Made by a program: the position numbers and the translations under genes. 64,000 nt of DNA. Source: Minisyncoccota bacterium (GTDB taxonomy: Bacteria > Patescibacteriota > Minisyncoccia > Phycocordibacterales > VMEP01). The stretch's first letter is position 1, and each line of letters starts with the position of its first letter. This document shows, one piece after another, positions 1 to 64,000 of this stretch. The stretch lies in the NCBI GenBank assembly GCA_041661305.1, contig JBAZUR010000003.1, forward strand, positions 5,103 through 69,102, in the 5' to 3' direction. Below the pieces are notes generated by a model, which was given only the letters and a program-made list of their open reading frames with translations, searched no databases and was not told where the DNA came from.

Positions 1-4
1 TACC

Positions 5-1960
5 ATGAACAAGAAATTATTAAAAGTGCTTTCTGTAGGAGTTATTGCCCTTATTTGGGGAGTTTTTGCGAGTCCAGTACTGGCCGATAGCGTTAATTTA
101 CGCGGTTACGTAACTTCAAGCGGGACAGCGACAGCAGGGTATTATTTTTCTTACACGGTTAACAACGGAGCATCAATATCAACTCCAACGAGAAGCGTTG
201 TGGTTAGTGGAACCCAAGATGTTTCTGAGACAGTTGATATCCCATGTAACTCTACATTTCAATATAGGTTAGTTTTCTGGGATACAGCAGACCCACAAAA
301 TGTTTTCCAAGGAAATGTTCAGAGTTCTTCAACCTCTTCTTGTTCAACCCAAAATCAATCTTCTCCAACAATAACAACAAACTCTCCAACGAGTGTTTCT
401 GCGACGTCAGCGACATTTCAAGGGGCTGTTAATTCAAACGGCGGAAGTTCTACTAACGTTTGGTTTGAGTGGGGACAGACAAGTTCGTTTGGAAACACCA
501 CTCCACAGGTTAACGTTGGAACAGTTAATACAACTTTCTATTCGGTTAACAACTCTTTGAATCCAAATACGACATATTACTACCGAGCGGTAGGGCAAAA
601 TTCTGGATCAGCAGTTGTTTATGGTGCGATGCAATCGTTTACAACAAGTAGCAATTACAACAATAATAATTGTGGATACGGTAACTATAATTGTAATTAC
701 AATTACGGACAGACTCCTTTCGTTATGACTTATTCAACAGTGCAAACTGGTGATACATTCGCTATTTTGCAGGGGTTTGTTGATCCAAACGGAAACACAA
801 ACACAACACGTTGGTTTGAGTGGGGAACAAATTCTAGCTACTTCAACAACACAACTCTTAAGTTGAACCAAACTTCTTCTGGCACATTTACTCAAACAGT
901 AAACGGATTAAGTTCAAATACAACTTATTACTACAGAGCAGTTGCACAAAATTCAAACGGCACTGTTTACGGCACAGTTATGTCTTTTGCGACAAACAGT
1001 AATAATCTTTACAACTCAACATATAATTATGCGGGAGGTAGTCAGCCAACGGCAGTGACAACACTCGCTACTTCAATCGGGCAAACAACAGCAAGGGTAA
1101 ATGGTCTTGTCTTCATTAACGGCGGTGTTAATACAACTGGTTGGTTTGAATGGGGAACAACAAGCTCTCTAGGAAACACAACGCAAAGTAAAAATATTGG
1201 AAGCGCCGTGACTCTGGCCTTTTCCGAAGATCTCACTGGCCTTGTTAACGGAAGGACTTATTACTACCGCGCAGTAGTTCAAAATCAATACGGAACAGAC
1301 AAGGGAGATATAATGAGCTTTACTACGGGTGGCTCATCTAACACGACTTCGGTTGTTGTTACTTCACCAACTGTTACTTCCTCTAAAACAACGTACGTTG
1401 TAAGTGGTGCTTCTGGTAGCACAAAGACATCAGCAATCACGCTTTCTATTTCTTCAAACAGAGAAGATGTCGCTCGTGGAGACAGAGTAATCTTTACGAT
1501 TAATTATCGAAACACTAAAACGAGCGAGGATTTGCACGATGTGGCTATCCGTGTCGTCTTACCAGGAGAACTTTCCTTTGTTGATGCGTCACGTGGATAC
1601 TACAACGAAAAAGACAGAACACTCACCGTTGATCTAAAAACACTAGAAGCAGGAGAGGCTGGTTCGTTTACCGTTGAAACAAGAGTTGAAAACTCTATTG
1701 AAAGCGGAAAAGTTGTCGTTGTTAGTGTAGGTATGGTTTACACAAGAGAAGACAATACACAAGAAGAAGCTATTGCTTATGTCTTGTTAAGTAGCGACAC
1801 AAACCAGTCTTCAGGAGCTCTCGCCCCACTCTTTGGGTCAAGCTTCTTGCCAGACACTTTGCTCGGGTGGTTACTCTTAATCTTGATTATCTTCTGTCTA
1901 GGAGTGCTTTCTAGGCACGTAGTTGGTACATATAGAGCGTCTAACGTTCCAAGACCATAA
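5..1960 (+). CDS. Large surface/secreted repeat protein: N-terminal signal peptide, four tandem ~100-aa repeats, C-terminal LPDTL-hydrophobic-basic tail
   Basis: N-terminus MNKKLLKVLSVGVIALIWGVFASPVLA looks like a signal peptide. The motif WFEWG...TTYYYRAV(G/A/V)QN recurs four times. The C-terminus LPDTLLGWLLLILIIFCLGVLSRH resembles a sortase/exosortase-type sorting signal. The body is Thr/Ser/Asn-rich. Confidence 0.6.
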   Translation: MNKKLLKVLSVGVIALIWGVFASPVLADSVNLRGYVTSSGTATAGYYFSYTVNNGASISTPTRSVVVSGTQDVSETVDIPCNSTFQYRLVFWDTADPQNVFQGNVQSSSTSSCSTQNQSSPTITTNSPTSVSATSATFQGAVNSNGGSSTNVWFEWGQTSSFGNTTPQVNVGTVNTTFYSVNNSLNPNTTYYYRAVGQNSGSAVVYGAMQSFTTSSNYNNNNCGYGNYNCNYNYGQTPFVMTYSTVQTGDTFAILQGFVDPNGNTNTTRWFEWGTNSSYFNNTTLKLNQTSSGTFTQTVNGLSSNTTYYYRAVAQNSNGTVYGTVMSFATNSNNLYNSTYNYAGGSQPTAVTTLATSIGQTTARVNGLVFINGGVNTTGWFEWGTTSSLGNTTQSKNIGSAVTLAFSEDLTGLVNGRTYYYRAVVQNQYGTDKGDIMSFTTGGSSNTTSVVVTSPTVTSSKTTYVVSGASGSTKTSAITLSISSNREDVARGDRVIFTINYRNTKTSEDLHDVAIRVVLPGELSFVDASRGYYNEKDRTLTVDLKTLEAGEAGSFTVETRVENSIESGKVVVVSVGMVYTREDNTQEEAIAYVLLSSDTNQSSGALAPLFGSSFLPDTLLGWLLLILIIFCLGVLSRHVVGTYRASNVPRP

Positions 1961-1982
1961 AGATTAGTAGGTATGCATAAAA

Positions 1983-2018
1983 GAAACCACTCCCTCTAAA
2001 CAAGGGAGTGGTTTCTTT
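1983..2018 (+). terminator. Rho-independent terminator hairpin (aaaccactccctctaaacaagggagtggttt + T-run)
   Basis: Perfect inverted repeat followed by a T-run, directly after the stop of the 5..1960 ORF. Confidence 0.7.
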
Positions 2019-2042
2019 TATGGTGTGTTAAAATCGACTAAC

Positions 2043-2501
2043 ATGAAAAAGCTGTGTAAAAACATTAGTGATACAAAAGAATTTGCAGGGAAACTTCTTT
2101 CTTTGGCTGAGAAAAAAGGAAAGATAAATTCAAAAAATAATAAAGCAACAATCATTGCACTTTCAGGCGATTTGGGTAGTGGTAAGACAGCAATAACAAA
2201 AATTTTAGGAGCGGAGATGGGGATAAAAGGACGAATACCATCACCAACATTTATTATTGAAAGACGGTACAAGTTACCAAAAGGTCTTGAGTGGGAGAAA
2301 CTTATCCATATTGATGCCTACCGTCTTTCAAAAGAAAGTGAACTTTTGCGATTGGGGTGGGGTGAAAATATTGTTAATAAAAATAATCTTATAATTATTG
2401 AGTGGCCAGAGAATGTTAAAAAAATAATTCCCAAAGAAGCTTTGTGGGTTAAGTTTACACACAAAGGCGAGACAGAGCGCTTAATTGAAACATTGAAGTG
2501 A
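2043..2501 (+). CDS. tsaE: tRNA threonylcarbamoyladenosine (t6A) biosynthesis protein TsaE
   Basis: Walker-A-like ALSGDLGSGKTAITK and an SPTF motif; about 150 aa. An ATG at 2043 is preferred over the upstream GTG. Confidence 0.8.
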   Translation: MKKLCKNISDTKEFAGKLLSLAEKKGKINSKNNKATIIALSGDLGSGKTAITKILGAEMGIKGRIPSPTFIIERRYKLPKGLEWEKLIHIDAYRLSKESELLRLGWGENIVNKNNLIIIEWPENVKKIIPKEALWVKFTHKGETERLIETLK

Positions 2502-4855
2502 AAAACGAAAATAAAAAAACAATAATTCTTCTTGATGCACATGCGATTATTCACCGTGCTTATCACGCACTTCCAGAATTTTCATCAACCAAAGGAGAAC
2601 CAACAGGAGCCCTTTATGGACTTGTGGCGATGCTACTTAAAATTATTAAAGATTTAAAGCCGGATTATATTGCCGCTTGTTTTGATTTACCAGACCCAAC
2701 TTTTCGACACGAGGCTTATGAAGCGTATAAAGCCGGACGACCAAAAACTGAAAGTAATTTAGTGGCACAACTAATTAGAGCACGGGATATTTTTGTTGCG
2801 TTCGGAATTCCTTCTTATGAGCTTGCTGGTTTTGAGGCTGACGATCTTTTGGGGACAATTGTAGAAAAATTAAAAAAAGATAAAAACACAGACATTATTA
2901 TTGCTTCTGGCGATATGGACACGATGCAGTTGGTTGATGGTAAAAAAGTAAGAGTGTTTACTTTAAAGAAAGGAATCAATGACACAATTTTATACGACGA
3001 AGATGCAGTTATTGCTCGTTTTGGTTTTCCTCCAAAACTAATGCCCGATTATAAAGGTCTACGTGGCGATCCATCAGACAACATAATTGGCATTCCGGGC
3101 GTTGGAGAAAAAACAGCGACGATGCTAATCCAGTCTTTTGGAACTATTGAAAATATTTACAAAGCTCTGAAAAAAAACAAATCTGAATTTGAGAAAGCGG
3201 GAATTAAAGAGAGAATGGTTAAACTTTTAGAAGAACACGAAGAAGAAGCCTATTTTTCAAAAACACTTGCGGAAATTAGGAGAGATGCCCCGTTTGAATT
3301 TTCTTTACCAGAAAAAGTATGGAGAGAAAGTGTTGACCCGGCGTTAATTGAAAAATTGTTTGTTGAGTTAGACTTTAGAACCCTAAATGAGAGAGTTAAG
3401 ACTTTGTTGGGTAATGATAAAGCAAAAGAAGTTGTTGAGGACTTAAATGAATCAAAGGAAGATATTGAAGAAACGGCAATCGCTTTGTGGGTTGATAATT
3501 CTGAATATACGAACCCAGATAGAGAGGATATTCTTTCAACAACTGGCGCTACTACAGTTGCAGAGGCAAAGAAAAAAATCTTAGAAAGACTTGAGGCGAA
3601 TGGTCTTTTGGAAATCTATCGTGATATTGAGTTACCGCTTATTCCAATTATAAAAATGGCGGAAGAGAAAGGAGTTGTCATCGATAAAGATTATTTGAAA
3701 ACTCTTTCGAAGGAATATCACAAAGAGCTTGAAATTTTAGAGAAAAAAATATGGAAGCATGCGGGAAAAGAATTTAATATAAATTCCCCAAAACAATTAG
3801 GAGAAATTTTGTTTGATACTCTTAATTTGTCAGTAAAAGGACTTAAAAAAACAGAAGGGGGAGCACGTTCTACAAGGGTTTCGGAACTAGAGAAGCTTCG
3901 GGGAGAACACCCCATAGTTGAGGAAATAATGGCTCATAGAGAGTGGCAAAAGCTTTTGTCGACGTATATTGATGCTATACCGCCACTCGTGGCTAGTGAC
4001 GGAAGGTTACACACACACTTCCTTCAGGCTGGCACCACTACCGGAAGATTTTCTTCGATTAATCCAAACTTACAGAATATTCCAATTAAGAGCGACGCGG
4101 GACGAAAAATAAGAAGAGCTTTTGTTGCAGATAAAGGATGTGTTTTGTTGGCGCTTGATTACTCTCAAATCGAACTCCGAGTTGCCGCAATTCTTTCAGA
4201 AGATAAAGATTTAATAAAAATTTTTAAAGACGGAGACGATGTGCACGCCGCTGTTGCTTCGCGAGTGTTTGGAGTGAAGGAAAAAGATGTGACAAAAGAA
4301 ATGAGGCGTCAGGCCAAGGTCATTAATTTCGGAATTATTTATGGAATGGGTATTAATGCATTAAAAGAAAATCTTGGTGGAACAAGGGTTGAGGCAGAAG
4401 AATTTTATAATCAGTATTTCAAAAAGTTTCCAGGAGTAGCGGAGTATCTTGATGGGGTAAAAACGGAAGTATCAAAACTCGGTTATACCTCAACGCTTTT
4501 TGGAAGACGTCGATATTTTCCGATGATAAAATCTCCGATTCAATACATTAGAGCATCAGCCGAGAGAATGGCTGTGAATGCGCCAATCCAAGGAACGGCA
4601 GCAGATATAATTAAAATCGCCATCAAGCGAGCAGACGAAGCGATAAAAGAAAATAAACTTTCTGATAAAGTTTCACTCTTACTTCAGGTTCATGATGAAT
4701 TGATATATGAAGTTAAAGAGGGGTCTGAAAAAGAAGCTTCAAAAATTATTGGAGATGCTATGGAGGGGGTATTGAAAGATAAAACAAAGAATCCTCACGA
4801 AGTGCCTATTTTGGTTAATGTATCAGTCGGTAAAAATTGGGGAGAGATGAAGTAA
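2498..4855 (+). CDS. polA: DNA polymerase I (5'-3' exonuclease domain plus polymerase domain)
   Basis: N-terminal LLDAHAIIHRAYHA (5'-3' exonuclease). Polymerase motifs DYSQIELRVAAILS and QVHDELIYEV. Confidence 0.9.
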   Translation: MKNENKKTIILLDAHAIIHRAYHALPEFSSTKGEPTGALYGLVAMLLKIIKDLKPDYIAACFDLPDPTFRHEAYEAYKAGRPKTESNLVAQLIRARDIFVAFGIPSYELAGFEADDLLGTIVEKLKKDKNTDIIIASGDMDTMQLVDGKKVRVFTLKKGINDTILYDEDAVIARFGFPPKLMPDYKGLRGDPSDNIIGIPGVGEKTATMLIQSFGTIENIYKALKKNKSEFEKAGIKERMVKLLEEHEEEAYFSKTLAEIRRDAPFEFSLPEKVWRESVDPALIEKLFVELDFRTLNERVKTLLGNDKAKEVVEDLNESKEDIEETAIALWVDNSEYTNPDREDILSTTGATTVAEAKKKILERLEANGLLEIYRDIELPLIPIIKMAEEKGVVIDKDYLKTLSKEYHKELEILEKKIWKHAGKEFNINSPKQLGEILFDTLNLSVKGLKKTEGGARSTRVSELEKLRGEHPIVEEIMAHREWQKLLSTYIDAIPPLVASDGRLHTHFLQAGTTTGRFSSINPNLQNIPIKSDAGRKIRRAFVADKGCVLLALDYSQIELRVAAILSEDKDLIKIFKDGDDVHAAVASRVFGVKEKDVTKEMRRQAKVINFGIIYGMGINALKENLGGTRVEAEEFYNQYFKKFPGVAEYLDGVKTEVSKLGYTSTLFGRRRYFPMIKSPIQYIRASAERMAVNAPIQGTAADIIKIAIKRADEAIKENKLSDKVSLLLQVHDELIYEVKEGSEKEASKIIGDAMEGVLKDKTKNPHEVPILVNVSVGKNWGEMK

Positions 4856-4857
4856 TA

Positions 4858-4881
4858 AACCCCGCACTTAGGCGGGGTTTA
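4858..4881. terminator. Bidirectional hairpin terminator (aaaccccgcacttaggcggggttt)
   Basis: GC-rich inverted repeat between the convergent polA and 4901..5170(-) genes. Confidence 0.7.
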
Positions 4882-4900
4882 CGGCGACAAGAGGTTTGCT

Positions 4901-5170
4901 TTATTGAATGCTCGCGAAAGAGAACATTTCCCTGATCTGACTGATTTGGCAGTACTTGTCTCCGCCGTATACATCGATGGCAGTTTGAAACTTTTGGAGA
5001 AGCTCCAACGGAAAATCGTATGGAAGTGGCGTGTCGCGTGCCTGTTCCTTTTCGACTACAGCCATTACTTCAGGGAGGAACTCTTCCCAAAAGGCCCGTT
5101 CGGTATTGTTCATACCGCGCATGGTTTCCTCGTTTAAAGGGATGTGTCCGTAGGGACCCATTTTTGACAT
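4901..5170 (-). CDS. Hypothetical small protein (89 aa) in a locally GC-richer segment
   Basis: Continuous ORF with an AGGAGA Shine-Dalgarno-like sequence upstream of its ATG (read on the minus strand). The overlapping plus-strand ORFs look like composition artefacts. Confidence 0.35.
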   Translation of the reverse strand: MSKMGPYGHIPLNEETMRGMNNTERAFWEEFLPEVMAVVEKEQARDTPLPYDFPLELLQKFQTAIDVYGGDKYCQISQIREMFSFASIQ

Positions 5171-5293
5171 TTGATTCTCCTTCCGTTAATGAAGAGCGTG
5201 TTTTACCCAGTGTTTCCAAGGACAAATTACAATGTCCTTCGCTTCATGTCAATAAGGGATTTGACGAAAGTTCACTTGTGGTAGAATAAATAC

Positions 5294-5770
5294 ATGAACA
5301 ACGGAAAACACAAAATAAACAAATTAATCGTGTATTCGCCGATGATGTTTTTGATGGCTTTGATTGCGGGAGCACTTGTTGATTATTGGTGGCCACAACA
5401 AATAGTTGCTTTTGAAAATGGTGGAAAGGTTGGTTTTGCCATAATGGTTGTCGCCTCGGCGCTTATTTTGTGGGCAGGAGAAAGTGGAAGGAATTTTCTA
5501 AAAGCTGTTGAAGAAAAAGCGGGTGTTGTAGAAAAGGAAGTTTTTACCTACGGTCCTTATAGTATTTCTAGAAACCCAACCTATCTTGGAATTATTCTTT
5601 TAAGTATTGGTTTTTCTTTTGTGATGAACTCGCTCGCACTTTTAATTGCTTTTATATTATCTTTTATTTTTGTTAACTACGTAATACTCCCAACCGAAGA
5701 AGATTTACTAGAGAAGAAATACGGGGAAGCATATCGCGCTTATAAAAGAACAGTACGTCGCTGGTTTTAA
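5294..5770 (+). CDS. Isoprenylcysteine carboxyl methyltransferase (ICMT/PEMT) family membrane methyltransferase
   Basis: Multiple transmembrane segments, a SRNPTYLG motif, and the C-terminal EE..L...YG..Y..Y signature of the ICMT family. Confidence 0.7.
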   Translation: MNNGKHKINKLIVYSPMMFLMALIAGALVDYWWPQQIVAFENGGKVGFAIMVVASALILWAGESGRNFLKAVEEKAGVVEKEVFTYGPYSISRNPTYLGIILLSIGFSFVMNSLALLIAFILSFIFVNYVILPTEEDLLEKKYGEAYRAYKRTVRRWF

Positions 5771-5823
5771 TCTTTGAAAAAATTCGTTTTGTTTTAAGGG
5801 TATTGGTTAAAAACTAATCTTGC

Positions 5824-6552
5824 ATGTTATATATTTTACACGGAGCCGATTTTAGTAAGCGAAATAAAAAAGTTAACGAACTTGTAGATACACTTCTTGC
5901 TAAAAAACCAGGAACTCTTCTTGTTAAAACTGACACAAGTGAAACTAGTTTTAATGGACTAGACCAATTTATTTCAGGACAAGGGTTGTTTGAGCAAAAA
6001 TTAATTATTGTTTTAAGTGGGCTTTTAGACAACAAGGAAACACGAGAGGAGGTTGTAGAAAAAGCTAAAGAACTCGCAACTTCAGACAATATTTTTATAA
6101 CAACAGATGAAAGTATTACTCCAAAAGCACTACTTGAAATTAGTGGACATGCGCAGAAAGTTCAAGAGTTTTCTTTGCGCGTAGGAACAAAATCTGAGTT
6201 TAATATTTTTTCACTAGGTGATGCGGTTGGTTCTCGTGACAGGATGGGGGCCTGGGTTAATTTTTTAAAAGCAGTTGAAAGTGGAGCAGAACCAGAGGAA
6301 ATCCACGGGGTTATTTTATGGCAGTTAAAAAATATTACGTTGGCAAAAAAGGTTGGAGGGGATGGGGGTAAATTAAAAAGTGCTGGAGTTTCTCCTTTTG
6401 TTGCAGGTAAAGCTGTAAGATATTCAAAAAATTATACTGAAAGTGAACTCAAAAAAGATATGTCCGACTTGCTCGTTCTTTATCACGACAGTCATCGCGG
6501 AATAGTGGAGCTTGGTTCTGGGTTAGAGAAGTTTATTCTTGAGGCGGTTTAA
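5824..6552 (+). CDS. holA: DNA polymerase III delta subunit-like (HolA)
   Basis: N-terminal MLYILHGADF pattern and overall length are typical of HolA. Similarity is weak. Confidence 0.5.
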   Translation: MLYILHGADFSKRNKKVNELVDTLLAKKPGTLLVKTDTSETSFNGLDQFISGQGLFEQKLIIVLSGLLDNKETREEVVEKAKELATSDNIFITTDESITPKALLEISGHAQKVQEFSLRVGTKSEFNIFSLGDAVGSRDRMGAWVNFLKAVESGAEPEEIHGVILWQLKNITLAKKVGGDGGKLKSAGVSPFVAGKAVRYSKNYTESELKKDMSDLLVLYHDSHRGIVELGSGLEKFILEAV

Positions 6553-6576
6553 AAATGTTAAATTTTGGAAAAAAGA

Positions 6577-6605
6577 AAAGCCATGTCCTCGGAACATGGC
6601 TTTTG
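6577..6605 (+). terminator. Rho-independent terminator (aaaagccatgtcctcggaacatggctttt)
   Basis: Inverted repeat plus T-run after the holA stop. Confidence 0.7.
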
Positions 6606-6935
6606 TAGGGTGTGGCCTCAAGCTAGTGAGCGAGGCCGAAGAACGGTGTGCTTCCTTGAGAGGAGAACTCAAGAGAGCAAAAATTGTGTAAAGAACATGT
6701 GTGTGGTAAATCGTTCGAAAGGATTTTTGTAGCCCATAAGCGGAGCCGCTTTCCTTCTTTTGATTTACAACAGCGAATGGCTGGTTCTTAAATGATTTTT
6801 TGACCAACCCTGTATTTAGTGTAGCAACACCACAGAAGTAGGCAAGGATAGATGGGGATAAGAAATGAAAATCGACAGTAAGTGTTCAAAAGCTTAACTT
6901 TTTTCCGTTACATGCTATAGTTTCTTTGTTTTAAT

Positions 6936-7008
6936 CCGCCCATAGCTCAGTTGGTAGAGCAGCTCCCTTTTAAGGAGAGGGTCGCAGGTTCGACTCCTGC
7001 TGGGCGGA
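6936..7008 (+). tRNA. tRNA-Lys (anticodon TTT)
   Basis: Cloverleaf folded by hand. Acceptor stem CCGCCCA/TGGGCGG, D-arm GCTCAGTTGGTAGAGC, anticodon loop CTTTTAA, T-arm GCAGGTTCGACTCCTGC. CCA is not encoded. Confidence 0.85.
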
Positions 7009-7032
7009 CAAGGTTAAACTAAATAGGCTGTT

Positions 7033-7446
7033 TTACAGAGGTAAATCAATAGAGAAAAAACCAGCGCCGGAGAACAAAAGGGATATTGCAATTGCCAACG
7101 CAAAAATGTAAAAATCGGTTGTTTGGCGTAGGAGGCTTGGTTTTCGGAGTTTAATAATTAGTCCCCCGAGAGAAATAATTGCAATCAAGAGAGCGGACAC
7201 CTGAGTCCATAACCCAAGGATAAGAAAGAATCCACAAATGAGTTCTGTGTAAGCAACCAACCACATAAAGAAGAGTGGTTTTGGAAAGTTGGCGGACTTA
7301 AACATAGAGATTGTTGATTCGCGGTGTTTAAAGATTTTTAAATAACCGGCAGAGAGGAAAATACCACCAAGTACTAAACGAAGAATAAGTGGGGCAACTA
7401 ACCCGTATGTTAAAAAAGAAGGAAAGACGCTTAATAGCTGTATCAT
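7033..7446 (-). CDS. DoxX family membrane protein
   Basis: Four transmembrane segments and the LVLRLVLGGIFLSAGYLK pattern typical of DoxX. Confidence 0.7.
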   Translation of the reverse strand: MIQLLSVFPSFLTYGLVAPLILRLVLGGIFLSAGYLKIFKHRESTISMFKSANFPKPLFFMWLVAYTELICGFFLILGLWTQVSALLIAIISLGGLIIKLRKPSLLRQTTDFYIFALAIAISLLFSGAGFFSIDLPL

Positions 7447-7486
7447 GCTGGTATTATATCAGAGGCTACAGTTTACGTGAAAATCT

Positions 7487-7996
7487 ATGAGGAAAAGAAA
7501 TATATATTTAATATTAAACGATATTCGAAGCGCTCATAACGTCGGCTCTATGTTTAGGACGGCTGATACGGTGGGGATTAAAAGAATTTTTTTGACCGGA
7601 TACACACCGCGACCGGTTGATCGCTTCAATAGACCAGTAAAAGAAATTGCAAAAACAGCTCTTGGTGCAGAAAAAACTATTTCATGGGAGCACGAATTAG
7701 ACGTACTAAAAGTAATTCAAAATTTAAAAAAAGAAAAGGTAGAAATTATTGCCTTAGAACAATCACCTAAAGCAGTAGATTATAAAAAAGTTAAAATAAA
7801 AAATGACACAGCTTTTATTGTTGGTAACGAAGTGCTCGGAATTTCGGAAGAAATTATCAAAGTTGTAGATGTTGTCGCCGAAATTCCAATGCAGGGAAAA
7901 CTTGCCAGAGATCGTTCGTCGGACGATAAAGGAAAAGAATCACTTAATGTTTCGGTTGCTTTGGGCGTTGCTCTTTTTAGGATTTTAGATATCTAA
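7487..7996 (+). CDS. SpoU/TrmH family RNA 2'-O-methyltransferase
   Basis: ILNDIRSAHNVGSMFRTADTVGI and the FIVGNEVLGIS motif of the SPOUT class. Confidence 0.75.
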   Translation: MRKRNIYLILNDIRSAHNVGSMFRTADTVGIKRIFLTGYTPRPVDRFNRPVKEIAKTALGAEKTISWEHELDVLKVIQNLKKEKVEIIALEQSPKAVDYKKVKIKNDTAFIVGNEVLGISEEIIKVVDVVAEIPMQGKLARDRSSDDKGKESLNVSVALGVALFRILDI

Positions 7997-8002
7997 AACT
8001 TT

Positions 8003-8890
8003 TTAATTGATTGTTGTAACAGTTTTTCCTTCGCGGTCTAAGATTCGAACAACGTCACCGCTCTTCCAAAGTTCTTGGTTACTACCAAGATAGACCATCC
8101 ATGATGGTTCATAGAAATTAGAATCTGTATTATGGTCGGATACACAACCGTTATAACTAGCGTGTTCTTCAATGAAAGTGTTGCAGTTTGGGCCACCTCC
8201 TTCCGGGATTTGGCTGGCGTTTGTCACAGTTGTGCAAACGGGCAAATTACTTACAAAAGAAATGCAGGCTGGGTGTGGGGCATAGCGAGATAAGTTTTCA
8301 GCGGTAATAATTCCTGGGCAGTTTTTAGAGAGAGGAGGAACAAATTTCTGGAATTGTGCGAGATAGCCACTGCAAATATTTTGACGGAATGAAACTCCGA
8401 CTGGAGATTGTCCACTTATAATGTGTGCTGTTTCTCCTGGTCTTAGAACTATGTTTGATGCCTCGCGCACTTCACCGGAAACAAACAAGCTAACACCACT
8501 ACCTATCGTTGCTGCTGTGCCGTTTTCAGTGACTATGCGCCATCCTGTAATGTTTAGAATAGCATCGCTTTTGTTTGTAATATTCAAATATTCTTTTGAT
8601 GGGGAAAATTCTTTAAGTGATGACCCACTTGTTTTGATTGAAGTGCGATAGTTTGAAGAAACAAAATTTTTAGTTCCAAGGCGGAAATTAAAATCTAATG
8701 CTGGAAGAGTTCCGTATATTTCGCCAGTATCAAGTGGGGAAGGGGCTCTCAGAAAAGGACCTTTGCTAGCTTCCATTCTTGAAGGACCACCAGAAAAAAA
8801 CCACATAAACCATAAGGCCACTATAATCAAAACAATAATCATTGCATCACTCCTTAGTTTCATTTGAAAAGTTTTTGATGAGTAGGACAA
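8003..8890 (-). CDS. Hypothetical exported protein (N-terminal membrane anchor; possible lamin-tail-like beta domain)
   Basis: N-terminal transmembrane segment MIIVLIIVALWFMWFF. No recognisable catalytic motifs. Confidence 0.45.
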   Translation of the reverse strand: MSYSSKTFQMKLRSDAMIIVLIIVALWFMWFFSGGPSRMEASKGPFLRAPSPLDTGEIYGTLPALDFNFRLGTKNFVSSNYRTSIKTSGSSLKEFSPSKEYLNITNKSDAILNITGWRIVTENGTAATIGSGVSLFVSGEVREASNIVLRPGETAHIISGQSPVGVSFRQNICSGYLAQFQKFVPPLSKNCPGIITAENLSRYAPHPACISFVSNLPVCTTVTNASQIPEGGGPNCNTFIEEHASYNGCVSDHNTDSNFYEPSWMVYLGSNQELWKSGDVVRILDREGKTVTTIN

Positions 8891-9777
8891 AAATGGGAAC
8901 TTCTTCCTCCAATCATCTTTCTTTTTATTATACCATCACACTCTTTTTTACTGCACATTTCCCCTGTACGACGATAGGCATTATGCTTTTCTTGAAATTT
9001 TCCTTTTTCGCCAAAGATATTTCTATAATCAGACATAGAGTCTCCACCAAAAGAAATACCGCTTTTTAGAACCCTCTTCATTTCTAGGTATAGCGTGTTT
9101 ATTTTCGGTGCACTGATTTTTGAAACCTGTGATTCTGGGTGGATGCCCGCGCGCCAAAGCATTTCATCTGAGTAAATATTGCCAATACCAGCAACGGTTC
9201 GCTGGTCGAGGAGCACAGGTTTAATTTTCCCACGAGGACGGGTAGCGAGACGTGCAGTAAATTTTTTTAAAGTGAAATTATTCTCCAATGGTTCTGGTCC
9301 TAGATGAGAAAGTTGTGGAGAGTTTTCTATGTTTTTAGAATTTTCTAAATCAAAACGTCCAAATTTTCGCGTATCAGAAAAAACAATTTTATTTCCAGAA
9401 GACAAAGACAAAACGACATGAGCGAATCTGTTGAAAGGGTCATTAAGGGGACTCTTTTTGTCTACAGGTCTCCATTTACCATTTTCTATCTGCCATTTTC
9501 CATACAGAAGGTGACCAGTCATTCTCATATGCACAATAAAAGCTTTTCCGTTTGAAAGAATAAAAATTATGTTTTTACCGCGCCTAGAAACAGAAATAAT
9601 TTTTGCCCCAACGAGAGCTTTTTTAAAATTTAAAAAAGTGGCACCACTTGAGAGAGTGGGACTCGCGGATTGGTGGAACATTTTAGGCCAGTCGGTCCAA
9701 ATATCTTTTATTGTTTGTTTTGGTAATACACGAGAAAGACCAGAAACGGTGGTTTGTACTTCGGGGAGCTCTGGCAT
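8860..9777 (-). CDS. mutM: Formamidopyrimidine-DNA glycosylase (Fpg/MutM/Nei family)
   Basis: The hallmark N-terminus MPELPEVQ and a C-terminal zinc finger (C..C...C..H). Confidence 0.85.
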   Translation of the reverse strand: MPELPEVQTTVSGLSRVLPKQTIKDIWTDWPKMFHQSASPTLSSGATFLNFKKALVGAKIISVSRRGKNIIFILSNGKAFIVHMRMTGHLLYGKWQIENGKWRPVDKKSPLNDPFNRFAHVVLSLSSGNKIVFSDTRKFGRFDLENSKNIENSPQLSHLGPEPLENNFTLKKFTARLATRPRGKIKPVLLDQRTVAGIGNIYSDEMLWRAGIHPESQVSKISAPKINTLYLEMKRVLKSGISFGGDSMSDYRNIFGEKGKFQEKHNAYRRTGEMCSKKECDGIIKRKMIGGRSSHFCPTHQKLFK

Positions 9778-9786
9778 ATGTTTTAT

Positions 9787-11055
9787 TTACGAACGCTTTA
9801 GTGAAACTAATTCTTCTCGCACCACAGAAGCATCATCCCACTCCGTCTTTGTTCCGTTTGGACCCATTAAATATGGATCAGTCCCTTTTCCAGTGATTAA
9901 AACAGCGTCTCCTGTTTTTGCATGTTTAAGACCTTCCCGTATTGCTTCACGGCGGTTTGTCAAAATGATTGGTCTTTTGTTTCTTATACCTACCGCGATG
10001 GCTTCCGTGATTTCTCTTGGGTTTTCGTCATACGAATCATCATCGGTTAAAATTATTTCATCACAATAAGTGTCGGCTACACGTCCCATTTCTGGGCGTT
10101 TCCATTTATCTCTCCCTCCACCCGTTGCTCCGAAGACACAGATTTTTTTATGATTCTGAAATACTTGGTAAACTTTTTCCATAGAATCTGCTGTGTGGGC
10201 ATAATCAACAACAACAACAAAATCTTGCCCCACATCAATTTTTTCTAGGCGCCCCCTAATACCACTAAATTTTTCTAAAGCTCGTTTAATAATCTCTTCG
10301 CTTATGTTTTGTGACTTGGCAAAGTTAATCGCGGCTAAAATATTATAGAGATTAAATTCCCCAGAAAGATGAGAGTGTATTTTCTCTCCACCTAAAGTGA
10401 AGTCCAAACCGTTTTCGTAAAGTTTAAATGGCTCTGCGTCGGCAAGGAAGAACTTAGATTTGCTAGATACTTTAAAGTTTAAAAAATTATCACCATATTT
10501 ATCGTCTCCATTTGCGATAAGAACCTTTTTTTGTTTTGGTGAACTCTCTACCTCTCTTGCTATAGAAAGTTTTGCTTTTAAGTAATTTTCAAACGAGCCA
10601 TGAGACTCAATGTGCTCGGGGGAGAGGTTGGTAAAGATTAGTCCGTCTGGGTAAATAAACTTATGTCTAAAGAAGCGGGCTCCTTCAGAAGTTGTTTCAA
10701 CTAAAGCATAATCACATTTTGCTTTTACTGCTCGACGTAACATTTTTTGGACAAAAAATCTTCCCGGCATTGTCATTTTAAAAAGATTTCGCTCTTCTTT
10801 TTTGCCAACCTTAAAACGAAGAGTAGAGATTATTGCTGTGGAATAACCAGCTTCTTCCAAAATAGCGTTTACAATCTCTACAGTACTCGTCTTTCCTTTG
10901 GTGCCAGTTATGGTTAAGACATAAAGTTTTTTCCCAGGAAATCGATAAATAATTGCACCCAAAAGAGAAAGAGAGAAGTGATATGCAGGCTGGAAAAATC
11001 TATAAATCTTTTTTGGTATAAATTTTTCAATTATGCGAAGAATTTTATCAAGCAT
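9787..11055 (-). CDS. Mur ligase family protein (MurE-like UDP-N-acetylmuramoyl-tripeptide ligase)
   Basis: ATP-binding motif ITGTKGKTST and a DYAHTADSMEKV motif resembling the MurE DYAHTPDAL signature. At 422 aa it is shorter than canonical MurE. Confidence 0.55.
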   Translation of the reverse strand: MLDKILRIIEKFIPKKIYRFFQPAYHFSLSLLGAIIYRFPGKKLYVLTITGTKGKTSTVEIVNAILEEAGYSTAIISTLRFKVGKKEERNLFKMTMPGRFFVQKMLRRAVKAKCDYALVETTSEGARFFRHKFIYPDGLIFTNLSPEHIESHGSFENYLKAKLSIAREVESSPKQKKVLIANGDDKYGDNFLNFKVSSKSKFFLADAEPFKLYENGLDFTLGGEKIHSHLSGEFNLYNILAAINFAKSQNISEEIIKRALEKFSGIRGRLEKIDVGQDFVVVVDYAHTADSMEKVYQVFQNHKKICVFGATGGGRDKWKRPEMGRVADTYCDEIILTDDDSYDENPREITEAIAVGIRNKRPIILTNRREAIREGLKHAKTGDAVLITGKGTDPYLMGPNGTKTEWDDASVVREELVSLKRS

Positions 11056-11057
11056 TT

Positions 11058-11636
11058 TTATTTTATGTTCCCTAAAATTTTTAAGGCTTCCTTTACCCGT
11101 TTTCCAGTGCCAGAAACTTCGTGAGAAACTTTTTTAAGAGCACTTCTAGCTTCGTGTTGTGAATAGCCAAGAGATTGAAGGGCTTCCACAGCATCAGATT
11201 CCTCTTGTAGTTCTGGTGACCCAACATCTGTCCAAGCTCCTAATTTGTCTCGAAGTTCAAGGACAATTTTTTCTGCAGTTTTTCTGCCGATACCTGAGAT
11301 TTTTGTTAGATACGAGGCCTCACCAGTTGAAATAGCTTTACGGATACTTTCAGTCGGAGCAACGTTCATTATGGCGATAGCTGATTTTGGTCCAATACCA
11401 GAAACAGTTAACAAAAGCTCAAAAAACTCAAGTTCACCTTGTTCTTCAAAACCATATAAATCAAGGGCATTTTCTCGTACTGCAAGATATGTCCAAACTC
11501 GGACTGCACTTTTTGATTTACCTATTTTTCTTAATGTTTCCATTGTGGCGTTTACTTTATAGCCAACACCAGAAACATCGATAACAACGTATCGATCTCC
11601 AGAAAAAACCACCATTCCCTCTAGTTGAGAAATCAT
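11058..11636 (-). CDS. ruvA: Holliday junction DNA helicase subunit RuvA
   Basis: N-terminus MISQLEGMVVFSGDRYVVIDVSGVGYKV and HhH motifs (GIGPKSA, GIGRKTAEKI). Confidence 0.85.
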   Translation of the reverse strand: MISQLEGMVVFSGDRYVVIDVSGVGYKVNATMETLRKIGKSKSAVRVWTYLAVRENALDLYGFEEQGELEFFELLLTVSGIGPKSAIAIMNVAPTESIRKAISTGEASYLTKISGIGRKTAEKIVLELRDKLGAWTDVGSPELQEESDAVEALQSLGYSQHEARSALKKVSHEVSGTGKRVKEALKILGNIK

Positions 11637-11637
11637 A

Positions 11638-11982
11638 TTATTTTGGTTCTACAAAAACAGCTGTGCCATAGCAAAGAACTTCTGTTACTCCACCCATTAT
11701 GTCTGTTGCGTCATAGCGCATACCAACAACAGCGTTTGCCCCCAATTCTTCTGCGTGTCGGCACATAAGTTCAAAAGAATCCTTTCTTGTATTTTCACAT
11801 AGAGCCGAAAGCAAAGATATGTTACCACCCCATAATGTTTGGAGTCCGGCGCCTATCGTGCCAACAATAGAGCGGGAGCGCACAATAATCCCGCGACTTA
11901 TGCCCAAATTTTTTATAATTTTATAATTAGTAAGCTCAAATGCGGTTGTAACCATCGCTTTATCTATAGATTGTCTTTCCAT
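11638..11982 (-). CDS. YbjQ/UPF0145 family protein
   Basis: The whole-length pattern ...[11 protein letters not shown]...GTAV is typical of UPF0145. Confidence 0.7.
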
Positions 11983-12114
11983 AAATTTAGTCTATCAGAC
12001 CTATGAGGCACCAGCAAAAGAGCGGTTGCCTTTTTTATACAGACTTGGTAGTATCTCGGAACTAGCTTTGTTTTTGGTACGGACTGGAAACTAACGGCTA
12101 AAACTAAATTATTT

Positions 12115-12375
12115 ATGGCAATTACCAAAGGAGCAAAAAAAGCGATTCGCGTTTCTAAGCGAAAGAAGGTATTTAATGACCGTCGCCAAAGAGCAATGAA
12201 AGATATCGTCAAAGACGTGAAGAAGCTTGTTGTTGTTGGTAAAAAAGAGGAGGCTCTAAGCAAGCTCTCGGCTGCTTATAAAGCTATCGACAAAGCAGCT
12301 AAGCGTGGAGTTATAAAGAAAAATACCGCTGCTCGTAAAAAGTCTCGACTTACAGTCGCAATTCAGAAGAAGTAA
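12115..12375 (+). CDS. rpsT: 30S ribosomal protein S20
   Basis: MAITKGAKKAIRVSKRKKVFNDRRQ...KAIDKAAKRGVIKKNTAARKKSRL. Confidence 0.85.
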   Translation: MAITKGAKKAIRVSKRKKVFNDRRQRAMKDIVKDVKKLVVVGKKEEALSKLSAAYKAIDKAAKRGVIKKNTAARKKSRLTVAIQKK

Positions 12376-12442
12376 CAAAACGGAGACTAAGAGCCGTCTA
12401 CAGGTGCCTGTCATTACCGACAGGCTCCCCGTTTTTTAAAAT

Positions 12443-12739
12443 ATGAAAAATATTAAACCAGAAGAAGTTGCTGAGGTGTTGGCTCAAGGAGCGACGCTTC
12501 TTGACGTACGAACAGAAGATGAGTTTTTAGACGGGCATATTCCTGGAGCAATAAATATCGAGATAGGGGAAATGTCTGATGAGGATATTGAACAATTAGA
12601 TAAAGAAAAAACATACGTTCTTTACTGTCGTTCAGGCGGGCGCTCTTCTCGAGCGGCACAAATGTTAGAGGCACTTGATTTTGGAGATGTTTATAATCTA
12701 GAAGGAGGATATATGGAGTGGGTAAAGACACAGGGGTAG
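12443..12739 (+). CDS. Rhodanese-domain sulfurtransferase
   Basis: Active-site loop YCRSGGRSSRAAQ. Confidence 0.8.
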   Translation: MKNIKPEEVAEVLAQGATLLDVRTEDEFLDGHIPGAINIEIGEMSDEDIEQLDKEKTYVLYCRSGGRSSRAAQMLEALDFGDVYNLEGGYMEWVKTQG

Positions 12740-12956
12740 GGAGGGAGGAAAAAAAGAGGGGGGATCGGTCACGAATAATTTTGAAGACATATTAGTTCAT
12801 CGGTCACGAGTTACTAAATTTTTATTTCGCTTTGTTCGAAGTAGTTTCTCGGACATAATCAGTAATCGCCTCTCGCATTGCTATGCTCGAAACCTACACT
12901 CGCTCTTCGCGAGTTGCGGCCCGCGGTTCGGTTCCTGCCGAGACAAGATAGTAAAA

Positions 12957-12996
12957 ATATAAAGTGGTCACATAAGTATATGTGACCACTTTATAT
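12957..12996. terminator. 17-bp perfect palindrome (atataaagtggtcacat/atgtgaccactttatat) plus T-run; terminator of the minus-strand tRNA-Arg
   Basis: Perfect inverted repeat with a 6-nt loop, immediately 3' of the tRNA on the minus strand and followed by T's. Confidence 0.6.
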
Positions 12997-13003
12997 TTTC
13001 ATG

Positions 13004-13075
13004 TGCCCTCGGCAGGAATCGAACCTGCATCACAAGTACCGCAAACTTGAATCCTATCCATTGAACGACGAGGGC
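13004..13075 (-). tRNA. tRNA-Arg (anticodon read as GCG, unusual)
   Basis: Minus-strand cloverleaf. Acceptor GCCCTCG/CGAGGGC, anticodon stem CAAGT/ACTTG, loop TTGCGGT, T-arm GCAGGTTCGATTCCTGC. Confidence 0.7.
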
Positions 13076-13143
13076 AAACTCTATTTAACACATAAGATAT
13101 AACATACAACAGGCAAAATCGCCATTACTTGTCTAATTTTTAC

Positions 13144-13608
13144 CTAAAAACCAAAATTCTCGAAAATTTTTTGAGCTATCGGTTCATGTAATGTTTTTTC
13201 CTCCAAAAACTCTTTTAGTAAGTTAACTACATTTTCTTGGTTGGTATCCCCAAGTGGAATTACAAGAAGTGGCATAAGAAGGCGCGTTGATTGAAGTAGT
13301 AATTTTTTGTTGATTGAGTCGTCTGAAATACAAAAAGCCTCAAGGTTTTCGTATGGATATAAAACTCCACCAGAACGTACTCCTTTCTCGCTAATTTCAA
13401 AAAGAATCGGCGAAGGTTTTTTGTTTGCGTGTGTTGCTATGGCAAAAGCGGAGAGAAGGATAAGAAATGAAAATAAAACATTTCCATAGATGAAAGCTGC
13501 AACACTTCCTGAAACAGCTACAATCCAAAGAGCCCAAAACCAATCAGGATCTTTATGGTTGTGTTCGTACTCTGTTGCAATCCAAGAAATTTTTTGAGGA
13601 GCAATCAT
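13144..13608 (-). CDS. Hypothetical membrane protein
   Basis: Two N-terminal transmembrane segments. No recognisable motifs. Confidence 0.4.
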   Translation of the reverse strand: MIAPQKISWIATEYEHNHKDPDWFWALWIVAVSGSVAAFIYGNVLFSFLILLSAFAIATHANKKPSPILFEISEKGVRSGGVLYPYENLEAFCISDDSINKKLLLQSTRLLMPLLVIPLGDTNQENVVNLLKEFLEEKTLHEPIAQKIFENFGF

Positions 13609-13761
13609 CTAAATATTATAACAGAAGACAAGGAATTTAGAATTTGCAATGTAACTTTTTGGGGAGTTTTTAGGTTTTAATAAATGAAAGGTCGAAAACG
13701 AAATAAATGGCGGTGGGGCGGACTTCGACTGTCGCGCTCTTCCGTGTTGTATAATACGGAC

Positions 13762-14346
13762 ATGGCATTAAGTGAAGTAGAAGAAATAGAAGGGGTACTT
13801 TCTGATGAAGAAATACTGTATCGGTCTATTGAAAACCCCAGCTATTTTGCAGAAATAGTCGATCGATATCAGACAGCACTACTTCGAAAAGCGAATATGA
13901 TGCTCCGTAACGAAGAAAATGCGGAAGATGCTGTGCAAGAAGCTTTTGTAAAAATATACGCAAACGCATCGCGTTTTAAAGAAGTCCCTGGAGCAACCTT
14001 TAAGTCATGGGCGTATAAAATCCTTGTTAACACCTGCCTCACGCTTTTAAAGAAGAACAAAAGAGAAAAAGAAGTTTTTGTTGCGCTTGACCCAGAACTT
14101 GCCGAAGTGATTGCCGACCCGATAGACCTTTCGTATATTGATAAAAAGCTTTCCACAGACCATTTAATGTCTTTAGTGTCACGACTTTCGGAGACGTTAA
14201 GGCGCACCGTGACATGGCACACTGTTGACGATCTTTCTTATCAAGAGATTGCAGAGAAAGAAGGGGTGACAGAAGGTGTCGTGCGAGCGAGAATGCATCG
14301 AGCCAAAAAAGAACTTAAGAAAATAAATGAATCATTCGAAACGTAG
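13762..14346 (+). CDS. ECF-type RNA polymerase sigma factor (sigma-70 regions 2 and 4)
   Basis: Region 2 AEDAVQEAFVKIY....FKSWAYKILVN and region 4 LSYQEIAEKEGVTEGVVRARMHRAKKEL. Confidence 0.75.
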   Translation: MALSEVEEIEGVLSDEEILYRSIENPSYFAEIVDRYQTALLRKANMMLRNEENAEDAVQEAFVKIYANASRFKEVPGATFKSWAYKILVNTCLTLLKKNKREKEVFVALDPELAEVIADPIDLSYIDKKLSTDHLMSLVSRLSETLRRTVTWHTVDDLSYQEIAEKEGVTEGVVRARMHRAKKELKKINESFET

Positions 14347-14701
14347 TTTAAAAAATATGGAACAAATAAATAAAATTAAAGAAAAGGTAATGTGGAGAGT
14401 TCACTTCATCTACAAAACAAGGAGAATTTTAAACTCACCGCTTTTCCCGTTGGTTTTTCTTGTTGTTTCAGCGGGAGCACTAAGTGTTTTGGTTTCTATC
14501 CAGCATGTGATTGAGAATACCCCAAAGAATTTTGATTTTGTAAGACAATACCAGTTTTGGTTTTCTGCGGTTTCAAACACAGAGCTTGCGGTGAAAGCAA
14601 CATTGCTCGTGGCACTGTTTCTTCTAGTGGTTGAGGTACGCAATATTCTAGGGTCTTTGCAGGTGTTTAAACATTCCCGTCAAACTTTAAGTGTTTCGTA
14701 A
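14327..14701 (+). CDS. Putative membrane anti-sigma factor
   Basis: Overlaps the stop of the sigma-factor gene. Single transmembrane segment. Assignment is by position only. Confidence 0.35.
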   Translation: MNHSKRSLKNMEQINKIKEKVMWRVHFIYKTRRILNSPLFPLVFLVVSAGALSVLVSIQHVIENTPKNFDFVRQYQFWFSAVSNTELAVKATLLVALFLLVVEVRNILGSLQVFKHSRQTLSVS

Positions 14702-14840
14702 CAAATAAATTTATTGCCTAGTTATAATAGGCATGAAGAAGGCACTTTTTGAAAAAATTATAGAAAGACGAACTCCAACGTAAAGGGGAAGCGCCTATTG
14801 GCGCTATGCATAAAAACTTCATAACACACCAGGTTAAAGA

Positions 14841-14869
14841 AAAAGCCACCGCGAAGGTGGCTTTTTTTG
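14841..14869. terminator. Bidirectional terminator (aaaaagccaccgcgaaggtggcttttttt)
   Basis: Inverted repeat flanked by an A-run and a T-run, between convergent genes. Confidence 0.7.
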
Positions 14870-14879
14870 TGGGAGGCTC

Positions 14880-15308
14880 TTACTTATGATCAGCTATCTC
14901 TCTACGAAGAGCGTTGTCATAGTTTTGCATGAGGTCTAGGAACCAAAAACCAAAGAAGAACTCGCAAAACATCAGAAGGAGTCCCCATCCAAAATACGGC
15001 AGAAACACTTCCGTTGCGATGATGGTCGCCGTGAACAGGGTAAGCACAGTCACTTGGGTGTGCCAGTTTCTGTTCGGAAAAATGAAGCGGGAGATTTCCC
15101 AGCACAGCAGAAGGAAAAACAGAGGGAGTACACCAAAATTCACCCACATTTGGTCTAGAACGAACCTTACTTTTGTGGGTAAAAAGAATCCCCAGCGGTA
15201 CAGCGCTCGGGCGTGCTGGTTTTGCCTGATACCGTCGTCAATGATAAACGATAGCTTTTGAAACCAGTTCAGGTCAGGGCGGTTTGCGTATGTCGACAAG
15301 ATATTCAC
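14880..15308 (-). CDS. Hypothetical membrane protein (GC-richer)
   Basis: Three to four transmembrane segments. The overlapping ORFs in other frames are composition artefacts. Confidence 0.4.
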   Translation of the reverse strand: MNILSTYANRPDLNWFQKLSFIIDDGIRQNQHARALYRWGFFLPTKVRFVLDQMWVNFGVLPLFFLLLCWEISRFIFPNRNWHTQVTVLTLFTATIIATEVFLPYFGWGLLLMFCEFFFGFWFLDLMQNYDNALRREIADHK

Positions 15309-15389
15309 GGTTACTCCTTTCGATTTAAGAAGGTACGTTAAGCTAAGGAAAAATTAGCATGAACGGGAGAAGAAAGAAACCTTTGTGGT

Positions 15390-15692
15390 TTAAAATTCAC
15401 GTTTTCCTTCCCATGGGAACGTATGATAGTTGACCGTGAGTTCTTCACCAGACTCTATGTTTTTAGTTGCTATAAAATATATATTTTTACCAGTGACTGC
15501 TAACTGCATATTTGGGGTATTGCTGTGATTAGCGAACTTCCCCAACTCTGTTCGTGCGTAATCATGGTCAGGATTACCAGTATTATTTTGGTGAACAAAA
15601 GAAAGGCCGATACTTTCGTTTTCTAATATTGGTCTGGTGGAGAAGACCCCTTTTCCTGATATTGGCGAAGCTTTAATGTTGTAGTTGTTCAT
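15390..15692 (-). CDS. SET-domain protein (putative protein-lysine methyltransferase)
   Basis: SPISGKGVFSTRPI, the FANHSNTPN (NHSC-like) motif, and the post-SET-like GEELTVNY. Confidence 0.7.
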   Translation of the reverse strand: MNNYNIKASPISGKGVFSTRPILENESIGLSFVHQNNTGNPDHDYARTELGKFANHSNTPNMQLAVTGKNIYFIATKNIESGEELTVNYHTFPWEGKREF

Positions 15693-15885
15693 TGTTGCTA
15701 CTATTTAAGCGAGGGGTGAGATTCGGTCACGAGTAAATTTCCTGGCGGAAATTTCTCTCGACCCCAGCTCGCCATTTTTGCCTTTGCTTCGCAAAACAAA
15801 AATAAGGCTGTGCTTTTCGAATCTCACACGCGAGCAAAGCAGTTTGCTCGCTCCCATCCGCAGCTTTTCGCTGCGCTTCAATTTG

Positions 15886-15970
15886 CGGATGGGGTGAGAT
15901 TCGAACTCACGGTACCTTGCGGTACGCTAGTTTTCAAGACTAGTGCTTTAGACCACTCAGCCACCCATCC
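15886..15970 (-). tRNA. tRNA-Ser (anticodon TGA)
   Basis: Acceptor GGATGGG/CCCATCC, anticodon stem CTAGT/ACTAG with loop CTTGAAA, long variable arm, T-arm GTGAGTTCGAATCTCAC. Confidence 0.85.
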
Positions 15971-16072
15971 GTTAAAATCAGTTATTAAACCGAAGTAGGC
16001 CTATCATAGCAAAAATGCTCAAGCTGGCAATTATCTCTCGGCAGAGTTTGTTTTTTGAAGTAAGATACCTTT

Positions 16073-16489
16073 ATGCGACTTTTAGGAATTGATTATGGTG
16101 GGAAGCGGATTGGTCTGGCTCTTTCCGACGAAACTCACAGCTTAGCTTTTCCTTTTAAGGTTGTTCTTAATGGAAAAACCATAATAGAGGAGTTGAAAAA
16201 AATATGTGACGAAAATAGTGTCTCGGGGGTTGTCATTGGTGAGTCACGCGACGACAAAGGAAAAGAAAATGAAATAATGGTTGCCGTGCGTGAATTTGCT
16301 GGCGTCATTCAAAAAGAAACAGGACTGCCGGTTTTTTTTGAACAAGAGTATCTGACTTCGGTTGAAGCACACAGAATTTCTTTTTTTGAGCAAGGGAGAC
16401 AAAAGGGTAAGGATATTGATGCTGCCGCGGCGACATTAATTTTACAAAGGTATTTGGATAAGAGAAATGCAGGTAATTCCAAATTTTAA
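16073..16489 (+). CDS. ruvX: Holliday junction resolvase-like protein RuvX/YqgF
   Basis: N-terminus MRLLGIDYGGKRIGLALSD. Confidence 0.8.
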   Translation: MRLLGIDYGGKRIGLALSDETHSLAFPFKVVLNGKTIIEELKKICDENSVSGVVIGESRDDKGKENEIMVAVREFAGVIQKETGLPVFFEQEYLTSVEAHRISFFEQGRQKGKDIDAAAATLILQRYLDKRNAGNSKF

Positions 16490-16577
16490 ATTTCAAAATA
16501 AATAATCCAAATGACTTAATTCAAAAAAGACTGCATTAAAACATTGTTTAAAAATTAAAAACTTAGAATTAAAAATT

Positions 16578-16904
16578 ATGATAAATATTGATGATTTCAA
16601 AAAACTAGAAATAAAAATTGGCACAATTCTTTCAGCTGAGAAAGTTCCCGATGCGGATAAACTAATAAAATTCTCCGTTGATTTAGGGGAAGAAGCACCG
16701 CGCACTATTTTGTCGGGTATTGCTTCACATTATTCTGACCCAGCTGTTTTGGTGGGGAAGCAGGTGCCAATACTCTCCAACTTAGAGACACGTACAATCC
16801 GGGGAATTGAGAGCCAAGGAATGATTTTATATGCTGTTGGTGAAGATATGCTTACGACTATAGAACCAGGAGTTAAGGTTACTCCAGGAACAAAGGTTGC
16901 CTAA
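16578..16904 (+). CDS. tRNA-binding domain protein (CsaA/Trbp111/EMAP-like OB fold)
   Basis: FKKLEIKIGTILSAEKVPDADKL...SQGMILYAV. Confidence 0.75.
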   Translation: MINIDDFKKLEIKIGTILSAEKVPDADKLIKFSVDLGEEAPRTILSGIASHYSDPAVLVGKQVPILSNLETRTIRGIESQGMILYAVGEDMLTTIEPGVKVTPGTKVA

Positions 16905-16907
16905 ACC

Positions 16908-17504
16908 ATGAGAGATTTTTTTGATAATACTCGCGATAAGCTTCACAGGTGGACCATGCACCATAGCTCAAAAGAAAGCGCTCCGTGGTGGCTTGCCGGT
17001 ATTTCTTTTGCTGAATCATCTTTTTTCCCTATTCCACCAGATCTTTTTCTTTCCGCGATATTGATTGCAAAAAAAGGCGCAAGTTGGTTTAGGCTCGCAC
17101 TTATCACAACTGGAGCAAGTGTGGTCGGGGGGTTATTTGGGTACTTGATAGGATATTCTTTCTTTAGTTTAATCGGAGCCCCACTAATTTCTTTTTATCA
17201 CGCCGAAGATGCCTTTCATCAAGTTGAACAGCTTTTTTCTGGTAATGCTTTTTTGGCTATATTTCTCGCGGCTTTTACACCGATTCCTTACAAGGTTTTC
17301 ACAATAGCTGCTGGTTTTTTTAAAATAAATTTACTTACGTTTATTGTTGCTTCGTTCATTGGTCGAGGTATGAGATTTTTTGTTGTGGCATATCTATTCA
17401 AAACATTTGGAGAAAAAATCGGAAGTCTTGTTTATCGCTATTTTAATATTGCGGCAATAATTTTTGCTATTCTTTTGGTTGTTCTTGTTATCTACGTTTT
17501 CTAA
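16908..17504 (+). CDS. DedA/YqaA family membrane protein
   Basis: Multi-transmembrane protein with a PDLFLSAILIAKKG...GA..GY.IGY pattern. Confidence 0.6.
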   Translation: MRDFFDNTRDKLHRWTMHHSSKESAPWWLAGISFAESSFFPIPPDLFLSAILIAKKGASWFRLALITTGASVVGGLFGYLIGYSFFSLIGAPLISFYHAEDAFHQVEQLFSGNAFLAIFLAAFTPIPYKVFTIAAGFFKINLLTFIVASFIGRGMRFFVVAYLFKTFGEKIGSLVYRYFNIAAIIFAILLVVLVIYVF

Positions 17505-17533
17505 AAGAAGTTTGTGCCGTATAATATTAACAA

Positions 17534-18616
17534 ATGAACGCACTCGAAAAGTTCTTTCCTGTTCCAGAGTACATGGCTATGCCGGCTATCGGCCTTGATA
17601 TTTCTGATCAATCAATTCGCTTTTTGGAACTAGAAAGAAAAGGTAGTCATTTCTCTATTGGACGCTACGGCGAAAAGAAAGTTCACAAAGGATTAATGGA
17701 GGCAGGGAAGCTTAAAGATATTTCTGGAATGAAAGAAGTGCTCCGTGTCATAGGGACAGAACAAAAATTTTCTTTTACTAATGTTTCACTTTCTGAAGAA
17801 GAAGCTTACTTATTCCGCATGAAAGTACCACGAGTTAGATTGAGAGAATTAAGAGGGAGTATCGATCTTCAACTTGAAAACTATGTTCCACTCAAGGCGA
17901 GCGAAGTTGTTTTTGATTATGAAATAATCAGCGAGGACGAAAGTGGTTATGATATTGAAGTTTCTGTTTTACCAAAAGGAGTGGCTCAAAACTACTTTGA
18001 TTTGTTTGAGGGAACTAATTTAACACCCCTTGTTTTTGAAATTGAAGCGCAAGCTATCGCGAGGGCAGTTATAAAAAGAAAAGACAAAAGAACTTACATG
18101 GTGGTTGATTTTGGCGAAACCAGAACTGGAATATCCGTTGTGAGTGAAGGTGTGCTGATGTTTACTTCAACACTCGATGTTGTGGGGGGGCACTCACTTA
18201 ACGAAGCAATTGAAAAGAGCTTCAAGGTATCTCCCGAAGAAGCAGAGTTAATGAAGAGGGAGAAAGGGATTAGAAAAAGTGCTGGCAAGAATGACCTCTT
18301 TCAGGCTCTTATTGGACCAATCTCTGTTTTGCGCGATGAAATAAATAAACACTATGTCTATTGGCATACATACAAAGAGGGTGGTGGAAAAGACAAAGAG
18401 AAGATTGAAAAAATAATTCTTTGCGGAGGGGATGCTAACTTACTTGGGTTAACAGATTATCTTTCTGCAAGTCTTAAGGTCCCTGTTGAGCGCGCTAATA
18501 TTTGGACTAACGTTGATTATAGAGACGGTTTTATTCCAGAGATAGAATTTAATGACTCACTTCGTTATGCCACCGCAGTTGGCTTGGCCTTGGGTGGTTT
18601 TTGGGGACATGATTAA
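17534..18616 (+). CDS. pilM: Type IV pilus assembly protein PilM
   Basis: Actin-like ATPase fold, IGLDISDQSIRFLELE at the N-terminus, about 360 aa, followed by pilN/pilO-like genes. Confidence 0.75.
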   Translation: MNALEKFFPVPEYMAMPAIGLDISDQSIRFLELERKGSHFSIGRYGEKKVHKGLMEAGKLKDISGMKEVLRVIGTEQKFSFTNVSLSEEEAYLFRMKVPRVRLRELRGSIDLQLENYVPLKASEVVFDYEIISEDESGYDIEVSVLPKGVAQNYFDLFEGTNLTPLVFEIEAQAIARAVIKRKDKRTYMVVDFGETRTGISVVSEGVLMFTSTLDVVGGHSLNEAIEKSFKVSPEEAELMKREKGIRKSAGKNDLFQALIGPISVLRDEINKHYVYWHTYKEGGGKDKEKIEKIILCGGDANLLGLTDYLSASLKVPVERANIWTNVDYRDGFIPEIEFNDSLRYATAVGLALGGFWGHD

Positions 18617-19142
18617 CTTAATTCCAAAAGAAGAAAAAATACAGATTACCGAAGAATATCGACGGAGGCTTTTGGTCGTTTTCTTCCTTCTCTTGTTGTG
18701 TACTGGAGCCATTGCCATTCTGTTGTCTTTGCCAACTTATATTTTATTTGAGAGTAAATATAAAACAGTATTAGATAGTCTTGATGTGGCGAAACATCTT
18801 TCTCTTGAGCGTCGCGACGCTGAGACAGAACTTGCTGTACGAGATTTAAATGACCGTGTTTCGGTAATACTTTCTCCGGTTCAAAAACGTAGTGTTGTGG
18901 AGATTGTTTCAGTTGTTGTTTCAAAAAAAGTTGATGGCGTGTACATACAGAGAATTTCTTACGACGCAGCTCAAAATAGCGGTAACGTTTCAATTAGTGG
19001 TGTCGCCTTGAGTAGAGACAAAGCACTTTCTTTTGTTAAAGCCCTTGAGAGTGCACAAATTTTTTCTAAAATTGATTTACCTGTCGGAAGTTTGGTTAAA
19101 GAAAAAAACTTAGATTTTATAATTTCTGCAACCTTAAAATAA
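18609..19142 (+). CDS. pilN: PilN-like pilus assembly protein
   Basis: Overlaps the pilM stop. Single N-terminal transmembrane segment plus coiled-coil. Confidence 0.5.
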   Translation: MINLIPKEEKIQITEEYRRRLLVVFFLLLLCTGAIAILLSLPTYILFESKYKTVLDSLDVAKHLSLERRDAETELAVRDLNDRVSVILSPVQKRSVVEIVSVVVSKKVDGVYIQRISYDAAQNSGNVSISGVALSRDKALSFVKALESAQIFSKIDLPVGSLVKEKNLDFIISATLK

Positions 19143-19143
19143 A

Positions 19144-19677
19144 ATGATAAAAGGAAGAAAAACCAAACAAATACTAGGATTGATGATTGGGTTGAATATC
19201 TTGGTTTTTTCAGTATGTGGGGCCGTTGTTTATACGATGCAAAATAAAGAAAAAGATATACAAAGAGCAGTTAACGAATTGGCTAAATATTCTGAAGGAC
19301 AAAAAGAAACTTCTTACCTAAAAAGAACTCTCGACAGTCTTTCAAAAGAGAGAGCTAAGCTTGATTTGTATTTTATTACCAACCGCGACATCGTTCGTTT
19401 TATTGAGCAAATAGAAGCGCTTGGGGTTGAAGCAAGCGCGCCCGTAAAAATTTCGACCGTGGAAGTTGAAAGTGTAAGCTCTTTAAAGGTTGATTTCACT
19501 AGTAGTGGAACTTTTTCTCAGCTTTTTCACTTAGCTTCCTTGCTTGAATCTTTACCGTTTGAGGTTGTTATTAATAGATTTAATATTAGTAAAGAAAGTG
19601 TAAAAGATATTTCACCAAAGGAGACAAAATGGAACGCTGAGTTCTCTATAGTTCTAAAAGGGTTTCTTAATAAGTAA
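19144..19677 (+). CDS. pilO: PilO-like pilus assembly protein
   Basis: Position after pilMN. N-terminal transmembrane segment, coiled-coil, then an alpha/beta domain. Confidence 0.45.
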   Translation: MIKGRKTKQILGLMIGLNILVFSVCGAVVYTMQNKEKDIQRAVNELAKYSEGQKETSYLKRTLDSLSKERAKLDLYFITNRDIVRFIEQIEALGVEASAPVKISTVEVESVSSLKVDFTSSGTFSQLFHLASLLESLPFEVVINRFNISKESVKDISPKETKWNAEFSIVLKGFLNK

Positions 19678-19686
19678 AATTTATTT

Positions 19687-20031
19687 ATGGAATTATCAAT
19701 TTACAAACAAAAAACCAAAAACAGACTAGAGAGAATTCTTCGTTGGTTTGACCGTGACCCAGAAAGAATCGAGCTTCGGGCGACCAGAGATTGGAACCTA
19801 ATGCTTATATTTTTTATTCTTATTAATATATTAATATTAATAACGACGACCATTTTCTTTTTTTCTATAAACAAAAGAGAGCTTCTCCCTGTATCTGAAT
19901 TGTCGACTGATTCAATTGCTCGACTTGATAAAGGAAAGGTTGAGAAGGCTGCGGGTGTTATTGAAAAAAGGGAGGCTGGACTTCAGGATCTTTTAAAGTC
20001 ACCACCAAAAATTGTTGACCCTTCTCTTTAG
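19687..20031 (+). CDS. Hypothetical small membrane protein (possibly part of the pilus operon)
   Basis: Single transmembrane segment. No recognisable motifs. Confidence 0.3.
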   Translation: MELSIYKQKTKNRLERILRWFDRDPERIELRATRDWNLMLIFFILINILILITTTIFFFSINKRELLPVSELSTDSIARLDKGKVEKAAGVIEKREAGLQDLLKSPPKIVDPSL

Positions 20032-20055
20032 ACAGGGTAGAGTCGTTGAGTGCTT

Positions 20056-20130
20056 GCCCCTGTAGTTCAATGGATAGAACTGCGGACTTCTAAGCCGTTA
20101 ATGGAGGTTCGATTCCTCCCGGGGGCACCA
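20056..20130 (+). tRNA. tRNA-Arg (anticodon TCT), CCA encoded
   Basis: Acceptor GCCCCTG/CGGGGGC, anticodon loop CTTCTAA, T-arm GGAGGTTCGATTCCTCC, terminal CCA. Confidence 0.85.
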
Positions 20131-20142
20131 AATAAAAATACT

Positions 20143-20296
20143 CGCTTAAGCGAGTGTTTTTATTTGGTGCCAGCCGGAGCGCGACGGCGCGAGGCGGGGT
20201 CGAGCAAATTTCTAGCAAGAAATTATGCGTGACCACCAAAGAGCTTAAGCGAGTGTTTTTATTTGGTGCCAGCTGGAGCGCGACGGCGCGTTAACC
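20143..20296. repeat. Two direct copies of a ~50-bp unit (cttaagcgagtgtttttatttggtgccagcYggagcgcgacggcgcg) at 20143-20192 and 20247-20296. Each contains an inverted copy of the tRNA-Arg(TCT) 3' end.
   Basis: 49 of 50 nt identical between the two copies. The first copy forms a cruciform with the tRNA 3' end (ggcaccaaataaaaa...tttttatttggtgcc). Confidence 0.75.
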
Positions 20297-20324
20297 CGTG
20301 ACCTTCTCGAAGGGCTTAGTTTAT

Positions 20325-20400
20325 TGGTGGGCGGTACAGGACTCGAACCTGTGACCTTCTCGGTGTAAACGAGTTGCTCTACCAACTGAGCTAACCGCCC
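20325..20400 (-). tRNA. tRNA-Val (anticodon TAC), CCA encoded
   Basis: Reverse complement gives GGGCGGTTAGCTCAGTTGGTAGAGC...anticodon loop TTTACAC...ACAGGTTCGAGTCCTGTACCGCCCACCA. Confidence 0.85.
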
Positions 20401-20563
20401 ACCAATAAACGAAACACTTTTTGTAAACGGGAAAAGTGCAACTTTTCCCTCCACCAACTGAGCTAACCGTCCTAAACAAATTTAGGGTACCGTATCTTGC
20501 AAGATAAATCAATTTGCTTAGAGAAAACTTGCTCTGTATTTAATCCCGTCTATAATTTCACAA

Positions 20564-20851
20564 ATGAAAGAACGCTTAGAATGCAGGATTACCGGGCGGG
20601 TCCAGCTCGTAATGTTTCGTGATTTTACGCAAAGGAAAGCATCTGCTTTAGGGTTGGGTGGTACTGTAGAGAACAAAAGAGATGGGTCAGTAGTTGTAGT
20701 AGCTGAGGGGGAACACAGCAAGCTAGAGCAATTATTGCTATTATTAAGAAGTGGCTCAATACTTTCTCGTGTTGATAATGTTGAAGCCAAGTGGTTAGAT
20801 GCGACTGGTGAATTTTCTGATTTCAAGATAGTGTATTACGGAAATGAATAA
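20564..20851 (+). CDS. acyP: Acylphosphatase
   Basis: ITGRVQLVMFRDFT...GLGGTVENKRDGSVVVVAEG. Confidence 0.8.
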   Translation: MKERLECRITGRVQLVMFRDFTQRKASALGLGGTVENKRDGSVVVVAEGEHSKLEQLLLLLRSGSILSRVDNVEAKWLDATGEFSDFKIVYYGNE

Positions 20852-21557
20852 CATTTTTTCAAAAACAAAAGCACCCAAGACCGTTGGTATTATTATGGAC
20901 GGCAATCGCAGATGGGCTAAGGCTAAGAATCTTGCTGTTTACGAAGGGCACCACGCTGGCTATGAGAAGTTGAAGGATTTTGCTAAATGGGCAAGAGAAG
21001 CGGGTGTAAAAAATGTAATCGCCTTTGCTTTTTCAACAGAAAATTGGGAGAGAAAAAAGCACGAAGTTGATTTTCTCCTCGCGCTCTTTAGGAGAATGGT
21101 TATAGAAGAGGCGGAAGAATTAAAAAAAGAAAAAGCACGTATTGTTTTCTTAGGGGACTTAGATAGATTTCCAAGGGATATTGTTATGGCGGCAAGAAAA
21201 CTTGAAGAAGAAACCGCAAAGTTTGCAAAGAACCAAACAATAGGACTTGCGGTTTCGTACAGTGGAAGATCCGAGATAATTTCTGCCATTAAAAAACTTG
21301 TTAAGGAGAAGGGTGTATCAGCGATACAGAAATTGGACGAGAAAATGTTCTCTTCTTTTCTTTTTACAAAAGATATTCCAGATCCAGACCTAATCATTCG
21401 AACAAGTGGTGAGGTTAGGCTTTCTGGTTTCTTGCCTTGGCAAGGTGTTTATAGTGAACTTTTTTTCACTAAAACAAATTGGCCTGCTTTAACGAAAAAA
21501 GAATTTTATAAAATACTAACCGAATATGTTTCCCGCGAAAGGAGACTTGGAAAATAA
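20844..21557 (+). CDS. uppS: Undecaprenyl diphosphate synthase
   Basis: GIIMDGNRRWAK and AFSTENWER motifs. Confidence 0.85.
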   Translation: MNNIFSKTKAPKTVGIIMDGNRRWAKAKNLAVYEGHHAGYEKLKDFAKWAREAGVKNVIAFAFSTENWERKKHEVDFLLALFRRMVIEEAEELKKEKARIVFLGDLDRFPRDIVMAARKLEEETAKFAKNQTIGLAVSYSGRSEIISAIKKLVKEKGVSAIQKLDEKMFSSFLFTKDIPDPDLIIRTSGEVRLSGFLPWQGVYSELFFTKTNWPALTKKEFYKILTEYVSRERRLGK

Positions 21558-22310
21558 ATGGCTGCCCCTAAAATTTTATATGAAGACGAGGATGTTCTGG
21601 TGATAAATAAGCCGGCGGGGATTATGGTGCATGGAGATGGACGAACAAAAGATAAAACCATCTCAGATTGGATTCTAAAAACACGCCCAGAAATGAAAGA
21701 GATTGGTGAGCCAGCACGATTTCACAGTAAAGATGGTTCTATAAAAATAATAAATCGCCCAGGCATCGTTCATCGTTTAGATAAAGACACAACCGGTGTG
21801 CTTATTATCGCTAAAAATACCCACGCTTACAGATTTTTAAAAAAACAGTTTAGAGAGCGAAGTATAAAGAAAACATATATCGCTGTAGTTCATGGTTCTG
21901 TAAAAAACGAACGCGGTGTTATTGATAGACCAATTGGAAGAAGCTCTGCTGATTTTAGAAAGAGGTCTGCCTCGCGTGGAGCTAAGGGTGATTTGCGTCA
22001 GGCTGTGACCACATACAAAACCGTCGGACATATTGAGAAAAAAGTTGGAGGAGAGATAAAAAAATATTCACTACTTGAATTATTTCCAAAAACAGGACGA
22101 ACTCACCAAATTAGGGTGCACCTTAAAGCGATAGGACACCCAATTGTTTGTGACAATTTATATGCAGGGAAGCTAGGGGGAGGGCTTTCTTTTGACAGGC
22201 CAGCTCTACATGCTCGGGACATAAGCTTTTTACTGCCATCCGGGAAAAACAGTACAGTAGAAGCTCCTGTACCGACAGATTTCGAGGGGGCTATTAAATC
22301 TGTTGCATAG
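21558..22310 (+). CDS. RluA-family pseudouridine synthase
   Basis: Catalytic HRLDKDTTGVLIIAK motif. Confidence 0.8.
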   Translation: MAAPKILYEDEDVLVINKPAGIMVHGDGRTKDKTISDWILKTRPEMKEIGEPARFHSKDGSIKIINRPGIVHRLDKDTTGVLIIAKNTHAYRFLKKQFRERSIKKTYIAVVHGSVKNERGVIDRPIGRSSADFRKRSASRGAKGDLRQAVTTYKTVGHIEKKVGGEIKKYSLLELFPKTGRTHQIRVHLKAIGHPIVCDNLYAGKLGGGLSFDRPALHARDISFLLPSGKNSTVEAPVPTDFEGAIKSVA

Positions 22311-22341
22311 TATCATTTCGTGTGTTAGATTACCTTTCGTT

Positions 22342-22767
22342 ATGGCAACTATGAATGTAAAACTTTCTCCAGTAGATGTGGAGGCAAGAAAGAAGCTAGA
22401 TATCCGCGCGGGCGACACTGTTCGTGTGTGGACTAAAATCAAAGAAAAAGATGGCAAGACTCGCCTTCAAGGTTTTGAGGGTATAATTTTATCGCGTAAA
22501 CACGGACTTGAGTCAGGCTCTATGTTTACAGTTCGTCGCGTTGCAAGTGGTGTTGGTGTTGAGAAAATTTTTCCACTTTATTCTCCGTCTATCGATAAGG
22601 TAGAAATCATTCGTCGAGCAAAAGTTAGACGAGCAAAATTGTATTATGTTCGCGAAAAAGCAGCAAAAGAAATTAAGAGAAAAATGAGAAGCGAATTGTA
22701 TAAAGGTATTCCAATTGGAAAAGAAACAGAAGCAGAAGTAGTTGAAACAGAAACTAAGTCAGAGTAA
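22342..22767 (+). CDS. rplS: 50S ribosomal protein L19
   Basis: AGDTVRVWTKI...GFEGIILSRKHG...VGVEKIFPLYSP...RRAKLYYVRE. Confidence 0.85.
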   Translation: MATMNVKLSPVDVEARKKLDIRAGDTVRVWTKIKEKDGKTRLQGFEGIILSRKHGLESGSMFTVRRVASGVGVEKIFPLYSPSIDKVEIIRRAKVRRAKLYYVREKAAKEIKRKMRSELYKGIPIGKETEAEVVETETKSE

Positions 22768-22816
22768 GATGAAGGAGCTCACGAAAGTGAGCTCCTCTCT
22801 TTAATGGGGGAAATAT

Positions 22817-22901
22817 GCCCAGGTGGAGAAATTGGTAGACTTACTACCTTGAGGTGGTAGCGCCGCAAGGCATGGGGGTTCGAGTCCCCCCCTGGGCACC
22901 A
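22817..22901 (+). tRNA. tRNA-Leu (anticodon GAG), class II with long variable arm, CCA encoded
   Basis: Acceptor GCCCAGG/CCTGGGC, anticodon stem CTACC/GGTAG with loop TTGAGGT, T-arm GGGGGTTCGAGTCCCCC, CCA. Confidence 0.85.
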
Positions 22902-22911
22902 AAAATATAAT

Positions 22912-22937
22912 CCGGCTTCGTGCCGGTTTTTATTTTT
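22912..22937 (+). terminator. Terminator (ccggcttcgtgccgg + T-run) after tRNA-Leu
   Basis: Inverted repeat plus T-run. Confidence 0.65.
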
Positions 22938-23040
22938 GGTCTAGGGGAATCGAAAGCCGGAGTGATATTTCAAAAAGTTTTCCTCCTTACTTTTTGAAAT
23001 CACGAGGTGGGGTCGAGAGTACTTATGAGCGAAGCGAATT

Positions 23041-23074
23041 AGTAACTCGTGACCGAGTCCCCCCCCTTGGGCAC
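23041..23074. repeat. Duplicate of the tRNA-Leu 3' end (cgagtccccccccttgggcac) fused to the junction motif ttagtaactcgtgac
   Basis: 19/21 match to tRNA-Leu positions 22875-22898. The adjacent 18-mer is shared with 12797-12825 (reverse complement) and, partially, with 15736-15750. Confidence 0.7.
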
Positions 23075-23283
23075 AAAGCGTTAAGAAAACATGCTAGGGA
23101 TAGCATGTTTTTAGCTTTGTGAGGCGGAGGTCGACGGACCGAGCCGGGCCGTCCACAGGTGTCCATCAACCACCGATGGACTTCGCGAAAATTTTCAGCA
23201 GAAAATTATCTGTGACCCAAAAACACAATAATGGACATGGCTAAGAAATTTTTACGAGAGACGACGAGTAAAAATGTTCTTAG

Positions 23284-23296
23284 TCGAGCCCCCCCC
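23284..23296. repeat. Second degenerate copy of the tRNA-Leu T-arm/acceptor (tcgagcccccccc)
   Basis: Short match to the tRNA-Leu 3' region, followed by a T-run. Confidence 0.4.
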
Positions 23297-23354
23297 TTTT
23301 TTTTATACAAAAAACAAAGGACCCCTTACGGGGTCCTTACTCAAAAGGAACTTC

Positions 23355-23822
23355 TTACTCTCTGCCGATACGGACGTCTGGCGCATGTCGTACGACATTT
23401 GTTCCCATGAAGCAGGAGAGGTGGGCGAACAGTTTTCGTTTATATACCTCTCCTGAAATTGAGGCAGCGAAGACGATGATATCTTCTCCTTTTGTCGAGA
23501 AGCCGCACAAATTACAGCTCCTTTGGAATGATGGCTCGGATACGCCGGTTATCGCCATTGTCGCCATAACAATATCGTAACGAGCCTTGAAGTGCGGATT
23601 TTCGTCCAAGAAACATTTTGTGTGATGCCGTTCGGCGTGAATGTCTTTCGGGTAGAAGACTAGCACTACCTCCTTTCCAGTGGTTGATTCAAGACATTCT
23701 TTGCATGGTAATTCTCCGTGCTCACTGCCCCTAGAGACTCTCCCGTGTTTCGTTCTTTTGATCATTATGCATCTCCTTTTCTTATCGAATGAACCTTTTT
23801 TCAGCTGGCGAAGAGTATACAC
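23355..23822 (-). CDS. Hypothetical CxxC...CxxC zinc-finger-like protein (GC-rich)
   Basis: Cysteine pairs CKEC and CNLC. GC-rich relative to the rest of the window. Confidence 0.35.
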   Translation of the reverse strand: MYTLRQLKKGSFDKKRRCIMIKRTKHGRVSRGSEHGELPCKECLESTTGKEVVLVFYPKDIHAERHHTKCFLDENPHFKARYDIVMATMAITGVSEPSFQRSCNLCGFSTKGEDIIVFAASISGEVYKRKLFAHLSCFMGTNVVRHAPDVRIGRE

Positions 23823-23906
23823 CCATGTTTAATATTTTTCCATTTTATAGCTTTTAGTTAAAAAAACCCTTTGATGTTATCGCAGGGTTTTTTCCACGAG
23901 GCCTAG

Positions 23907-24593
23907 CTAGTGGTGGTGATAGTGGTCGTGCCCACAATGGTCATGACCAGTGCTTGGTTTGACTAGGAGTCGGCGCAGGGCGATGAAGAGAATGAGTCCA
24001 CCCAAAAAGAACGAAAGTATCGGATCAATGATGGTAACCCCAGTCATCCAGATAGCGATACCGCCAAATATGACAAGCACGCTTGCGCCGGTGTCGACAA
24101 CGATATGGAGCTCTTGCCACCAATGCGTTTCGTTTTTATGTTCCTCGTGCGCGTTGATGTGCATGAAGTACATAAAAAGATTCGCAACAAGACCAACAAA
24201 GCCAAGCATGATCATGTACCCCACCTGTATTTCGTGCGGGTTTGCCACTCGGTCCGGAGCTTCGATGACGATGATCCATAGAGCGACGCCGATAAGCAGA
24301 ATTGCACTGAGGTACCCGCCACGCCGGCGAAGCATTTTCTCGTCCGTACTTGTCCTGGCGCGCTTGGACACAATCATGGAAACGAAGCTCTCGGACCCAT
24401 CCACAAGCACGTGGAACGAGTCGGAAATGAGAGCCAAGCTTCCAAAGAAAATGCCACCAAGGAGTTCGACAAGGAAAAGACCAAACGAAATCATTGTGAG
24501 GCTCATGTAGTGCAGAACCTCTTCTTCGCAACGACAGTCGCTTTGCTGTCCCGTTTTAAGGAACTGACAAGCGGCAATATGGTTGTTTTGCAC
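23907..24593 (-). CDS. Cation diffusion facilitator (CDF) family transporter: transmembrane domain only, His-rich C-terminal tail
   Basis: Six transmembrane segments with CDF motifs (HVLVDGSESFVSMI, IEAPDRVANP). Ends in GHDHCGHDHYHHH and has no cytoplasmic C-terminal domain. GC-rich. Confidence 0.65.
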   Translation of the reverse strand: MQNNHIAACQFLKTGQQSDCRCEEEVLHYMSLTMISFGLFLVELLGGIFFGSLALISDSFHVLVDGSESFVSMIVSKRARTSTDEKMLRRRGGYLSAILLIGVALWIIVIEAPDRVANPHEIQVGYMIMLGFVGLVANLFMYFMHINAHEEHKNETHWWQELHIVVDTGASVLVIFGGIAIWMTGVTIIDPILSFFLGGLILFIALRRLLVKPSTGHDHCGHDHYHHH

Positions 24594-24687
24594 GAGACAC
24601 CTACCTTTCTCAAAGAGTTAAACTAGTCGAACTTTACGATTAAATTATTATTTCGTCAACCTATCTCTAAGATGATACGATTGTCTT

Positions 24688-25218
24688 ATGTTGTACACAC
24701 GAAAAGGAGACAAAGGGATGACTGGAACATTTGGCTGTGACCAAAAAATGTCTAAGAGTTCGGCTATCGCTGAGGCTCTCGGAACGCTTGATGAAATTAA
24801 TTCTTTTCTTGGTGTTTGCAAGGTGCTTTCGAGGGATTTAAAAACCGAGGAAATAATAAATAGAGTCCAACAAAATCTTTTTATCGTACAGGCAGAACTT
24901 GCTGGGTCAGACAAAACAATTGACGAAGAAAAAGTAAAAGAAGTTGAGGAGATTATTGACGGGATTGAAAAAGAACTACCTCCAATAAAAACTTTTTTTG
25001 TTTCAGGAGGGACAGAGCTTGCCTCTAGTTTTGACTTTGCGCGTACCTTATCAAGGAGAGCTGAGAGGAGAGTGGTGGCGGTTGTTGAAGAGGGAGAGGT
25101 AAAAGTTGGAGAACAAACACTCGCTTATTTAAATCGGTTATCCTCACTTCTTTACGCGCTCGCTAGACTTTCGAACAAAAATTCTGGTATAACTGAGCAG
25201 TCGCCTACATATAAATAA
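24688..25218 (+). CDS. PduO-type ATP:cob(I)alamin adenosyltransferase family protein
   Basis: YTRKGDKGMTG...IAEALGTLDEINSFLG, characteristic of the PduO/MMAB family. Confidence 0.75.
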   Translation: MLYTRKGDKGMTGTFGCDQKMSKSSAIAEALGTLDEINSFLGVCKVLSRDLKTEEIINRVQQNLFIVQAELAGSDKTIDEEKVKEVEEIIDGIEKELPPIKTFFVSGGTELASSFDFARTLSRRAERRVVAVVEEGEVKVGEQTLAYLNRLSSLLYALARLSNKNSGITEQSPTYK

Positions 25219-25232
25219 AGCGACTGATATAT

Positions 25233-25308
25233 GGTGCCTATAGTGTAATGGTTAGCACTAGAGTTTGTGGAACTCTCAGTTCGGGTTCAAATCCCGATAG
25301 GCACCCCA
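25233..25308 (+). tRNA. tRNA-His (anticodon GTG) with encoded G-1 and CCA
   Basis: G-1 + GTGCCTA acceptor pairing with TAGGCAC, discriminator C, anticodon loop TTGTGGA, T-arm TCGGGTTCAAATCCCGA. Confidence 0.85.
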
Positions 25309-25354
25309 AAATAACGAGACGAACGCGTATGCGTTCGGTGACTATATTTAGGGA

Positions 25355-25372
25355 GTGCCTATCGGGATTTGA
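25355..25372. repeat. Inverted 18-nt copy of the tRNA-His 3' end (gtgcctatcgggatttga)
   Basis: Perfect reverse complement of tRNA-His 25287-25304. Confidence 0.75.
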
Positions 25373-25469
25373 AAGACGGAGCCAGTACACAAGACGAGCG
25401 AAGCGAGTGCTTGTCGGCGAGTCCGGGGAGAAAGTTCTTAGCGAGTCTGCGAGCTTAGAAACTTGACCC

Positions 25470-25490
25470 CAAATCCCGATAGGCACCCCA
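25470..25490. repeat. Direct 21-nt copy of the tRNA-His 3' end including CCA (caaatcccgataggcacccca)
   Basis: Identical to 25288-25308. Together with the tRNA it brackets a ~165-bp GC-rich insert. Confidence 0.8.
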
Positions 25491-25540
25491 AATTCAATCC
25501 ATAACTTGACGGTTTTTGTGTTTATGGCGACACTGGGTTA

Positions 25541-26377
25541 ATGGTTAAGATCTTAGACGGTAAAATTGTGCGCGATGAAATAGTGGATTTTTTGTCGCGC
25601 GAAGTAAAAAGATTTAAAACAAAACCACAGTTGGTGATTATTCAGATTGGCAGTCGCGCTGATTCTGACTCATACATAAAACAAAAAAAGATTTTTGGGG
25701 AACGAATTGGTGCGAAAGTGACACATCTGAAATTTAAAGAAAATATTACAGAAAAGAAACTACTCTCTGTTGTTTTGAAATGTAATATTGATAAAAAAGT
25801 TTCTGGAATTATTGTTCAATTACCATTACCGAAGCAATTAAACTCGTTTAATATTATTGAATCCATTTCTCCCAAAAAAGATGTTGACGGTTTAACTTCA
25901 GTAAATTTAAAGAAACTAATTACAAACGACGAAAGTGGTTTTCTTCCAGCAACACCAAAAGGGATTGTTTCGCTTTTTGAATATTACAAAGTCTCTATTC
26001 GTGGAAAAAAGATAGTTGTTGTTGGTCGTTCTCCTTGGCTAGGAAAACCATTGGCGCTTCTTTTGATAAACAATGGCGCGACGGTGACCGTCTGCCATTC
26101 GGGAACCAAAAACTTGGCAACTGAAACAAAAAATACCGAGATATTAATTGTTGCCACAGGAAAGCCGAAACTCATCGGCAAAAAACACGTTTCATCCGGG
26201 CAGGTAGTTATTGATGTCGGGATAAACAAAGTGGATGGTAAACTTGTTGGTGATGTAGATTTTGAGGCGGTCAAAAATATAGTTAAGGCTATAACGCCAG
26301 TGCCAGGCGGGGTGGGGCCATTGACCGTCGCTTCGCTTTTCCAAAATTTAGTTTTGAGTGTGAAAAATAAAAATTAA
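25541..26377 (+). CDS. folD: Bifunctional methylenetetrahydrofolate dehydrogenase / cyclohydrolase
   Basis: KILDGK start, VGRSPWLGKPLALLL..NGATVTVCHSGT, PVPGGVGPLTVA. Confidence 0.85.
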   Translation: MVKILDGKIVRDEIVDFLSREVKRFKTKPQLVIIQIGSRADSDSYIKQKKIFGERIGAKVTHLKFKENITEKKLLSVVLKCNIDKKVSGIIVQLPLPKQLNSFNIIESISPKKDVDGLTSVNLKKLITNDESGFLPATPKGIVSLFEYYKVSIRGKKIVVVGRSPWLGKPLALLLINNGATVTVCHSGTKNLATETKNTEILIVATGKPKLIGKKHVSSGQVVIDVGINKVDGKLVGDVDFEAVKNIVKAITPVPGGVGPLTVASLFQNLVLSVKNKN

Positions 26378-26400
26378 TAGATAATTTATATATTTTTAAT

Positions 26401-26853
26401 ATGCACGGGAACGACACAGAAAAACAAATATTTTTTTACGAACACGAGTTTTACGTGTTTTCCAATTTTTCATCTTTCGCCATAGAGTGGAAAGGGAAAC
26501 TTTATCCAACCTCGGAACATGCATATCATTCGGAAAAATTTGAAAACGAGGAAATGAAGGATCAAGTAAGAAACACACGTTCGGCGCATGAGGCTCTTAA
26601 ATTTACGAAAACCAATAATGACAAGCGCCGAAAAGATTGGAGTGAAGTTAAACTTTCAATCATGAAAGATATTTTGAGAGCAAAAGTCGAACAGCATCCG
26701 TACGTAAAGAAGAAATTATTGGAATCAGGGGACAAAGAGCTTATTGAGGATTCGTGGCGTGATGCATATTGGGGTTGGGGACCAAATAAGGATGGAGAAA
26801 ATCATCTCGGTAAACTTTGGATGGAGGTTAGGGAGGAGTTTAAGGGAAACTAA
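26401..26853 (+). CDS. NADAR (YbiA/DUF1768) domain protein
   Basis: FYEHEFYVFSNFS....YPTSEHAYHSEKF...DAYWGWGPNKDGENHLGKL. Confidence 0.7.
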   Translation: MHGNDTEKQIFFYEHEFYVFSNFSSFAIEWKGKLYPTSEHAYHSEKFENEEMKDQVRNTRSAHEALKFTKTNNDKRRKDWSEVKLSIMKDILRAKVEQHPYVKKKLLESGDKELIEDSWRDAYWGWGPNKDGENHLGKLWMEVREEFKGN

Positions 26854-26897
26854 AGTTGTATCAGGCAATACAAAGCGTTCTGTTATAATCTGTTTCT

Positions 26898-28616
26898 ATG
26901 ACTCAAGACGAGGCGCTTAATATTTTGAAGACCGGAGCGAATGTTTTCTTGACTGGTGAGCCTGGGAGCGGTAAGACTCACACTGTGAATGAATACGTGA
27001 ACTATTTACACTCATATAATATTGAGCCGGCGATTACTGCCTCAACCGGAATCGCTGCCACACATATCGGAGGAATGACTATCCACTCATGGAGCGGTAT
27101 TGGAATAAAAAACAAACTTGATAAATATGATTTGGATAAAATTGCAGGGAGTGAATATGTAAGTAAGCGTCTTCGTCGAACAAAGATTTTGATTATCGAC
27201 GAAGTTTCGATGCTTTCGGCTGAGACATTAACAATGGTTGATGCAGTCTGTCGTGAAGTTAAACAAAACGCAGAACCGTTTGGCGGTTTACAGGTTGTTT
27301 TTGTCGGAGATTTTTTTCAGCTTCCACCAATAGTTAAAACAGAGAGGGGAGATAATTATCAAGATACGCTTATGGAGTCCCCAGTCGCACGCTTTGCTTG
27401 TGACTCTTCGGCGTGGGAACGGGCGAAGCCGATTGTTTGCTACCTCACGGAACAACACAGACAGGACGACAAAATTTTTCTTTCTATTTTATCTTCCATT
27501 CGAACAAATGATTTTAATGAGGACCATATGGTTCATATTGAAAAAAGAAAAATTGCACATACCTCTGCCCCAGCGGGTATCCCAAAACTTTTTTCACATA
27601 ACGCTGATGTTGATCGTGTGAACGATGACACTCTTTCGAAAATAGAAAGTGAAATACGGGTTTTTGAAATGGCGTCGCAAGGAGCGCCAGCATTAGTCGC
27701 CGGTCTCATAAAAGGATGCTTATCTCCAGAAAAATTAACCCTTAAGGTTGGCGCTTCTGTAATGTTCACAAAAAATAATCCAAGAGAAGGATTTGTTAAT
27801 GGCACGCTTGGTACGGTTGTTGGGTTTGGAAGTACGAGTGGACACCCTCTTGTTAAAACTGTAAACGGGGCAACCATTGAAACAGCGCCACTTGAATGGG
27901 CTGTTGAAGAAAACGGGGTTATAAGAGCAAGGATTACACAAGTGCCACTTAGGCTCGCTTGGGCGATTACAGTGCACAAAAGCCAAGGAATGAGCTTAGA
28001 CGCGGCTGTAATGGACTTATCTTCTGTTTTCGAGTTTGGGCAAGGATATGTTGCTCTTTCTCGAGTGAGAAGACTTTCCGGGCTACACCTTATTGGTTGG
28101 AATGCCCGTACTTTTCAGGTGCACCCTGAAATTTTGGATAAAGATGAATCGTTTAGATTTTTGTCAGACGAGGCTGTTGATGGTTTTGAAAAAATTCCAA
28201 AAGATGAGCTTTTAAAGATGCATAAAAATTTTATTGACGCTTGTGGGGGAAAATTTGTCGGAGCTGTAAAAAGGGAGAGCGCCATTTTCGGCGGTAAGGC
28301 GCGGAAAAAGAAAGGACCATCAACGTATGAAGAAACACTCGAGTGTTTTAAAAAAGGAGAGAGTCTCAAAGAAATTGCAAAAAAACGCAAATTAACAGAA
28401 GCGACAATTCTTTCTCACGTTGAAAAATTACATGGAGAAAAAAAGATTTTAAATAAAGATATTGAAGGAATTCTTTCTTCGTTGGTGAGGAAAAATTTAT
28501 CTGAAATAAAAAAAGAGTTTAAAAAAAGCGACGACTGGAAACTAACTCCCGTCTTTGAAAAGTTTAAAGGTAAATATTCTTTTGAAGACCTCCGTTTAGT
28601 GAGAATGCTTTTGTAA
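26898..28616 (+). CDS. PIF1/RecD-like superfamily-1 DNA helicase with ~120-aa C-terminal extension
   Basis: Walker A TGEPGSGKTHTV, ILIIDEVSM, FVGDFFQLPPI, ITVHKSQGMSLD. Confidence 0.75.
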   Translation: MTQDEALNILKTGANVFLTGEPGSGKTHTVNEYVNYLHSYNIEPAITASTGIAATHIGGMTIHSWSGIGIKNKLDKYDLDKIAGSEYVSKRLRRTKILIIDEVSMLSAETLTMVDAVCREVKQNAEPFGGLQVVFVGDFFQLPPIVKTERGDNYQDTLMESPVARFACDSSAWERAKPIVCYLTEQHRQDDKIFLSILSSIRTNDFNEDHMVHIEKRKIAHTSAPAGIPKLFSHNADVDRVNDDTLSKIESEIRVFEMASQGAPALVAGLIKGCLSPEKLTLKVGASVMFTKNNPREGFVNGTLGTVVGFGSTSGHPLVKTVNGATIETAPLEWAVEENGVIRARITQVPLRLAWAITVHKSQGMSLDAAVMDLSSVFEFGQGYVALSRVRRLSGLHLIGWNARTFQVHPEILDKDESFRFLSDEAVDGFEKIPKDELLKMHKNFIDACGGKFVGAVKRESAIFGGKARKKKGPSTYEETLECFKKGESLKEIAKKRKLTEATILSHVEKLHGEKKILNKDIEGILSSLVRKNLSEIKKEFKKSDDWKLTPVFEKFKGKYSFEDLRLVRMLL

Positions 28617-28705
28617 AATGGTGCCTACTTATATGTGGCGCTGTTTTTTCGCTCTTGGTATAATATCCCTTGAAACAAATTAATAATTAGTAATTAAACA
28701 AACAT

Positions 28706-29158
28706 ATGATGGAAGGAAAATGTGAAGGTATGTGTGGAAAAGGGCACTGTTTCTGTAAGGTTGCGATTCGTGTATTTATCGCAGCGCTATTTATTTACGC
28801 CGGTTACGGGAAGTTGACTGGTATTGAAGGTACAGCAGGTTACATCGCAAGTGCCGGACTACCATACCCATTATTTTTGGCATGGGCAGCTGGCTTGCTT
28901 GAAGTGATTGCTGGAGTCCTTCTTGTTATTGGCTCTTGGGGTAAGCGCTGTGCAGCCTGGGCTTTAATAGGTTTTACGGTTGTTGCAACTTATTTCTTCC
29001 ATCTTAAGGGATGGTTTGCTGGTGACGCTGGTCAGATGGTTTCAGTTTTGAAAAACTTGGCAATCGTTGGCGGACTTCTAATGCTTTCTGGATGTCCACG
29101 TTGTGAGTCATCTCGCTGTGAAGCATGCGCAGGTGGAAAGTGTGATGTTCATAACTAA
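28706..29158 (+). CDS. DoxX family membrane protein with Cys-rich N- and C-terminal tails
   Basis: DoxX core (YAGYGKL, four transmembrane segments). N-terminus CEGMCGKGHCFC and C-terminus CPRCESSRCEACAGGKC. Confidence 0.6.
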   Translation: MMEGKCEGMCGKGHCFCKVAIRVFIAALFIYAGYGKLTGIEGTAGYIASAGLPYPLFLAWAAGLLEVIAGVLLVIGSWGKRCAAWALIGFTVVATYFFHLKGWFAGDAGQMVSVLKNLAIVGGLLMLSGCPRCESSRCEACAGGKCDVHN

Positions 29159-29237
29159 TTCAAGATAAACAAATAAACAAAAACACCACAAATGTGGTGT
29201 TTTTGTTTTTATCTCTGATTTTGCTATTATTGCAAAT

Positions 29238-29990
29238 ATGAATGAAGAAAATATCGGTAGTGTTCCGACTAAAACACGAAAAGAAGAACGCCGTGAGGCC
29301 GATAAGGCGAAAGAAAATAGTAGGATTATTAGACAAGTGATTACTTGGGGTATTACGGTGTTTGTAATTATTGGAGCAACTGCGGGAATTGTTTGGTCTG
29401 TAAAAAATGGTGGAGCGGGAACTGGTGGGGCAGAAACTACAAGCGCAATTACTGCTAATGATTGGGTTAGGGGAAGCGAAACAGCGACATTAGAGCTAGT
29501 TGAGTATAGCGATTTCCAATGTCCAGCATGTGCGCTATATCATCCAATCGTCAAAAAACTAGTTGAAGAAGACTTTAAAGGTAAAGTTAAGTTCTCCTAT
29601 CGCCATTTTCCTTTGATTGAAATTCATCCAACCTCTGTTCTTTCGGCTGTTGCCTCTGAAGCAGCAGGAAAGCAGGGTAAATTTTGGCAGATGCACGATA
29701 AGCTTTTTGAAAACCAAACAACTTGGGGGAGTAATCCAAAAGCACGTGAGATATTTATCGATTATGCAGAAGAGCTTGGTTTAGATGTTGCGAAGTTTAC
29801 TGCTGACCTAGACTCAAAAGAACTAAAGGACAAGATAGTCGATGCTTACAAGAGTTCTATTAGAATGGGATTGAATTCGACTCCAACATTTTTTATTAAT
29901 GGTAAAAAAATACAAAACCCACAAAGTTATGAAGCTTTTAGAGATCTTCTCAATCAAACAATCACAGCTACAACAACAAGTAATTCCTAA
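29238..29990 (+). CDS. DsbA-family thiol:disulfide oxidoreductase (membrane-anchored)
   Basis: CxxC motif FQCPACALYHP within a thioredoxin fold. N-terminal transmembrane anchor. Confidence 0.75.
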   Translation: MNEENIGSVPTKTRKEERREADKAKENSRIIRQVITWGITVFVIIGATAGIVWSVKNGGAGTGGAETTSAITANDWVRGSETATLELVEYSDFQCPACALYHPIVKKLVEEDFKGKVKFSYRHFPLIEIHPTSVLSAVASEAAGKQGKFWQMHDKLFENQTTWGSNPKAREIFIDYAEELGLDVAKFTADLDSKELKDKIVDAYKSSIRMGLNSTPTFFINGKKIQNPQSYEAFRDLLNQTITATTTSNS

Positions 29991-30420
29991 TATTTTTCTT
30001 TTAGGTATTGGTCTTGTTGGTTTTATCGGCTTTTTAGATTCGGTATACCTTACGGCGAAGCGTTTTCTTGGCGGACCAATTCCATGTTTTGTTTTTACTG
30101 GGTGCGATACTGTTGCTCAAAGCCCGTACGCAGTAATTTTGGGTGTTCCACTTTCGGTTATAGGGATACTTTATTACCTCACCATTATTCTAATCGCTTT
30201 GTTTTATTTTGAGACTAAAAAAGTAGAGTTAATTAAATTATTTTCTGCTTTATCTGTAGTTGGGTTTATTGCTTCTATTTATTTTCTTTACCTTCAAGCC
30301 TTTGTTATTAACGCTTTTTGCTTCTACTGCATCCTTTCGGCGATTACATCAACGACACTTTTTGCTTTTGGCGTTATAATGTGGAAACGTTATCTTTCGG
30401 GTAGCGGAGAAACAGCTTAA
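29929..30420 (+). CDS. Vitamin K epoxide reductase (VKOR) family protein
   Basis: TGCDTVAQSPYA and CFYC motifs. Forms a disulfide-bond formation module with the upstream DsbA. Start is uncertain and overlaps the dsbA end. Confidence 0.65.
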   Translation: MKLLEIFSIKQSQLQQQVIPNIFLLGIGLVGFIGFLDSVYLTAKRFLGGPIPCFVFTGCDTVAQSPYAVILGVPLSVIGILYYLTIILIALFYFETKKVELIKLFSALSVVGFIASIYFLYLQAFVINAFCFYCILSAITSTTLFAFGVIMWKRYLSGSGETA

Positions 30421-30453
30421 TAATTTTAATTTAATAATCTAACAAAAATTACT

Positions 30454-31278
30454 ATGGATAACACAAATGAGGTTGAGATGATGAAAAAAATAAAAACACG
30501 TCTATTTTCAATAGGGCAAATAGCAGGTGTTTTAGTTGTTGTTTACTTAATGGGTCAGACAATGTCGGTTTTTAAGGAGTACAAATACATTGGTGCTGGA
30601 GTTCAGCCAGGAAGCGTAATTTCAGTATCAGGAAACGGAGAAGTTTTTGCAGTTCCAGATATTGCTACTATTACTTTTTCTGCAACCAAGGAAGCAAAGA
30701 CAATGGATGTTGCTCAAAAAGACGTCACTACTCGCATAAGTGCAGCAGTTGATTTCTTGAAAAAATCAGGTGTTCAAGATAAGGATATAAAGACAACCAA
30801 CTATAACGCCTATCCTAAATACGATTACCAGAGACCTTCAGCAGAAATGTGTGTTGCTGGAAACTGTCAGCCAGGGAAACAAGTTCTTATTGGATACGAA
30901 GTTTCAGAAACAATAAGTGTCAAAATACGAAACACAGATGATACGGGGAAGATTGTTGAAGGTTTGGGTAAATTATCAGTAAGTGATATTTCTGGACCAA
31001 ACTTTGCAATTGATGACGAAGACGCTCTAAAAGCAGAAGCTCGAAAGAAAGCCATCGATGACGCGAAGACAAAAGCGGACATTTTGGCAAAAGAGCTCGG
31101 GGTTAGATTGGTAAGAGTTGTTAGCTTTAATGAAAACAATGGTGGGTACCCAATTTATTACGCTAAGGCTACGATGGGTATGGGTGGTGCTTTAGAGTCA
31201 GATGCCGTTGCTCCTAGAATAGAAAAGGGAGAAAACAAAATTTCGGTTGACGTAAACATCTCATACGAGATTAGGTAA
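30454..31278 (+). CDS. SIMPL/DUF541 (BP26-like) periplasmic protein
   Basis: ISVSGNGEVFAVPDIATITFSA....TTNYNAYPKYDY. Confidence 0.65.
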   Translation: MDNTNEVEMMKKIKTRLFSIGQIAGVLVVVYLMGQTMSVFKEYKYIGAGVQPGSVISVSGNGEVFAVPDIATITFSATKEAKTMDVAQKDVTTRISAAVDFLKKSGVQDKDIKTTNYNAYPKYDYQRPSAEMCVAGNCQPGKQVLIGYEVSETISVKIRNTDDTGKIVEGLGKLSVSDISGPNFAIDDEDALKAEARKKAIDDAKTKADILAKELGVRLVRVVSFNENNGGYPIYYAKATMGMGGALESDAVAPRIEKGENKISVDVNISYEIR

Positions 31279-31300
31279 AAAATTAAAAAAGCCGACAAAA

Positions 31301-31326
31301 AACCAAGGAAATCTCCTTGGTTTTTT
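31301..31326 (+). terminator. Terminator (aaccaaggaaatctccttggtt + T-run)
   Basis: Inverted repeat plus T-run. Confidence 0.7.
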
Positions 31327-31355
31327 GTTTTCTTGCCCCTATATCCACATTTTGC

Positions 31356-31469
31356 TCTTAAAAACATTGCGCAGGCTGGCGAGCCGAGCATATGATTTAG
31401 GCGAAATCATGTCGCGCGCCCGTCCATTAACGCGCGACTCTTTCAGTAGGCGGATATGCGCGTTTTTAA
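31356..31469. repeat. Copy 1 of a two-copy GC-rich intergenic element with 8-bp terminal inverted repeats TTAAAAAC/GTTTTTAA (miniature inverted-repeat-like, or a small structured RNA)
   Basis: The 5' ~38 nt and the 3' 22 nt (aggcggatatgcgcgtttttaa) are shared with 63808-63878. The internal part has hairpins (atgattt/aaatcat and gtcgcgcg/cgcgcgac). Confidence 0.55.
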
Positions 31470-31488
31470 GGGCAAAATAAAAGAGACA

Positions 31489-31517
31489 TTGACCTTCTGG
31501 GTGATAAGCGGTAGAGT
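31489..31517 (+). promoter_or_regulatory. Sigma-70-like promoter (TTGACC - 17 nt - TAGAGT) upstream of secE, followed by a short GC hairpin plus T-run in the leader
   Basis: Near-consensus -35 and -10 hexamers with a 17-nt spacer. A gcccgagggggc + ttttt hairpin lies at 31527-31544. Confidence 0.45.
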
Positions 31518-31555
31518 AGTGCAAATGCCCGAGGGGGCGTTTTTAACTAAAAGCT

Positions 31556-31738
31556 ATGAAATTATTTGATTACTTAAAGGAAACACAAGGTGAAATGAAG
31601 CATGTTAATTGGCCAACCAAGTCTCAGACTGTTGCTTTTACTATTGTTGTTATCCTAATCTCGGTTGCTGTCGGGTATGGTCTTGGAGCGTTTGATTTTG
31701 GTTTCACTTTTTTGTTAAAGACTTTTATTCTCCAATAA
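31556..31738 (+). CDS. secE: Preprotein translocase subunit SecE
   Basis: 60 aa with a single C-terminal transmembrane segment, immediately upstream of nusG. Confidence 0.75.
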
Positions 31739-31739
31739 C

Positions 31740-32285
31740 ATGGCCAAGCAAGAAATAAATCTAGATAGAAGTTGGTACGCAATACACACGTACGCAGGAT
31801 ATGAAAACGCAGTGATGCGTAACTTAAAGCAACGCGTGGAATCGCTTGGAATGGAAGACAAGATTTTTAATATCATTGTTCCTATTGAAAAGAAAATAAA
31901 AATAAAAGGAGGGAAGCGTGTTGAGACAGAAGAAAAAATATACCCCGGATATGTTCTCGTGGACATGGTTGTAACAGATGATTCTTGGTATGTAGTGCGT
32001 AACACTCCGCGAGTGACAGGATTCGTTGGTGCAGGAACAACTCCAGTGCCACTTGATAAGGCAGAAGTTGATGGGTTGTTTGCTCGCATGAAATCTGATA
32101 CGGTGAAGCACACGATTACCTTAACCCAAGGGGAAATGGTCATTATCACCGACGGACCATTTAAAGAGCTCGAAGGGCGTGTTTCAGAGGTTGACGGTGA
32201 GCGCGGTAAGGTTAAGGTTCTTGTTTCAATGTTCGGTCGCGAAACCCCAGTAGAACTTGATTTCCTTCAGGTAAAGAAAATATAA
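31740..32285 (+). CDS. nusG: Transcription termination/antitermination factor NusG
   Basis: [17 protein letters not shown] domain and C-terminal KOW ([22 protein letters not shown]). Confidence 0.85.
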
Positions 32286-32295
32286 ATAAAATTGT

Positions 32296-32718
32296 ATGGC
32301 AAAAAAAATAACAAAAAAAATAAAGTTACAAATTGCAGCTGGTAAAGCAACCCCAGCGCCACCACTTGGACCCGCCTTGGGACAGGCTGGAGTTAATATT
32401 GGAGATTTCGTTAATAAATTTAACGACGCAACCAAAGCAAACGTAGGAGAAAAAGTTTCAGTTGTCGTACGTGTTTACGAAGACCGAACATTCGATTTCG
32501 TTGTTAAGACTCCTCCTGCAACAGGACTTATCTTAAGCGCAGCTGGTGTTGAAAAAGGTTCCGGCAAGCAGGCAGTAACAAAAGCTGGAAAGATTACAAA
32601 ACAGCAATTGCGTGAAATCGCCGAGAAAAAGATGTCAGATTTGACTGCAAACGATATCGAGGCAGCAATGAAGATAATCGAAGGTTCAGCACGTTCTGCT
32701 GGAATCGAAGTTAAGTAA
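32296..32718 (+). CDS. rplK: 50S ribosomal protein L11
   Basis: [34 protein letters not shown]. Confidence 0.9.
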
Positions 32719-32734
32719 TAATAGATTTTTAAGT

Positions 32735-32768
32735 AAAGACCGCTAAAAATAGCGGTCTTTACTTTTTG
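32735..32768 (+). terminator. Terminator (aaagaccgctaaaaatagcggtcttt + T-run)
   Basis: Inverted repeat plus T-run. Confidence 0.75.
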
Positions 32769-32836
32769 TTTCAAAGAGTATAGTTTTGTCGTAGAAGGTT
32801 CCTGTAATTTTTCAATTTTTCGAGGAGGTATATCAA

Positions 32837-33661
32837 ATGGCAAAGAGTTTTGATGAGATTTCAGTCCGCGTTCTCGCGAGCACCAAGGTTGACCGTGAAG
32901 CGGTTCGTGCATGGCTTGACGAGATGGGGGCCGATGAATTTGAAATCCCCACCGAAGATGCCGTTTCTGAGCCGGCGCTTCTTGTGGCACTTGCCGCTAA
33001 GCAATGCTACATGGCTTTCCAGCCCGGGCTCAACCCGAACGTCAACAAGGTTCGCAAGGATATGGTCGAGTATCTCGACAACGTTCTTGCGCAACGGCAC
33101 GGATCTGTACTTGAGCACTGTGTTTTCACTTTCGGTATCAACGGCTGTTCCAGGGTTTTCACTGGCGAGATGAATCGCCATCGCGCCGGTGTCGGTATTT
33201 CGGAACGGAGCATGCGATACATCCGTTATACCAACGTCCGTTTTTGGATGCCCGAGTGTTTTCGCGATGAGTCGGAAGACACGGAGAAGCTCCTTCGCAA
33301 GAAGCTGCTGAGCCGCGAGCTTCTCACCAAGGCTTTCGAGGGCGACGAGGAGATGATGGCAACGTTCGCCGACATCTGGAAGGAAGAGTTGTCGCCCGAG
33401 AGTACGTTCCATGCGAAGAAGGTTCTCACCTCGGCGTTTCGGCGTGGTATTGGCATGGGGATTGCCACTGGCGGTGTTTGGTCGCTTAACTTGCGCGCCC
33501 TTCGGCACGTGATCGCTTTGCGTACCGATGCTGGCGCCGAAGAAGAGATCGTCCACGTCTTCAAGAAAGTGGGCAAGATCATGATCGCCCAGGTGCCGGA
33601 ACTCTTCGGTGACTTCAAGGAAGTTGATGGGTCTCTCGTTCCGGAATACTGGAAGGTGTGA
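32837..33661 (+). CDS. thyX: FAD-dependent thymidylate synthase ThyX (GC-rich gene)
   Basis: ThyX signature RHRAGVGISERSMRY (RHR...S.RY) and VLEHCVFTFGINGCSRVFTGE. GC content is visibly higher than in flanking genes. Confidence 0.75.
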   Translation: MAKSFDEISVRVLASTKVDREAVRAWLDEMGADEFEIPTEDAVSEPALLVALAAKQCYMAFQPGLNPNVNKVRKDMVEYLDNVLAQRHGSVLEHCVFTFGINGCSRVFTGEMNRHRAGVGISERSMRYIRYTNVRFWMPECFRDESEDTEKLLRKKLLSRELLTKAFEGDEEMMATFADIWKEELSPESTFHAKKVLTSAFRRGIGMGIATGGVWSLNLRALRHVIALRTDAGAEEEIVHVFKKVGKIMIAQVPELFGDFKEVDGSLVPEYWKV

Positions 33662-33677
33662 TTTCGCTTGTTTGATC

Positions 33678-33711
33678 AAAAGCGGTGGCATTTGCCACCG
33701 CTTTCTTTTTT
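33678..33711 (+). terminator. Terminator (aaagcggtggcatttgccaccgcttt + T-run)
   Basis: Inverted repeat plus T-run. Confidence 0.75.
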
Positions 33712-33765
33712 ATGCACTACATGGTAAAAGTTTATTAGTTCAATTACACAGAGGGGTTCTTTCCA

Positions 33766-34871
33766 TGAATAAGGCTCAAGGCGCGCTTCCGCGCCAAAAG
33801 ATTCGCGAAATGATTGATTCCGGGATGATCACCTCTGTCACGAGAGAAGAGTTGATAAACCCAGCGTCACTTGATTTAACGCTGTCCGAAGAGGCGTTCA
33901 GGGTGACTGGTGTTTTTTTGCCGAGGCCAGGAGAAAAAGTTCGTGACCTGATAAGTCATCTGAATGTTTCGGTTCACGATCTTTCTAACCCAATGGAATG
34001 CGGAGTCTTATATCTTGTCCGCCTTGAACAGTATTTTCATTTGCCGACAATGGTCTACTCGTACTGCAACCCAAAGTCGACCACCGGCAGAAACGACCTG
34101 CATGTCAGGGTCATGGCCGATGGGGTTCCAAGTTTTGACGCAATGGCACCAGGTGGTTTTTGTGGTGAAGCCTGGGTACTCATCACTCCGAAATCTTTCC
34201 CGGTGATTCTTCCGGCGGGGGAGGCGGTTTGTCAGGCGCGTTTCTTTTTTTCCGACACACGCCTTTCGGAGTTTGAGCTCCAGAATCAGTTTGCGAGGCA
34301 TCAGCTACTTTATCATTTGGACGGCCGGCCGTATGAGTATAGCGAGATGCAAGTTCGCTACAACGACGGCTCAATCGTTCTAACACTCGATCTTTCCCAA
34401 GAAGTTGTTGGGTACGTGTGTCGTGGGTCAGGCAGTATTCTCGATTTCTCGAAAGGGAAAGCCTCGCATGATTCGGCAGATTTTTTTGAGCCAATTTATA
34501 GGCCAAAAAACGGCTATCTGCATTTGCGGCAGGGGTCTTTTCTTATCCTCTCAACCGCAGAGGCAATACACGTTCCGCCAGAGTTTGCTTGCGAAATGCG
34601 CGACATGGATTCACGAAACGGTGATTTCCGTGCGCACTACGCGGGGTACATCGATTGCGGATGGGGGCACGGAAAAGATGGCGAAGGAAAAGGGCGACCG
34701 CTTACTTTGGAAGTTCGTCCGTTTGAAGACCTCTTCGTTCGGCACGGACAACCGATAGCCAGAATCCGTTTCGAGCAAATGGCAGAAATGCCCGACCAGC
34801 ATTACGACAGCAAGCCGGTTTCAAATTACACAGTGCAGTCTGGGCCTAAACTCTCCAAGCACTTTAAATAA
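33766..34871 (+). CDS. dCTP deaminase/dUTPase-superfamily protein, apparently double-length (GC-rich)
   Basis: GYIDCGWGHG resembles the G.IDPGY.G motif of the trimeric dCTP deaminase/dUTPase fold. At about 368 aa it is roughly twice the normal length. Confidence 0.5.
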
Positions 34872-34880
34872 TAGTGATTC

Positions 34881-34915
34881 ACCACCGCACCCTAAAGGTG
34901 CGGTGGCTTTCTTTT
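34881..34915 (+). terminator. Terminator (accaccgcaccctaaaggtgcggtggc + T-run)
   Basis: Inverted repeat plus T-run. Confidence 0.75.
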
Positions 34916-34978
34916 ATATTTTGAAAGTGTTAGTTTTGTAATAGAAATTTTGTTTTTTCAATCAGGAGGAGTGCAAAA

Positions 34979-35641
34979 ATGAATCCTATTTATTGCGTTT
35001 TTGATGGACTGGATGGTTCAGGCAAGGGTCTTCAGCTGGATCTCCTCAGGGAACGTCTTGATCGCCACGGTATTCATAATGGCGAGCGGGTTGTTTTTAC
35101 TCGAGAACCTGGGGGAACGCCACTTGCGGAGGTAATTCGCGAGGTAATTCTCGGCCCACTCGCGAAGGAATCAACACCATTCAACAACATGCTCCTCTTT
35201 CTTGCCGCTCGTGAAGAGCTCATGAGAAAACTGGTGTTTCCGGCAATTTTGGCCGGAAAGTCAGTAATTTCTGACCGTGGTGATTCTTCCACTTTCGCTT
35301 TCCAGATTTACGGCGAGGAGAGGTTTGCACTGGAGGAGAGGTTTTGGCGGTTGCGCGAAGATATTTTTCGCCATTCGCCACTGCGCTCTAACGGTCCCGA
35401 CATTTACGTGTTTTTTGACCTTCCGCCCCTGGTTGCATATCAACGGATGGCGGGCGATTCGGCTCGCACGAAGACCCATTTCGACCTACGTCCGATTGAA
35501 TATCATGAGCGTGTTCGTGATGGGTTTAGTGATTTTGCGAGGCAATGTAGTACGGCAGTTATTGTCGACGCCAACCGAAAACCCGAAGAAGTTCACGAAG
35601 AGGTCTGGAGTATTGTTTCGGAAGAGCTTGGTTTGGCCTAG
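34979..35641 (+). CDS. tmk: Thymidylate kinase (GC-rich)
   Basis: P-loop FDGLDGSGKG, REPGGTPLAE, lid region. Confidence 0.8.
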   Translation: MNPIYCVFDGLDGSGKGLQLDLLRERLDRHGIHNGERVVFTREPGGTPLAEVIREVILGPLAKESTPFNNMLLFLAAREELMRKLVFPAILAGKSVISDRGDSSTFAFQIYGEERFALEERFWRLREDIFRHSPLRSNGPDIYVFFDLPPLVAYQRMAGDSARTKTHFDLRPIEYHERVRDGFSDFARQCSTAVIVDANRKPEEVHEEVWSIVSEELGLA

Positions 35642-35654
35642 AAGACAACCAAGT

Positions 35655-35692
35655 AAAAATCCGTGTTTGCCAGCTGGCGACACGGATTTTTT
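35655..35692 (+). terminator. Terminator (aaaaatccgtgt...acacggatttttt)
   Basis: Inverted repeat plus T-run. Confidence 0.7.
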
Positions 35693-35776
35693 CATGAAAT
35701 ATAATAATGTTTTGAATACACGTAAACAAAAAAAACACCGATTCTTAAAAACAATTAGTCATGCTAGAATCGCCTT

Positions 35777-37351
35777 ATGGTGATTCATTTTTTGAGAGAA
35801 AAATTAAACTATGTACTCAAAGATACTTTTCCAGAGAGTGGAGAAATTTCTTTTAATATTTCAGCAGATAATCGCTATGGTGACTACACGACCAATATTG
35901 CGATGGTGGCAAAAGCTGAAAATAAAACCTCTAAAGAAGTAGCGGAGATTTTTATTGGAAAATTAAAAGAAGATAAAGATTTTAATGAAGTCGTAAGTGA
36001 AATAAACATAGCCGGCCCTGGGTTTATAAATTTCACTCTTTCGTCTGAGGCAATATTGAAAGAACTCTCAAAAACTATAGAGGCGACAGAAAAAGGTTTT
36101 GATTTTATAAAAGACAAAAAAATAAATATTGAGTTTATTTCTGCTAATCCAACTGGTGCTTTGCATTTAGGTCATGGGCGCGGGGCTTTTTATGGAGATA
36201 GCTTGGCAAATATTTTCTCTCTCGCAGGAGGAGATGTTGTCCGTGAATATTATGTGAATGATTCTCGTGAGAGTAATCAAATCAAGGAGCTTGGCAAATT
36301 GGCTCTAGGAGTAGGGGAACAATACAAAACCGAAAAGACAATTGCGCTTATTGAGCAAAATGATTTTTTGCAGATGAGTGAAGTGGACGCTGGTTTTAAA
36401 TTAGCCACATTAATACAAAGAGAGAACAGAGATTTTGTTGAAGAAAAACTTGGAGTTCGTTTTGATGAATGGTATTCCGAAGACGGGAAACTAAGAGCTA
36501 GTGGCTCAAATCAAAAGATGTTCGATGAGCTAAAAGAGAAAAATTTTGTTTATGAAAAAGAAGGAGCTTGGTGGGCAAAAACAACTGAGTATGGCGACGA
36601 TGAAGACAGAGTCGTGCTCCGAAGTGACGGGACATTTTCTTATTTTCTTTCAGATATTTCTTATCACGCAGATAAGTTTTCTCGAAAGCACAAAGAGGTA
36701 ATTGATGTTTGGGGGGCGGATCATCACGGTCACGTAATGAGAATGATGGCTATTAAAAAAATGCTCGGTTGGGAGGGGGATTTTAAGGTTTTCATTACCC
36801 AGTTAGTTTCGCTTAAAGAAAATGGGGAAGTGGCAAAGATGTCCAAACGTGCAGGCAATGTTGTTCTGCTTGAAGATTTGGTAAATGAAATAGGCCTAGA
36901 TGTTGTGCGCTGGTTTTACAATGAGCGCGCGCTCAATACCCACATGGAGTTTGATGTCGCACTAGCGAAAGAACGCTCAGAAAAAAATCCTGTATTTTAT
37001 GTGCAATATGCGCACGCAAGAATGGCTTCCATTGTTGTAAATTGTTCCGCGCTCACTGAAAACGATACATCACTCTCTGCTGTTTTGGAGAATAAATCAG
37101 CACGTGTGCTTGCGACGAAACTGATTCAGTTTTCGGAAATGGTTGAATCAACTACAGAGGATTGTCAGGTTAACCATCTGACGACATATGCTTACGAGTT
37201 GGCCTCATTATTCTCTCAGTTTTATCGCGATGTTCGTGTTATAGAGGAAGATAAATATAATAAAGGAGCATTAGAACTTGTGCAGTCGACACGGACAGTT
37301 TTGGCAAAAACATTGGCACTTTTGGGAATCTCTGCTCCCGAGAAGATGTAA
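35777..37351 (+). CDS. argS: Arginine--tRNA ligase
   Basis: ISANPTGALHLGHGRGA (HIGH region), KMSKRAGNVV (KMSKS), C-terminal DALR anticodon-binding region. Confidence 0.9.
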   Translation: MVIHFLREKLNYVLKDTFPESGEISFNISADNRYGDYTTNIAMVAKAENKTSKEVAEIFIGKLKEDKDFNEVVSEINIAGPGFINFTLSSEAILKELSKTIEATEKGFDFIKDKKINIEFISANPTGALHLGHGRGAFYGDSLANIFSLAGGDVVREYYVNDSRESNQIKELGKLALGVGEQYKTEKTIALIEQNDFLQMSEVDAGFKLATLIQRENRDFVEEKLGVRFDEWYSEDGKLRASGSNQKMFDELKEKNFVYEKEGAWWAKTTEYGDDEDRVVLRSDGTFSYFLSDISYHADKFSRKHKEVIDVWGADHHGHVMRMMAIKKMLGWEGDFKVFITQLVSLKENGEVAKMSKRAGNVVLLEDLVNEIGLDVVRWFYNERALNTHMEFDVALAKERSEKNPVFYVQYAHARMASIVVNCSALTENDTSLSAVLENKSARVLATKLIQFSEMVESTTEDCQVNHLTTYAYELASLFSQFYRDVRVIEEDKYNKGALELVQSTRTVLAKTLALLGISAPEKM

Positions 37352-37369
37352 TGCTAATATAAGAAAGAT

Positions 37370-40300
37370 ATGGAAGAAGAAAAGAAAGAAACACAAGTTT
37401 CCCTAAACGAAAAAAGAATTCTTAAGTTTTGGAAAGAAAACCAAATTTTCGAGAAAACTTTAGAGAAAAAAACTAATGATAAGTTTGTTTTTTACGATGG
37501 GCCACCTTTTGCGACAGGGGAGCCACACTACGGACATGTTTTAGCTGGAACAATAAAAGATGCTATTCCGCGCTACCAAACAATGCGTGGTAATTATGTT
37601 CGTAGGCAATGGGGTTGGGATTGCCACGGTCTTCCAATAGAAAACTTGATTGAGCAGGAATTAAATCTTGGTCATAAAAAAGATATTGAAGAATATGGTA
37701 TCGATAAGTTTAATGGGGCGGCACAGAATGCGGTTCTTCGTTTTGATTCCAATTGGAAAGAGGTTGTTCCAAGACTCGGTCGTTTTGTGGACATGGAGCA
37801 CGCTTATAAAACAATGGATGCGACCTACACAGAATCTATTTGGTGGGCGTTTAAGACACTTCACGATAAAGGTTTTGTTTATGAGGGACATAAAATTATG
37901 TATGTTTGTCCACGTTGCGAAACACCGCTTGCTCAGTCAGAGGTAGCCGATGGCTATACAGATGTGACAGATATTTCTGTAACTGCGAAGTTTGAGTTAG
38001 TCGATGAGCCAGGGACTTATCTTTTGGCGTGGACAACGACACCATGGACATTGCCAGGGAACGTCGCGATTGCGGTGAATAAAGATATTGATTATGTAAA
38101 AGTTGAGAACGAAGGTGTGAATTATATTGTTGCGAAAGAGAGATTAGATTTTGTTTTTAAAACTACTTATAAAATAGAAAAAGAATTCAAGGGCTCTGAA
38201 CTAGTTGGCAAATCATACGTTCCAGTTTTTGATTATTATTACAACGATAAGACAATAAAAAATCACGAGAACGGCTGGAAGGTTTACCATGCTGATTTTG
38301 TGACAGCAGATAGTGGTACTGGTATTGCTCACGAAGCCCCAGCTTTTGGTGCGGAAGATATGGAGCTTGGAATTAAAGAGAAGCTTCCTTTTGTTCAGCA
38401 CATTTCAATGAACGGACAGTTTAAGTCTGAGGTAAAAGATTTTGCTGGTAGCTATGTTAAACAAAAAGGGGATACTCAATCTGCTGATATAGAGATAATT
38501 AAACACCTTGCTCAAAAAGGAACCCTATTTTCAAAAGAAAAAATTGTTCACTCGTACCCACTTTGTTGGCGATGCGAAACTCCGCTTTTGAACTACGCTT
38601 CTAGTTCGTGGTTTATTGAAGTGACTAAATTTAAAGATAAACTCGTTCTAGAAAATAAAAAAGTTCATTGGGTGCCTGAGGCAATCGGCGCAAATCGTTT
38701 TGGTAAGTGGCTTGAATCAGCACGGGATTGGGCGGTATCCCGCGCTCGCTTTTGGGGAGCGCCAATTCCAGTGTGGAAATGTGAGAAATGCGAGAAGCCG
38801 GTTGTGGTCGGCTCTCTTTCGGATATTAAAAAAATGTCTCCACTCTCGCAAAATAAATATTTTGTAATAAGGCACGGGCAGGCAGAGAGCAATGTGAGTG
38901 GAACGCCAAAAACGAAAGAAAGTGATGTTGATAATCTAACCGAGAAGGGAATAAGTCAGGTTAAAGAAAGTGCGCATTCTTTAGAGAAAGAAAATATTGA
39001 TTTGATTATCTCGTCTCCACTTATGCGCACTCGGCAAACTGCTACGGTTCTTGCCGAAGAGCTTGGTTTGAAAAACGAAGATGTTGTTTTTGATCCACGA
39101 TTGGCTGAAATTAACGTCGGCGCGTTTAATGGAAAAACCACCGCAGAGTATCATGGATATTTTTCTTCTTTGGAAGAGAAGTTTATTAAAAAAGCACCAG
39201 AAGGTGAGAGTTTGCAGGATTTAAAGAAAAGAGTTTTTGAGGCTGTTTCAGAAGCGGAGGAAAAATATGAAGGAAAAAATATTTTGATTGTTACCCATGA
39301 ATATACAGCGTGGATGCTTTTCACAATGGCAAAGGGGTTGTCGATTAGTGAGTCAGTTAAAATGAAACAAGAAAGAGGAGATGACTTCTTAAAAAATGCA
39401 GGAGTAGAAGAAATGGTTTTTGAGTCTATACCACGAAACAAAGAAGGTGATCTTGATTTTCATCGACCGTATATTGATGAAGTAAAACTAAATTGTGAAT
39501 GTGGTGGAAAAATGAATCGAGTGCTCGAAGTTTTCGATTGCTGGTTTGAGTCTGGTTCAATGCCATACGCTCAGTTTCATTATCCTTTTGAAAATAAGGA
39601 TGAGTTTAAGAATAATTTTCCTGCGGATTTTATCGCTGAAGGTTTGGATCAAACACGAGGGTGGTTTTACACACTATTGGTTTTAAGCACAGCTCTTTTT
39701 GGAAAAGCGCCGTTTAAGAACGTGATTGTGAATGGGATGGTGATGGCCGAAGACGGCAAGAAAATATCTAAGCGCCTAAAAAATTATCCTGACCCAATTG
39801 CTGTTGTAGAAAAATATGGAGCAGACGCACTTCGATATTATTTGCTTTCCTCTCCGATTATGCGCGCTGAGGATTTGAATCTTTCCGAAGCTGGTATTTC
39901 TGAGATATATAGAAAGATTATTGTTCGCCTTGAAAATGTTTATTCTTTTTATGCGTTGTATGCCGATGAAACTATTGAAGCAAGCGATAGAAGTAAGAAT
40001 GTTTTGGATTTGTGGATTCTCGCGAGATTAAACGAACTTAAAAACGAAGTGACCGAAGGGATGGATAAATATGAGATTGATAGGGCAACAAGACCGATTA
40101 ACGACTTCATAGAAGATTTGTCGACTTGGTATATTCGCCGTTCTCGCGAACGCTTTAAGAATGATGAAAACCCTGATGATAAAAAGGTTGCTTTAGAAAC
40201 AACCCTGTTTGTGTTGAAAGAATTGTCTAAAGTTCTTGCCCCATTTACACCTTTTGTGGCGGAAGATTTATATCAAAAAATTAAAACCGATAAAGACAAA

Positions 40301-40831
40301 GAAAGTGTTCATTTGGAGAAATGGCCAGAAGGGGGGTCTGTTGATAAAAATCTGATTGAGAAAATGCTCAATACAAGAAGAATTGTTGAACAAGCACTTG
40401 CTCTACGTGCTTCGTATGCGATTAAAGTTAGACAACCGCTATCTTTACTTGAAGTATCATCTCAGGATGGTGAATTTTTTGATGAATTAATTAAAGATGA
40501 AGTAAACGTTAAGGAGGTTGTTGTTAAAGAATCACACGAAAAAGGTTCTATGATGCTTAGTAATGAGATCACCCCCGAACTAAAAGAAGAGGGGCAGATG
40601 CGTGAATTTATTCGTGCGGTACAAGAGCTAAGGAAGAAGGAAAAACTAAACCCCAAAGATATTGTTATCTTGCAAATTGTGACAGAGGAAATGGGTAAAA
40701 ATCTTGTGAATAAGTGGCTGAACCAAATTAAGCAAACAGCAACAGTAAAAGAAGTTGAGTTTTTGGCTGATGTCGATGGTGAAAAAGTTTCTTTTGATGA
40801 GATGTCTTTTGTCTTAAGGTTGGTTAGATAA
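37370..40831 (+). CDS. ileS: Isoleucine--tRNA ligase (type 2) with an internal histidine-phosphatase-like domain insertion
   Basis: PPFATGEPHYGHVLAGT (HIGH), WDCHGLP, KISKRLKN (KMSKS-like), zinc knuckles. A RHGQAESN...IVTHEY segment is embedded at about nt 38851-39450. Confidence 0.9.
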   Translation: MEEEKKETQVSLNEKRILKFWKENQIFEKTLEKKTNDKFVFYDGPPFATGEPHYGHVLAGTIKDAIPRYQTMRGNYVRRQWGWDCHGLPIENLIEQELNLGHKKDIEEYGIDKFNGAAQNAVLRFDSNWKEVVPRLGRFVDMEHAYKTMDATYTESIWWAFKTLHDKGFVYEGHKIMYVCPRCETPLAQSEVADGYTDVTDISVTAKFELVDEPGTYLLAWTTTPWTLPGNVAIAVNKDIDYVKVENEGVNYIVAKERLDFVFKTTYKIEKEFKGSELVGKSYVPVFDYYYNDKTIKNHENGWKVYHADFVTADSGTGIAHEAPAFGAEDMELGIKEKLPFVQHISMNGQFKSEVKDFAGSYVKQKGDTQSADIEIIKHLAQKGTLFSKEKIVHSYPLCWRCETPLLNYASSSWFIEVTKFKDKLVLENKKVHWVPEAIGANRFGKWLESARDWAVSRARFWGAPIPVWKCEKCEKPVVVGSLSDIKKMSPLSQNKYFVIRHGQAESNVSGTPKTKESDVDNLTEKGISQVKESAHSLEKENIDLIISSPLMRTRQTATVLAEELGLKNEDVVFDPRLAEINVGAFNGKTTAEYHGYFSSLEEKFIKKAPEGESLQDLKKRVFEAVSEAEEKYEGKNILIVTHEYTAWMLFTMAKGLSISESVKMKQERGDDFLKNAGVEEMVFESIPRNKEGDLDFHRPYIDEVKLNCECGGKMNRVLEVFDCWFESGSMPYAQFHYPFENKDEFKNNFPADFIAEGLDQTRGWFYTLLVLSTALFGKAPFKNVIVNGMVMAEDGKKISKRLKNYPDPIAVVEKYGADALRYYLLSSPIMRAEDLNLSEAGISEIYRKIIVRLENVYSFYALYADETIEASDRSKNVLDLWILARLNELKNEVTEGMDKYEIDRATRPINDFIEDLSTWYIRRSRERFKNDENPDDKKVALETTLFVLKELSKVLAPFTPFVAEDLYQKIKTDKDKESVHLEKWPEGGSVDKNLIEKMLNTRRIVEQALALRASYAIKVRQPLSLLEVSSQDGEFFDELIKDEVNVKEVVVKESHEKGSMMLSNEITPELKEEGQMREFIRAVQELRKKEKLNPKDIVILQIVTEEMGKNLVNKWLNQIKQTATVKEVEFLADVDGEKVSFDEMSFVLRLVR

Positions 40832-40832
40832 C

Positions 40833-41423
40833 ATGTCTTATCACAGATACACAACGGAAAGTATTGTTTTAGGGGGAATGAATTTAGGAGAAGCGAATAG
40901 GTTGTTTTATCTTTTAACAAAAGATTTTGGATTGATTTTCGCGACAGCACAAGGAGTTAGGTTAGATAAATCAAAACTGAGATATCGCTTGCAGGATTTT
41001 TCTAGATGCAATGTTGATTTGGTTTTTGGGAAGAATACTTGGAGGGTGGTAGACGCTCTTCCTGTTTCAGAGAAATTTTCATTCCTTGAATATGGGGCAT
41101 TAAAGACAAAAGTTCTTGCGCGTATTTTCTCACTTACGCGCAGGCTTTTGCACGGGGAAGAACGCAACTTGCCGTTGTTTGAAGAAATTAATAGATTCGT
41201 TGATTTGATAAAAGAAAAAAACTTTAATCTTAGTGACTTACTTTTACTTGAAGGAGTTATGGCTGGGCGTATTCTTAAACACCTTGGTTACTGGGGTAAA
41301 GAAAGTGTTCCCGCTGAAATATTTGAAGGGGTTATAGATGAAGAAAAGATTAAATTGGCGTCGCTTTCAAAAAATAAGTTATTCAAAGAAATCAATAAGT
41401 CTCTCAAGGAGACGCATTTGTAG
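40833..41423 (+). CDS. recO: DNA repair protein RecO-like
   Basis: N-terminal OB-fold pattern (ESIVLGGMNLGEANRLFYLLTKDFGLIFATAQG). Weak. Confidence 0.45.
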   Translation: MSYHRYTTESIVLGGMNLGEANRLFYLLTKDFGLIFATAQGVRLDKSKLRYRLQDFSRCNVDLVFGKNTWRVVDALPVSEKFSFLEYGALKTKVLARIFSLTRRLLHGEERNLPLFEEINRFVDLIKEKNFNLSDLLLLEGVMAGRILKHLGYWGKESVPAEIFEGVIDEEKIKLASLSKNKLFKEINKSLKETHL

Positions 41424-41442
41424 GGCGTGATATAATATTCCG

Positions 41443-43365
41443 ATGTCAGAAAATAAGGATTTTAGTACTATTGATCGTATCGCAAAGAAGCTTTACAGCC
41501 CCTCGGCCCAAGGGAAAAGTTTTATTCGCCCAGGGGTTCTCAAAGAGAAAAGTTATGGAATAAATAATGAGTGGGCAGAGGAAGAGGTTGGAGTAGAAGA
41601 GACCGCTGTTGTAGAAGATAAAAAACCACCATCTATGTTTAAAAGAATATTTTTAGGGTCATTAATTTTTTTTGTAATTTCCGCTGTTTACGCCGGTTAC
41701 ACTTTTTTTGTTGGAGGAAATATTGTTTCTTCAAAAAATATCGATATTGAAATTGCAGGACCGTCATTTGTTGCTGGGGGAGAAGAGCTTGCACTTCAGG
41801 TCGTTGTTCGAAATGGAAATGCCACTCCGCTTGAGCTTGCGGATTTGCTCATTGAGTATCCAAAAGGTGCTGGGGCGGGAGATACAGAAGACGTTGAGCG
41901 CCTTAGAGATACACTTGGAGAAATAAGGTCTGGTGGATCAATCGAAAGAATAGAACGATTTAAGCTTTTTGGAGAAGAAGGTGGAGATAAAGAAATAAAA
42001 TTTACTCTTGAATACAGAATCGCTGGTTCTAACGCAGTGTTCACAAAAGAAACTAGTTACAAGGTCCGCATAAGCACGGCTCCCGTTAGTCTTTTGGTTG
42101 ATGCTCCAGAGGAAGGAAGCGATAACCAGGATTTTAAGTTTAGCGTAAAAGCATCTTCAAATTCGGAAGAGGGGGTAAGTAATCTTTTATTGAGAATTGA
42201 ATATCCAGCCGGGTTTGATTATAAGAGCGCTGAACCAAAACCAACTTTTGGTAATAATGTCTGGCGTATCGGAGATCTCAATAAAGGGGGCTCCAAAGAA
42301 ATATCAGTACTTGGCGTTATTCGTGGACAGGACGGGGAAGAAAGAACATTTCGTATTTATACTGGAGAGCAAGACACTAGAGATGAACAAAAAATAGGAG
42401 TAGTTTATAATTCCGCATTTCAATCAGTTCTAATTAAGCGCCCGTTTTTAAGCGCACAGCTTTTGGTGAATGGTAAAGAGGGAAGCACTATCTCTGTGTC
42501 ACCGCGCAATGTGGTGCAGAGCGAGATTATTTGGAAAAACAATCTTCCAACTAAAATTATGAATGCTCGCGTTGAAGTCGTGTTTACTGGTGATTCAGTA
42601 GATTCATCGACAATTATTGCTGACCGTGGATTTTATAATTCAGGAAACAATACTATTAGTTGGGATAGAAATAGCTTAAACGAACTTAGAGAAATACAGC
42701 CTGGTGATGGCGGTCGCATGAGTTTCTCTTTTTCTCCAAAATCAATATCTTCTGGTGATTATTCTCCAAATAAAGAAATCACTGTTTCAGTAAATGTTTA
42801 CGGGGAGTTTTTCGATACCTCTATGGGTGGTGGACAAACTGTTTCATCTCAAGCAAAAACTATAATTAAGATTAGTTCTGATTTTCAAGTTACGCCAAGG
42901 GCTTTGTATTACGGAGCTCCATTTAGTAACGAAGGGAAGCTACCCCCACAAGTTGGAGAAGAAACAACCTACGCTATTGTTCTGACTGCGGTGAATTCAA
43001 CCAATAGAATTTCTCGTGCGGTTGTTAAGACAACATTACCCTCATATATTCGTTTTGTTGGCGTGGTGTATCCAGAGAGCGAACAAGTGACGTTTAACGA
43101 CAAAACTGGAGAGGTTGTTTGGAATATCGGTTCAATAGAATCAGGTGTTGGTTTTACGAAACCGGTGAAGGAGGTTTCCTTTAAGATTGGATTCCGACCA
43201 TCGCTTGGGCAAGTCGGAAGAAATGCTCCTTTGACTGGGGTTGTAACCTATAGTGGCAATGATGAGTTTACTGGAAATGATGTGTCTGGTTCGATTCCAG
43301 CCCTAACTACTACCCTAAATAGCGACCAAGCATTTAAGCGGGGAGATGATATAATCGTCAAATAA
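41443..43365 (+). CDS. Large hypothetical membrane-anchored extracellular protein (possible CARDB/DUF11-like beta-sandwich repeats)
   Basis: N-terminal transmembrane segment FKRIFLGSLIFFVISAVYAGYTFF. Repeated beta-rich segments. Confidence 0.45.
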   Translation: MSENKDFSTIDRIAKKLYSPSAQGKSFIRPGVLKEKSYGINNEWAEEEVGVEETAVVEDKKPPSMFKRIFLGSLIFFVISAVYAGYTFFVGGNIVSSKNIDIEIAGPSFVAGGEELALQVVVRNGNATPLELADLLIEYPKGAGAGDTEDVERLRDTLGEIRSGGSIERIERFKLFGEEGGDKEIKFTLEYRIAGSNAVFTKETSYKVRISTAPVSLLVDAPEEGSDNQDFKFSVKASSNSEEGVSNLLLRIEYPAGFDYKSAEPKPTFGNNVWRIGDLNKGGSKEISVLGVIRGQDGEERTFRIYTGEQDTRDEQKIGVVYNSAFQSVLIKRPFLSAQLLVNGKEGSTISVSPRNVVQSEIIWKNNLPTKIMNARVEVVFTGDSVDSSTIIADRGFYNSGNNTISWDRNSLNELREIQPGDGGRMSFSFSPKSISSGDYSPNKEITVSVNVYGEFFDTSMGGGQTVSSQAKTIIKISSDFQVTPRALYYGAPFSNEGKLPPQVGEETTYAIVLTAVNSTNRISRAVVKTTLPSYIRFVGVVYPESEQVTFNDKTGEVVWNIGSIESGVGFTKPVKEVSFKIGFRPSLGQVGRNAPLTGVVTYSGNDEFTGNDVSGSIPALTTTLNSDQAFKRGDDIIVK

Positions 43366-43366
43366 T

Positions 43367-44689
43367 ATGGCAGACAACAAGAAAGAAGATGGTCTCATGG
43401 AAAAAATTGTGTCGCTTTGTAAGCGACGCGGTTTTATATATCAAGGCTCAGAAATATACGGAGGCCTTGCGGGGACTTGGGATTACGGCCCACTTGGTGT
43501 CGCTCTAAAACGAAATATTACGAATTTGTGGTGGAAGAGGTTTGTTGAGGAAAAGGAAAATATGTACGGTATTGATGCAGCCATTTTGATGAACCCCAAA
43601 GCATGGGAATCCTCCGGACATTTATCTGGTTTTTCTGACCCGCTTGTTGAGTGTGAGAAATGTAAAAAAAGATTTCGTGCAGATACTTTGGAGGATAGGG
43701 AAAAGTGTCCAGAATGCAGTGGAAAGCTTGGTGGAGAAAGGCAATTTAATATGATGTTTAAGACAAACATCGGAGCAACAGAGGACGAATCTTCCGCAGT
43801 TTATCTTCGCCCAGAAACTGCTGGCGGAATGTTTGTTAATTTTAAGAATGTTGTTGATAGTTTCCACCCAAGACTTCCTTTTGGAACAGCGCAAATCGGG
43901 AAGGCATTTCGAAACGAAATTGCTCCTAGAGATTTTATTTTTCGTGTGAGGGAGTTGGAGCAAATGGAGATTGAATATTTTGTTAAGCCAGACGAATGGA
44001 AAGATTCGTTTGAAAAGTTTCGTCTAGAGATGAAAGATTGGATTAGGGAAGTTGGTATAAAAGAAGATAGTGTCCACGAGCTTGAGGTGGGCGATGGTGA
44101 CCGTGCACATTATTCAAAAAGAACAATTGATTTTGAATTTGATTTTCCTTTTGGTAGAAAAGAGCTTTATGGTTTAGCCTATCGCACTGACTTTGATTTG
44201 AGTGCACATACAAAGGGTAGTGGTACTGATTTGTCATATTATGATGAAGAAACAAAAGAAAGATTTACCCCACACGTTATTGAGCCTTCGTTTGGTGTCG
44301 AGCGTACGGTACTTGCGGTTCTTTCAAGTGCTTATACAGAAGATGAGCTTGGCGGTGAGACACGCGCTTATTTAAAGTTGCCTCCAAATATCTCCCCGAC
44401 CTTAGTTGCAGTATTTCCACTCTTGAAAAACAAACCAGAGCTTGTTAAAAAAGCGGAGGAGGTTTACATGATGCTTAAAAAAGATTTTTCTCGTGTTTCT
44501 TTTGACGACAACGGTAATATTGGTAAACGTTATCGCAGACAAGATGAAATCGGCACTCCTTTTTGTGTGACTATAGATTTTGACACTTTAGAGGATGATA
44601 CCGTGACAATTCGTAATCGTGATACTGGAGAACAAGAGCGTGTTTTAATCACGGAATTAGTAAGCAAAATCGGAAGCTCGATTAATTAA
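43367..44689 (+). CDS. glyQS: Glycine--tRNA ligase (alpha2 dimeric type)
   Basis: YQGSEIYGGLAGTWDYGPLGV, class II motifs, C-terminal anticodon-binding domain. Confidence 0.85.
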   Translation: MADNKKEDGLMEKIVSLCKRRGFIYQGSEIYGGLAGTWDYGPLGVALKRNITNLWWKRFVEEKENMYGIDAAILMNPKAWESSGHLSGFSDPLVECEKCKKRFRADTLEDREKCPECSGKLGGERQFNMMFKTNIGATEDESSAVYLRPETAGGMFVNFKNVVDSFHPRLPFGTAQIGKAFRNEIAPRDFIFRVRELEQMEIEYFVKPDEWKDSFEKFRLEMKDWIREVGIKEDSVHELEVGDGDRAHYSKRTIDFEFDFPFGRKELYGLAYRTDFDLSAHTKGSGTDLSYYDEETKERFTPHVIEPSFGVERTVLAVLSSAYTEDELGGETRAYLKLPPNISPTLVAVFPLLKNKPELVKKAEEVYMMLKKDFSRVSFDDNGNIGKRYRRQDEIGTPFCVTIDFDTLEDDTVTIRNRDTGEQERVLITELVSKIGSSIN

Positions 44690-44695
44690 AGTTAT

Positions 44696-46345
44696 CTATT
44701 CAGGCTTTTTGTTTTTAGAAAGACAATATATTTCATTAGCAAAAGTTGGCAGAAATATTCTACCTGTTGTTTTGTTGAATGCTATTTTATCTGTAATTCT
44801 TTCTGTGGCCTGGAAAAATGCTGTGTTTTTTCCTGTTTTAAGATCGAGTTCATAAAGTCTTCCATCGTTTGATCCGATGTAAACACTGTCGTCGATTATT
44901 TCTGGGGAAGAAAAAATTCTGGCATTTGTTTTGAATTTCCAAACAACCACTCCTTTATCTAAGTCTATGCAGTACAGACTTTTATCAAGAGAGGATACAT
45001 AAGCAAAGCCGTCATTAACTGTAGGGGTAGAAAATATTGCCTCATCCGTTTTTATTTTATGAATTAGCTTGCCGGTCTTAGTTTCTAAAACGTATACACA
45101 TGAATCAAATGAACCAAAGACAACAACCCCAAGTTTTTCATCGAAGGAAAATGACCCCTTTATTTCACCCTCCGTCTTAAATGTCCAAAGAAGTTTTCCT
45201 GTTTTAACATCAAGACCATATACCGAAAAATCATTACACCCACAAATCACTATTCCTAGTTTAGAAGAATAAGCAGGTGAAGATTGAGTAAAATCAGACA
45301 TTGAGAACTCCCACATTTTTTCCCCCGAAGAAGAATCTAGGGCAACAAGGGCTCCTTGTTTTTTCCATAAACCAAACTCAAGACCGACAAAAATTGCACC
45401 GATGTCCTCTGCAATACAAGGAGATGACCCAATCCAGTCTGCTTCTAAGAAAACCCATTTTCTTTTGCCAGTAGAGGAATTAAGTGCGTAAAAATTACCA
45501 TCATTAGCCCCAAAATAAACAACATCTTTATAAACAACAGGGGAAGAGAAGGCCTTTCTTTTCTGAGCCCCTAATAAAATTTTATAATCCCAAACAGCCT
45601 TTCCGTCTATTTGGTTTAACGCCCAAAATACTCCATTGTCTCCGCCGAAATAAATTTTTTCTTTATCAACAGCTGGCGCTGATTTTGCGGTAACTAGGAA
45701 ATAGTTTGGTTTTTCACTTTTAAAATACCAGTCAATCTTAAAAGGAGTAGGAACGGGAAGCTCGGTCTTATCAATCAAATTAGAAACACCAAGCGAGCCC
45801 CCAAAGTCTTCAAGGGTAAAAAGGGAAATAATTTTTATTCCTCGTTCCGTGAGATAGGAGTAATATGGTAAATCTCGAAACCTTAAAATAACAAAAACAG
45901 CGCTTACTTTTTTACCAAGTGATTCAATAACCTCAATTTGCCGAATAAAACTTTTGCCACTATTAATAATATCGTCAACCAAAATAATTTTATCGTTGGA
46001 AATTTCACCCTCAATCATTCGAAGAAGGCCACTTTTTTTACGAGACTTTCGTATAAAAAATCCATTAGATATTTTATTTTTTTCCCTTACTTTTAAAACA
46101 AACGCTGTTATGAGAGGGATTGAAGCAACCTCGATACCGCCAATTTGAAAGGGATGTTCGTTTTTAAATTTTTCCCAAAATAATTCACTTACTATATTGA
46201 GAATTTCCGCACCAAGAAGTACTTTTCTAAAATCAAAAATCCAATCAGTTTCTGTGCCGTTTTGATCAACACTCCTTGCTTCTTTTTTTGTTATGAAGAC
46301 CTCTTTTTCTATTACTTCTTTAAGTTTTAATTGTGACGATTCCAT
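44696..46345 (-). CDS. Fusion protein: N-terminal type I phosphoribosyltransferase domain plus C-terminal PQQ-like beta-propeller
   Basis: PRTase PRPP-binding motif ILVDDIINSGKSF. The C-terminal half has repeated YxGxxDGxxYALxxxTGKxxW blades (BamB/PQQ-like). Confidence 0.6.
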   Translation of the reverse strand: MESSQLKLKEVIEKEVFITKKEARSVDQNGTETDWIFDFRKVLLGAEILNIVSELFWEKFKNEHPFQIGGIEVASIPLITAFVLKVREKNKISNGFFIRKSRKKSGLLRMIEGEISNDKIILVDDIINSGKSFIRQIEVIESLGKKVSAVFVILRFRDLPYYSYLTERGIKIISLFTLEDFGGSLGVSNLIDKTELPVPTPFKIDWYFKSEKPNYFLVTAKSAPAVDKEKIYFGGDNGVFWALNQIDGKAVWDYKILLGAQKRKAFSSPVVYKDVVYFGANDGNFYALNSSTGKRKWVFLEADWIGSSPCIAEDIGAIFVGLEFGLWKKQGALVALDSSSGEKMWEFSMSDFTQSSPAYSSKLGIVICGCNDFSVYGLDVKTGKLLWTFKTEGEIKGSFSFDEKLGVVVFGSFDSCVYVLETKTGKLIHKIKTDEAIFSTPTVNDGFAYVSSLDKSLYCIDLDKGVVVWKFKTNARIFSSPEIIDDSVYIGSNDGRLYELDLKTGKNTAFFQATERITDKIAFNKTTGRIFLPTFANEIYCLSKNKKPE

Positions 46346-46415
46346 TTTCTGTGTTTTTTATGCAAATTTACAATAAATGTCCTGATATATACAATTATAC
46401 TCAATTCACGAAAAT

Positions 46416-48323
46416 ATGTTTTTAACCAACTTTAGCATACTGGAAAAGCTCTATGAGGTTTATTACTTCAAACAAATCAACTCTTTTTCTACGTGGCTTG
46501 TAAAAAATTCATTAGAAGATAGAAGTGTTTTTATTGACTTACCACATCAGGAAAGATTTTTGAAAGACAATTTTTCTAAAAATAAAGAAAAAAAGATCTC
46601 CTTTATTTTTTGTAAACCAAAAGGACTTCAAGGAGCACTTGAAAAAAATAATTTAAGTAACACAGATTCATGGAAGGATATTTTTTTGTCGAACGAGTTT
46701 GAGGTTTGGGAAAATAAAGAAATGTACCATGGTAGTAGTTTTCCAATCAGGTTTGGTTTAAATGAAGACGAGAAAAAAGAAGCACTTGGTTATGCAAGAA
46801 AAACCCTTGAAGTTTTTTTAAAAACAGGGAATCGAGAAAAAGTTTTATCTAAAAATTTATCAGAAAGATTTTTGGATAATGCGAGTGTTGATGTTGCGCT
46901 ATGGGTTAATGGGGAATTGCGTGGGTCACGCATTGTTGAAAACTTGCCACTTAGTGAGGCGATTGAGGAAGCTTCGATTCGTGCTTGTCGCGACGAGAGA
47001 TTCAAGCCTCTTTCTTTGGAAGAATTAGATAATACAACGATTGAAGTTGCGATACTTTCTAGTTTGCGCTTACCGCTTATGGAAAAAGAGAAAAGGGATA
47101 ATGATATCTACACGGAAAAAGGGTATGTGATGTCTGTGAAAGGAAAAACTGGTTGGTTTTTGCCAGCTGTTTTTAACTGCCTGACATTTAATGGGCTGGA
47201 TGATTTTTTAATAAACCTTATTGAAAAAAAGATTGGATTTCCAAAAGTTTACTTACCAGAAGCTTCAGTCGAAATATTTGAGGTTGATAATTTTGTTGAG
47301 TCAGTAGAAAAGACCCCGCTAGCACTTAAGGGGCCAGTTGTTTTAAGAAGTAGTTTGACTGAGGTGGGAGACAAAAAGCTTCTAGACTATTTTTATGAAG
47401 GTGCAGACAAGAGTGCAGATTTTCTTTGTAGAATACAAGAAAAAGATGGCAATATTCCCCCGGTTATAAACCCACTTACAGGAAAGGCAACTCAGGTAGA
47501 TTGGGTTCGCCTCGCCTTGTCGTCTTGGGCTCTTTTTGAATGGGGGAGGAAACAAGGAAATAGTGCCTACGAGGAATCAGCAAAGAAAAGTTTTTTGTAC
47601 CTTAGGGACAATTTATACAGCCACTCTTGTCTACCTGCATATTCTCGTTGTCTTTCGTTTATATACTATAGAAGGTTGGCGCTCTCTTTAGGGGAAATAG
47701 AAGAAGTCCAAAAGAGCAATAAAGTTATTGCTAGTATTATTTTAAATTTGGAATACGAGCCAATTTTATATTCGCAAATCGCCCATCATTTAATCGATAT
47801 TTCAAAAGGGAATGACGTTTCTTTAATGAAAGCAAAAGAGTTTACAGAAATTGTTTTAGCTGATTATCAAAAAAAGATTAAAGAAAATAACTCGAGCTTA
47901 GAATTGGCGAGATACCCCGAACTAATATACTTGCTTCGCGAAATTGGGGAGAGGGCAGGAAACACTGAACTTATAAAAAAATCGGAAGAAATTGAAAGTT
48001 GGTTTATTTCGAAGCAGTTTAGTGACGGGAGTTTCCCAAGCAAAGTTAATACAACATTTTCGTATGTAAGGGGTACGGGGAAAATATTTGAAGTGTTGTG
48101 TTTGAATCAAAAGAAAAATATAGATGTAATTGAAAAAGTTATAACGTGGATTATTGATATGCAATACATAGAAGATAACACTTTTTTTGTGAAAAATGAC
48201 ATAAAGGAACAAATCCTAGGAGGATTTCGCCATGATTACTTAAATCAAGCTGTTTGGATTGACGCCACAGCTCATGTGTTAATTGGAGCAACAAGACTTA
48301 AAAAGTCACGTAATCTCTTGTAG
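46416..48323 (+). CDS. AMMECR1-domain protein with a large C-terminal extension
   Basis: AMMECR1-like segment VALWVNGELRGSRI....ASIRACRDERFKPLS...IEVAILSSL, followed by about 400 aa of unknown alpha-helical region. Confidence 0.5.
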   Translation: MFLTNFSILEKLYEVYYFKQINSFSTWLVKNSLEDRSVFIDLPHQERFLKDNFSKNKEKKISFIFCKPKGLQGALEKNNLSNTDSWKDIFLSNEFEVWENKEMYHGSSFPIRFGLNEDEKKEALGYARKTLEVFLKTGNREKVLSKNLSERFLDNASVDVALWVNGELRGSRIVENLPLSEAIEEASIRACRDERFKPLSLEELDNTTIEVAILSSLRLPLMEKEKRDNDIYTEKGYVMSVKGKTGWFLPAVFNCLTFNGLDDFLINLIEKKIGFPKVYLPEASVEIFEVDNFVESVEKTPLALKGPVVLRSSLTEVGDKKLLDYFYEGADKSADFLCRIQEKDGNIPPVINPLTGKATQVDWVRLALSSWALFEWGRKQGNSAYEESAKKSFLYLRDNLYSHSCLPAYSRCLSFIYYRRLALSLGEIEEVQKSNKVIASIILNLEYEPILYSQIAHHLIDISKGNDVSLMKAKEFTEIVLADYQKKIKENNSSLELARYPELIYLLREIGERAGNTELIKKSEEIESWFISKQFSDGSFPSKVNTTFSYVRGTGKIFEVLCLNQKKNIDVIEKVITWIIDMQYIEDNTFFVKNDIKEQILGGFRHDYLNQAVWIDATAHVLIGATRLKKSRNLL

Positions 48324-48367
48324 TTATCCACACAGCAAGTGATTTTTAGTGGTACAATTAGAAAATT

Positions 48368-48871
48368 ATGAATATCTCAATAAAAGAAATAGTAATTGCA
48401 CTTTCGTCTGTGGTGGTAACCATATTGGTTGTTTACTTAACACCATTAAAAAATCTAAATATTGTTGAGCCAACGATAAAAGACGTTGATCCAAAAGCTT
48501 TTTATACAGAGTTTCTTAAGAATAAGGACGGTTTCGTTTTTGTTGATGTAAGGCCGAGAGAGGCGTACAACGCCGTTCATGCTGAGGGTTCTATAAATAT
48601 CCCACTACACACTCTTTATGACGAAAGGCACAACCTTCCAAAGAGAGGTAAGCAAATAGTTCTTATTTGTAGTGGTGGGCGAGCCTCTGGTGTAGCTTAT
48701 GGATATTTGGAACATCATGGATTCCTTAACCTTCAAAGAATTGATGGGGGAATAGAAAAATGGTTGGCGGATGGCTTACCTATTGTTTCTAGTCGTGCAT
48801 TAGACGAAATTAAAGATATTCTTGATAAAGAGAAGGTTTCGTCGGTAGTTATCCCATGTGAGGTTTCGTAA
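48368..48871 (+). CDS. Membrane-anchored rhodanese-domain protein
   Basis: N-terminal transmembrane segment. Active-site loop ICSGGRASGVAYG. Confidence 0.7.
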   Translation: MNISIKEIVIALSSVVVTILVVYLTPLKNLNIVEPTIKDVDPKAFYTEFLKNKDGFVFVDVRPREAYNAVHAEGSINIPLHTLYDERHNLPKRGKQIVLICSGGRASGVAYGYLEHHGFLNLQRIDGGIEKWLADGLPIVSSRALDEIKDILDKEKVSSVVIPCEVS

Positions 48872-48891
48872 ATTTAATACTACATAACAAC

Positions 48892-49182
48892 ATGATTCAG
48901 AAAGCAAAAAAAAGAACATCATTTTTTTTAGGCATCTTGGTTACAAGCATTTTGGGAACTATTGGTGGTTATGTAAATTCTAATTACTCAAAAGACGGTT
49001 CTTTCCTTGTATCTGTTGCTAAGGCAGATGTTCCTTCGCCGTTTGGTGGTACTGGTTTTGAAGGTGGTAGCGCTGGGGAAAGTGCTCTTGGTGTTGATGC
49101 TGGTAGTGGCGGTGGTAGTGGTTGCGATGGTGGTAGCGGTGGTAGTGGTGACGGTGGTGGTAGCGGAGGTGATTGCGGTTAA
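48892..49182 (+). CDS. Candidate RiPP (TOMM/LAP-type) precursor A: conserved N-terminal region plus Gly/Ser/Cys/Asp-rich C-terminal core
   Basis: N-terminus MIQKAKKRTSFFLGILVTSILGTIGGYVNSNYSK, then AKADVP, then a core ...GSGGGSGCDGGSGGSGDGGGSGGDCG. A paralog lies at 51335. A YcaO / SagB-dehydrogenase pair is 4.4 kb downstream. Confidence 0.5.
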   Translation: MIQKAKKRTSFFLGILVTSILGTIGGYVNSNYSKDGSFLVSVAKADVPSPFGGTGFEGGSAGESALGVDAGSGGGSGCDGGSGGSGDGGGSGGDCG

Positions 49183-49224
49183 CCTCTAAACAAGTATAGA
49201 AGTAGATAATATATTTAATTTATA

Positions 49225-50367
49225 ATGATAAATAAAAAGTTAGCTTTTTTGATTTACTTACTTCTTGGTGCACTTGTTGTTCTTTCTGGTTATCTTTTTT
49301 ACTATTTTTTTTATAAAGATATTGGGAAAGAGTCAAAGTTTTCTAATGAATTTCTAACCGAGGAATTAAATAAGAATAAAAACATTTCTTTAAAGAGAGA
49401 TGTTCTAGTAAAAGAAAATGAATTTTGGGCTAACGCTGACAAGCTTAGAAATGAAGGAAACAATGAGCTTGCCATCTTGGAGTACGAGAAAGCTATAGGA
49501 GTTGCTGGTACAGCAGAAGAACAAGGAATAATAAAAATTAGTCTCGGGCGTTTGTATTATAGATTGGGGAAATTTGACTTAGGGTCAAAAATATTTAAAG
49601 AGGTAGTAGGGAATCCTGATTATTCGAATATAACTAGAGCCTACGCTGTTGAGGCTATGGGTAATGAATATTATTCAAAATATGATCAGGAATTATTTAG
49701 TTCTATTTTTAACGAGGAACCATACCAAAGCTTTCTGGTGGCGAAAGATAAAGAACTTTCTATGAGGAAGTTGTTTGAGTATGGCACCACTTTTTACCCA
49801 TTACCACTATCAGAGGCTAGAATTGCTCAGTGGTACGCTAGTGAGTTAGTGAGAATAAAGAATAGTGGTTTAGAGGACCAAGAAACAAAAGCAAAAATAG
49901 ATTCTATGAAAGTGGTTATTAGAGAAAAATTAAATCTTGCCAATAAAGGCATAAAGGACATAGAAAATACTACGAATGCTCCAAGAATTCCAGTTGTTTT
50001 AAATAGGCTAGGTATTATTTCCATGAAAATGTATTTGTTTGGAGATGAGTCTTTTGGAAACCCGGCAGATTTGTTTGAAAGATCATTAGTATATTCGAAG
50101 CTATATAACTTAACTTCAACTGAAGGTTTTACTTATTATAATTACGCAGTTTTTTTGGCGAGGGTTTACGGCAAAGGAAAGACTAGTGAGATAGGTACCT
50201 TGTTGGGAAACCTTTATAATACCGATAAGTATAAAAATACCGATGTGTTTGTTTTTTTGAAAAACCAGAAAAATATCGAAGGAACAGTCAAAGATGACAT
50301 CTTGCTTTTAGCGTCTTTTGATCCAAAATTTAAGAAGCTACTATCCGAGCTAGGGTGGAGCTTTTGA
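49225..50367 (+). CDS. Hypothetical membrane-anchored protein (TPR-like helical repeats), partner of precursor A
   Basis: N-terminal transmembrane segment LAFLIYLLLGALVVLSGYLFYYFFY. Same architecture as 51681-52883. Confidence 0.45.
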   Translation: MINKKLAFLIYLLLGALVVLSGYLFYYFFYKDIGKESKFSNEFLTEELNKNKNISLKRDVLVKENEFWANADKLRNEGNNELAILEYEKAIGVAGTAEEQGIIKISLGRLYYRLGKFDLGSKIFKEVVGNPDYSNITRAYAVEAMGNEYYSKYDQELFSSIFNEEPYQSFLVAKDKELSMRKLFEYGTTFYPLPLSEARIAQWYASELVRIKNSGLEDQETKAKIDSMKVVIREKLNLANKGIKDIENTTNAPRIPVVLNRLGIISMKMYLFGDESFGNPADLFERSLVYSKLYNLTSTEGFTYYNYAVFLARVYGKGKTSEIGTLLGNLYNTDKYKNTDVFVFLKNQKNIEGTVKDDILLLASFDPKFKKLLSELGWSF

Positions 50368-50395
50368 TGGTAAAAGACTATCGGTAATAAAAAGA

Positions 50396-50426
50396 ATTGC
50401 CCAGGGTTATTAGCCTTGGGCAATTT
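50396..50426. terminator. Bidirectional terminator (aattgcccagggttattagccttgggcaatt)
   Basis: Inverted repeat between convergent genes. Confidence 0.65.
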
Positions 50427-50447
50427 GTTTCTTGCTGACGGTGGTGG

Positions 50448-51059
50448 TCAGTTCGTCTTGCGTACTTCAACCACGACCTGGTAGAGGTCAAATTCCGGCG
50501 ATTCGTACGAACAAATCATCGCCAGCTCCGGACAGTAGAAGTATTTCTCCATCGCCGGACGGAACGCTTCAGCTAGTTGGTTTGTGGCACGAATTTCGTA
50601 GGCCTTGAATACCCCGCCAGGCAGCTTGATGTCGCCGTATCCTACAACCTCTGCACTTCGCGTGCGTTTCTGAACCCGCCCGTTTGAGCTTTCTTGCTCA
50701 AACGATCCCTTCCAGCTATTTCCGTTTTTCATAGGAAACTGCAAGAAGTAGGAGTGCGGTTTGTAGGTTGCGTACGGGAACGGGCGAACCTTCGTGCCGA
50801 GGTCCTTGTTGAAGATGGTTTCCTTCTTTTCTTTGCCACCTTCTTCTTGGACCAAAAAAACAAAGTCCTCGCCTCGGCGTTCAAGAAACTCCGTTGTAAG
50901 ACATTCCGGCTTTTCGCGCACGTAGTAGCCGGTTTTGCACGTTTTTACCACGAGCCCCTTGGTCGGTTCCGGGTTTAAAGTGGCCGGCACTTCCTCCGCA
51001 GACACAAAAAGCGGAAAAATAAAAGCGCCGAAGGCACACACGAGCTTGATGATATTCAT
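50448..51059 (-). CDS. Hypothetical secreted protein (signal peptide; GC-rich gene)
   Basis: Signal peptide MNIIKLVCAFGAFIFPLFVSA. GC visibly above the window background. Confidence 0.5.
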   Translation of the reverse strand: MNIIKLVCAFGAFIFPLFVSAEEVPATLNPEPTKGLVVKTCKTGYYVREKPECLTTEFLERRGEDFVFLVQEEGGKEKKETIFNKDLGTKVRPFPYATYKPHSYFLQFPMKNGNSWKGSFEQESSNGRVQKRTRSAEVVGYGDIKLPGGVFKAYEIRATNQLAEAFRPAMEKYFYCPELAMICSYESPEFDLYQVVVEVRKTN

Positions 51060-51334
51060 GACGAACCTCCTTGTGTTGTATTGAAATACTAGATTTACAA
51101 TAGATCGAAGCTTCTTTCATGGTACAACAACCGACATTAAAAGTCAATACCGCTTTATAATATTCATGTTATTAGTTAAATTATTAGGAATTAAAATTAG
51201 AGAGGAAAATTAATGGGCGAGAGTCACAAAAATAAATAAACAGGTAACATTTATATACGAGGATTAGGGAAACCAACAGGAAGACATAGTTATCCACACG
51301 ATAGGTGTATTTTAGTGATATCATTGTCTGTAGC

Positions 51335-51616
51335 ATGATTCAGAAAGCAAAAAAGAAAACATCATTTTTATTAAGTATTCTTATTACTGGAATACTCGGG
51401 ACTATTGGTGGTTATGTAAACTCAAATTACTCAAAAAACAGTTCCTTGCTTGCTCCGATCGCTAAGGCTGATATACCTGCGACAAGCGCGGATATTTTTG
51501 GCGGCAGTAGCGCGGGGGACGCTGGTAGCGGTGACGGTGGCGGCAGTGGTGGTGATGGTGGCGGCAGTGGTGGTGATTGTAGTAGTAGCGGTGGTGACGG
51601 TGGTAGTGGATTCTAG
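51335..51616 (+). CDS. Candidate RiPP precursor B (paralog of 48892-49182)
   Basis: First ~120 nt nearly identical to precursor A at nucleotide level (atgattcagaaagcaaaaaa...). The core is GGSSAGDAGSGDGGGSGGDGGGSGGDCSSSGGDGGSGF. Confidence 0.5.
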   Translation: MIQKAKKKTSFLLSILITGILGTIGGYVNSNYSKNSSLLAPIAKADIPATSADIFGGSSAGDAGSGDGGGSGGDGGGSGGDCSSSGGDGGSGF

Positions 51617-51680
51617 TAAATAATGACGCAGGCTGGTGCGGTGATTAATATTTAGATTTGCAGTTTTTATTCTTTAAATT

Positions 51681-52883
51681 ATGGACGAAAAAGAAGAAAT
51701 TATAATTACCGAAGAAGATAATTTACCTAATAAGGTTTCTTATAGAAAAGTATCAATTTACGTACTTACTTTCATTGTATTTTTTATGGCTTCTTATGAA
51801 GGTTTTTATCGCGTTAAGATGATATCTGAAAAAAGAGAAGCAGGTAAGATTTTGGAAAGGGATAAAGCTTACTATGATAGCTTGCTCCAAAAAGATAAGG
51901 ATTATTATGAGAGTTTGCTTAAAAATAACCCTTCAGGGCTTCAGAACTCATTCGTAGAAGATATTAAGAGTGGCGTTAATAGTGGGGAGACAAAATCTGC
52001 CATATATTTTATAACGCATCGTTTTTTTGATAATGGTGGGAATATCTATGAAATTTATGATTACATAGAAAGTCACCCGGAACTATCTTTTCTTAAAGAG
52101 GCCGAAGGTATTTATCCAGATGTATTTGAACAGATAAAAGAAAAGAAGTTGCCATCAATATATACTTATTCCGCTTTTTATGCGTACCTTGCATACGTTG
52201 AAGTACTAAATAAATACGGTTATGCAGATGTTGCTACTTTAGCAACGGCGGCTAATCAGTATGCTGGAAATCTATACTTTAAAACAGTACTAACAAAAGA
52301 AATGGAGGAAAATGGCGAGGCTAGTCGCCTCAAAGATGTGTCCCGTGATTTAAAAAAATCATTAGATTTTCTAAACATGTCTGGTGGTGATGTGGAAAAA
52401 ATACTTGATGGTAAATTAACCTCAGACGATATGCCGTCCAGGGATATTTTGGTTGGTCTAAATCAGTATGCTTCAGCCTTAAGATACCTTGAAGCACTTG
52501 GAGTTAAAGCAACCTCAACAAAAACCTCACGAGAAGTTTTTGATTTTGCTATGGATTACTCTGCTCGTTTTGTGTTGGAATTAAATATTTTTACTTCTCT
52601 TGTTAATGCCTCAACACTAGCAATACTCGATTCAAGTACTTCTGAGGAAATAAAAATAGCACTGCTTCCAATTCTTAATTTCGATACAAAAAAACCCAAT
52701 TCTTACAAGGGGAGTGTTATTAGAAAAATTATACAATCAAGATTTGAACAAAAACCAAAAGAAATTAGTTACACAAGGTTGGATCTTTATAGTAAAAGAA
52801 ATGCCTTATTACTTGCAAGTAAGGTTCCAGATTTTAAGGCTTGGTTGATGTATAACGGGTGGGTAGAAGCTGATTTTAAGTAA
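51681..52883 (+). CDS. Hypothetical membrane-anchored protein, partner of precursor B
   Basis: N-terminal transmembrane segment VSIYVLTFIVFFMASY, about 400 aa, helical. Same gene order as the 49225 protein. Confidence 0.45.
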   Translation: MDEKEEIIITEEDNLPNKVSYRKVSIYVLTFIVFFMASYEGFYRVKMISEKREAGKILERDKAYYDSLLQKDKDYYESLLKNNPSGLQNSFVEDIKSGVNSGETKSAIYFITHRFFDNGGNIYEIYDYIESHPELSFLKEAEGIYPDVFEQIKEKKLPSIYTYSAFYAYLAYVEVLNKYGYADVATLATAANQYAGNLYFKTVLTKEMEENGEASRLKDVSRDLKKSLDFLNMSGGDVEKILDGKLTSDDMPSRDILVGLNQYASALRYLEALGVKATSTKTSREVFDFAMDYSARFVLELNIFTSLVNASTLAILDSSTSEEIKIALLPILNFDTKKPNSYKGSVIRKIIQSRFEQKPKEISYTRLDLYSKRNALLLASKVPDFKAWLMYNGWVEADFK

Positions 52884-53017
52884 ATACAGACTAATATAGA
52901 ACACGAAGCTAATAGTGATATTAGTTGGTTTGCATTATTTTTACTAATATGGTGTAATTAAAAGAGGTAGCAGAACATCGCGCACCAGGATTAATCTCAA
53001 ACTTACAGGAGGGTGCC

Positions 53018-53458
53018 ATGAAGATCTTCAAAAAAACTGTTTTTACTCTGATCGCCTTGCTCTTCGTTTTCGTCGGCGCTTCGTTTGCACAAACGAAGCT
53101 GGCGGCAGACGCGAGTGACGCAGGTAAGTCGGATGTAGCGGCAAATATTCCGGCCAACTGCGCCGCCTTTCTTGGGGCTTGGGTAGGTCGCTGGGAATAT
53201 GGCAATTACGGCGAAATGCGCCTGCAGGTTCTTGAAGTTGATACAAATTGTGTCGCCAAGGGTGCCTACGGAGGAAATACGGGGAAAGCATGGCCATACG
53301 AAGGTGCAGAAATCAAGGCCGACAAGATGTCCTGGCTTTGTAGCAAAGCCAGGACGGGGACATGTGTCTTCGAAAATCACGGCGATACGCTTTGGGCAAA
53401 CTACCACGATCCTTCCGGTGGCAAGAACAACGGCGTTTTCAAGAAAGTTGCCCAGTAA
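53018..53458 (+). CDS. Small secreted protein (signal peptide; strongly GC-rich gene)
   Basis: MKIFKKTVFTLIALLFVFVGASFAQT signal peptide. Followed by a strong terminator. The overlapping ORFs on other frames look like GC artefacts. Confidence 0.45.
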   Translation: MKIFKKTVFTLIALLFVFVGASFAQTKLAADASDAGKSDVAANIPANCAAFLGAWVGRWEYGNYGEMRLQVLEVDTNCVAKGAYGGNTGKAWPYEGAEIKADKMSWLCSKARTGTCVFENHGDTLWANYHDPSGGKNNGVFKKVAQ

Positions 53459-53494
53459 CAGACGAGGGTCTATGTTTTTTAGGAGAGACGAGAG

Positions 53495-53527
53495 AGGGGG
53501 GGCGTTAACGCCCCCCCCTTTTTTTAT
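53495..53527 (+). terminator. Terminator (gggggggcgttaacgccccccc + T-run)
   Basis: Perfect GC-rich hairpin plus T-run. Confidence 0.8.
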
Positions 53528-53604
53528 TGTAGATAATCACAATTTTTGTGGTCACAAAAACCAAATTGTGTGGCTGTATAATTCTATAGTACTATAAGCA
53601 CGAA

Positions 53605-54336
53605 ATGAGACCATTTTTATATAAATTTTTTCACAGGTTAACTAAAGATAAAACAGAGGGTGGTTTAATAAAAATTCCTGCTGATATGGCAATGTGGCCA
53701 GAAAGTTGGAAAATTGTGGAGTACAAAAAAATTTCTTTTTTTGATCCAATAAAACTTGCGGATAACGTAGACACAAAACTTTTTGAAATTCTGCAAAAAA
53801 GAACATCTGACCGTAAGTCACTATCTAGTAATGTTGTTACGTTAGAAAAAATATCAAAAATATTAAAGTGTGCTTGTGGAGAAATAAAAAGGAAAGATGG
53901 ATCCACGCACAGAACGGCCCCGTCTGGTGGTGGCAGGTATTCAATTGAATTGTATTTTTTGCTATTTAAAGAGGCTGAAGGGTTAAAGACCGGTGTGTAT
54001 CATTATGGTGTAGAGAATCATCAGCTTGAATTGATTGAACAAAAAAATTTTTCAGAAGAAGACATACTTTCTTACCAAAGCGACAAATGGGCGACTGTTG
54101 GTAGTGGTATGATGTGCATGACCAGTGTTTTTGATCGTTTTGCGCGCAAATATGGCAGTCGGGGGTATCGTTATATGTTATTAGAAGCCGGGCACATTGG
54201 TCAGAATATATTGCTCTCTGGTGTAGAAAATGATTTGGTTTTTGTACCAATTGGGTCGTCTAATGATGTAAGAGTAGAATCACTACTTAAAATAGACGGC
54301 AATAGCGAGAGCCTGGTCTACGCGATGTCTTTTTAA
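53605..54336 (+). CDS. SagB-type dehydrogenase (nitroreductase-family, McbC-like) of TOMM biosynthesis
   Basis: RTSDRKS, APSGGGRYSIELY, YRYMLLEAGHIGQNILL. These are typical of FMN-dependent SagB/McbC dehydrogenases. Confidence 0.75.
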   Translation: MRPFLYKFFHRLTKDKTEGGLIKIPADMAMWPESWKIVEYKKISFFDPIKLADNVDTKLFEILQKRTSDRKSLSSNVVTLEKISKILKCACGEIKRKDGSTHRTAPSGGGRYSIELYFLLFKEAEGLKTGVYHYGVENHQLELIEQKNFSEEDILSYQSDKWATVGSGMMCMTSVFDRFARKYGSRGYRYMLLEAGHIGQNILLSGVENDLVFVPIGSSNDVRVESLLKIDGNSESLVYAMSF

Positions 54337-54340
54337 TTTT

Positions 54341-55798
54341 ATGGAAAATAATTTATTTAATTCACCTGGGTATATTTTGGCAAAAGATTACGTTAATGAT
54401 ATTCGCCAAATGCAAAAGAACGGACCATGGAAGTTACCACTTGGTGTTGGTGACAGATTTCATATTTTTTTACTATCATTGTTTTTAAAATTTTCTTGGT
54501 TTAAGGATATTTATATTAAATATCCGCATGACCATAGTCCCGCATATGACATAATTATTAATTTCTTGAAAAGAAATAAAATATTGTCGGGGGTTATTAA
54601 GTTAAGCTCTGCTTCTTACTGGGGTATTAATATATACGTTTCGCACCTTTTTAACGGAGAGGTACTTTTGGTAAAAAGTACAGGACATCATAAAGAAAGC
54701 GATATAGCACTTTCTAAAACCATAGGAGAATTAATAGAAAGGGCTGTTTCTGGTGTTCGCGATGAAAATAATAATTTTATTTTTGGTTCGTTTAATGAGT
54801 TAAAAACAAAATATAAAAATATTTTTTACCCGCCTGTATACCATAGGTTTTTACCACAACAAAAGGATTTATTTAAAGATTTGAGAGTAGATGATGACCA
54901 AGAAATGGAGTGGGTTAAGGGCTTTAATTTTTTAACCAGTGAAGTTGCTTTGATCCCAAAAAACATTACCTCATGGAGACGCAAAAGAAACATAATAACC
55001 ATGAACCCGACTACAAGCGGTTCTGCGGGCGGGTTTTCAAAAGAGGATGTTATTAAGAATTCGATATTAGAATATATAGAAAGAGATTCATTTTTAATAC
55101 ATTGGTTAACGCAAATAGCCCCAAAAGTTATATCAAATGAATCATTACCAGAAGATTTATTTTTATATATTAAAGGTTTTAACAGTATTGGTATTAGTGC
55201 TTATGTTTTAGACACAACAACCAACGTGGGAATACCCTCGGCTTGTGTGGTTGTGAGAAAAAATAATTTGAATAAGAAGTCAGTTGCTGTCTCTGGTGGC
55301 GCTGGTATTGATTTACATACTGCAATCAAGAGAGCACTAGAAGAGGCTCAGCAGTGTGTTTTTAATCTTGATAAAAATGAAAGTGGTACTAAGGTTAGTG
55401 ATGTTAAGCCTTTTATAAGCGAAATAGACAGAGAAGAGAGAATAAGGATGTGGCAAGGAGAGGAATGGGTCAAACTTTTTGAATGGTTTATATCTGGTGA
55501 TGTTATTGAGTATAAAAATGACAATAACCTTGTATTAGAAACTAAAGATGAAATAACTTTTCTCAAAAATGTTTTCTCTAAGTTGGGAAGTGAATATACT
55601 CCGTTTATATATTTCCCTAAAAATAAAGCAATGGAGAAGCTTGGTTTTCAAGTGGCCCAAGCGTTTATCCCTTTTTGTTTCCCTCTGTTTTTGGTGGAAA
55701 AATATGGAACCTTCGATAGCGATAGGCTGAAACAATTCGCTAAATATAAAGGCGTTGATAATTTTAAATTAAATCCATACCCACATCCGTTCCCATAG
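54341..55798 (+). CDS. YcaO-domain protein (ATP-dependent cyclodehydratase)
   Basis: SKTIGELIERA, NPTTSGSAGGFSKEDVIKNSILEYIERD (YcaO S.G.A.G....E..ERD signature), SGGAGIDLHTAIKRALEEAQQ. Confidence 0.8.
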   Translation: MENNLFNSPGYILAKDYVNDIRQMQKNGPWKLPLGVGDRFHIFLLSLFLKFSWFKDIYIKYPHDHSPAYDIIINFLKRNKILSGVIKLSSASYWGINIYVSHLFNGEVLLVKSTGHHKESDIALSKTIGELIERAVSGVRDENNNFIFGSFNELKTKYKNIFYPPVYHRFLPQQKDLFKDLRVDDDQEMEWVKGFNFLTSEVALIPKNITSWRRKRNIITMNPTTSGSAGGFSKEDVIKNSILEYIERDSFLIHWLTQIAPKVISNESLPEDLFLYIKGFNSIGISAYVLDTTTNVGIPSACVVVRKNNLNKKSVAVSGGAGIDLHTAIKRALEEAQQCVFNLDKNESGTKVSDVKPFISEIDREERIRMWQGEEWVKLFEWFISGDVIEYKNDNNLVLETKDEITFLKNVFSKLGSEYTPFIYFPKNKAMEKLGFQVAQAFIPFCFPLFLVEKYGTFDSDRLKQFAKYKGVDNFKLNPYPHPFP

Positions 55799-55844
55799 TT
55801 ATTAAATTTGTTTTCATTTTTGCCTAAAAAATAAAAGTAACTTC

Positions 55845-56651
55845 GTGGTATTATTTATCAAAGTGAATAAAAATATAAAAAATAATTTTTATATTTCAGC
55901 GACTATTCTGGCAATAAGTGCTTTTGTTTTGTTTGTCTCTGTTTTTAATAATAAGTCTGCGTGGTTGATATGGAACAATTTTCATTGTGAACGCATTGCA
56001 AGTGCACTGGAGCAAAATGACCCCAAGCTATTTTTTGATATCGGTAATTATTATTTTGGAAAAGGTGCCTACGATTTAAAAAAAGTTGAAAGTTACTACA
56101 AGAAGGCGTTATTTCTAGAGCCTTCTTTGGAGGGGCTACATTACCAGTTGGCGCGAGTTTATTTTATAAAAAATGAGCTCTCTTTAGCGAGATATGAAAT
56201 CAATAAAGAGCTAGAATTACATCCAGATCTTAAGCGTTCATATTATGTTCGGGGGCTTATTAATGGGTACGATAATAATTTAGATGGGGCGATAGAAGAT
56301 TTTACAGAATTTCTTAAATGGAGTCCGGAGAGTTGGGCTGGTCACAATGATTTGGCTTGGATTTATTTTAAAAAAGGGAATTATGAAAAATCTCTTGCGA
56401 CCAGCGAAGAAGGTTTGAAGTATTATGCGGGTAGTGTCTGGCTTCTAAACTCAAAAGGGGTGGCACTAATTAATCTTGGGCGAAAAGAGGAAGCGAAAAT
56501 TGTTTTATCTCAGGCTTTATTGATTGCAGAAGGGATGAGCGCAGAAGATTGGGGTAAGTCATATCCAGGAAATAATCCGGATGTTTACATCGACGGCTTA
56601 GAGGCAATGAAAATATCAATAAAAAGAAATCTCGCTCTCGCGGGGAACTGA
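55845..56651 (+). CDS. Membrane-anchored TPR-repeat protein
   Basis: N-terminal transmembrane segment, then TPR-like repeats (YYKKALFLEP, ARYEINKELELHP, AIEDFTEFLKWSP). Confidence 0.55.
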   Translation: MVLFIKVNKNIKNNFYISATILAISAFVLFVSVFNNKSAWLIWNNFHCERIASALEQNDPKLFFDIGNYYFGKGAYDLKKVESYYKKALFLEPSLEGLHYQLARVYFIKNELSLARYEINKELELHPDLKRSYYVRGLINGYDNNLDGAIEDFTEFLKWSPESWAGHNDLAWIYFKKGNYEKSLATSEEGLKYYAGSVWLLNSKGVALINLGRKEEAKIVLSQALLIAEGMSAEDWGKSYPGNNPDVYIDGLEAMKISIKRNLALAGN

Positions 56652-56723
56652 AATACATAAAGAGTGGATAAGTGTGTTGTTACTTAACACACTTCATCGT
56701 GGTACTATATAAGAAATACAATT

Positions 56724-57797
56724 ATGTTAAATCGAATTATTTCGCCTAAAGGGAAAAGAAGTTTACTTTCATTACTGACGCTTTCCACTGTTTTTTTTAT
56801 TGTCGGTTTTAGTAGCGGAGAGGTATCTATAAAAAATATTGCACTTAATGAATCTCCAGAGATTGGGTTTACTTCACTTTCACCGAACGGTCTTTTGGGT
56901 GGAGAAATTATTCCCGCATCATGTGAGTCTGGAAATTATCATGATGCACCGGATTTTGGAACAGCATGTACCGCATCAAGTGTTTGCGGGCAGGCTTACG
57001 GCACAATTGGGTGTGGTGGTGTTTGTAGTGTGGCTGCTCCGTCAGTGCCAATTAATTATGGCCAATCCTGTTCCTCATCAAATATCTGCGGTTCAAACCA
57101 AGGAACAATAGTGTGTGATGGGTCCTGCAGTGCCATAGCCCCAGCCGTCCCCAGCAATTACGGTAGAGTCTGTCTCGTCTCAAATGTCTGTGGTCAATCA
57201 AACCAAGGAACAATAGGTTGTGATGGCACATGTACTGTCAAAGAAGCACCAGCGCTTCCATCAGGATACGGAACACCATGTCAATCGGGAACTAATAGCT
57301 GTGGTCAAAAAGCTACAGGAATAATCGGTTGTGGTGGATCATGTACAGCAGTTACCCCGTCTGATTCAAACTGCACCACATGTCCACTACCAAATGGTAA
57401 CGGAGTTTGTAACACAGCGGAAAATAACTCAAATTGTCCAGCCGACTGTCCATATGTCGCTCCAGCAACACCAACAGCACCTGCAGGAGAAGGGGCAATC
57501 TGGACACCGGCTACAGAATGGACACTAACAGCTTCACCAAACCCAATATTCGCCAACACAAGAACAACGGTAAGTTGGTCAGTTAGTGGAGCAACAGGAT
57601 GTACTCTTGTTGGAGTCGGGGCTGTTAGTGGAAAAGAAACAGATAGATTTGTCGGTGGCCCTGCTCTTGATTATCAATCAAGTAAACTACAAGAAAACAC
57701 AGACTTCACCCTAACTTGTTCCAATGCCTACAGTGGTAGAAAAGACTCGAAGACTGTTCGTGTTAATGTGCGTACGATTAAAGTACAGGAGTTCTAG
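56724..57797 (+). CDS. Secreted Cys/Gly/Ser-rich repeat protein (five C-x-CGQ-x-GTIGCxGxC modules)
   Basis: Signal peptide or transmembrane segment LLSLLTLSTVFFIVGF. About 40 Cys in repeats such as SSVCGQAYGTIGCGGVCSVAAP. Confidence 0.55.
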   Translation: MLNRIISPKGKRSLLSLLTLSTVFFIVGFSSGEVSIKNIALNESPEIGFTSLSPNGLLGGEIIPASCESGNYHDAPDFGTACTASSVCGQAYGTIGCGGVCSVAAPSVPINYGQSCSSSNICGSNQGTIVCDGSCSAIAPAVPSNYGRVCLVSNVCGQSNQGTIGCDGTCTVKEAPALPSGYGTPCQSGTNSCGQKATGIIGCGGSCTAVTPSDSNCTTCPLPNGNGVCNTAENNSNCPADCPYVAPATPTAPAGEGAIWTPATEWTLTASPNPIFANTRTTVSWSVSGATGCTLVGVGAVSGKETDRFVGGPALDYQSSKLQENTDFTLTCSNAYSGRKDSKTVRVNVRTIKVQEF

Positions 57798-57877
57798 TTA
57801 GAGCCTTTGGGAGGCGAGTGGTTATGTGTGTCTGAACCTCTTTGCAGGGATGAACTTTATCAGCTAATATTGCTTAT

Positions 57878-58963
57878 ATGATTGATAATGATCGCCCAAT
57901 AGCAGTTACAATAAGTTCAGGGACTATTTTGAAGGCTGTGCTTATTCTTGTTTTGTTTGCCGGGCTGTATTTTTTACAAGACGTTGTTTTGGTAATACTT
58001 ACTTCGGTTGTTATCGCTTCTTCTGTTGAACCTGCAACAAGATGGTTTGCGAAGTACCACATAGCTCGCGTTCCAGCAGTTCTTTTTACATACATTACTT
58101 TTTTCGCTTTTCTTGTTGGGGTATCATATTTTTTTATCCCACCACTTTTAGATGATATGTCTGGGTTTGCTGCTTCTGCTCCTGAATATCTAAACTCAGT
58201 GAATATTTTTTCCGAGACCGGTGTCAGAAGTTTTGTTGGTTCTTCTCGTGACGTAGTTTCTTCTTTGAATGATAGTGGCTTCCAAACGCAAGAAATAATT
58301 TCCAATTTAAGAGACGCTTTCTCAAGTTTTTCTGGCGGAATTACAAAAGGGGCGAGTATGGTCTTTGGTGGAATTTTTAGTTTTATTCTTATTATTGTAA
58401 TTTCATTTTATTTAGCAGTTCAAGAAAGAGGAATAGAAACTTTTTTGCGTAGCTTAACTCCTCTTAGATACGAATCGTATATTACAGGCTTGTGGGCTAG
58501 GGCCCAGAATAAAATAGGTTTATGGATGCAGGGGCAACTTCTCCTCGGATTTTTTATTGGAATCCTGGTTTATTTAGGTCTTGCAATCATGGGTATTCCT
58601 TATGCACTTCTCCTTGCTGTTGTTGCTGCGACCCTTGAGCTCATCCCACTTTTCGGCCCGATAATTGCAGCTGTACCAGCTGTTGCCCTTGGTTTTTCGC
58701 ACGGAGGAGTAGCTCTCGGGCTTATGGTTATTGGTTTTTACATAATCATTCAGCAGTTTGAAAATCATTTGATTTATCCACTTATTGTGAGAAAAATAAT
58801 AGGAGTGCCACCAATTTTAGTGATTCTATCTCTTATTGTTTGCGCAAAACTTTTTGGATTCCTAGGACTTATTCTTGCAGTCCCGTTCATTTCAGTAGTA
58901 CTTGAGATGGTGGACGATTTTGAAAAAGAGAAAAAACAAACAGGAGTGAACATGATTTCTTAA
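57878..58963 (+). CDS. AI-2E family transporter (UPF0118/PerM-like)
   Basis: Eight transmembrane segments with the conserved LELIPLFGPIIAAVPAV region. Confidence 0.7.
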   Translation: MIDNDRPIAVTISSGTILKAVLILVLFAGLYFLQDVVLVILTSVVIASSVEPATRWFAKYHIARVPAVLFTYITFFAFLVGVSYFFIPPLLDDMSGFAASAPEYLNSVNIFSETGVRSFVGSSRDVVSSLNDSGFQTQEIISNLRDAFSSFSGGITKGASMVFGGIFSFILIIVISFYLAVQERGIETFLRSLTPLRYESYITGLWARAQNKIGLWMQGQLLLGFFIGILVYLGLAIMGIPYALLLAVVAATLELIPLFGPIIAAVPAVALGFSHGGVALGLMVIGFYIIIQQFENHLIYPLIVRKIIGVPPILVILSLIVCAKLFGFLGLILAVPFISVVLEMVDDFEKEKKQTGVNMIS

Positions 58964-58988
58964 TAGATTTATTTTTTACTGTTTATTT

Positions 58989-60575
58989 ATGGATAAAAAT
59001 AAATCACTTTTAGGGGGCGAATCAAAGGATAAACCTTTTTACATTACAACTTCAATTGCATACACCAATGCAAAGCCACATGTTGGACATGCATACGAGG
59101 CTATTTTGACGGATGTAATCGCTCGATACCAGAGATCAGCAGGGAGAGAGGTTTTTTTTCTAACCGGTACGGACGAGCACGGTTCTAAAATTTTGCGTAA
59201 AGCAAAAGAGGAGGGTGTAAGCACTCAGGCATTTGTAAATGAGATATCAGATTTTTTTAAAGAGTTATATAAAAAACTTTTGATTTCAAATGATGGTTTT
59301 ATTAGAACTTCGGATAAAAAAAACCATTGGCCGGGAGCGCAAAAACTTTGGGAGAAGATTGTAGAGTCTGGCGATTTGTATAAAAAGAATTACAAGGGCC
59401 TCTATTGTGTTGGTTGTGAAGGTTTTATTACTGAAAAAGAATTAGTTAATGGGCTCTGTTCTTTACATGGAAAAGCCCCAGAGGTTGTTGAGGAAGAAAA
59501 TTATTTTTTTCGTCTATCAAAGTACGCTAAAATTCTCGAAGAAAAAATTTCCTCCGGGGAATTAACTGTTTTACCTGAGTCTAGAAAAAACGAGGCACTT
59601 TCTTTTATAAAAGACGGACTAGAAGACATTAGTTTTTCTCGTCCCGAAGCCAGTGTTCCGTGGGGCGTACCAGTTCCGGGAGACTCCTCTCACATGATGT
59701 ATGTTTGGTGTGATGCACTCTCTAACTATATTTCTGCGGTTGGGTACGGACGAGATGATAAGCAGTTTGAGTCTATTTGGCCAGCAGATGCGCATGTTGT
59801 AGGGAAAGACATTTTGCGTTTCCACGCTGTTTTTTGGCCAGCAATGTTACTTTCTGCTGGGGTACCTTTACCTAAAAGAATCTTGGTCCACGGATTTATT
59901 CTTTCAGAAGGGAAGAAGATGTCTAAGTCAGTTGGTAATGTTATTGATCCAGAAGAATATATAAATGAATACGGAGAAGAGGCGTTTCGTTTTTTTATGG
60001 CAAAAGAAATACCACCATTTGAAGACGGTGACTTCACAAAACAAAAATTTATCGATAGCTACAACGGGAATTTAGCAAATGGTTTAGGAAACCTGCTTTC
60101 GCGTACTGTAGCGATGGCGGAAAAATATTTTGAAGGGAATGTTGTTCCGCACAATCCAGAGTCTGTTCCGTTGGTTAAAAAATTCAAGAGTCCTATTGGT
60201 GGAGAAGTGGTGGAAGGGTATGGAGTTTCTTATGCAATTGAGCAGGAGATAATTCCTAAATATACAGAATGTATGGAGGAGTTTCGTATTCACCACGCTC
60301 TCGATATTGTTTTTTCTTTAATTAAAGAATTGGATGGGTATATTTCTGACTATGAGCCATTTAAATTAATAAAAGAGGATAAGGAAAAAGCAGAAGACGT
60401 TATTTGGAATGTCCTTTATGGATTACTTGTTGTAGGCGATCTCATTGCTCCGGTTATGCCGGAAACAAGCCTTGTTATTAAAGAGACGATTACCGGCGAT
60501 ATTAAAAGCGACGCCCCAGTAGCGTTTTCTGTAAAACCATTAGCTAAACCACTTTTCGCTAGAATCCTGAAGTAG
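58989..60575 (+). CDS. metG: Methionine--tRNA ligase
   Basis: TTSIAYTNAKPHVGHAYE (HIGH), zinc knuckle CVGCEGF...CSLHG, KMSKSVGN. Confidence 0.9.
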   Translation: MDKNKSLLGGESKDKPFYITTSIAYTNAKPHVGHAYEAILTDVIARYQRSAGREVFFLTGTDEHGSKILRKAKEEGVSTQAFVNEISDFFKELYKKLLISNDGFIRTSDKKNHWPGAQKLWEKIVESGDLYKKNYKGLYCVGCEGFITEKELVNGLCSLHGKAPEVVEEENYFFRLSKYAKILEEKISSGELTVLPESRKNEALSFIKDGLEDISFSRPEASVPWGVPVPGDSSHMMYVWCDALSNYISAVGYGRDDKQFESIWPADAHVVGKDILRFHAVFWPAMLLSAGVPLPKRILVHGFILSEGKKMSKSVGNVIDPEEYINEYGEEAFRFFMAKEIPPFEDGDFTKQKFIDSYNGNLANGLGNLLSRTVAMAEKYFEGNVVPHNPESVPLVKKFKSPIGGEVVEGYGVSYAIEQEIIPKYTECMEEFRIHHALDIVFSLIKELDGYISDYEPFKLIKEDKEKAEDVIWNVLYGLLVVGDLIAPVMPETSLVIKETITGDIKSDAPVAFSVKPLAKPLFARILK

Positions 60576-60584
60576 CTATTCCTT

Positions 60585-61361
60585 ATGAAATTAATTGACG
60601 CCCACTCACATATAAATTCTAAAGAGTTTGACGCTGATCGCGCAGATGTTATCGAGCGGATGCGTAAAGAAGAAATTGGTACGATAATTGTTGGTACAGA
60701 CTATGAATCATCAAAGCAGATAGTTGAAATAACAAAAAACGAACCAGGATTTTTTGCTTCAATTGGACTACACCCCGAAGATAACAAAAAAGAAGTTTTT
60801 AACGAGGAGTTATATACAAAACTTGCAGAAGACAAATCCGTAGTGGCAATAGGGGAATGTGGACTAGATTATTATTGGGAAAAGAATGAAGAAGCTCGTG
60901 CGCGACAGCGTGATATTTTTCGAGCACAAATAAAATTGGCACTTTCTCTTGATTTGCCTCTAATGATTCACTGTCGTAATGCGTACGAAGATACGCTGAC
61001 AATTCTAAATGAGTATTCCAAAGAGGCGCGCGCGCGACTTAGGGGCAACATACATTTTTTTGCCGGGGATGTTTCTGTGGCGAAAAAGTTTCTCGACATC
61101 GGCTTCACAATGTCATTTACCGGTGTAGTTACTTTTGCTTCAGATTACGACGAGGTAATAAAGTATATTCCGCTTGAGTCGATTTTAGCTGAAACAGATT
61201 GTCCTTATGTGACCCCTGTTCCAAATCGTGGAAAACGTAACGAACCTATTTTTGTAAAATATGTAGTGGCCAAGTTGGCAGAACTAAAAGGGGTTAGTCC
61301 TGAGAAGATGGCTGAAATCACGCTTAGCAACACTTCTCGCGTCTTTGGGTTGAATTTGTAG
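60585..61361 (+). CDS. tatD: TatD-family metal-dependent hydrolase (DNase)
   Basis: LIDAHSHIN, GECGLDYY, HCRNA, ETDCPY. Confidence 0.85.
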   Translation: MKLIDAHSHINSKEFDADRADVIERMRKEEIGTIIVGTDYESSKQIVEITKNEPGFFASIGLHPEDNKKEVFNEELYTKLAEDKSVVAIGECGLDYYWEKNEEARARQRDIFRAQIKLALSLDLPLMIHCRNAYEDTLTILNEYSKEARARLRGNIHFFAGDVSVAKKFLDIGFTMSFTGVVTFASDYDEVIKYIPLESILAETDCPYVTPVPNRGKRNEPIFVKYVVAKLAELKGVSPEKMAEITLSNTSRVFGLNL

Positions 61362-61495
61362 GGAACACAGCGCAAAGGTGTGGTTTTAAGAGGGTAAGTT
61401 GCATTTTAGGGGTTGTTTTGTTAACATAACGCAACTGTGTTTTAAGTCTCAGTTTTTTGAAGAGACGCTTTATAAGCACGGAAATTCTTAATTTT

Positions 61496-61951
61496 ATGGA
61501 TGATAAAGACCTAACAATATATGAAGTTGGATACCTTCTCGTTCCGGAACTCTCCGAAGGGGATGTTTCTGTTGAAACAGGGAATCTAAAAGATGTTATC
61601 GCCTCATTAGGCGGTCTTATGGTTAGTGACGGATATCCAAAGCAGATTGAACTTGCTTATCCTATGAGAAAGTCCGTTGCAAACGTTTGGCACACCTACA
61701 CTAAGGGATACTTCGGATGGTTGAAGTTTGAGATGACTAGCGACCAAACAGCTGCCCTAAAGGAAAAGTTAGATCAAAATAAAAAAGTAATTCGTTTTCT
61801 TTTAATAAAAACTTCCCGCGAAGACACAATGTCTCAGAAACGAGTATCAACGAGACCAACCAAGTCTAAAGTTCCTGCAGAAGGAGAGGTGGTTGCTGAA
61901 GTTTCAGAAGTTGAGCTTGAGTCAGCTCTTAAAGACTTAGTTAAGGAATAA
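61496..61951 (+). CDS. rpsF: 30S ribosomal protein S6
   Basis: YEVGYLLVPE...LGGLMVSDGYPKQIELAYPM...VIRFLLIK, followed by ssb and rpsR. Start is uncertain (a TTG at 61457 is possible). Confidence 0.7.
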   Translation: MDDKDLTIYEVGYLLVPELSEGDVSVETGNLKDVIASLGGLMVSDGYPKQIELAYPMRKSVANVWHTYTKGYFGWLKFEMTSDQTAALKEKLDQNKKVIRFLLIKTSREDTMSQKRVSTRPTKSKVPAEGEVVAEVSEVELESALKDLVKE

Positions 61952-61964
61952 TTAAAAAGCGAGT

Positions 61965-62414
61965 ATGTATGTAAACAAAGCAATTATTTACGGAAATCTC
62001 ACCCGCGACCCAGAGTTACGTTCCTTACCTACGGGCAATAAAGTAACAAGTTTTTCTGTTGCAACCAATAGAACATGGAAAGGACAAGACGGAACAAGAC
62101 AAGAAGCGGTTGATTTTCATAATGTTGTTGTCTTTGGAAGACAAGCAGAAACTGTTGCTCAGTATTTGAAAAAAGGATCAGGTGTTTTTGTTGAAGGACG
62201 AATGCAAACAAGAAGCTGGGATGCTGGTGATGGTGTGAAGAAATACCGAACTGAAGTGATTGCCGATCGCGTTCAGTTTGGCCCAAGAAGTGCAGGTGCC
62301 GGCACAGGCAATACTGGCTACGACCAAGCACCAACAGCACCAATTGAAACAGGGGCTGACGAATCAATTGAGTATCCTGAAGGCGACATTAATCCAAACG
62401 ACATTCCGTTTTAA
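61965..62414 (+). CDS. ssb: Single-stranded DNA-binding protein
   Basis: OB-fold NKAIIYGNLTRDPELR....FHNVVVFG and the acidic C-terminal tail ending DIPF. Confidence 0.85.
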   Translation: MYVNKAIIYGNLTRDPELRSLPTGNKVTSFSVATNRTWKGQDGTRQEAVDFHNVVVFGRQAETVAQYLKKGSGVFVEGRMQTRSWDAGDGVKKYRTEVIADRVQFGPRSAGAGTGNTGYDQAPTAPIETGADESIEYPEGDINPNDIPF

Positions 62415-62433
62415 CAAAATTTAAAAAAATATT

Positions 62434-62643
62434 ATGACAGATAAAAAAAAGTGCTACTTTGCTTCCAATAACATCAAACACATCGACTACAAAGACATCG
62501 ATGTTTTAAAGAAATTCTTAAACCCACACGCACGTATGGTTTCTAAGAAGTTTTCTGGTGTTAGCTCAAAGAGCCAGAGAAAGCTCGCTACTGCAATAAA
62601 GCGTGCTAGATTTATGGGACTCATTCCATTCGTTGCTAAATAA
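62434..62643 (+). CDS. rpsR: 30S ribosomal protein S18
   Basis: IDYKDIDVLKKFLNPHARMVSKKFSGVSSKSQRKLATAIKRARFMGLIPF. Confidence 0.85.
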   Translation: MTDKKKCYFASNNIKHIDYKDIDVLKKFLNPHARMVSKKFSGVSSKSQRKLATAIKRARFMGLIPFVAK

Positions 62644-62660
62644 AATAAAACATATTCTAA

Positions 62661-62687
62661 AAAAACTGCCATACTGGCAGTTTTTTT
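62661..62687 (+). terminator. Terminator (aaaaactgccatactggcagttttttt)
   Basis: Inverted repeat plus T-run. Confidence 0.75.
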
Positions 62688-62735
62688 GTACATGCGCTAA
62701 TATCTTTTTGGGAAAACAAGAAAAGGGGTCTTTAT

Positions 62736-63059
62736 ATGAACAGGATGGTTTTCGTTGTCTGTGGTGCTTCATTTCCTCAGATACGTGAGCTAGAGGAGCG
62801 TTTCAATATGGTTTCAGCCCCTATCCTTATTTTGGGAACAACTGGCGGGCAGTTTCTCCGTGACCTTTTGAGTATTGGGAAAATTATTCGCAATATCCCA
62901 AACGTTGAGGTATTCGCGCTTCGCGAGTTCGAAAAAGAAATGAGGGCGCTCACTGAAAGAAGGTGGGGTGGCAGAACAACTTTTCACCAAAACAAAGGCA
63001 ACTTTGCCGAAGACAGAAGAAGGAAGGTTCCTTGGCGACGAAATGCGAGAAATCGATAA
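62736..63059 (+). CDS. Hypothetical protein (uncertain; Arg-rich C-terminus)
   Basis: ORF with GGGG Shine-Dalgarno-like sequence upstream. A competing antisense ORF exists. No motif support. Confidence 0.25.
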   Translation: MNRMVFVVCGASFPQIRELEERFNMVSAPILILGTTGGQFLRDLLSIGKIIRNIPNVEVFALREFEKEMRALTERRWGGRTTFHQNKGNFAEDRRRKVPWRRNARNR

Positions 63060-63075
63060 TCGCGCCCATAAAACA

Positions 63076-63105
63076 AAAACGGAAGGCACTGCCTTCCGTT
63101 TTTTT
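63076..63105. terminator. Bidirectional terminator (aaaacggaaggcactgccttccgttttttt)
   Basis: Inverted repeat with A- and T-runs on both sides, between convergent genes. Confidence 0.7.
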
Positions 63106-63121
63106 AAATTAGTTTGTTTTT

Positions 63122-63706
63122 TTAATTTTTCTCTACTCTTTCTGTATACAACCCAGTATCAGTATTGATACGAATAACGTCTCCTACGTTAATAAAAAGG
63201 GGAGCTGTGACTGTTGCGCCTGTCTCAAGAACAACCGCCTTACCTCCACCAGATGCGGTGTCGCCCTTTATGGATGGTGGAGCTTCTTTAACAACGAAAT
63301 CCATTTTTATTGGTAGCTTTAATCCAATAATTTTCTCTTCGTCGTCATCGTCTGTGAAGATTAAAGCGTCAACTTCTACGTTCGCCTTTAAAAATTTAAC
63401 CTGGTCACCAACGATTGCTTCATCTAAAAAGAATCGCTCGCTTGGGTTTTTTATTTCAGAAAAACATAGTTGCCCCTTACCACCATAAATAAATTTAATA
63501 AGACGCTTAGAAATGTCTGCTTCCGAAACCTTGTCCGTAGCGTGGAAAGTTGCGGGGACTAATCGTCCTGAAATTAGGTTTCGGAGCTTAGTTTGATTTT
63601 GTGGCTTGCGCTGTTGTGTTCTAGCCACGTGCGACTCTAGGACCTCATACGGTTCATCTTGCCAAACAATATATTTCCCTGGTTTAATTTCGTTGTATTC
63701 AAGCAT
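63122..63706 (-). CDS. efp: Elongation factor P
   Basis: IKPGKYIVWQDEPYEV..., three OB/KOW domains, ...FINVGDVIRINTDTGLYTERV. Confidence 0.85.
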   Translation of the reverse strand: MLEYNEIKPGKYIVWQDEPYEVLESHVARTQQRKPQNQTKLRNLISGRLVPATFHATDKVSEADISKRLIKFIYGGKGQLCFSEIKNPSERFFLDEAIVGDQVKFLKANVEVDALIFTDDDDEEKIIGLKLPIKMDFVVKEAPPSIKGDTASGGGKAVVLETGATVTAPLFINVGDVIRINTDTGLYTERVEKN

Positions 63707-63807
63707 ATCGGGCTATTGTAAGAAAAAAAGCCGTTATGTCAACGTTTAGGATAATTATGGAATGCAGAATTAAGGAATTTTGCATTTTGATATCTCCGGC
63801 TTTTATT

Positions 63808-63878
63808 TTTTAAAACATTACGGAGCCTGGCGAGGCGAGTATAGCAATCCGCCAGCAGGCGGATATGCGCGTTTTTAA
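63808..63878. repeat. Copy 2 of the TTAAAAAC...GTTTTTAA GC-rich element (short form)
   Basis: The 5' tttaaaacattacggagcctggcgaggcgagtata and the 3' 22-mer aggcggatatgcgcgtttttaa match copy 1 (31356-31469). Confidence 0.55.
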
Positions 63879-63903
63879 AAACAAAGGCCAAAAAGAAAGA
63901 TTA

Positions 63904-64000
63904 TTACGACTCTAAAAACTTTTTTTCGATTTGTTTAACTATCTCGTTTGCAATCTTTGGATTTTCCTTAAGGAATGTTCTTGTGGCGTCATATCCACGG
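63904..64000 (-). CDS. C-terminal fragment of an unidentified gene running off the window edge
   Basis: Minus-strand frame reads ...RGYDATRTFLKENPKIANEIVKQIEKKFLES* with a TAA stop at 63904-63906. Confidence 0.3.
   Translation of the reverse strand, partial: RGYDATRTFLKENPKIANEIVKQIEKKFLES

Follow-up and report, generated by a model that had tools for sequence, protein, structure and literature searches.

Clusters for linear azol(in)e peptides (LAPs) have been known in CPR bacteria since 2020, when Sharrar et al. (mBio, PMC7298704) counted 110 of them in 93 CPR genomes, 51 Parcubacteria among them; the part of that report drawn on here deals with a single Microgenomates cluster, which has a peptidase and a precursor of 84 aa. 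Two other families of RiPPs are also pertinent. Bufferins (PMC11626156), which are modified by MNIO enzymes, bear an N-terminal Sec-type signal on the precursor, and their Cys-derived heterocycles are made in the cytoplasm, with Sec export and signal-peptidase cleavage following later, an arrangement that was termed 'rare'. TMcins (PMC13252029) are RiPPs with a transmembrane (TM) helix and are made in the membrane. In the present study we analysed a window, i.e. a whole stretch of 64 kb of DNA, which very probably belongs to the same CPR LAP set. Two small genes in it very likely encode precursor peptides on which the neighbouring azole-forming enzymes, YcaO and SagB, would act, and on sequence comparison they are probably paralogous precursors in a CPR-specific LAP/TOMM-type RiPP system. 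These precursors are unusual in sharing a leader that resembles a secretion signal and in having, each of them, its own membrane-anchored helical-repeat partner, and no description of either this leader type or the partner module was found in the literature. The features concerned are the following.

44696..46345, minus strand: phosphoribosyltransferase-like domain fused to a PQQ-type beta-propeller, no signal peptide (Pfam Beta-prop_ACSF4 2.4e-58, PQQ_2 8.8e-35, Pribosyltran 1.1e-5)
46416..48323, plus strand: AMMECR1 domain (PF01871 9.2e-14, TIGR04335 5.5e-18) with a ~340-aa C-terminal region
48368..48871, plus strand: rhodanese (PF00581 1.3e-14) with N-terminal TM helix and active-site loop CSGGRAS
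48892-49182, plus strand: small ORF A (putative precursor A), 96 aa
48892..49026, plus strand: putative leader of A, aa 1-45
49027..49182, plus strand: putative core of A, aa 46-96 plus stop, DVPSPFGG...GSGCDGG...GGDCG
49225..50367, plus strand: large protein A, 380 aa, with a TPR-type helical repeat behind an N-terminal TM helix
50394..50426, plus strand: terminator-like hairpin (15 bp stem) separating large A from the convergent 203-aa gene
50448..51059, minus strand: 203-aa protein with signal peptide, GC 0.51, no Pfam match
51335-51616, plus strand: small ORF B (putative precursor B), 93 aa
51335..51469, plus strand: putative leader of B, aa 1-45, MIQKAKKKTSFLLSILITGILGTIGGYVNSNYSKNSSLLAPIAKA
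51470..51616, plus strand: putative core of B, aa 46-93 plus stop, DIPATSADIFGG...GGDCSSSGGDGGSGF
51681..52883, plus strand: large protein B, 400 aa, one TM helix and a helical-repeat domain
53018..53458, plus strand: 146-aa protein with signal peptide, GC 0.515, recurring in the cluster
53496..53517, plus strand: strong terminator-like hairpin, 9 G-C pairs plus T-run
53605..54336, plus strand: SagB-family FMN-dependent peptide dehydrogenase (TIGR03605 1.6e-33, PF00881 4.9e-17)
54341..55798, plus strand: YcaO cyclodehydratase (PF02624 7.4e-34, TIGR03604 2.2e-41)
55845..56651, plus strand: membrane-anchored TPR protein, 268 aa (TPR_2 5.6e-14 and other TPR models)
56724..57797, plus strand: Cys-rich repeat protein, 357 aa, with an N-terminal hydrophobic segment

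Both small ORFs start with ATGATTCAGAAAGCAAAAAA (the start of B is ATG 51335, the GTG at 51305 of the ORF listing being an upstream extension) and have an N-terminus of 45-49 aa in common, with 36/49 identities over residues 1-49 (BLASTP, E 3e-26). The alignment ends past AKAD(V/I)P, where, as the earlier note on this DNA had read it, the proteins diverge into Gly-rich cores. That note had called the first ~120 nt of the two genes nearly identical; the shared N-terminus up to AKAD(V/I)P was borne out, but nucleotide identity is 80% in the first 120 nt and 78% in codons 1-49. The similarity starts exactly at the ATG, the upstream 100 nt being unrelated (27% identical), and most leader differences hit third codon positions (11/2/19 by position; 11 codons differ synonymously and 13 non-synonymously), which indicates that the protein is under purifying selection. 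The window has just two copies of the leader motif, versus 0 expected by chance. Furthermore, when searched against 1.84 billion representative proteins, a profile of the small-protein family matched no more than 53 clusters, with one architecture throughout, so that the N-terminus is not a generic Sec signal, the possibility that the earlier note had raised against its own reading.

The leader of A consists of a basic N-region (KAKKR), a hydrophobic segment of ~19 aa and the conserved NSNYSKDGSFLVSVAKA with its A-x-A end, and basic residues beside the segment number 4 on the N-side versus 1.1 on the C-side (all 15 members). The AKA-D site first proposed for signal peptidase turned out to be general, since [A/V/S]-x-A followed by D, E or N forms the junction in 35/35 family members examined. 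Together, the ~19-aa segment and the 17-aa spacer from it to A-x-A exceed a classical signal peptide, so that the peptide may stay membrane-anchored or use another protease. This gives rise to the thought that the peptide is never released: the N-terminus would be a signal-anchor, the azole-modified acidic tail would be displayed on the surface with the TPR-like partner, possibly for host-cell attachment or sensing in an episymbiotic lineage, and A-x-A-D would be a binding element instead of a cleavage site. An uncharged stretch of ~19-25 aa, i.e. of TM length and with small-xxx-small residues, a spacer longer than the usual signal peptidase I distance, a cluster that encodes neither protease nor exporter and is vertically conserved beside housekeeping genes in very small genomes, and the precedent of TMcins for membrane-resident RiPP precursors are all compatible with such a display. 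Nevertheless, we consider it unlikely, as every one of the 35 members keeps the -3/-1 rule amid variable surrounding residues, which is expected of a cleavage site, and the segment has a mean hydrophobicity of 1.8, below the 2.4-2.6 of the large proteins' genuine anchors. Cleavage at the junction is the reading that we prefer.

The cores, ~50 aa long, are hypervariable and strongly anionic and consist largely of Gly, Ser and Asp, with 1-2 Cys in the two precursors of the window: A has 23 Gly, 8 Ser, 5 Asp, 2 Cys, no Lys/Arg and a 27-nt imperfect tandem repeat, and B has 20 Gly, 10 Ser, 7 Asp, 1 Cys and a 21-nt one. Family cores contain on average 36% Gly, 15% Ser, 13% Asp and 6% Cys and nearly lack Lys/Arg. 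The motifs GDGCGGCS and SCSSCTGSSCSG of relatives are typical of azole peptides, and GCSDGCY is found in relatives too; one relative (L032) has a core without any Cys. The low Cys content of the two cores seen here is in itself a point against an azole-peptide reading.

Small-plus-large pairs adjoin YcaO and SagB across ~35 loci in several CPR genera. The commonest order is SagB-YcaO-small-large, found in Kaiserbacteria (L004), Paceibacterota (L005) and Moranbacteria (L006), and the small gene usually comes directly after YcaO (in different genera, at least 10 loci in all); synteny is seen between L001 and L002. Among 31 loci, YcaO is present in 21 and SagB in 18, and small leader-and-core genes also precede distant A-type homologs (24-37% identity) near YcaO/SagB. 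In the window both enzymes are single-copy and lie 0.7 kb downstream of cassette B. The RiPP-precursor reading of the earlier note is strongly supported by evidence that the note had not used, namely this proximity, the recurring linkage and the relatives' azole-peptide cores. One may still suppose that the small proteins are just Gly-rich acidic surface proteins of an ordinary kind, secreted or anchored, linked to the enzymes by a shared envelope function, and that YcaO and SagB act elsewhere, e.g. on the Cys-rich 357-aa protein. Such a supposition, to which we assign little probability, would accommodate the few Cys in the window's cores, the several other secreted or anchored proteins of the cluster and a YcaO score under the SagD-family cut-off, but not so readily the place of the small gene after YcaO, the textbook TOMM cores of relatives or the combination of conserved leader and hypervariable core typical of precursors; moreover, only 5 loci have the Cys-rich gene, which in close relatives comes after the TPR gene. 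We therefore retain the small proteins as candidate YcaO/SagB substrates. Additionally, thiol-redox genes are often nearby (the rhodanese here; DsbA-like, DCC1-like and DsbB at other loci), a hint that part of the Cys residues keep a thiol or disulfide form and do not become thiazoles.

As for the enzymes, SagB scores 115.6 bits on TIGR03605 against a cut-off of 78.4, contains a ...RKYGSRGYRY... motif and would be expected to oxidise azolines to azoles. YcaO falls below the cut-off of the SagD-subfamily model TIGR03604 (142 bits versus 219); its second-best NCBIfam match is the McrA-glycine thioamidation family (1.3e-15), among solved structures it is closest to MJ1094, TruD and LynD (E 3e-11 to 4e-8), and an N-terminal extension of ~119 aa gave no Pfam match in the N-terminal 120 aa. 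Neither the cluster nor any of the window ORFs scanned encodes the canonical E1-like/RRE partner that azoline-forming YcaOs have, and the Pfam/NCBIfam scans revealed no TfuA and, in the cluster, no dedicated protease or ABC exporter. That YcaO makes backbone thioamides or amidines and not azoles, with the module A rhodanese as sulfur supplier, has in its favour that thioamide formers are found among the YcaOs without an E1-like partner, the McrA-type match, and an intact-loop rhodanese that stays with module A even in a genus far removed; all the same, we judge it highly improbable, for a SagB-type dehydrogenase adjoins YcaO in nearly every locus, TfuA is wanting, and the rhodanese is missing from module B and most loci. 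YcaO also ends in a PxPxP motif (NPYPHPFP), which is typical of azoline formers, and the K-Y motif of SagB is likewise interpreted in the light of TOMM enzymology. Azole formation thus stays the favoured chemistry.

Large A has a clean TPR fold, and large B is a helical repeat from a CPR-wide family without a Pfam model, for which an enzyme-like match was looked for and none found; structure models of both are all-helical with a single N-terminal TM helix. Their proposed paralogy holds for the C-terminal ~130 residues (hhalign probability 96.6%, E 6.6e-10), and both are indeed anchored and helical, but profile-profile comparison detected no similarity in the N-terminal ~230 residues, and BLASTP only a 23-residue C-terminal match (E 0.023). 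Charge leaves the topology ambiguous (3.07 vs 2.66 basic residues); six B-type homologs have a ~150-aa N-terminal domain without signal peptide ahead of the single TM helix, which would place the helical domain outside the cell. The core tail tracks the large-protein type, ...GGDCG going with type A and ...GGDCSSS... with type B, and large A and large B appear to be the cognate partners of these respective cores. Could the large proteins instead be the missing cytoplasmic partner of YcaO, i.e. membrane-tethered, leader-binding scaffolds that present the core in place of an E1-like protein or RRE? No such protein was found, YcaO and the small gene have no neighbour more constant than the large gene, TPR and helical repeats typically bind peptides, and the bias in charge on the two sides of the TM helix does not settle the matter; yet the six homologs point outwards, the large type co-varies with the core tail and not with the leader, and large types unlike over the N-terminal 230 aa beside leaders 76% identical are the opposite of the prediction, so that a scaffold role seems to us improbable and an outward-facing partner preferable.

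The idea of a duplicated two-gene module survives in part. A small gene lies <=250 nt upstream in 22/35 testable large genes, and tail and large types match, but modules A and B are old and distinct and not the outcome of a recent cassette duplication. Between them the leaders share the stated 76% identity versus 23% for the large proteins; in B-type modules of other genera the figures are 29-47% and 42-54%. The disparity within the window points to homogenisation or exchange of leaders.

The rhodanese travels with module A, the order rhodanese-small-large A being kept in L002, L008 and the distant Kaiserbacteria L033, and the rhodanese, small A, large A and 203-aa genes form a movable block. 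The hairpin at 53496..53517 closes the unit of small B, large B and the 146-aa protein, for which no Pfam or PDB sequence match was found. Conserved members of the cluster further include the phosphoribosyltransferase/beta-propeller fusion (homolog in 18/31 related loci), the AMMECR1 fusion (L001, L002, L007-L009 and L025-L027; no Pfam match in residues 296-635) and the 268-aa TPR protein (14 loci), which has no detectable relation to large A (hhalign probability 0.4%). The Cys-rich protein has no Pfam or NCBIfam match.

We propose the following scenario. In the cytoplasm, ATP-dependent YcaO would cyclodehydrate Cys and possibly Ser of the core, and SagB would then convert azolines to azoles, a single enzyme pair modifying several precursors that it recognises via the shared leader; this would explain why leaders are so much more alike than partner proteins. 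The leader would be bipartite, with the conserved NYSK..S(F/L)L.P.A.A placed after a basic N-region and hydrophobic segment of Sec type, and would take the modified core across the membrane, N-in/C-out, with likely cleavage at the invariant junction. Signal peptidase I would be the most economical candidate for this cut, since the neighbourhood encodes no dedicated protease or ABC exporter. Outside, the cognate TPR-like protein may bind the core or its tail as escort, holder, immunity protein or receptor, and module A, carrying its own rhodanese, would move as a block. The product may serve in antagonism, metal binding or host contact.

The clusters of PMC7298704 resemble this locus in having YcaO beside a nitroreductase-family gene and a small putative precursor, and the part of that paper used here makes no mention of a signal-like leader, an A-x-A-D junction, small-plus-large modules, multiple precursor types, or beta-propeller, AMMECR1 or TPR neighbours. 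Bufferins likewise have a Sec-type signal on a RiPP precursor, but they are folded small proteins without Gly-rich repeats or a paired TPR partner, and their enzymes (MNIO/DUF692 plus DUF2063) are unrelated to YcaO/SagB. TMcins share a hydrophobic helix in the precursor and a cluster-encoded membrane protein of unknown family ('escort'); in contrast, their helix lies in the mature product, after a 45-aa leader, their processing involves an S2P-like protease, DsbA and an ABC transporter without YcaO or SagB, and their escort, with its two TM helices, does not belong to the TPR proteins. Known LAP/TOMM systems come with the same conserved-leader precursor and Gly/Ser/Cys-rich core, the GCGGCS motifs of relatives recalling microcin B17, and with the same adjacent YcaO cyclodehydratase and SagB/McbC-type dehydrogenase. 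Unlike them, the present system has no McbB/SagC-type E1-like/RRE partner and no dedicated leader protease or ABC exporter; it has instead a signal-peptide-like hydrophobic segment in the leader, strongly acidic cores and a membrane-anchored TPR-like partner for each precursor, and it occurs only in CPR bacteria.

The two small proteins of this Candidatus Paceibacterota (Parcubacteria, CPR) metagenome-assembled genome, deposited as the hypothetical proteins WC724_03450 and WC724_03465, are each encoded ahead of a large protein, and genes for a dehydrogenase and a cyclodehydratase follow directly downstream of these two cassettes, with 0.7-5 kb between the YcaO gene and the small ones.

Cassettes A and B and the adjoining enzyme genes
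48892-49182: ORF A (small A, putative precursor), 96 aa
49225-50367: large A, 380 aa, one hydrophobic helix at its start
51335-51616: ORF B (small B, putative precursor), 93 aa
51681-52883: large B, 400 aa, one hydrophobic helix at its start
53605-54336: SagB-family peptide dehydrogenase, TIGR03605, 1.6e-33, 115.6 bits against a cut-off of 78.4
54341-55798: YcaO cyclodehydratase, PF02624, 7.4e-34, 118 bits against a cut-off of 25.7

The earlier note had described small proteins that share an N-terminus and then diverge, and both ORFs prove real; BLASTP bears the description out: 36 of 49 residues are identical (E 3e-26) and the alignment stops after AKAD(V/I)P. It overstated the likeness of the DNA, called nearly identical, since 80% of positions agree over 120 nt and 78% over codons 1-49. 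The DNA similarity begins exactly at the ATG, the 100 nt upstream being unrelated (27%), and the changes fall 11/2/19 over the three codon positions; favouring third positions in this way points to purifying selection on the protein. The cores, correctly described as Gly-rich, are Gly/Ser/Asp-rich C-terminal halves with 2 (A) and 1 (B) Cys, 8 (A) and 10 (B) Ser and no basic residue, built on imperfect repeats of 27 nt (A) and 21 nt (B). In the alignments both proteins have the conserved leader and Cys/Ser/Thr-rich core of a LAP/TOMM precursor, and Pfam and NCBIfam scans of them gave nothing significant. Searching 1.84 billion representative proteins with the small-family profile returned 53 clusters, all aligning from residue ~1 and most of them 64-131 aa long. 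Among these relatives the cores hold up to 10 Cys and bear GDGCGGCS, GCSDGCY or SCSSCTGSSCSG-type motifs, which, judged by sequence, would be typical azole-peptide substrates. That the leader is a generic Sec signal, shared by many unrelated secreted proteins, was rejected: its motif occurs only twice in the 64-kb window, and the family worldwide comprises no more than those clusters.

Of the components expected of a LAP/TOMM locus, a YcaO-domain cyclodehydratase adjacent to the precursors and a SagB/McbC-type FMN-dependent dehydrogenase are encoded next to these genes, a setting that the earlier note had missed. A C-terminal PxPxP motif is typical of azoline-forming YcaOs and a Lys-Tyr motif of azoline dehydrogenases; here the YcaO ends in NPYPHPFP (PxPxP-type) and the dehydrogenase includes ...RKYGSRGYRY.... 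The best NCBIfam match of the YcaO is the SagD subfamily TIGR03604 (2.2e-41), at 142 bits below the curated cut-off of 219.25, and its 119-aa N-terminal extension has no Pfam match. An E1-like/Ocin-ThiF-like partner with an RRE was found neither among the 37 window ORFs scanned nor in the precomputed Pfam annotation of related loci, and no E1-like/ThiF, TfuA, ABC transporter or peptidase gene was found in the cluster or among 20 further window ORFs, all housekeeping genes. A promoter scan was uninformative (16 sites against 22.7 expected).

We tentatively propose, with rather less than even confidence, that azole-peptide biosynthesis in CPR may have a hitherto undescribed branch routed through the membrane: YcaO and SagB, without E1-like/RRE, would recognise a bipartite leader that doubles as Sec signal or anchor, modify several anionic Gly-rich precursors, and hand each to a cognate extracytoplasmic TPR-like receptor, yielding a surface-displayed or secreted azole peptide for episymbiont-host contact or metal handling, with some members adding an autoprocessing HINT domain in the core.

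The leader has Sec-type features, beginning with KAKK(R/K) and continuing into a 19-aa segment of hydropathy 1.7-2.1. Four basic residues precede the hydrophobic segment and about one (1.1) follows it in all 15 members, an excess which implies that the small proteins would be oriented N-in/C-out. The AKA/D site suggested in the earlier note generalises, for [A/V/S]-x-A followed by D/E/N stands at the leader/core junction in 35 of 35 members. A Sec signal would have a short C-region of about 3-7 residues, and here the hydrophobic segment and A-x-A are ~17 conserved residues (NSNYSKDGSFLVSVAKA) apart. Because this 17-aa spacer is unusually long, the small peptide may instead remain anchored in the membrane and be displayed there. 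In the export pathway that we prefer, YcaO and SagB, which have no hydrophobic N-termini, would modify the core in the cytoplasm; the signal-like leader would then be used for export, cleavage would probably fall at A-x-A/D, and on the outer side of the membrane the core would be captured by the cognate TPR-like protein. Besides the long spacer, the weak points of this scheme are that an E1-like partner was not found and that the cores in the window are Cys-poor.

The charge bias around the TM helix of the large proteins is weak. Six long B-type homologs (P0048, P0050, P0072, P0074, P0092 and P0132; 521-537 aa) carry a hydrophilic domain of ~150 aa, without a signal peptide, ahead of the single TM helix; this arrangement would place the helical domain outside the cell and the extra N-terminal domain, which gives a weak NUDIX-like hint (E 0.018), in the cytoplasm. 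Large A and B had been taken as paralogs, which holds for the C-terminal ~130 residues (profile-profile probability 96.6%, E 6.6e-10) and not for the first ~230, where no likeness is detectable. BLASTP finds a single 23-residue C-terminal match (E 0.023), and the common ending reads ...LA..(D/V)P(K/E)FK..L...GW...DF. Their description as helical proteins is sustained by confident AlphaFold models that are all-helical (pLDDT 88.8 and 86.6) and have a TPR-like fold, of the kind seen in helical-repeat peptide-binding proteins; Pfam and NCBIfam scans gave only sub-threshold TPR_8 and NttE matches. The large B family is CPR-wide, with at least 138 sequence clusters and no Pfam model, and the large A family is small (10 clusters). 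The 268-aa TPR protein of the cluster was rejected as a third paralog (hhalign probability 0.4%).

Within this genome the leaders A and B are 76% identical and the large partners 23%, whereas B-type modules compared between genera show the reverse (leaders 29-47%, large proteins 42-54%). The leader therefore follows something common within one genome, the obvious candidates being the export machinery, the single YcaO/SagB pair, or both. The core tail goes instead with the large protein, reading ...GGDCG in modules of type A and ...GGDCSSS... in those of type B. Taken together, these two patterns argue against a large protein that serves as a leader-binding scaffold and for one that is a product-specific binder. 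Leaders so much more alike than their partners in one genome also amount to a natural experiment on leader recognition.

The two-gene module recurs elsewhere, a leader-bearing small ORF lying within 250 nt upstream of 22 of the 35 testable large genes, as the earlier note's idea of such a module would lead one to expect. Its idea of a duplicated cassette fared less well. Among three close relatives syntenic with the window (L001-L003), L001 carries cassette B only, and the block rhodanese-small A-large A-203-aa gene stands after cassette B in L002 and before it in the window; this makes module A a movable block of four genes rather than a local tandem copy. With this change of side, the unrelated upstream DNA and the large proteins at 23% identity, a recent tandem duplication of the whole cassette was rejected. 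The order SagB-YcaO-small-large is found in Kaiserbacteria (L004), another Paceibacterota (L005) and Moranbacteria (L006), whose YcaOs are only ~36% identical to that of the window, and distant A-type homologs (24-37% identity) likewise have a small leader-plus-core gene ahead of them, with YcaO/SagB nearby. Scanning metagenomes with the B-type profile brought in 24 more loci; among 31 loci YcaO occurs in 21, SagB and the beta-propeller in 18 each and the TPR protein in 14, and as many contigs are short, absences often reflect truncation.

Further genes of the cluster encode a PRTase-beta-propeller fusion, an AMMECR1 fusion, a membrane TPR protein, a Cys-rich protein and a TM-anchored rhodanese. 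The rhodanese (48368-48871, +) has an intact CSGGRAS loop and accompanies module A in the window as well as in L002, L008 and the distant Kaiserbacteria L033, where the rhodanese-small-A-type triad is kept. At other loci the cluster has DsbA-like, DCC1-like and DsbB genes nearby. The rhodanese and these recurring thiol-redox neighbours suggest thiol or sulfur chemistry on the exported peptides, and suggest that some Cys remain thiols or disulfides. The Cys-rich protein (56724-57797, +), secreted or anchored and without a family match, consists of repeated ...YG..C.S.N.CG..QGTI.C.G.C... units; it is conserved 3' of the cluster TPR gene and duplicated in L001 (12312-13217 and 17271-18290) and L003.

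One signal-peptide protein follows each cassette (50448-51059, -, and 53018-53458, +), at a GC content of ~0.51 in surroundings of 0.33-0.36. Homologs occur in L001-L003, L006, L008-L010 and L019, and those of the second, 146-aa protein stand 8-19 GC points above their own locus in eight loci of several genera. A common origin of the two was rejected, as they are not alike (BLASTP E 4.7), and neither matches Pfam families or PDB sequences. Elsewhere in the window, the isoleucyl-tRNA synthetase (37370-40831, +, 1153 aa) holds a histidine-phosphatase domain (His_Phos_1, 1.8e-37, residues 498-667) between its catalytic and anticodon-binding parts, and GC rises to 0.49-0.52 across 33000-35000, over ThyX (32837-33661) and a dCTP-deaminase-like gene (33609-34871), which may be acquired DNA.

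Several relatives of the small proteins contain a HINT/intein-like domain of ~150 aa within the variable core: L014 21-704 (+), L019 3227-3922 (+), L013 2-646 (+), and the proteins P0164, P0171 and P0178. Pfam PT-HINT matches are above the cut-off (1.1e-11, 3.9e-11). The domain starts with C(F/L)P.GT.IST and ends with VHTY.A.G(I/V)(R/V)VHN, the next residue being S, Y, K or D; beyond the domain only ~12 Gly/Cys-rich residues remain (2-3 in P0171 and P0178); a B-type large gene lies 3' of each of the three locus genes. P0159 (225 aa) has the usual leader and Gly/Cys core and then a partly hydrophobic, non-HINT C-terminal extension of ~110 aa. No paper on inteins or HINT domains in YcaO precursors turned up in the literature searched, where a putative YcaO substrate with an autoprocessing domain seems not to have been described.

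The genomes of CPR/Patescibacteria are tiny, and few natural-product pathways have been recognised in them. Since a cluster of ~13 kb is nonetheless conserved beside housekeeping genes across Parcubacteria lineages, it probably matters for episymbiotic life, and the small family (53 sequence clusters) is short enough for direct heterologous reconstitution. LAP clusters, which pair YcaO with a nitroreductase, have been reported from 93 CPR genomes, 51 of them Parcubacteria (PMC7298704), so the cluster type is already known. In the literature searched we found no description of a signal-like bipartite leader, an invariant junction or a precursor-specific TPR-like partner module, nor of the absence of an E1-like partner or within-genome leader homogenisation in such clusters. 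As a RiPP system it would combine three oddities: a predicted azole-forming YcaO without E1-like/RRE, a Sec-like leader, a feature established to date in bufferins, and TPR-like partners specific to each precursor. Bufferins, Sec-exported RiPPs that have been called rare (PMC11626156), are a precedent for Sec-routed export here, whereas the MNIO (DUF692) and DUF2063 partner of bufferin/MNIO RiPPs have no Pfam match in the window cluster. TMcins differ in having a DUF3267 S2P-like protease, DsbA and an ABC transporter in the core operon, none of which is in the window cluster (in the window a DsbA-like gene was found only at 29238-29990, 19 kb away), and in a TM helix that stays in the product; as membrane-resident RiPP precursors with escort proteins (PMC13252029), they nevertheless offer a precedent for the system in the window.
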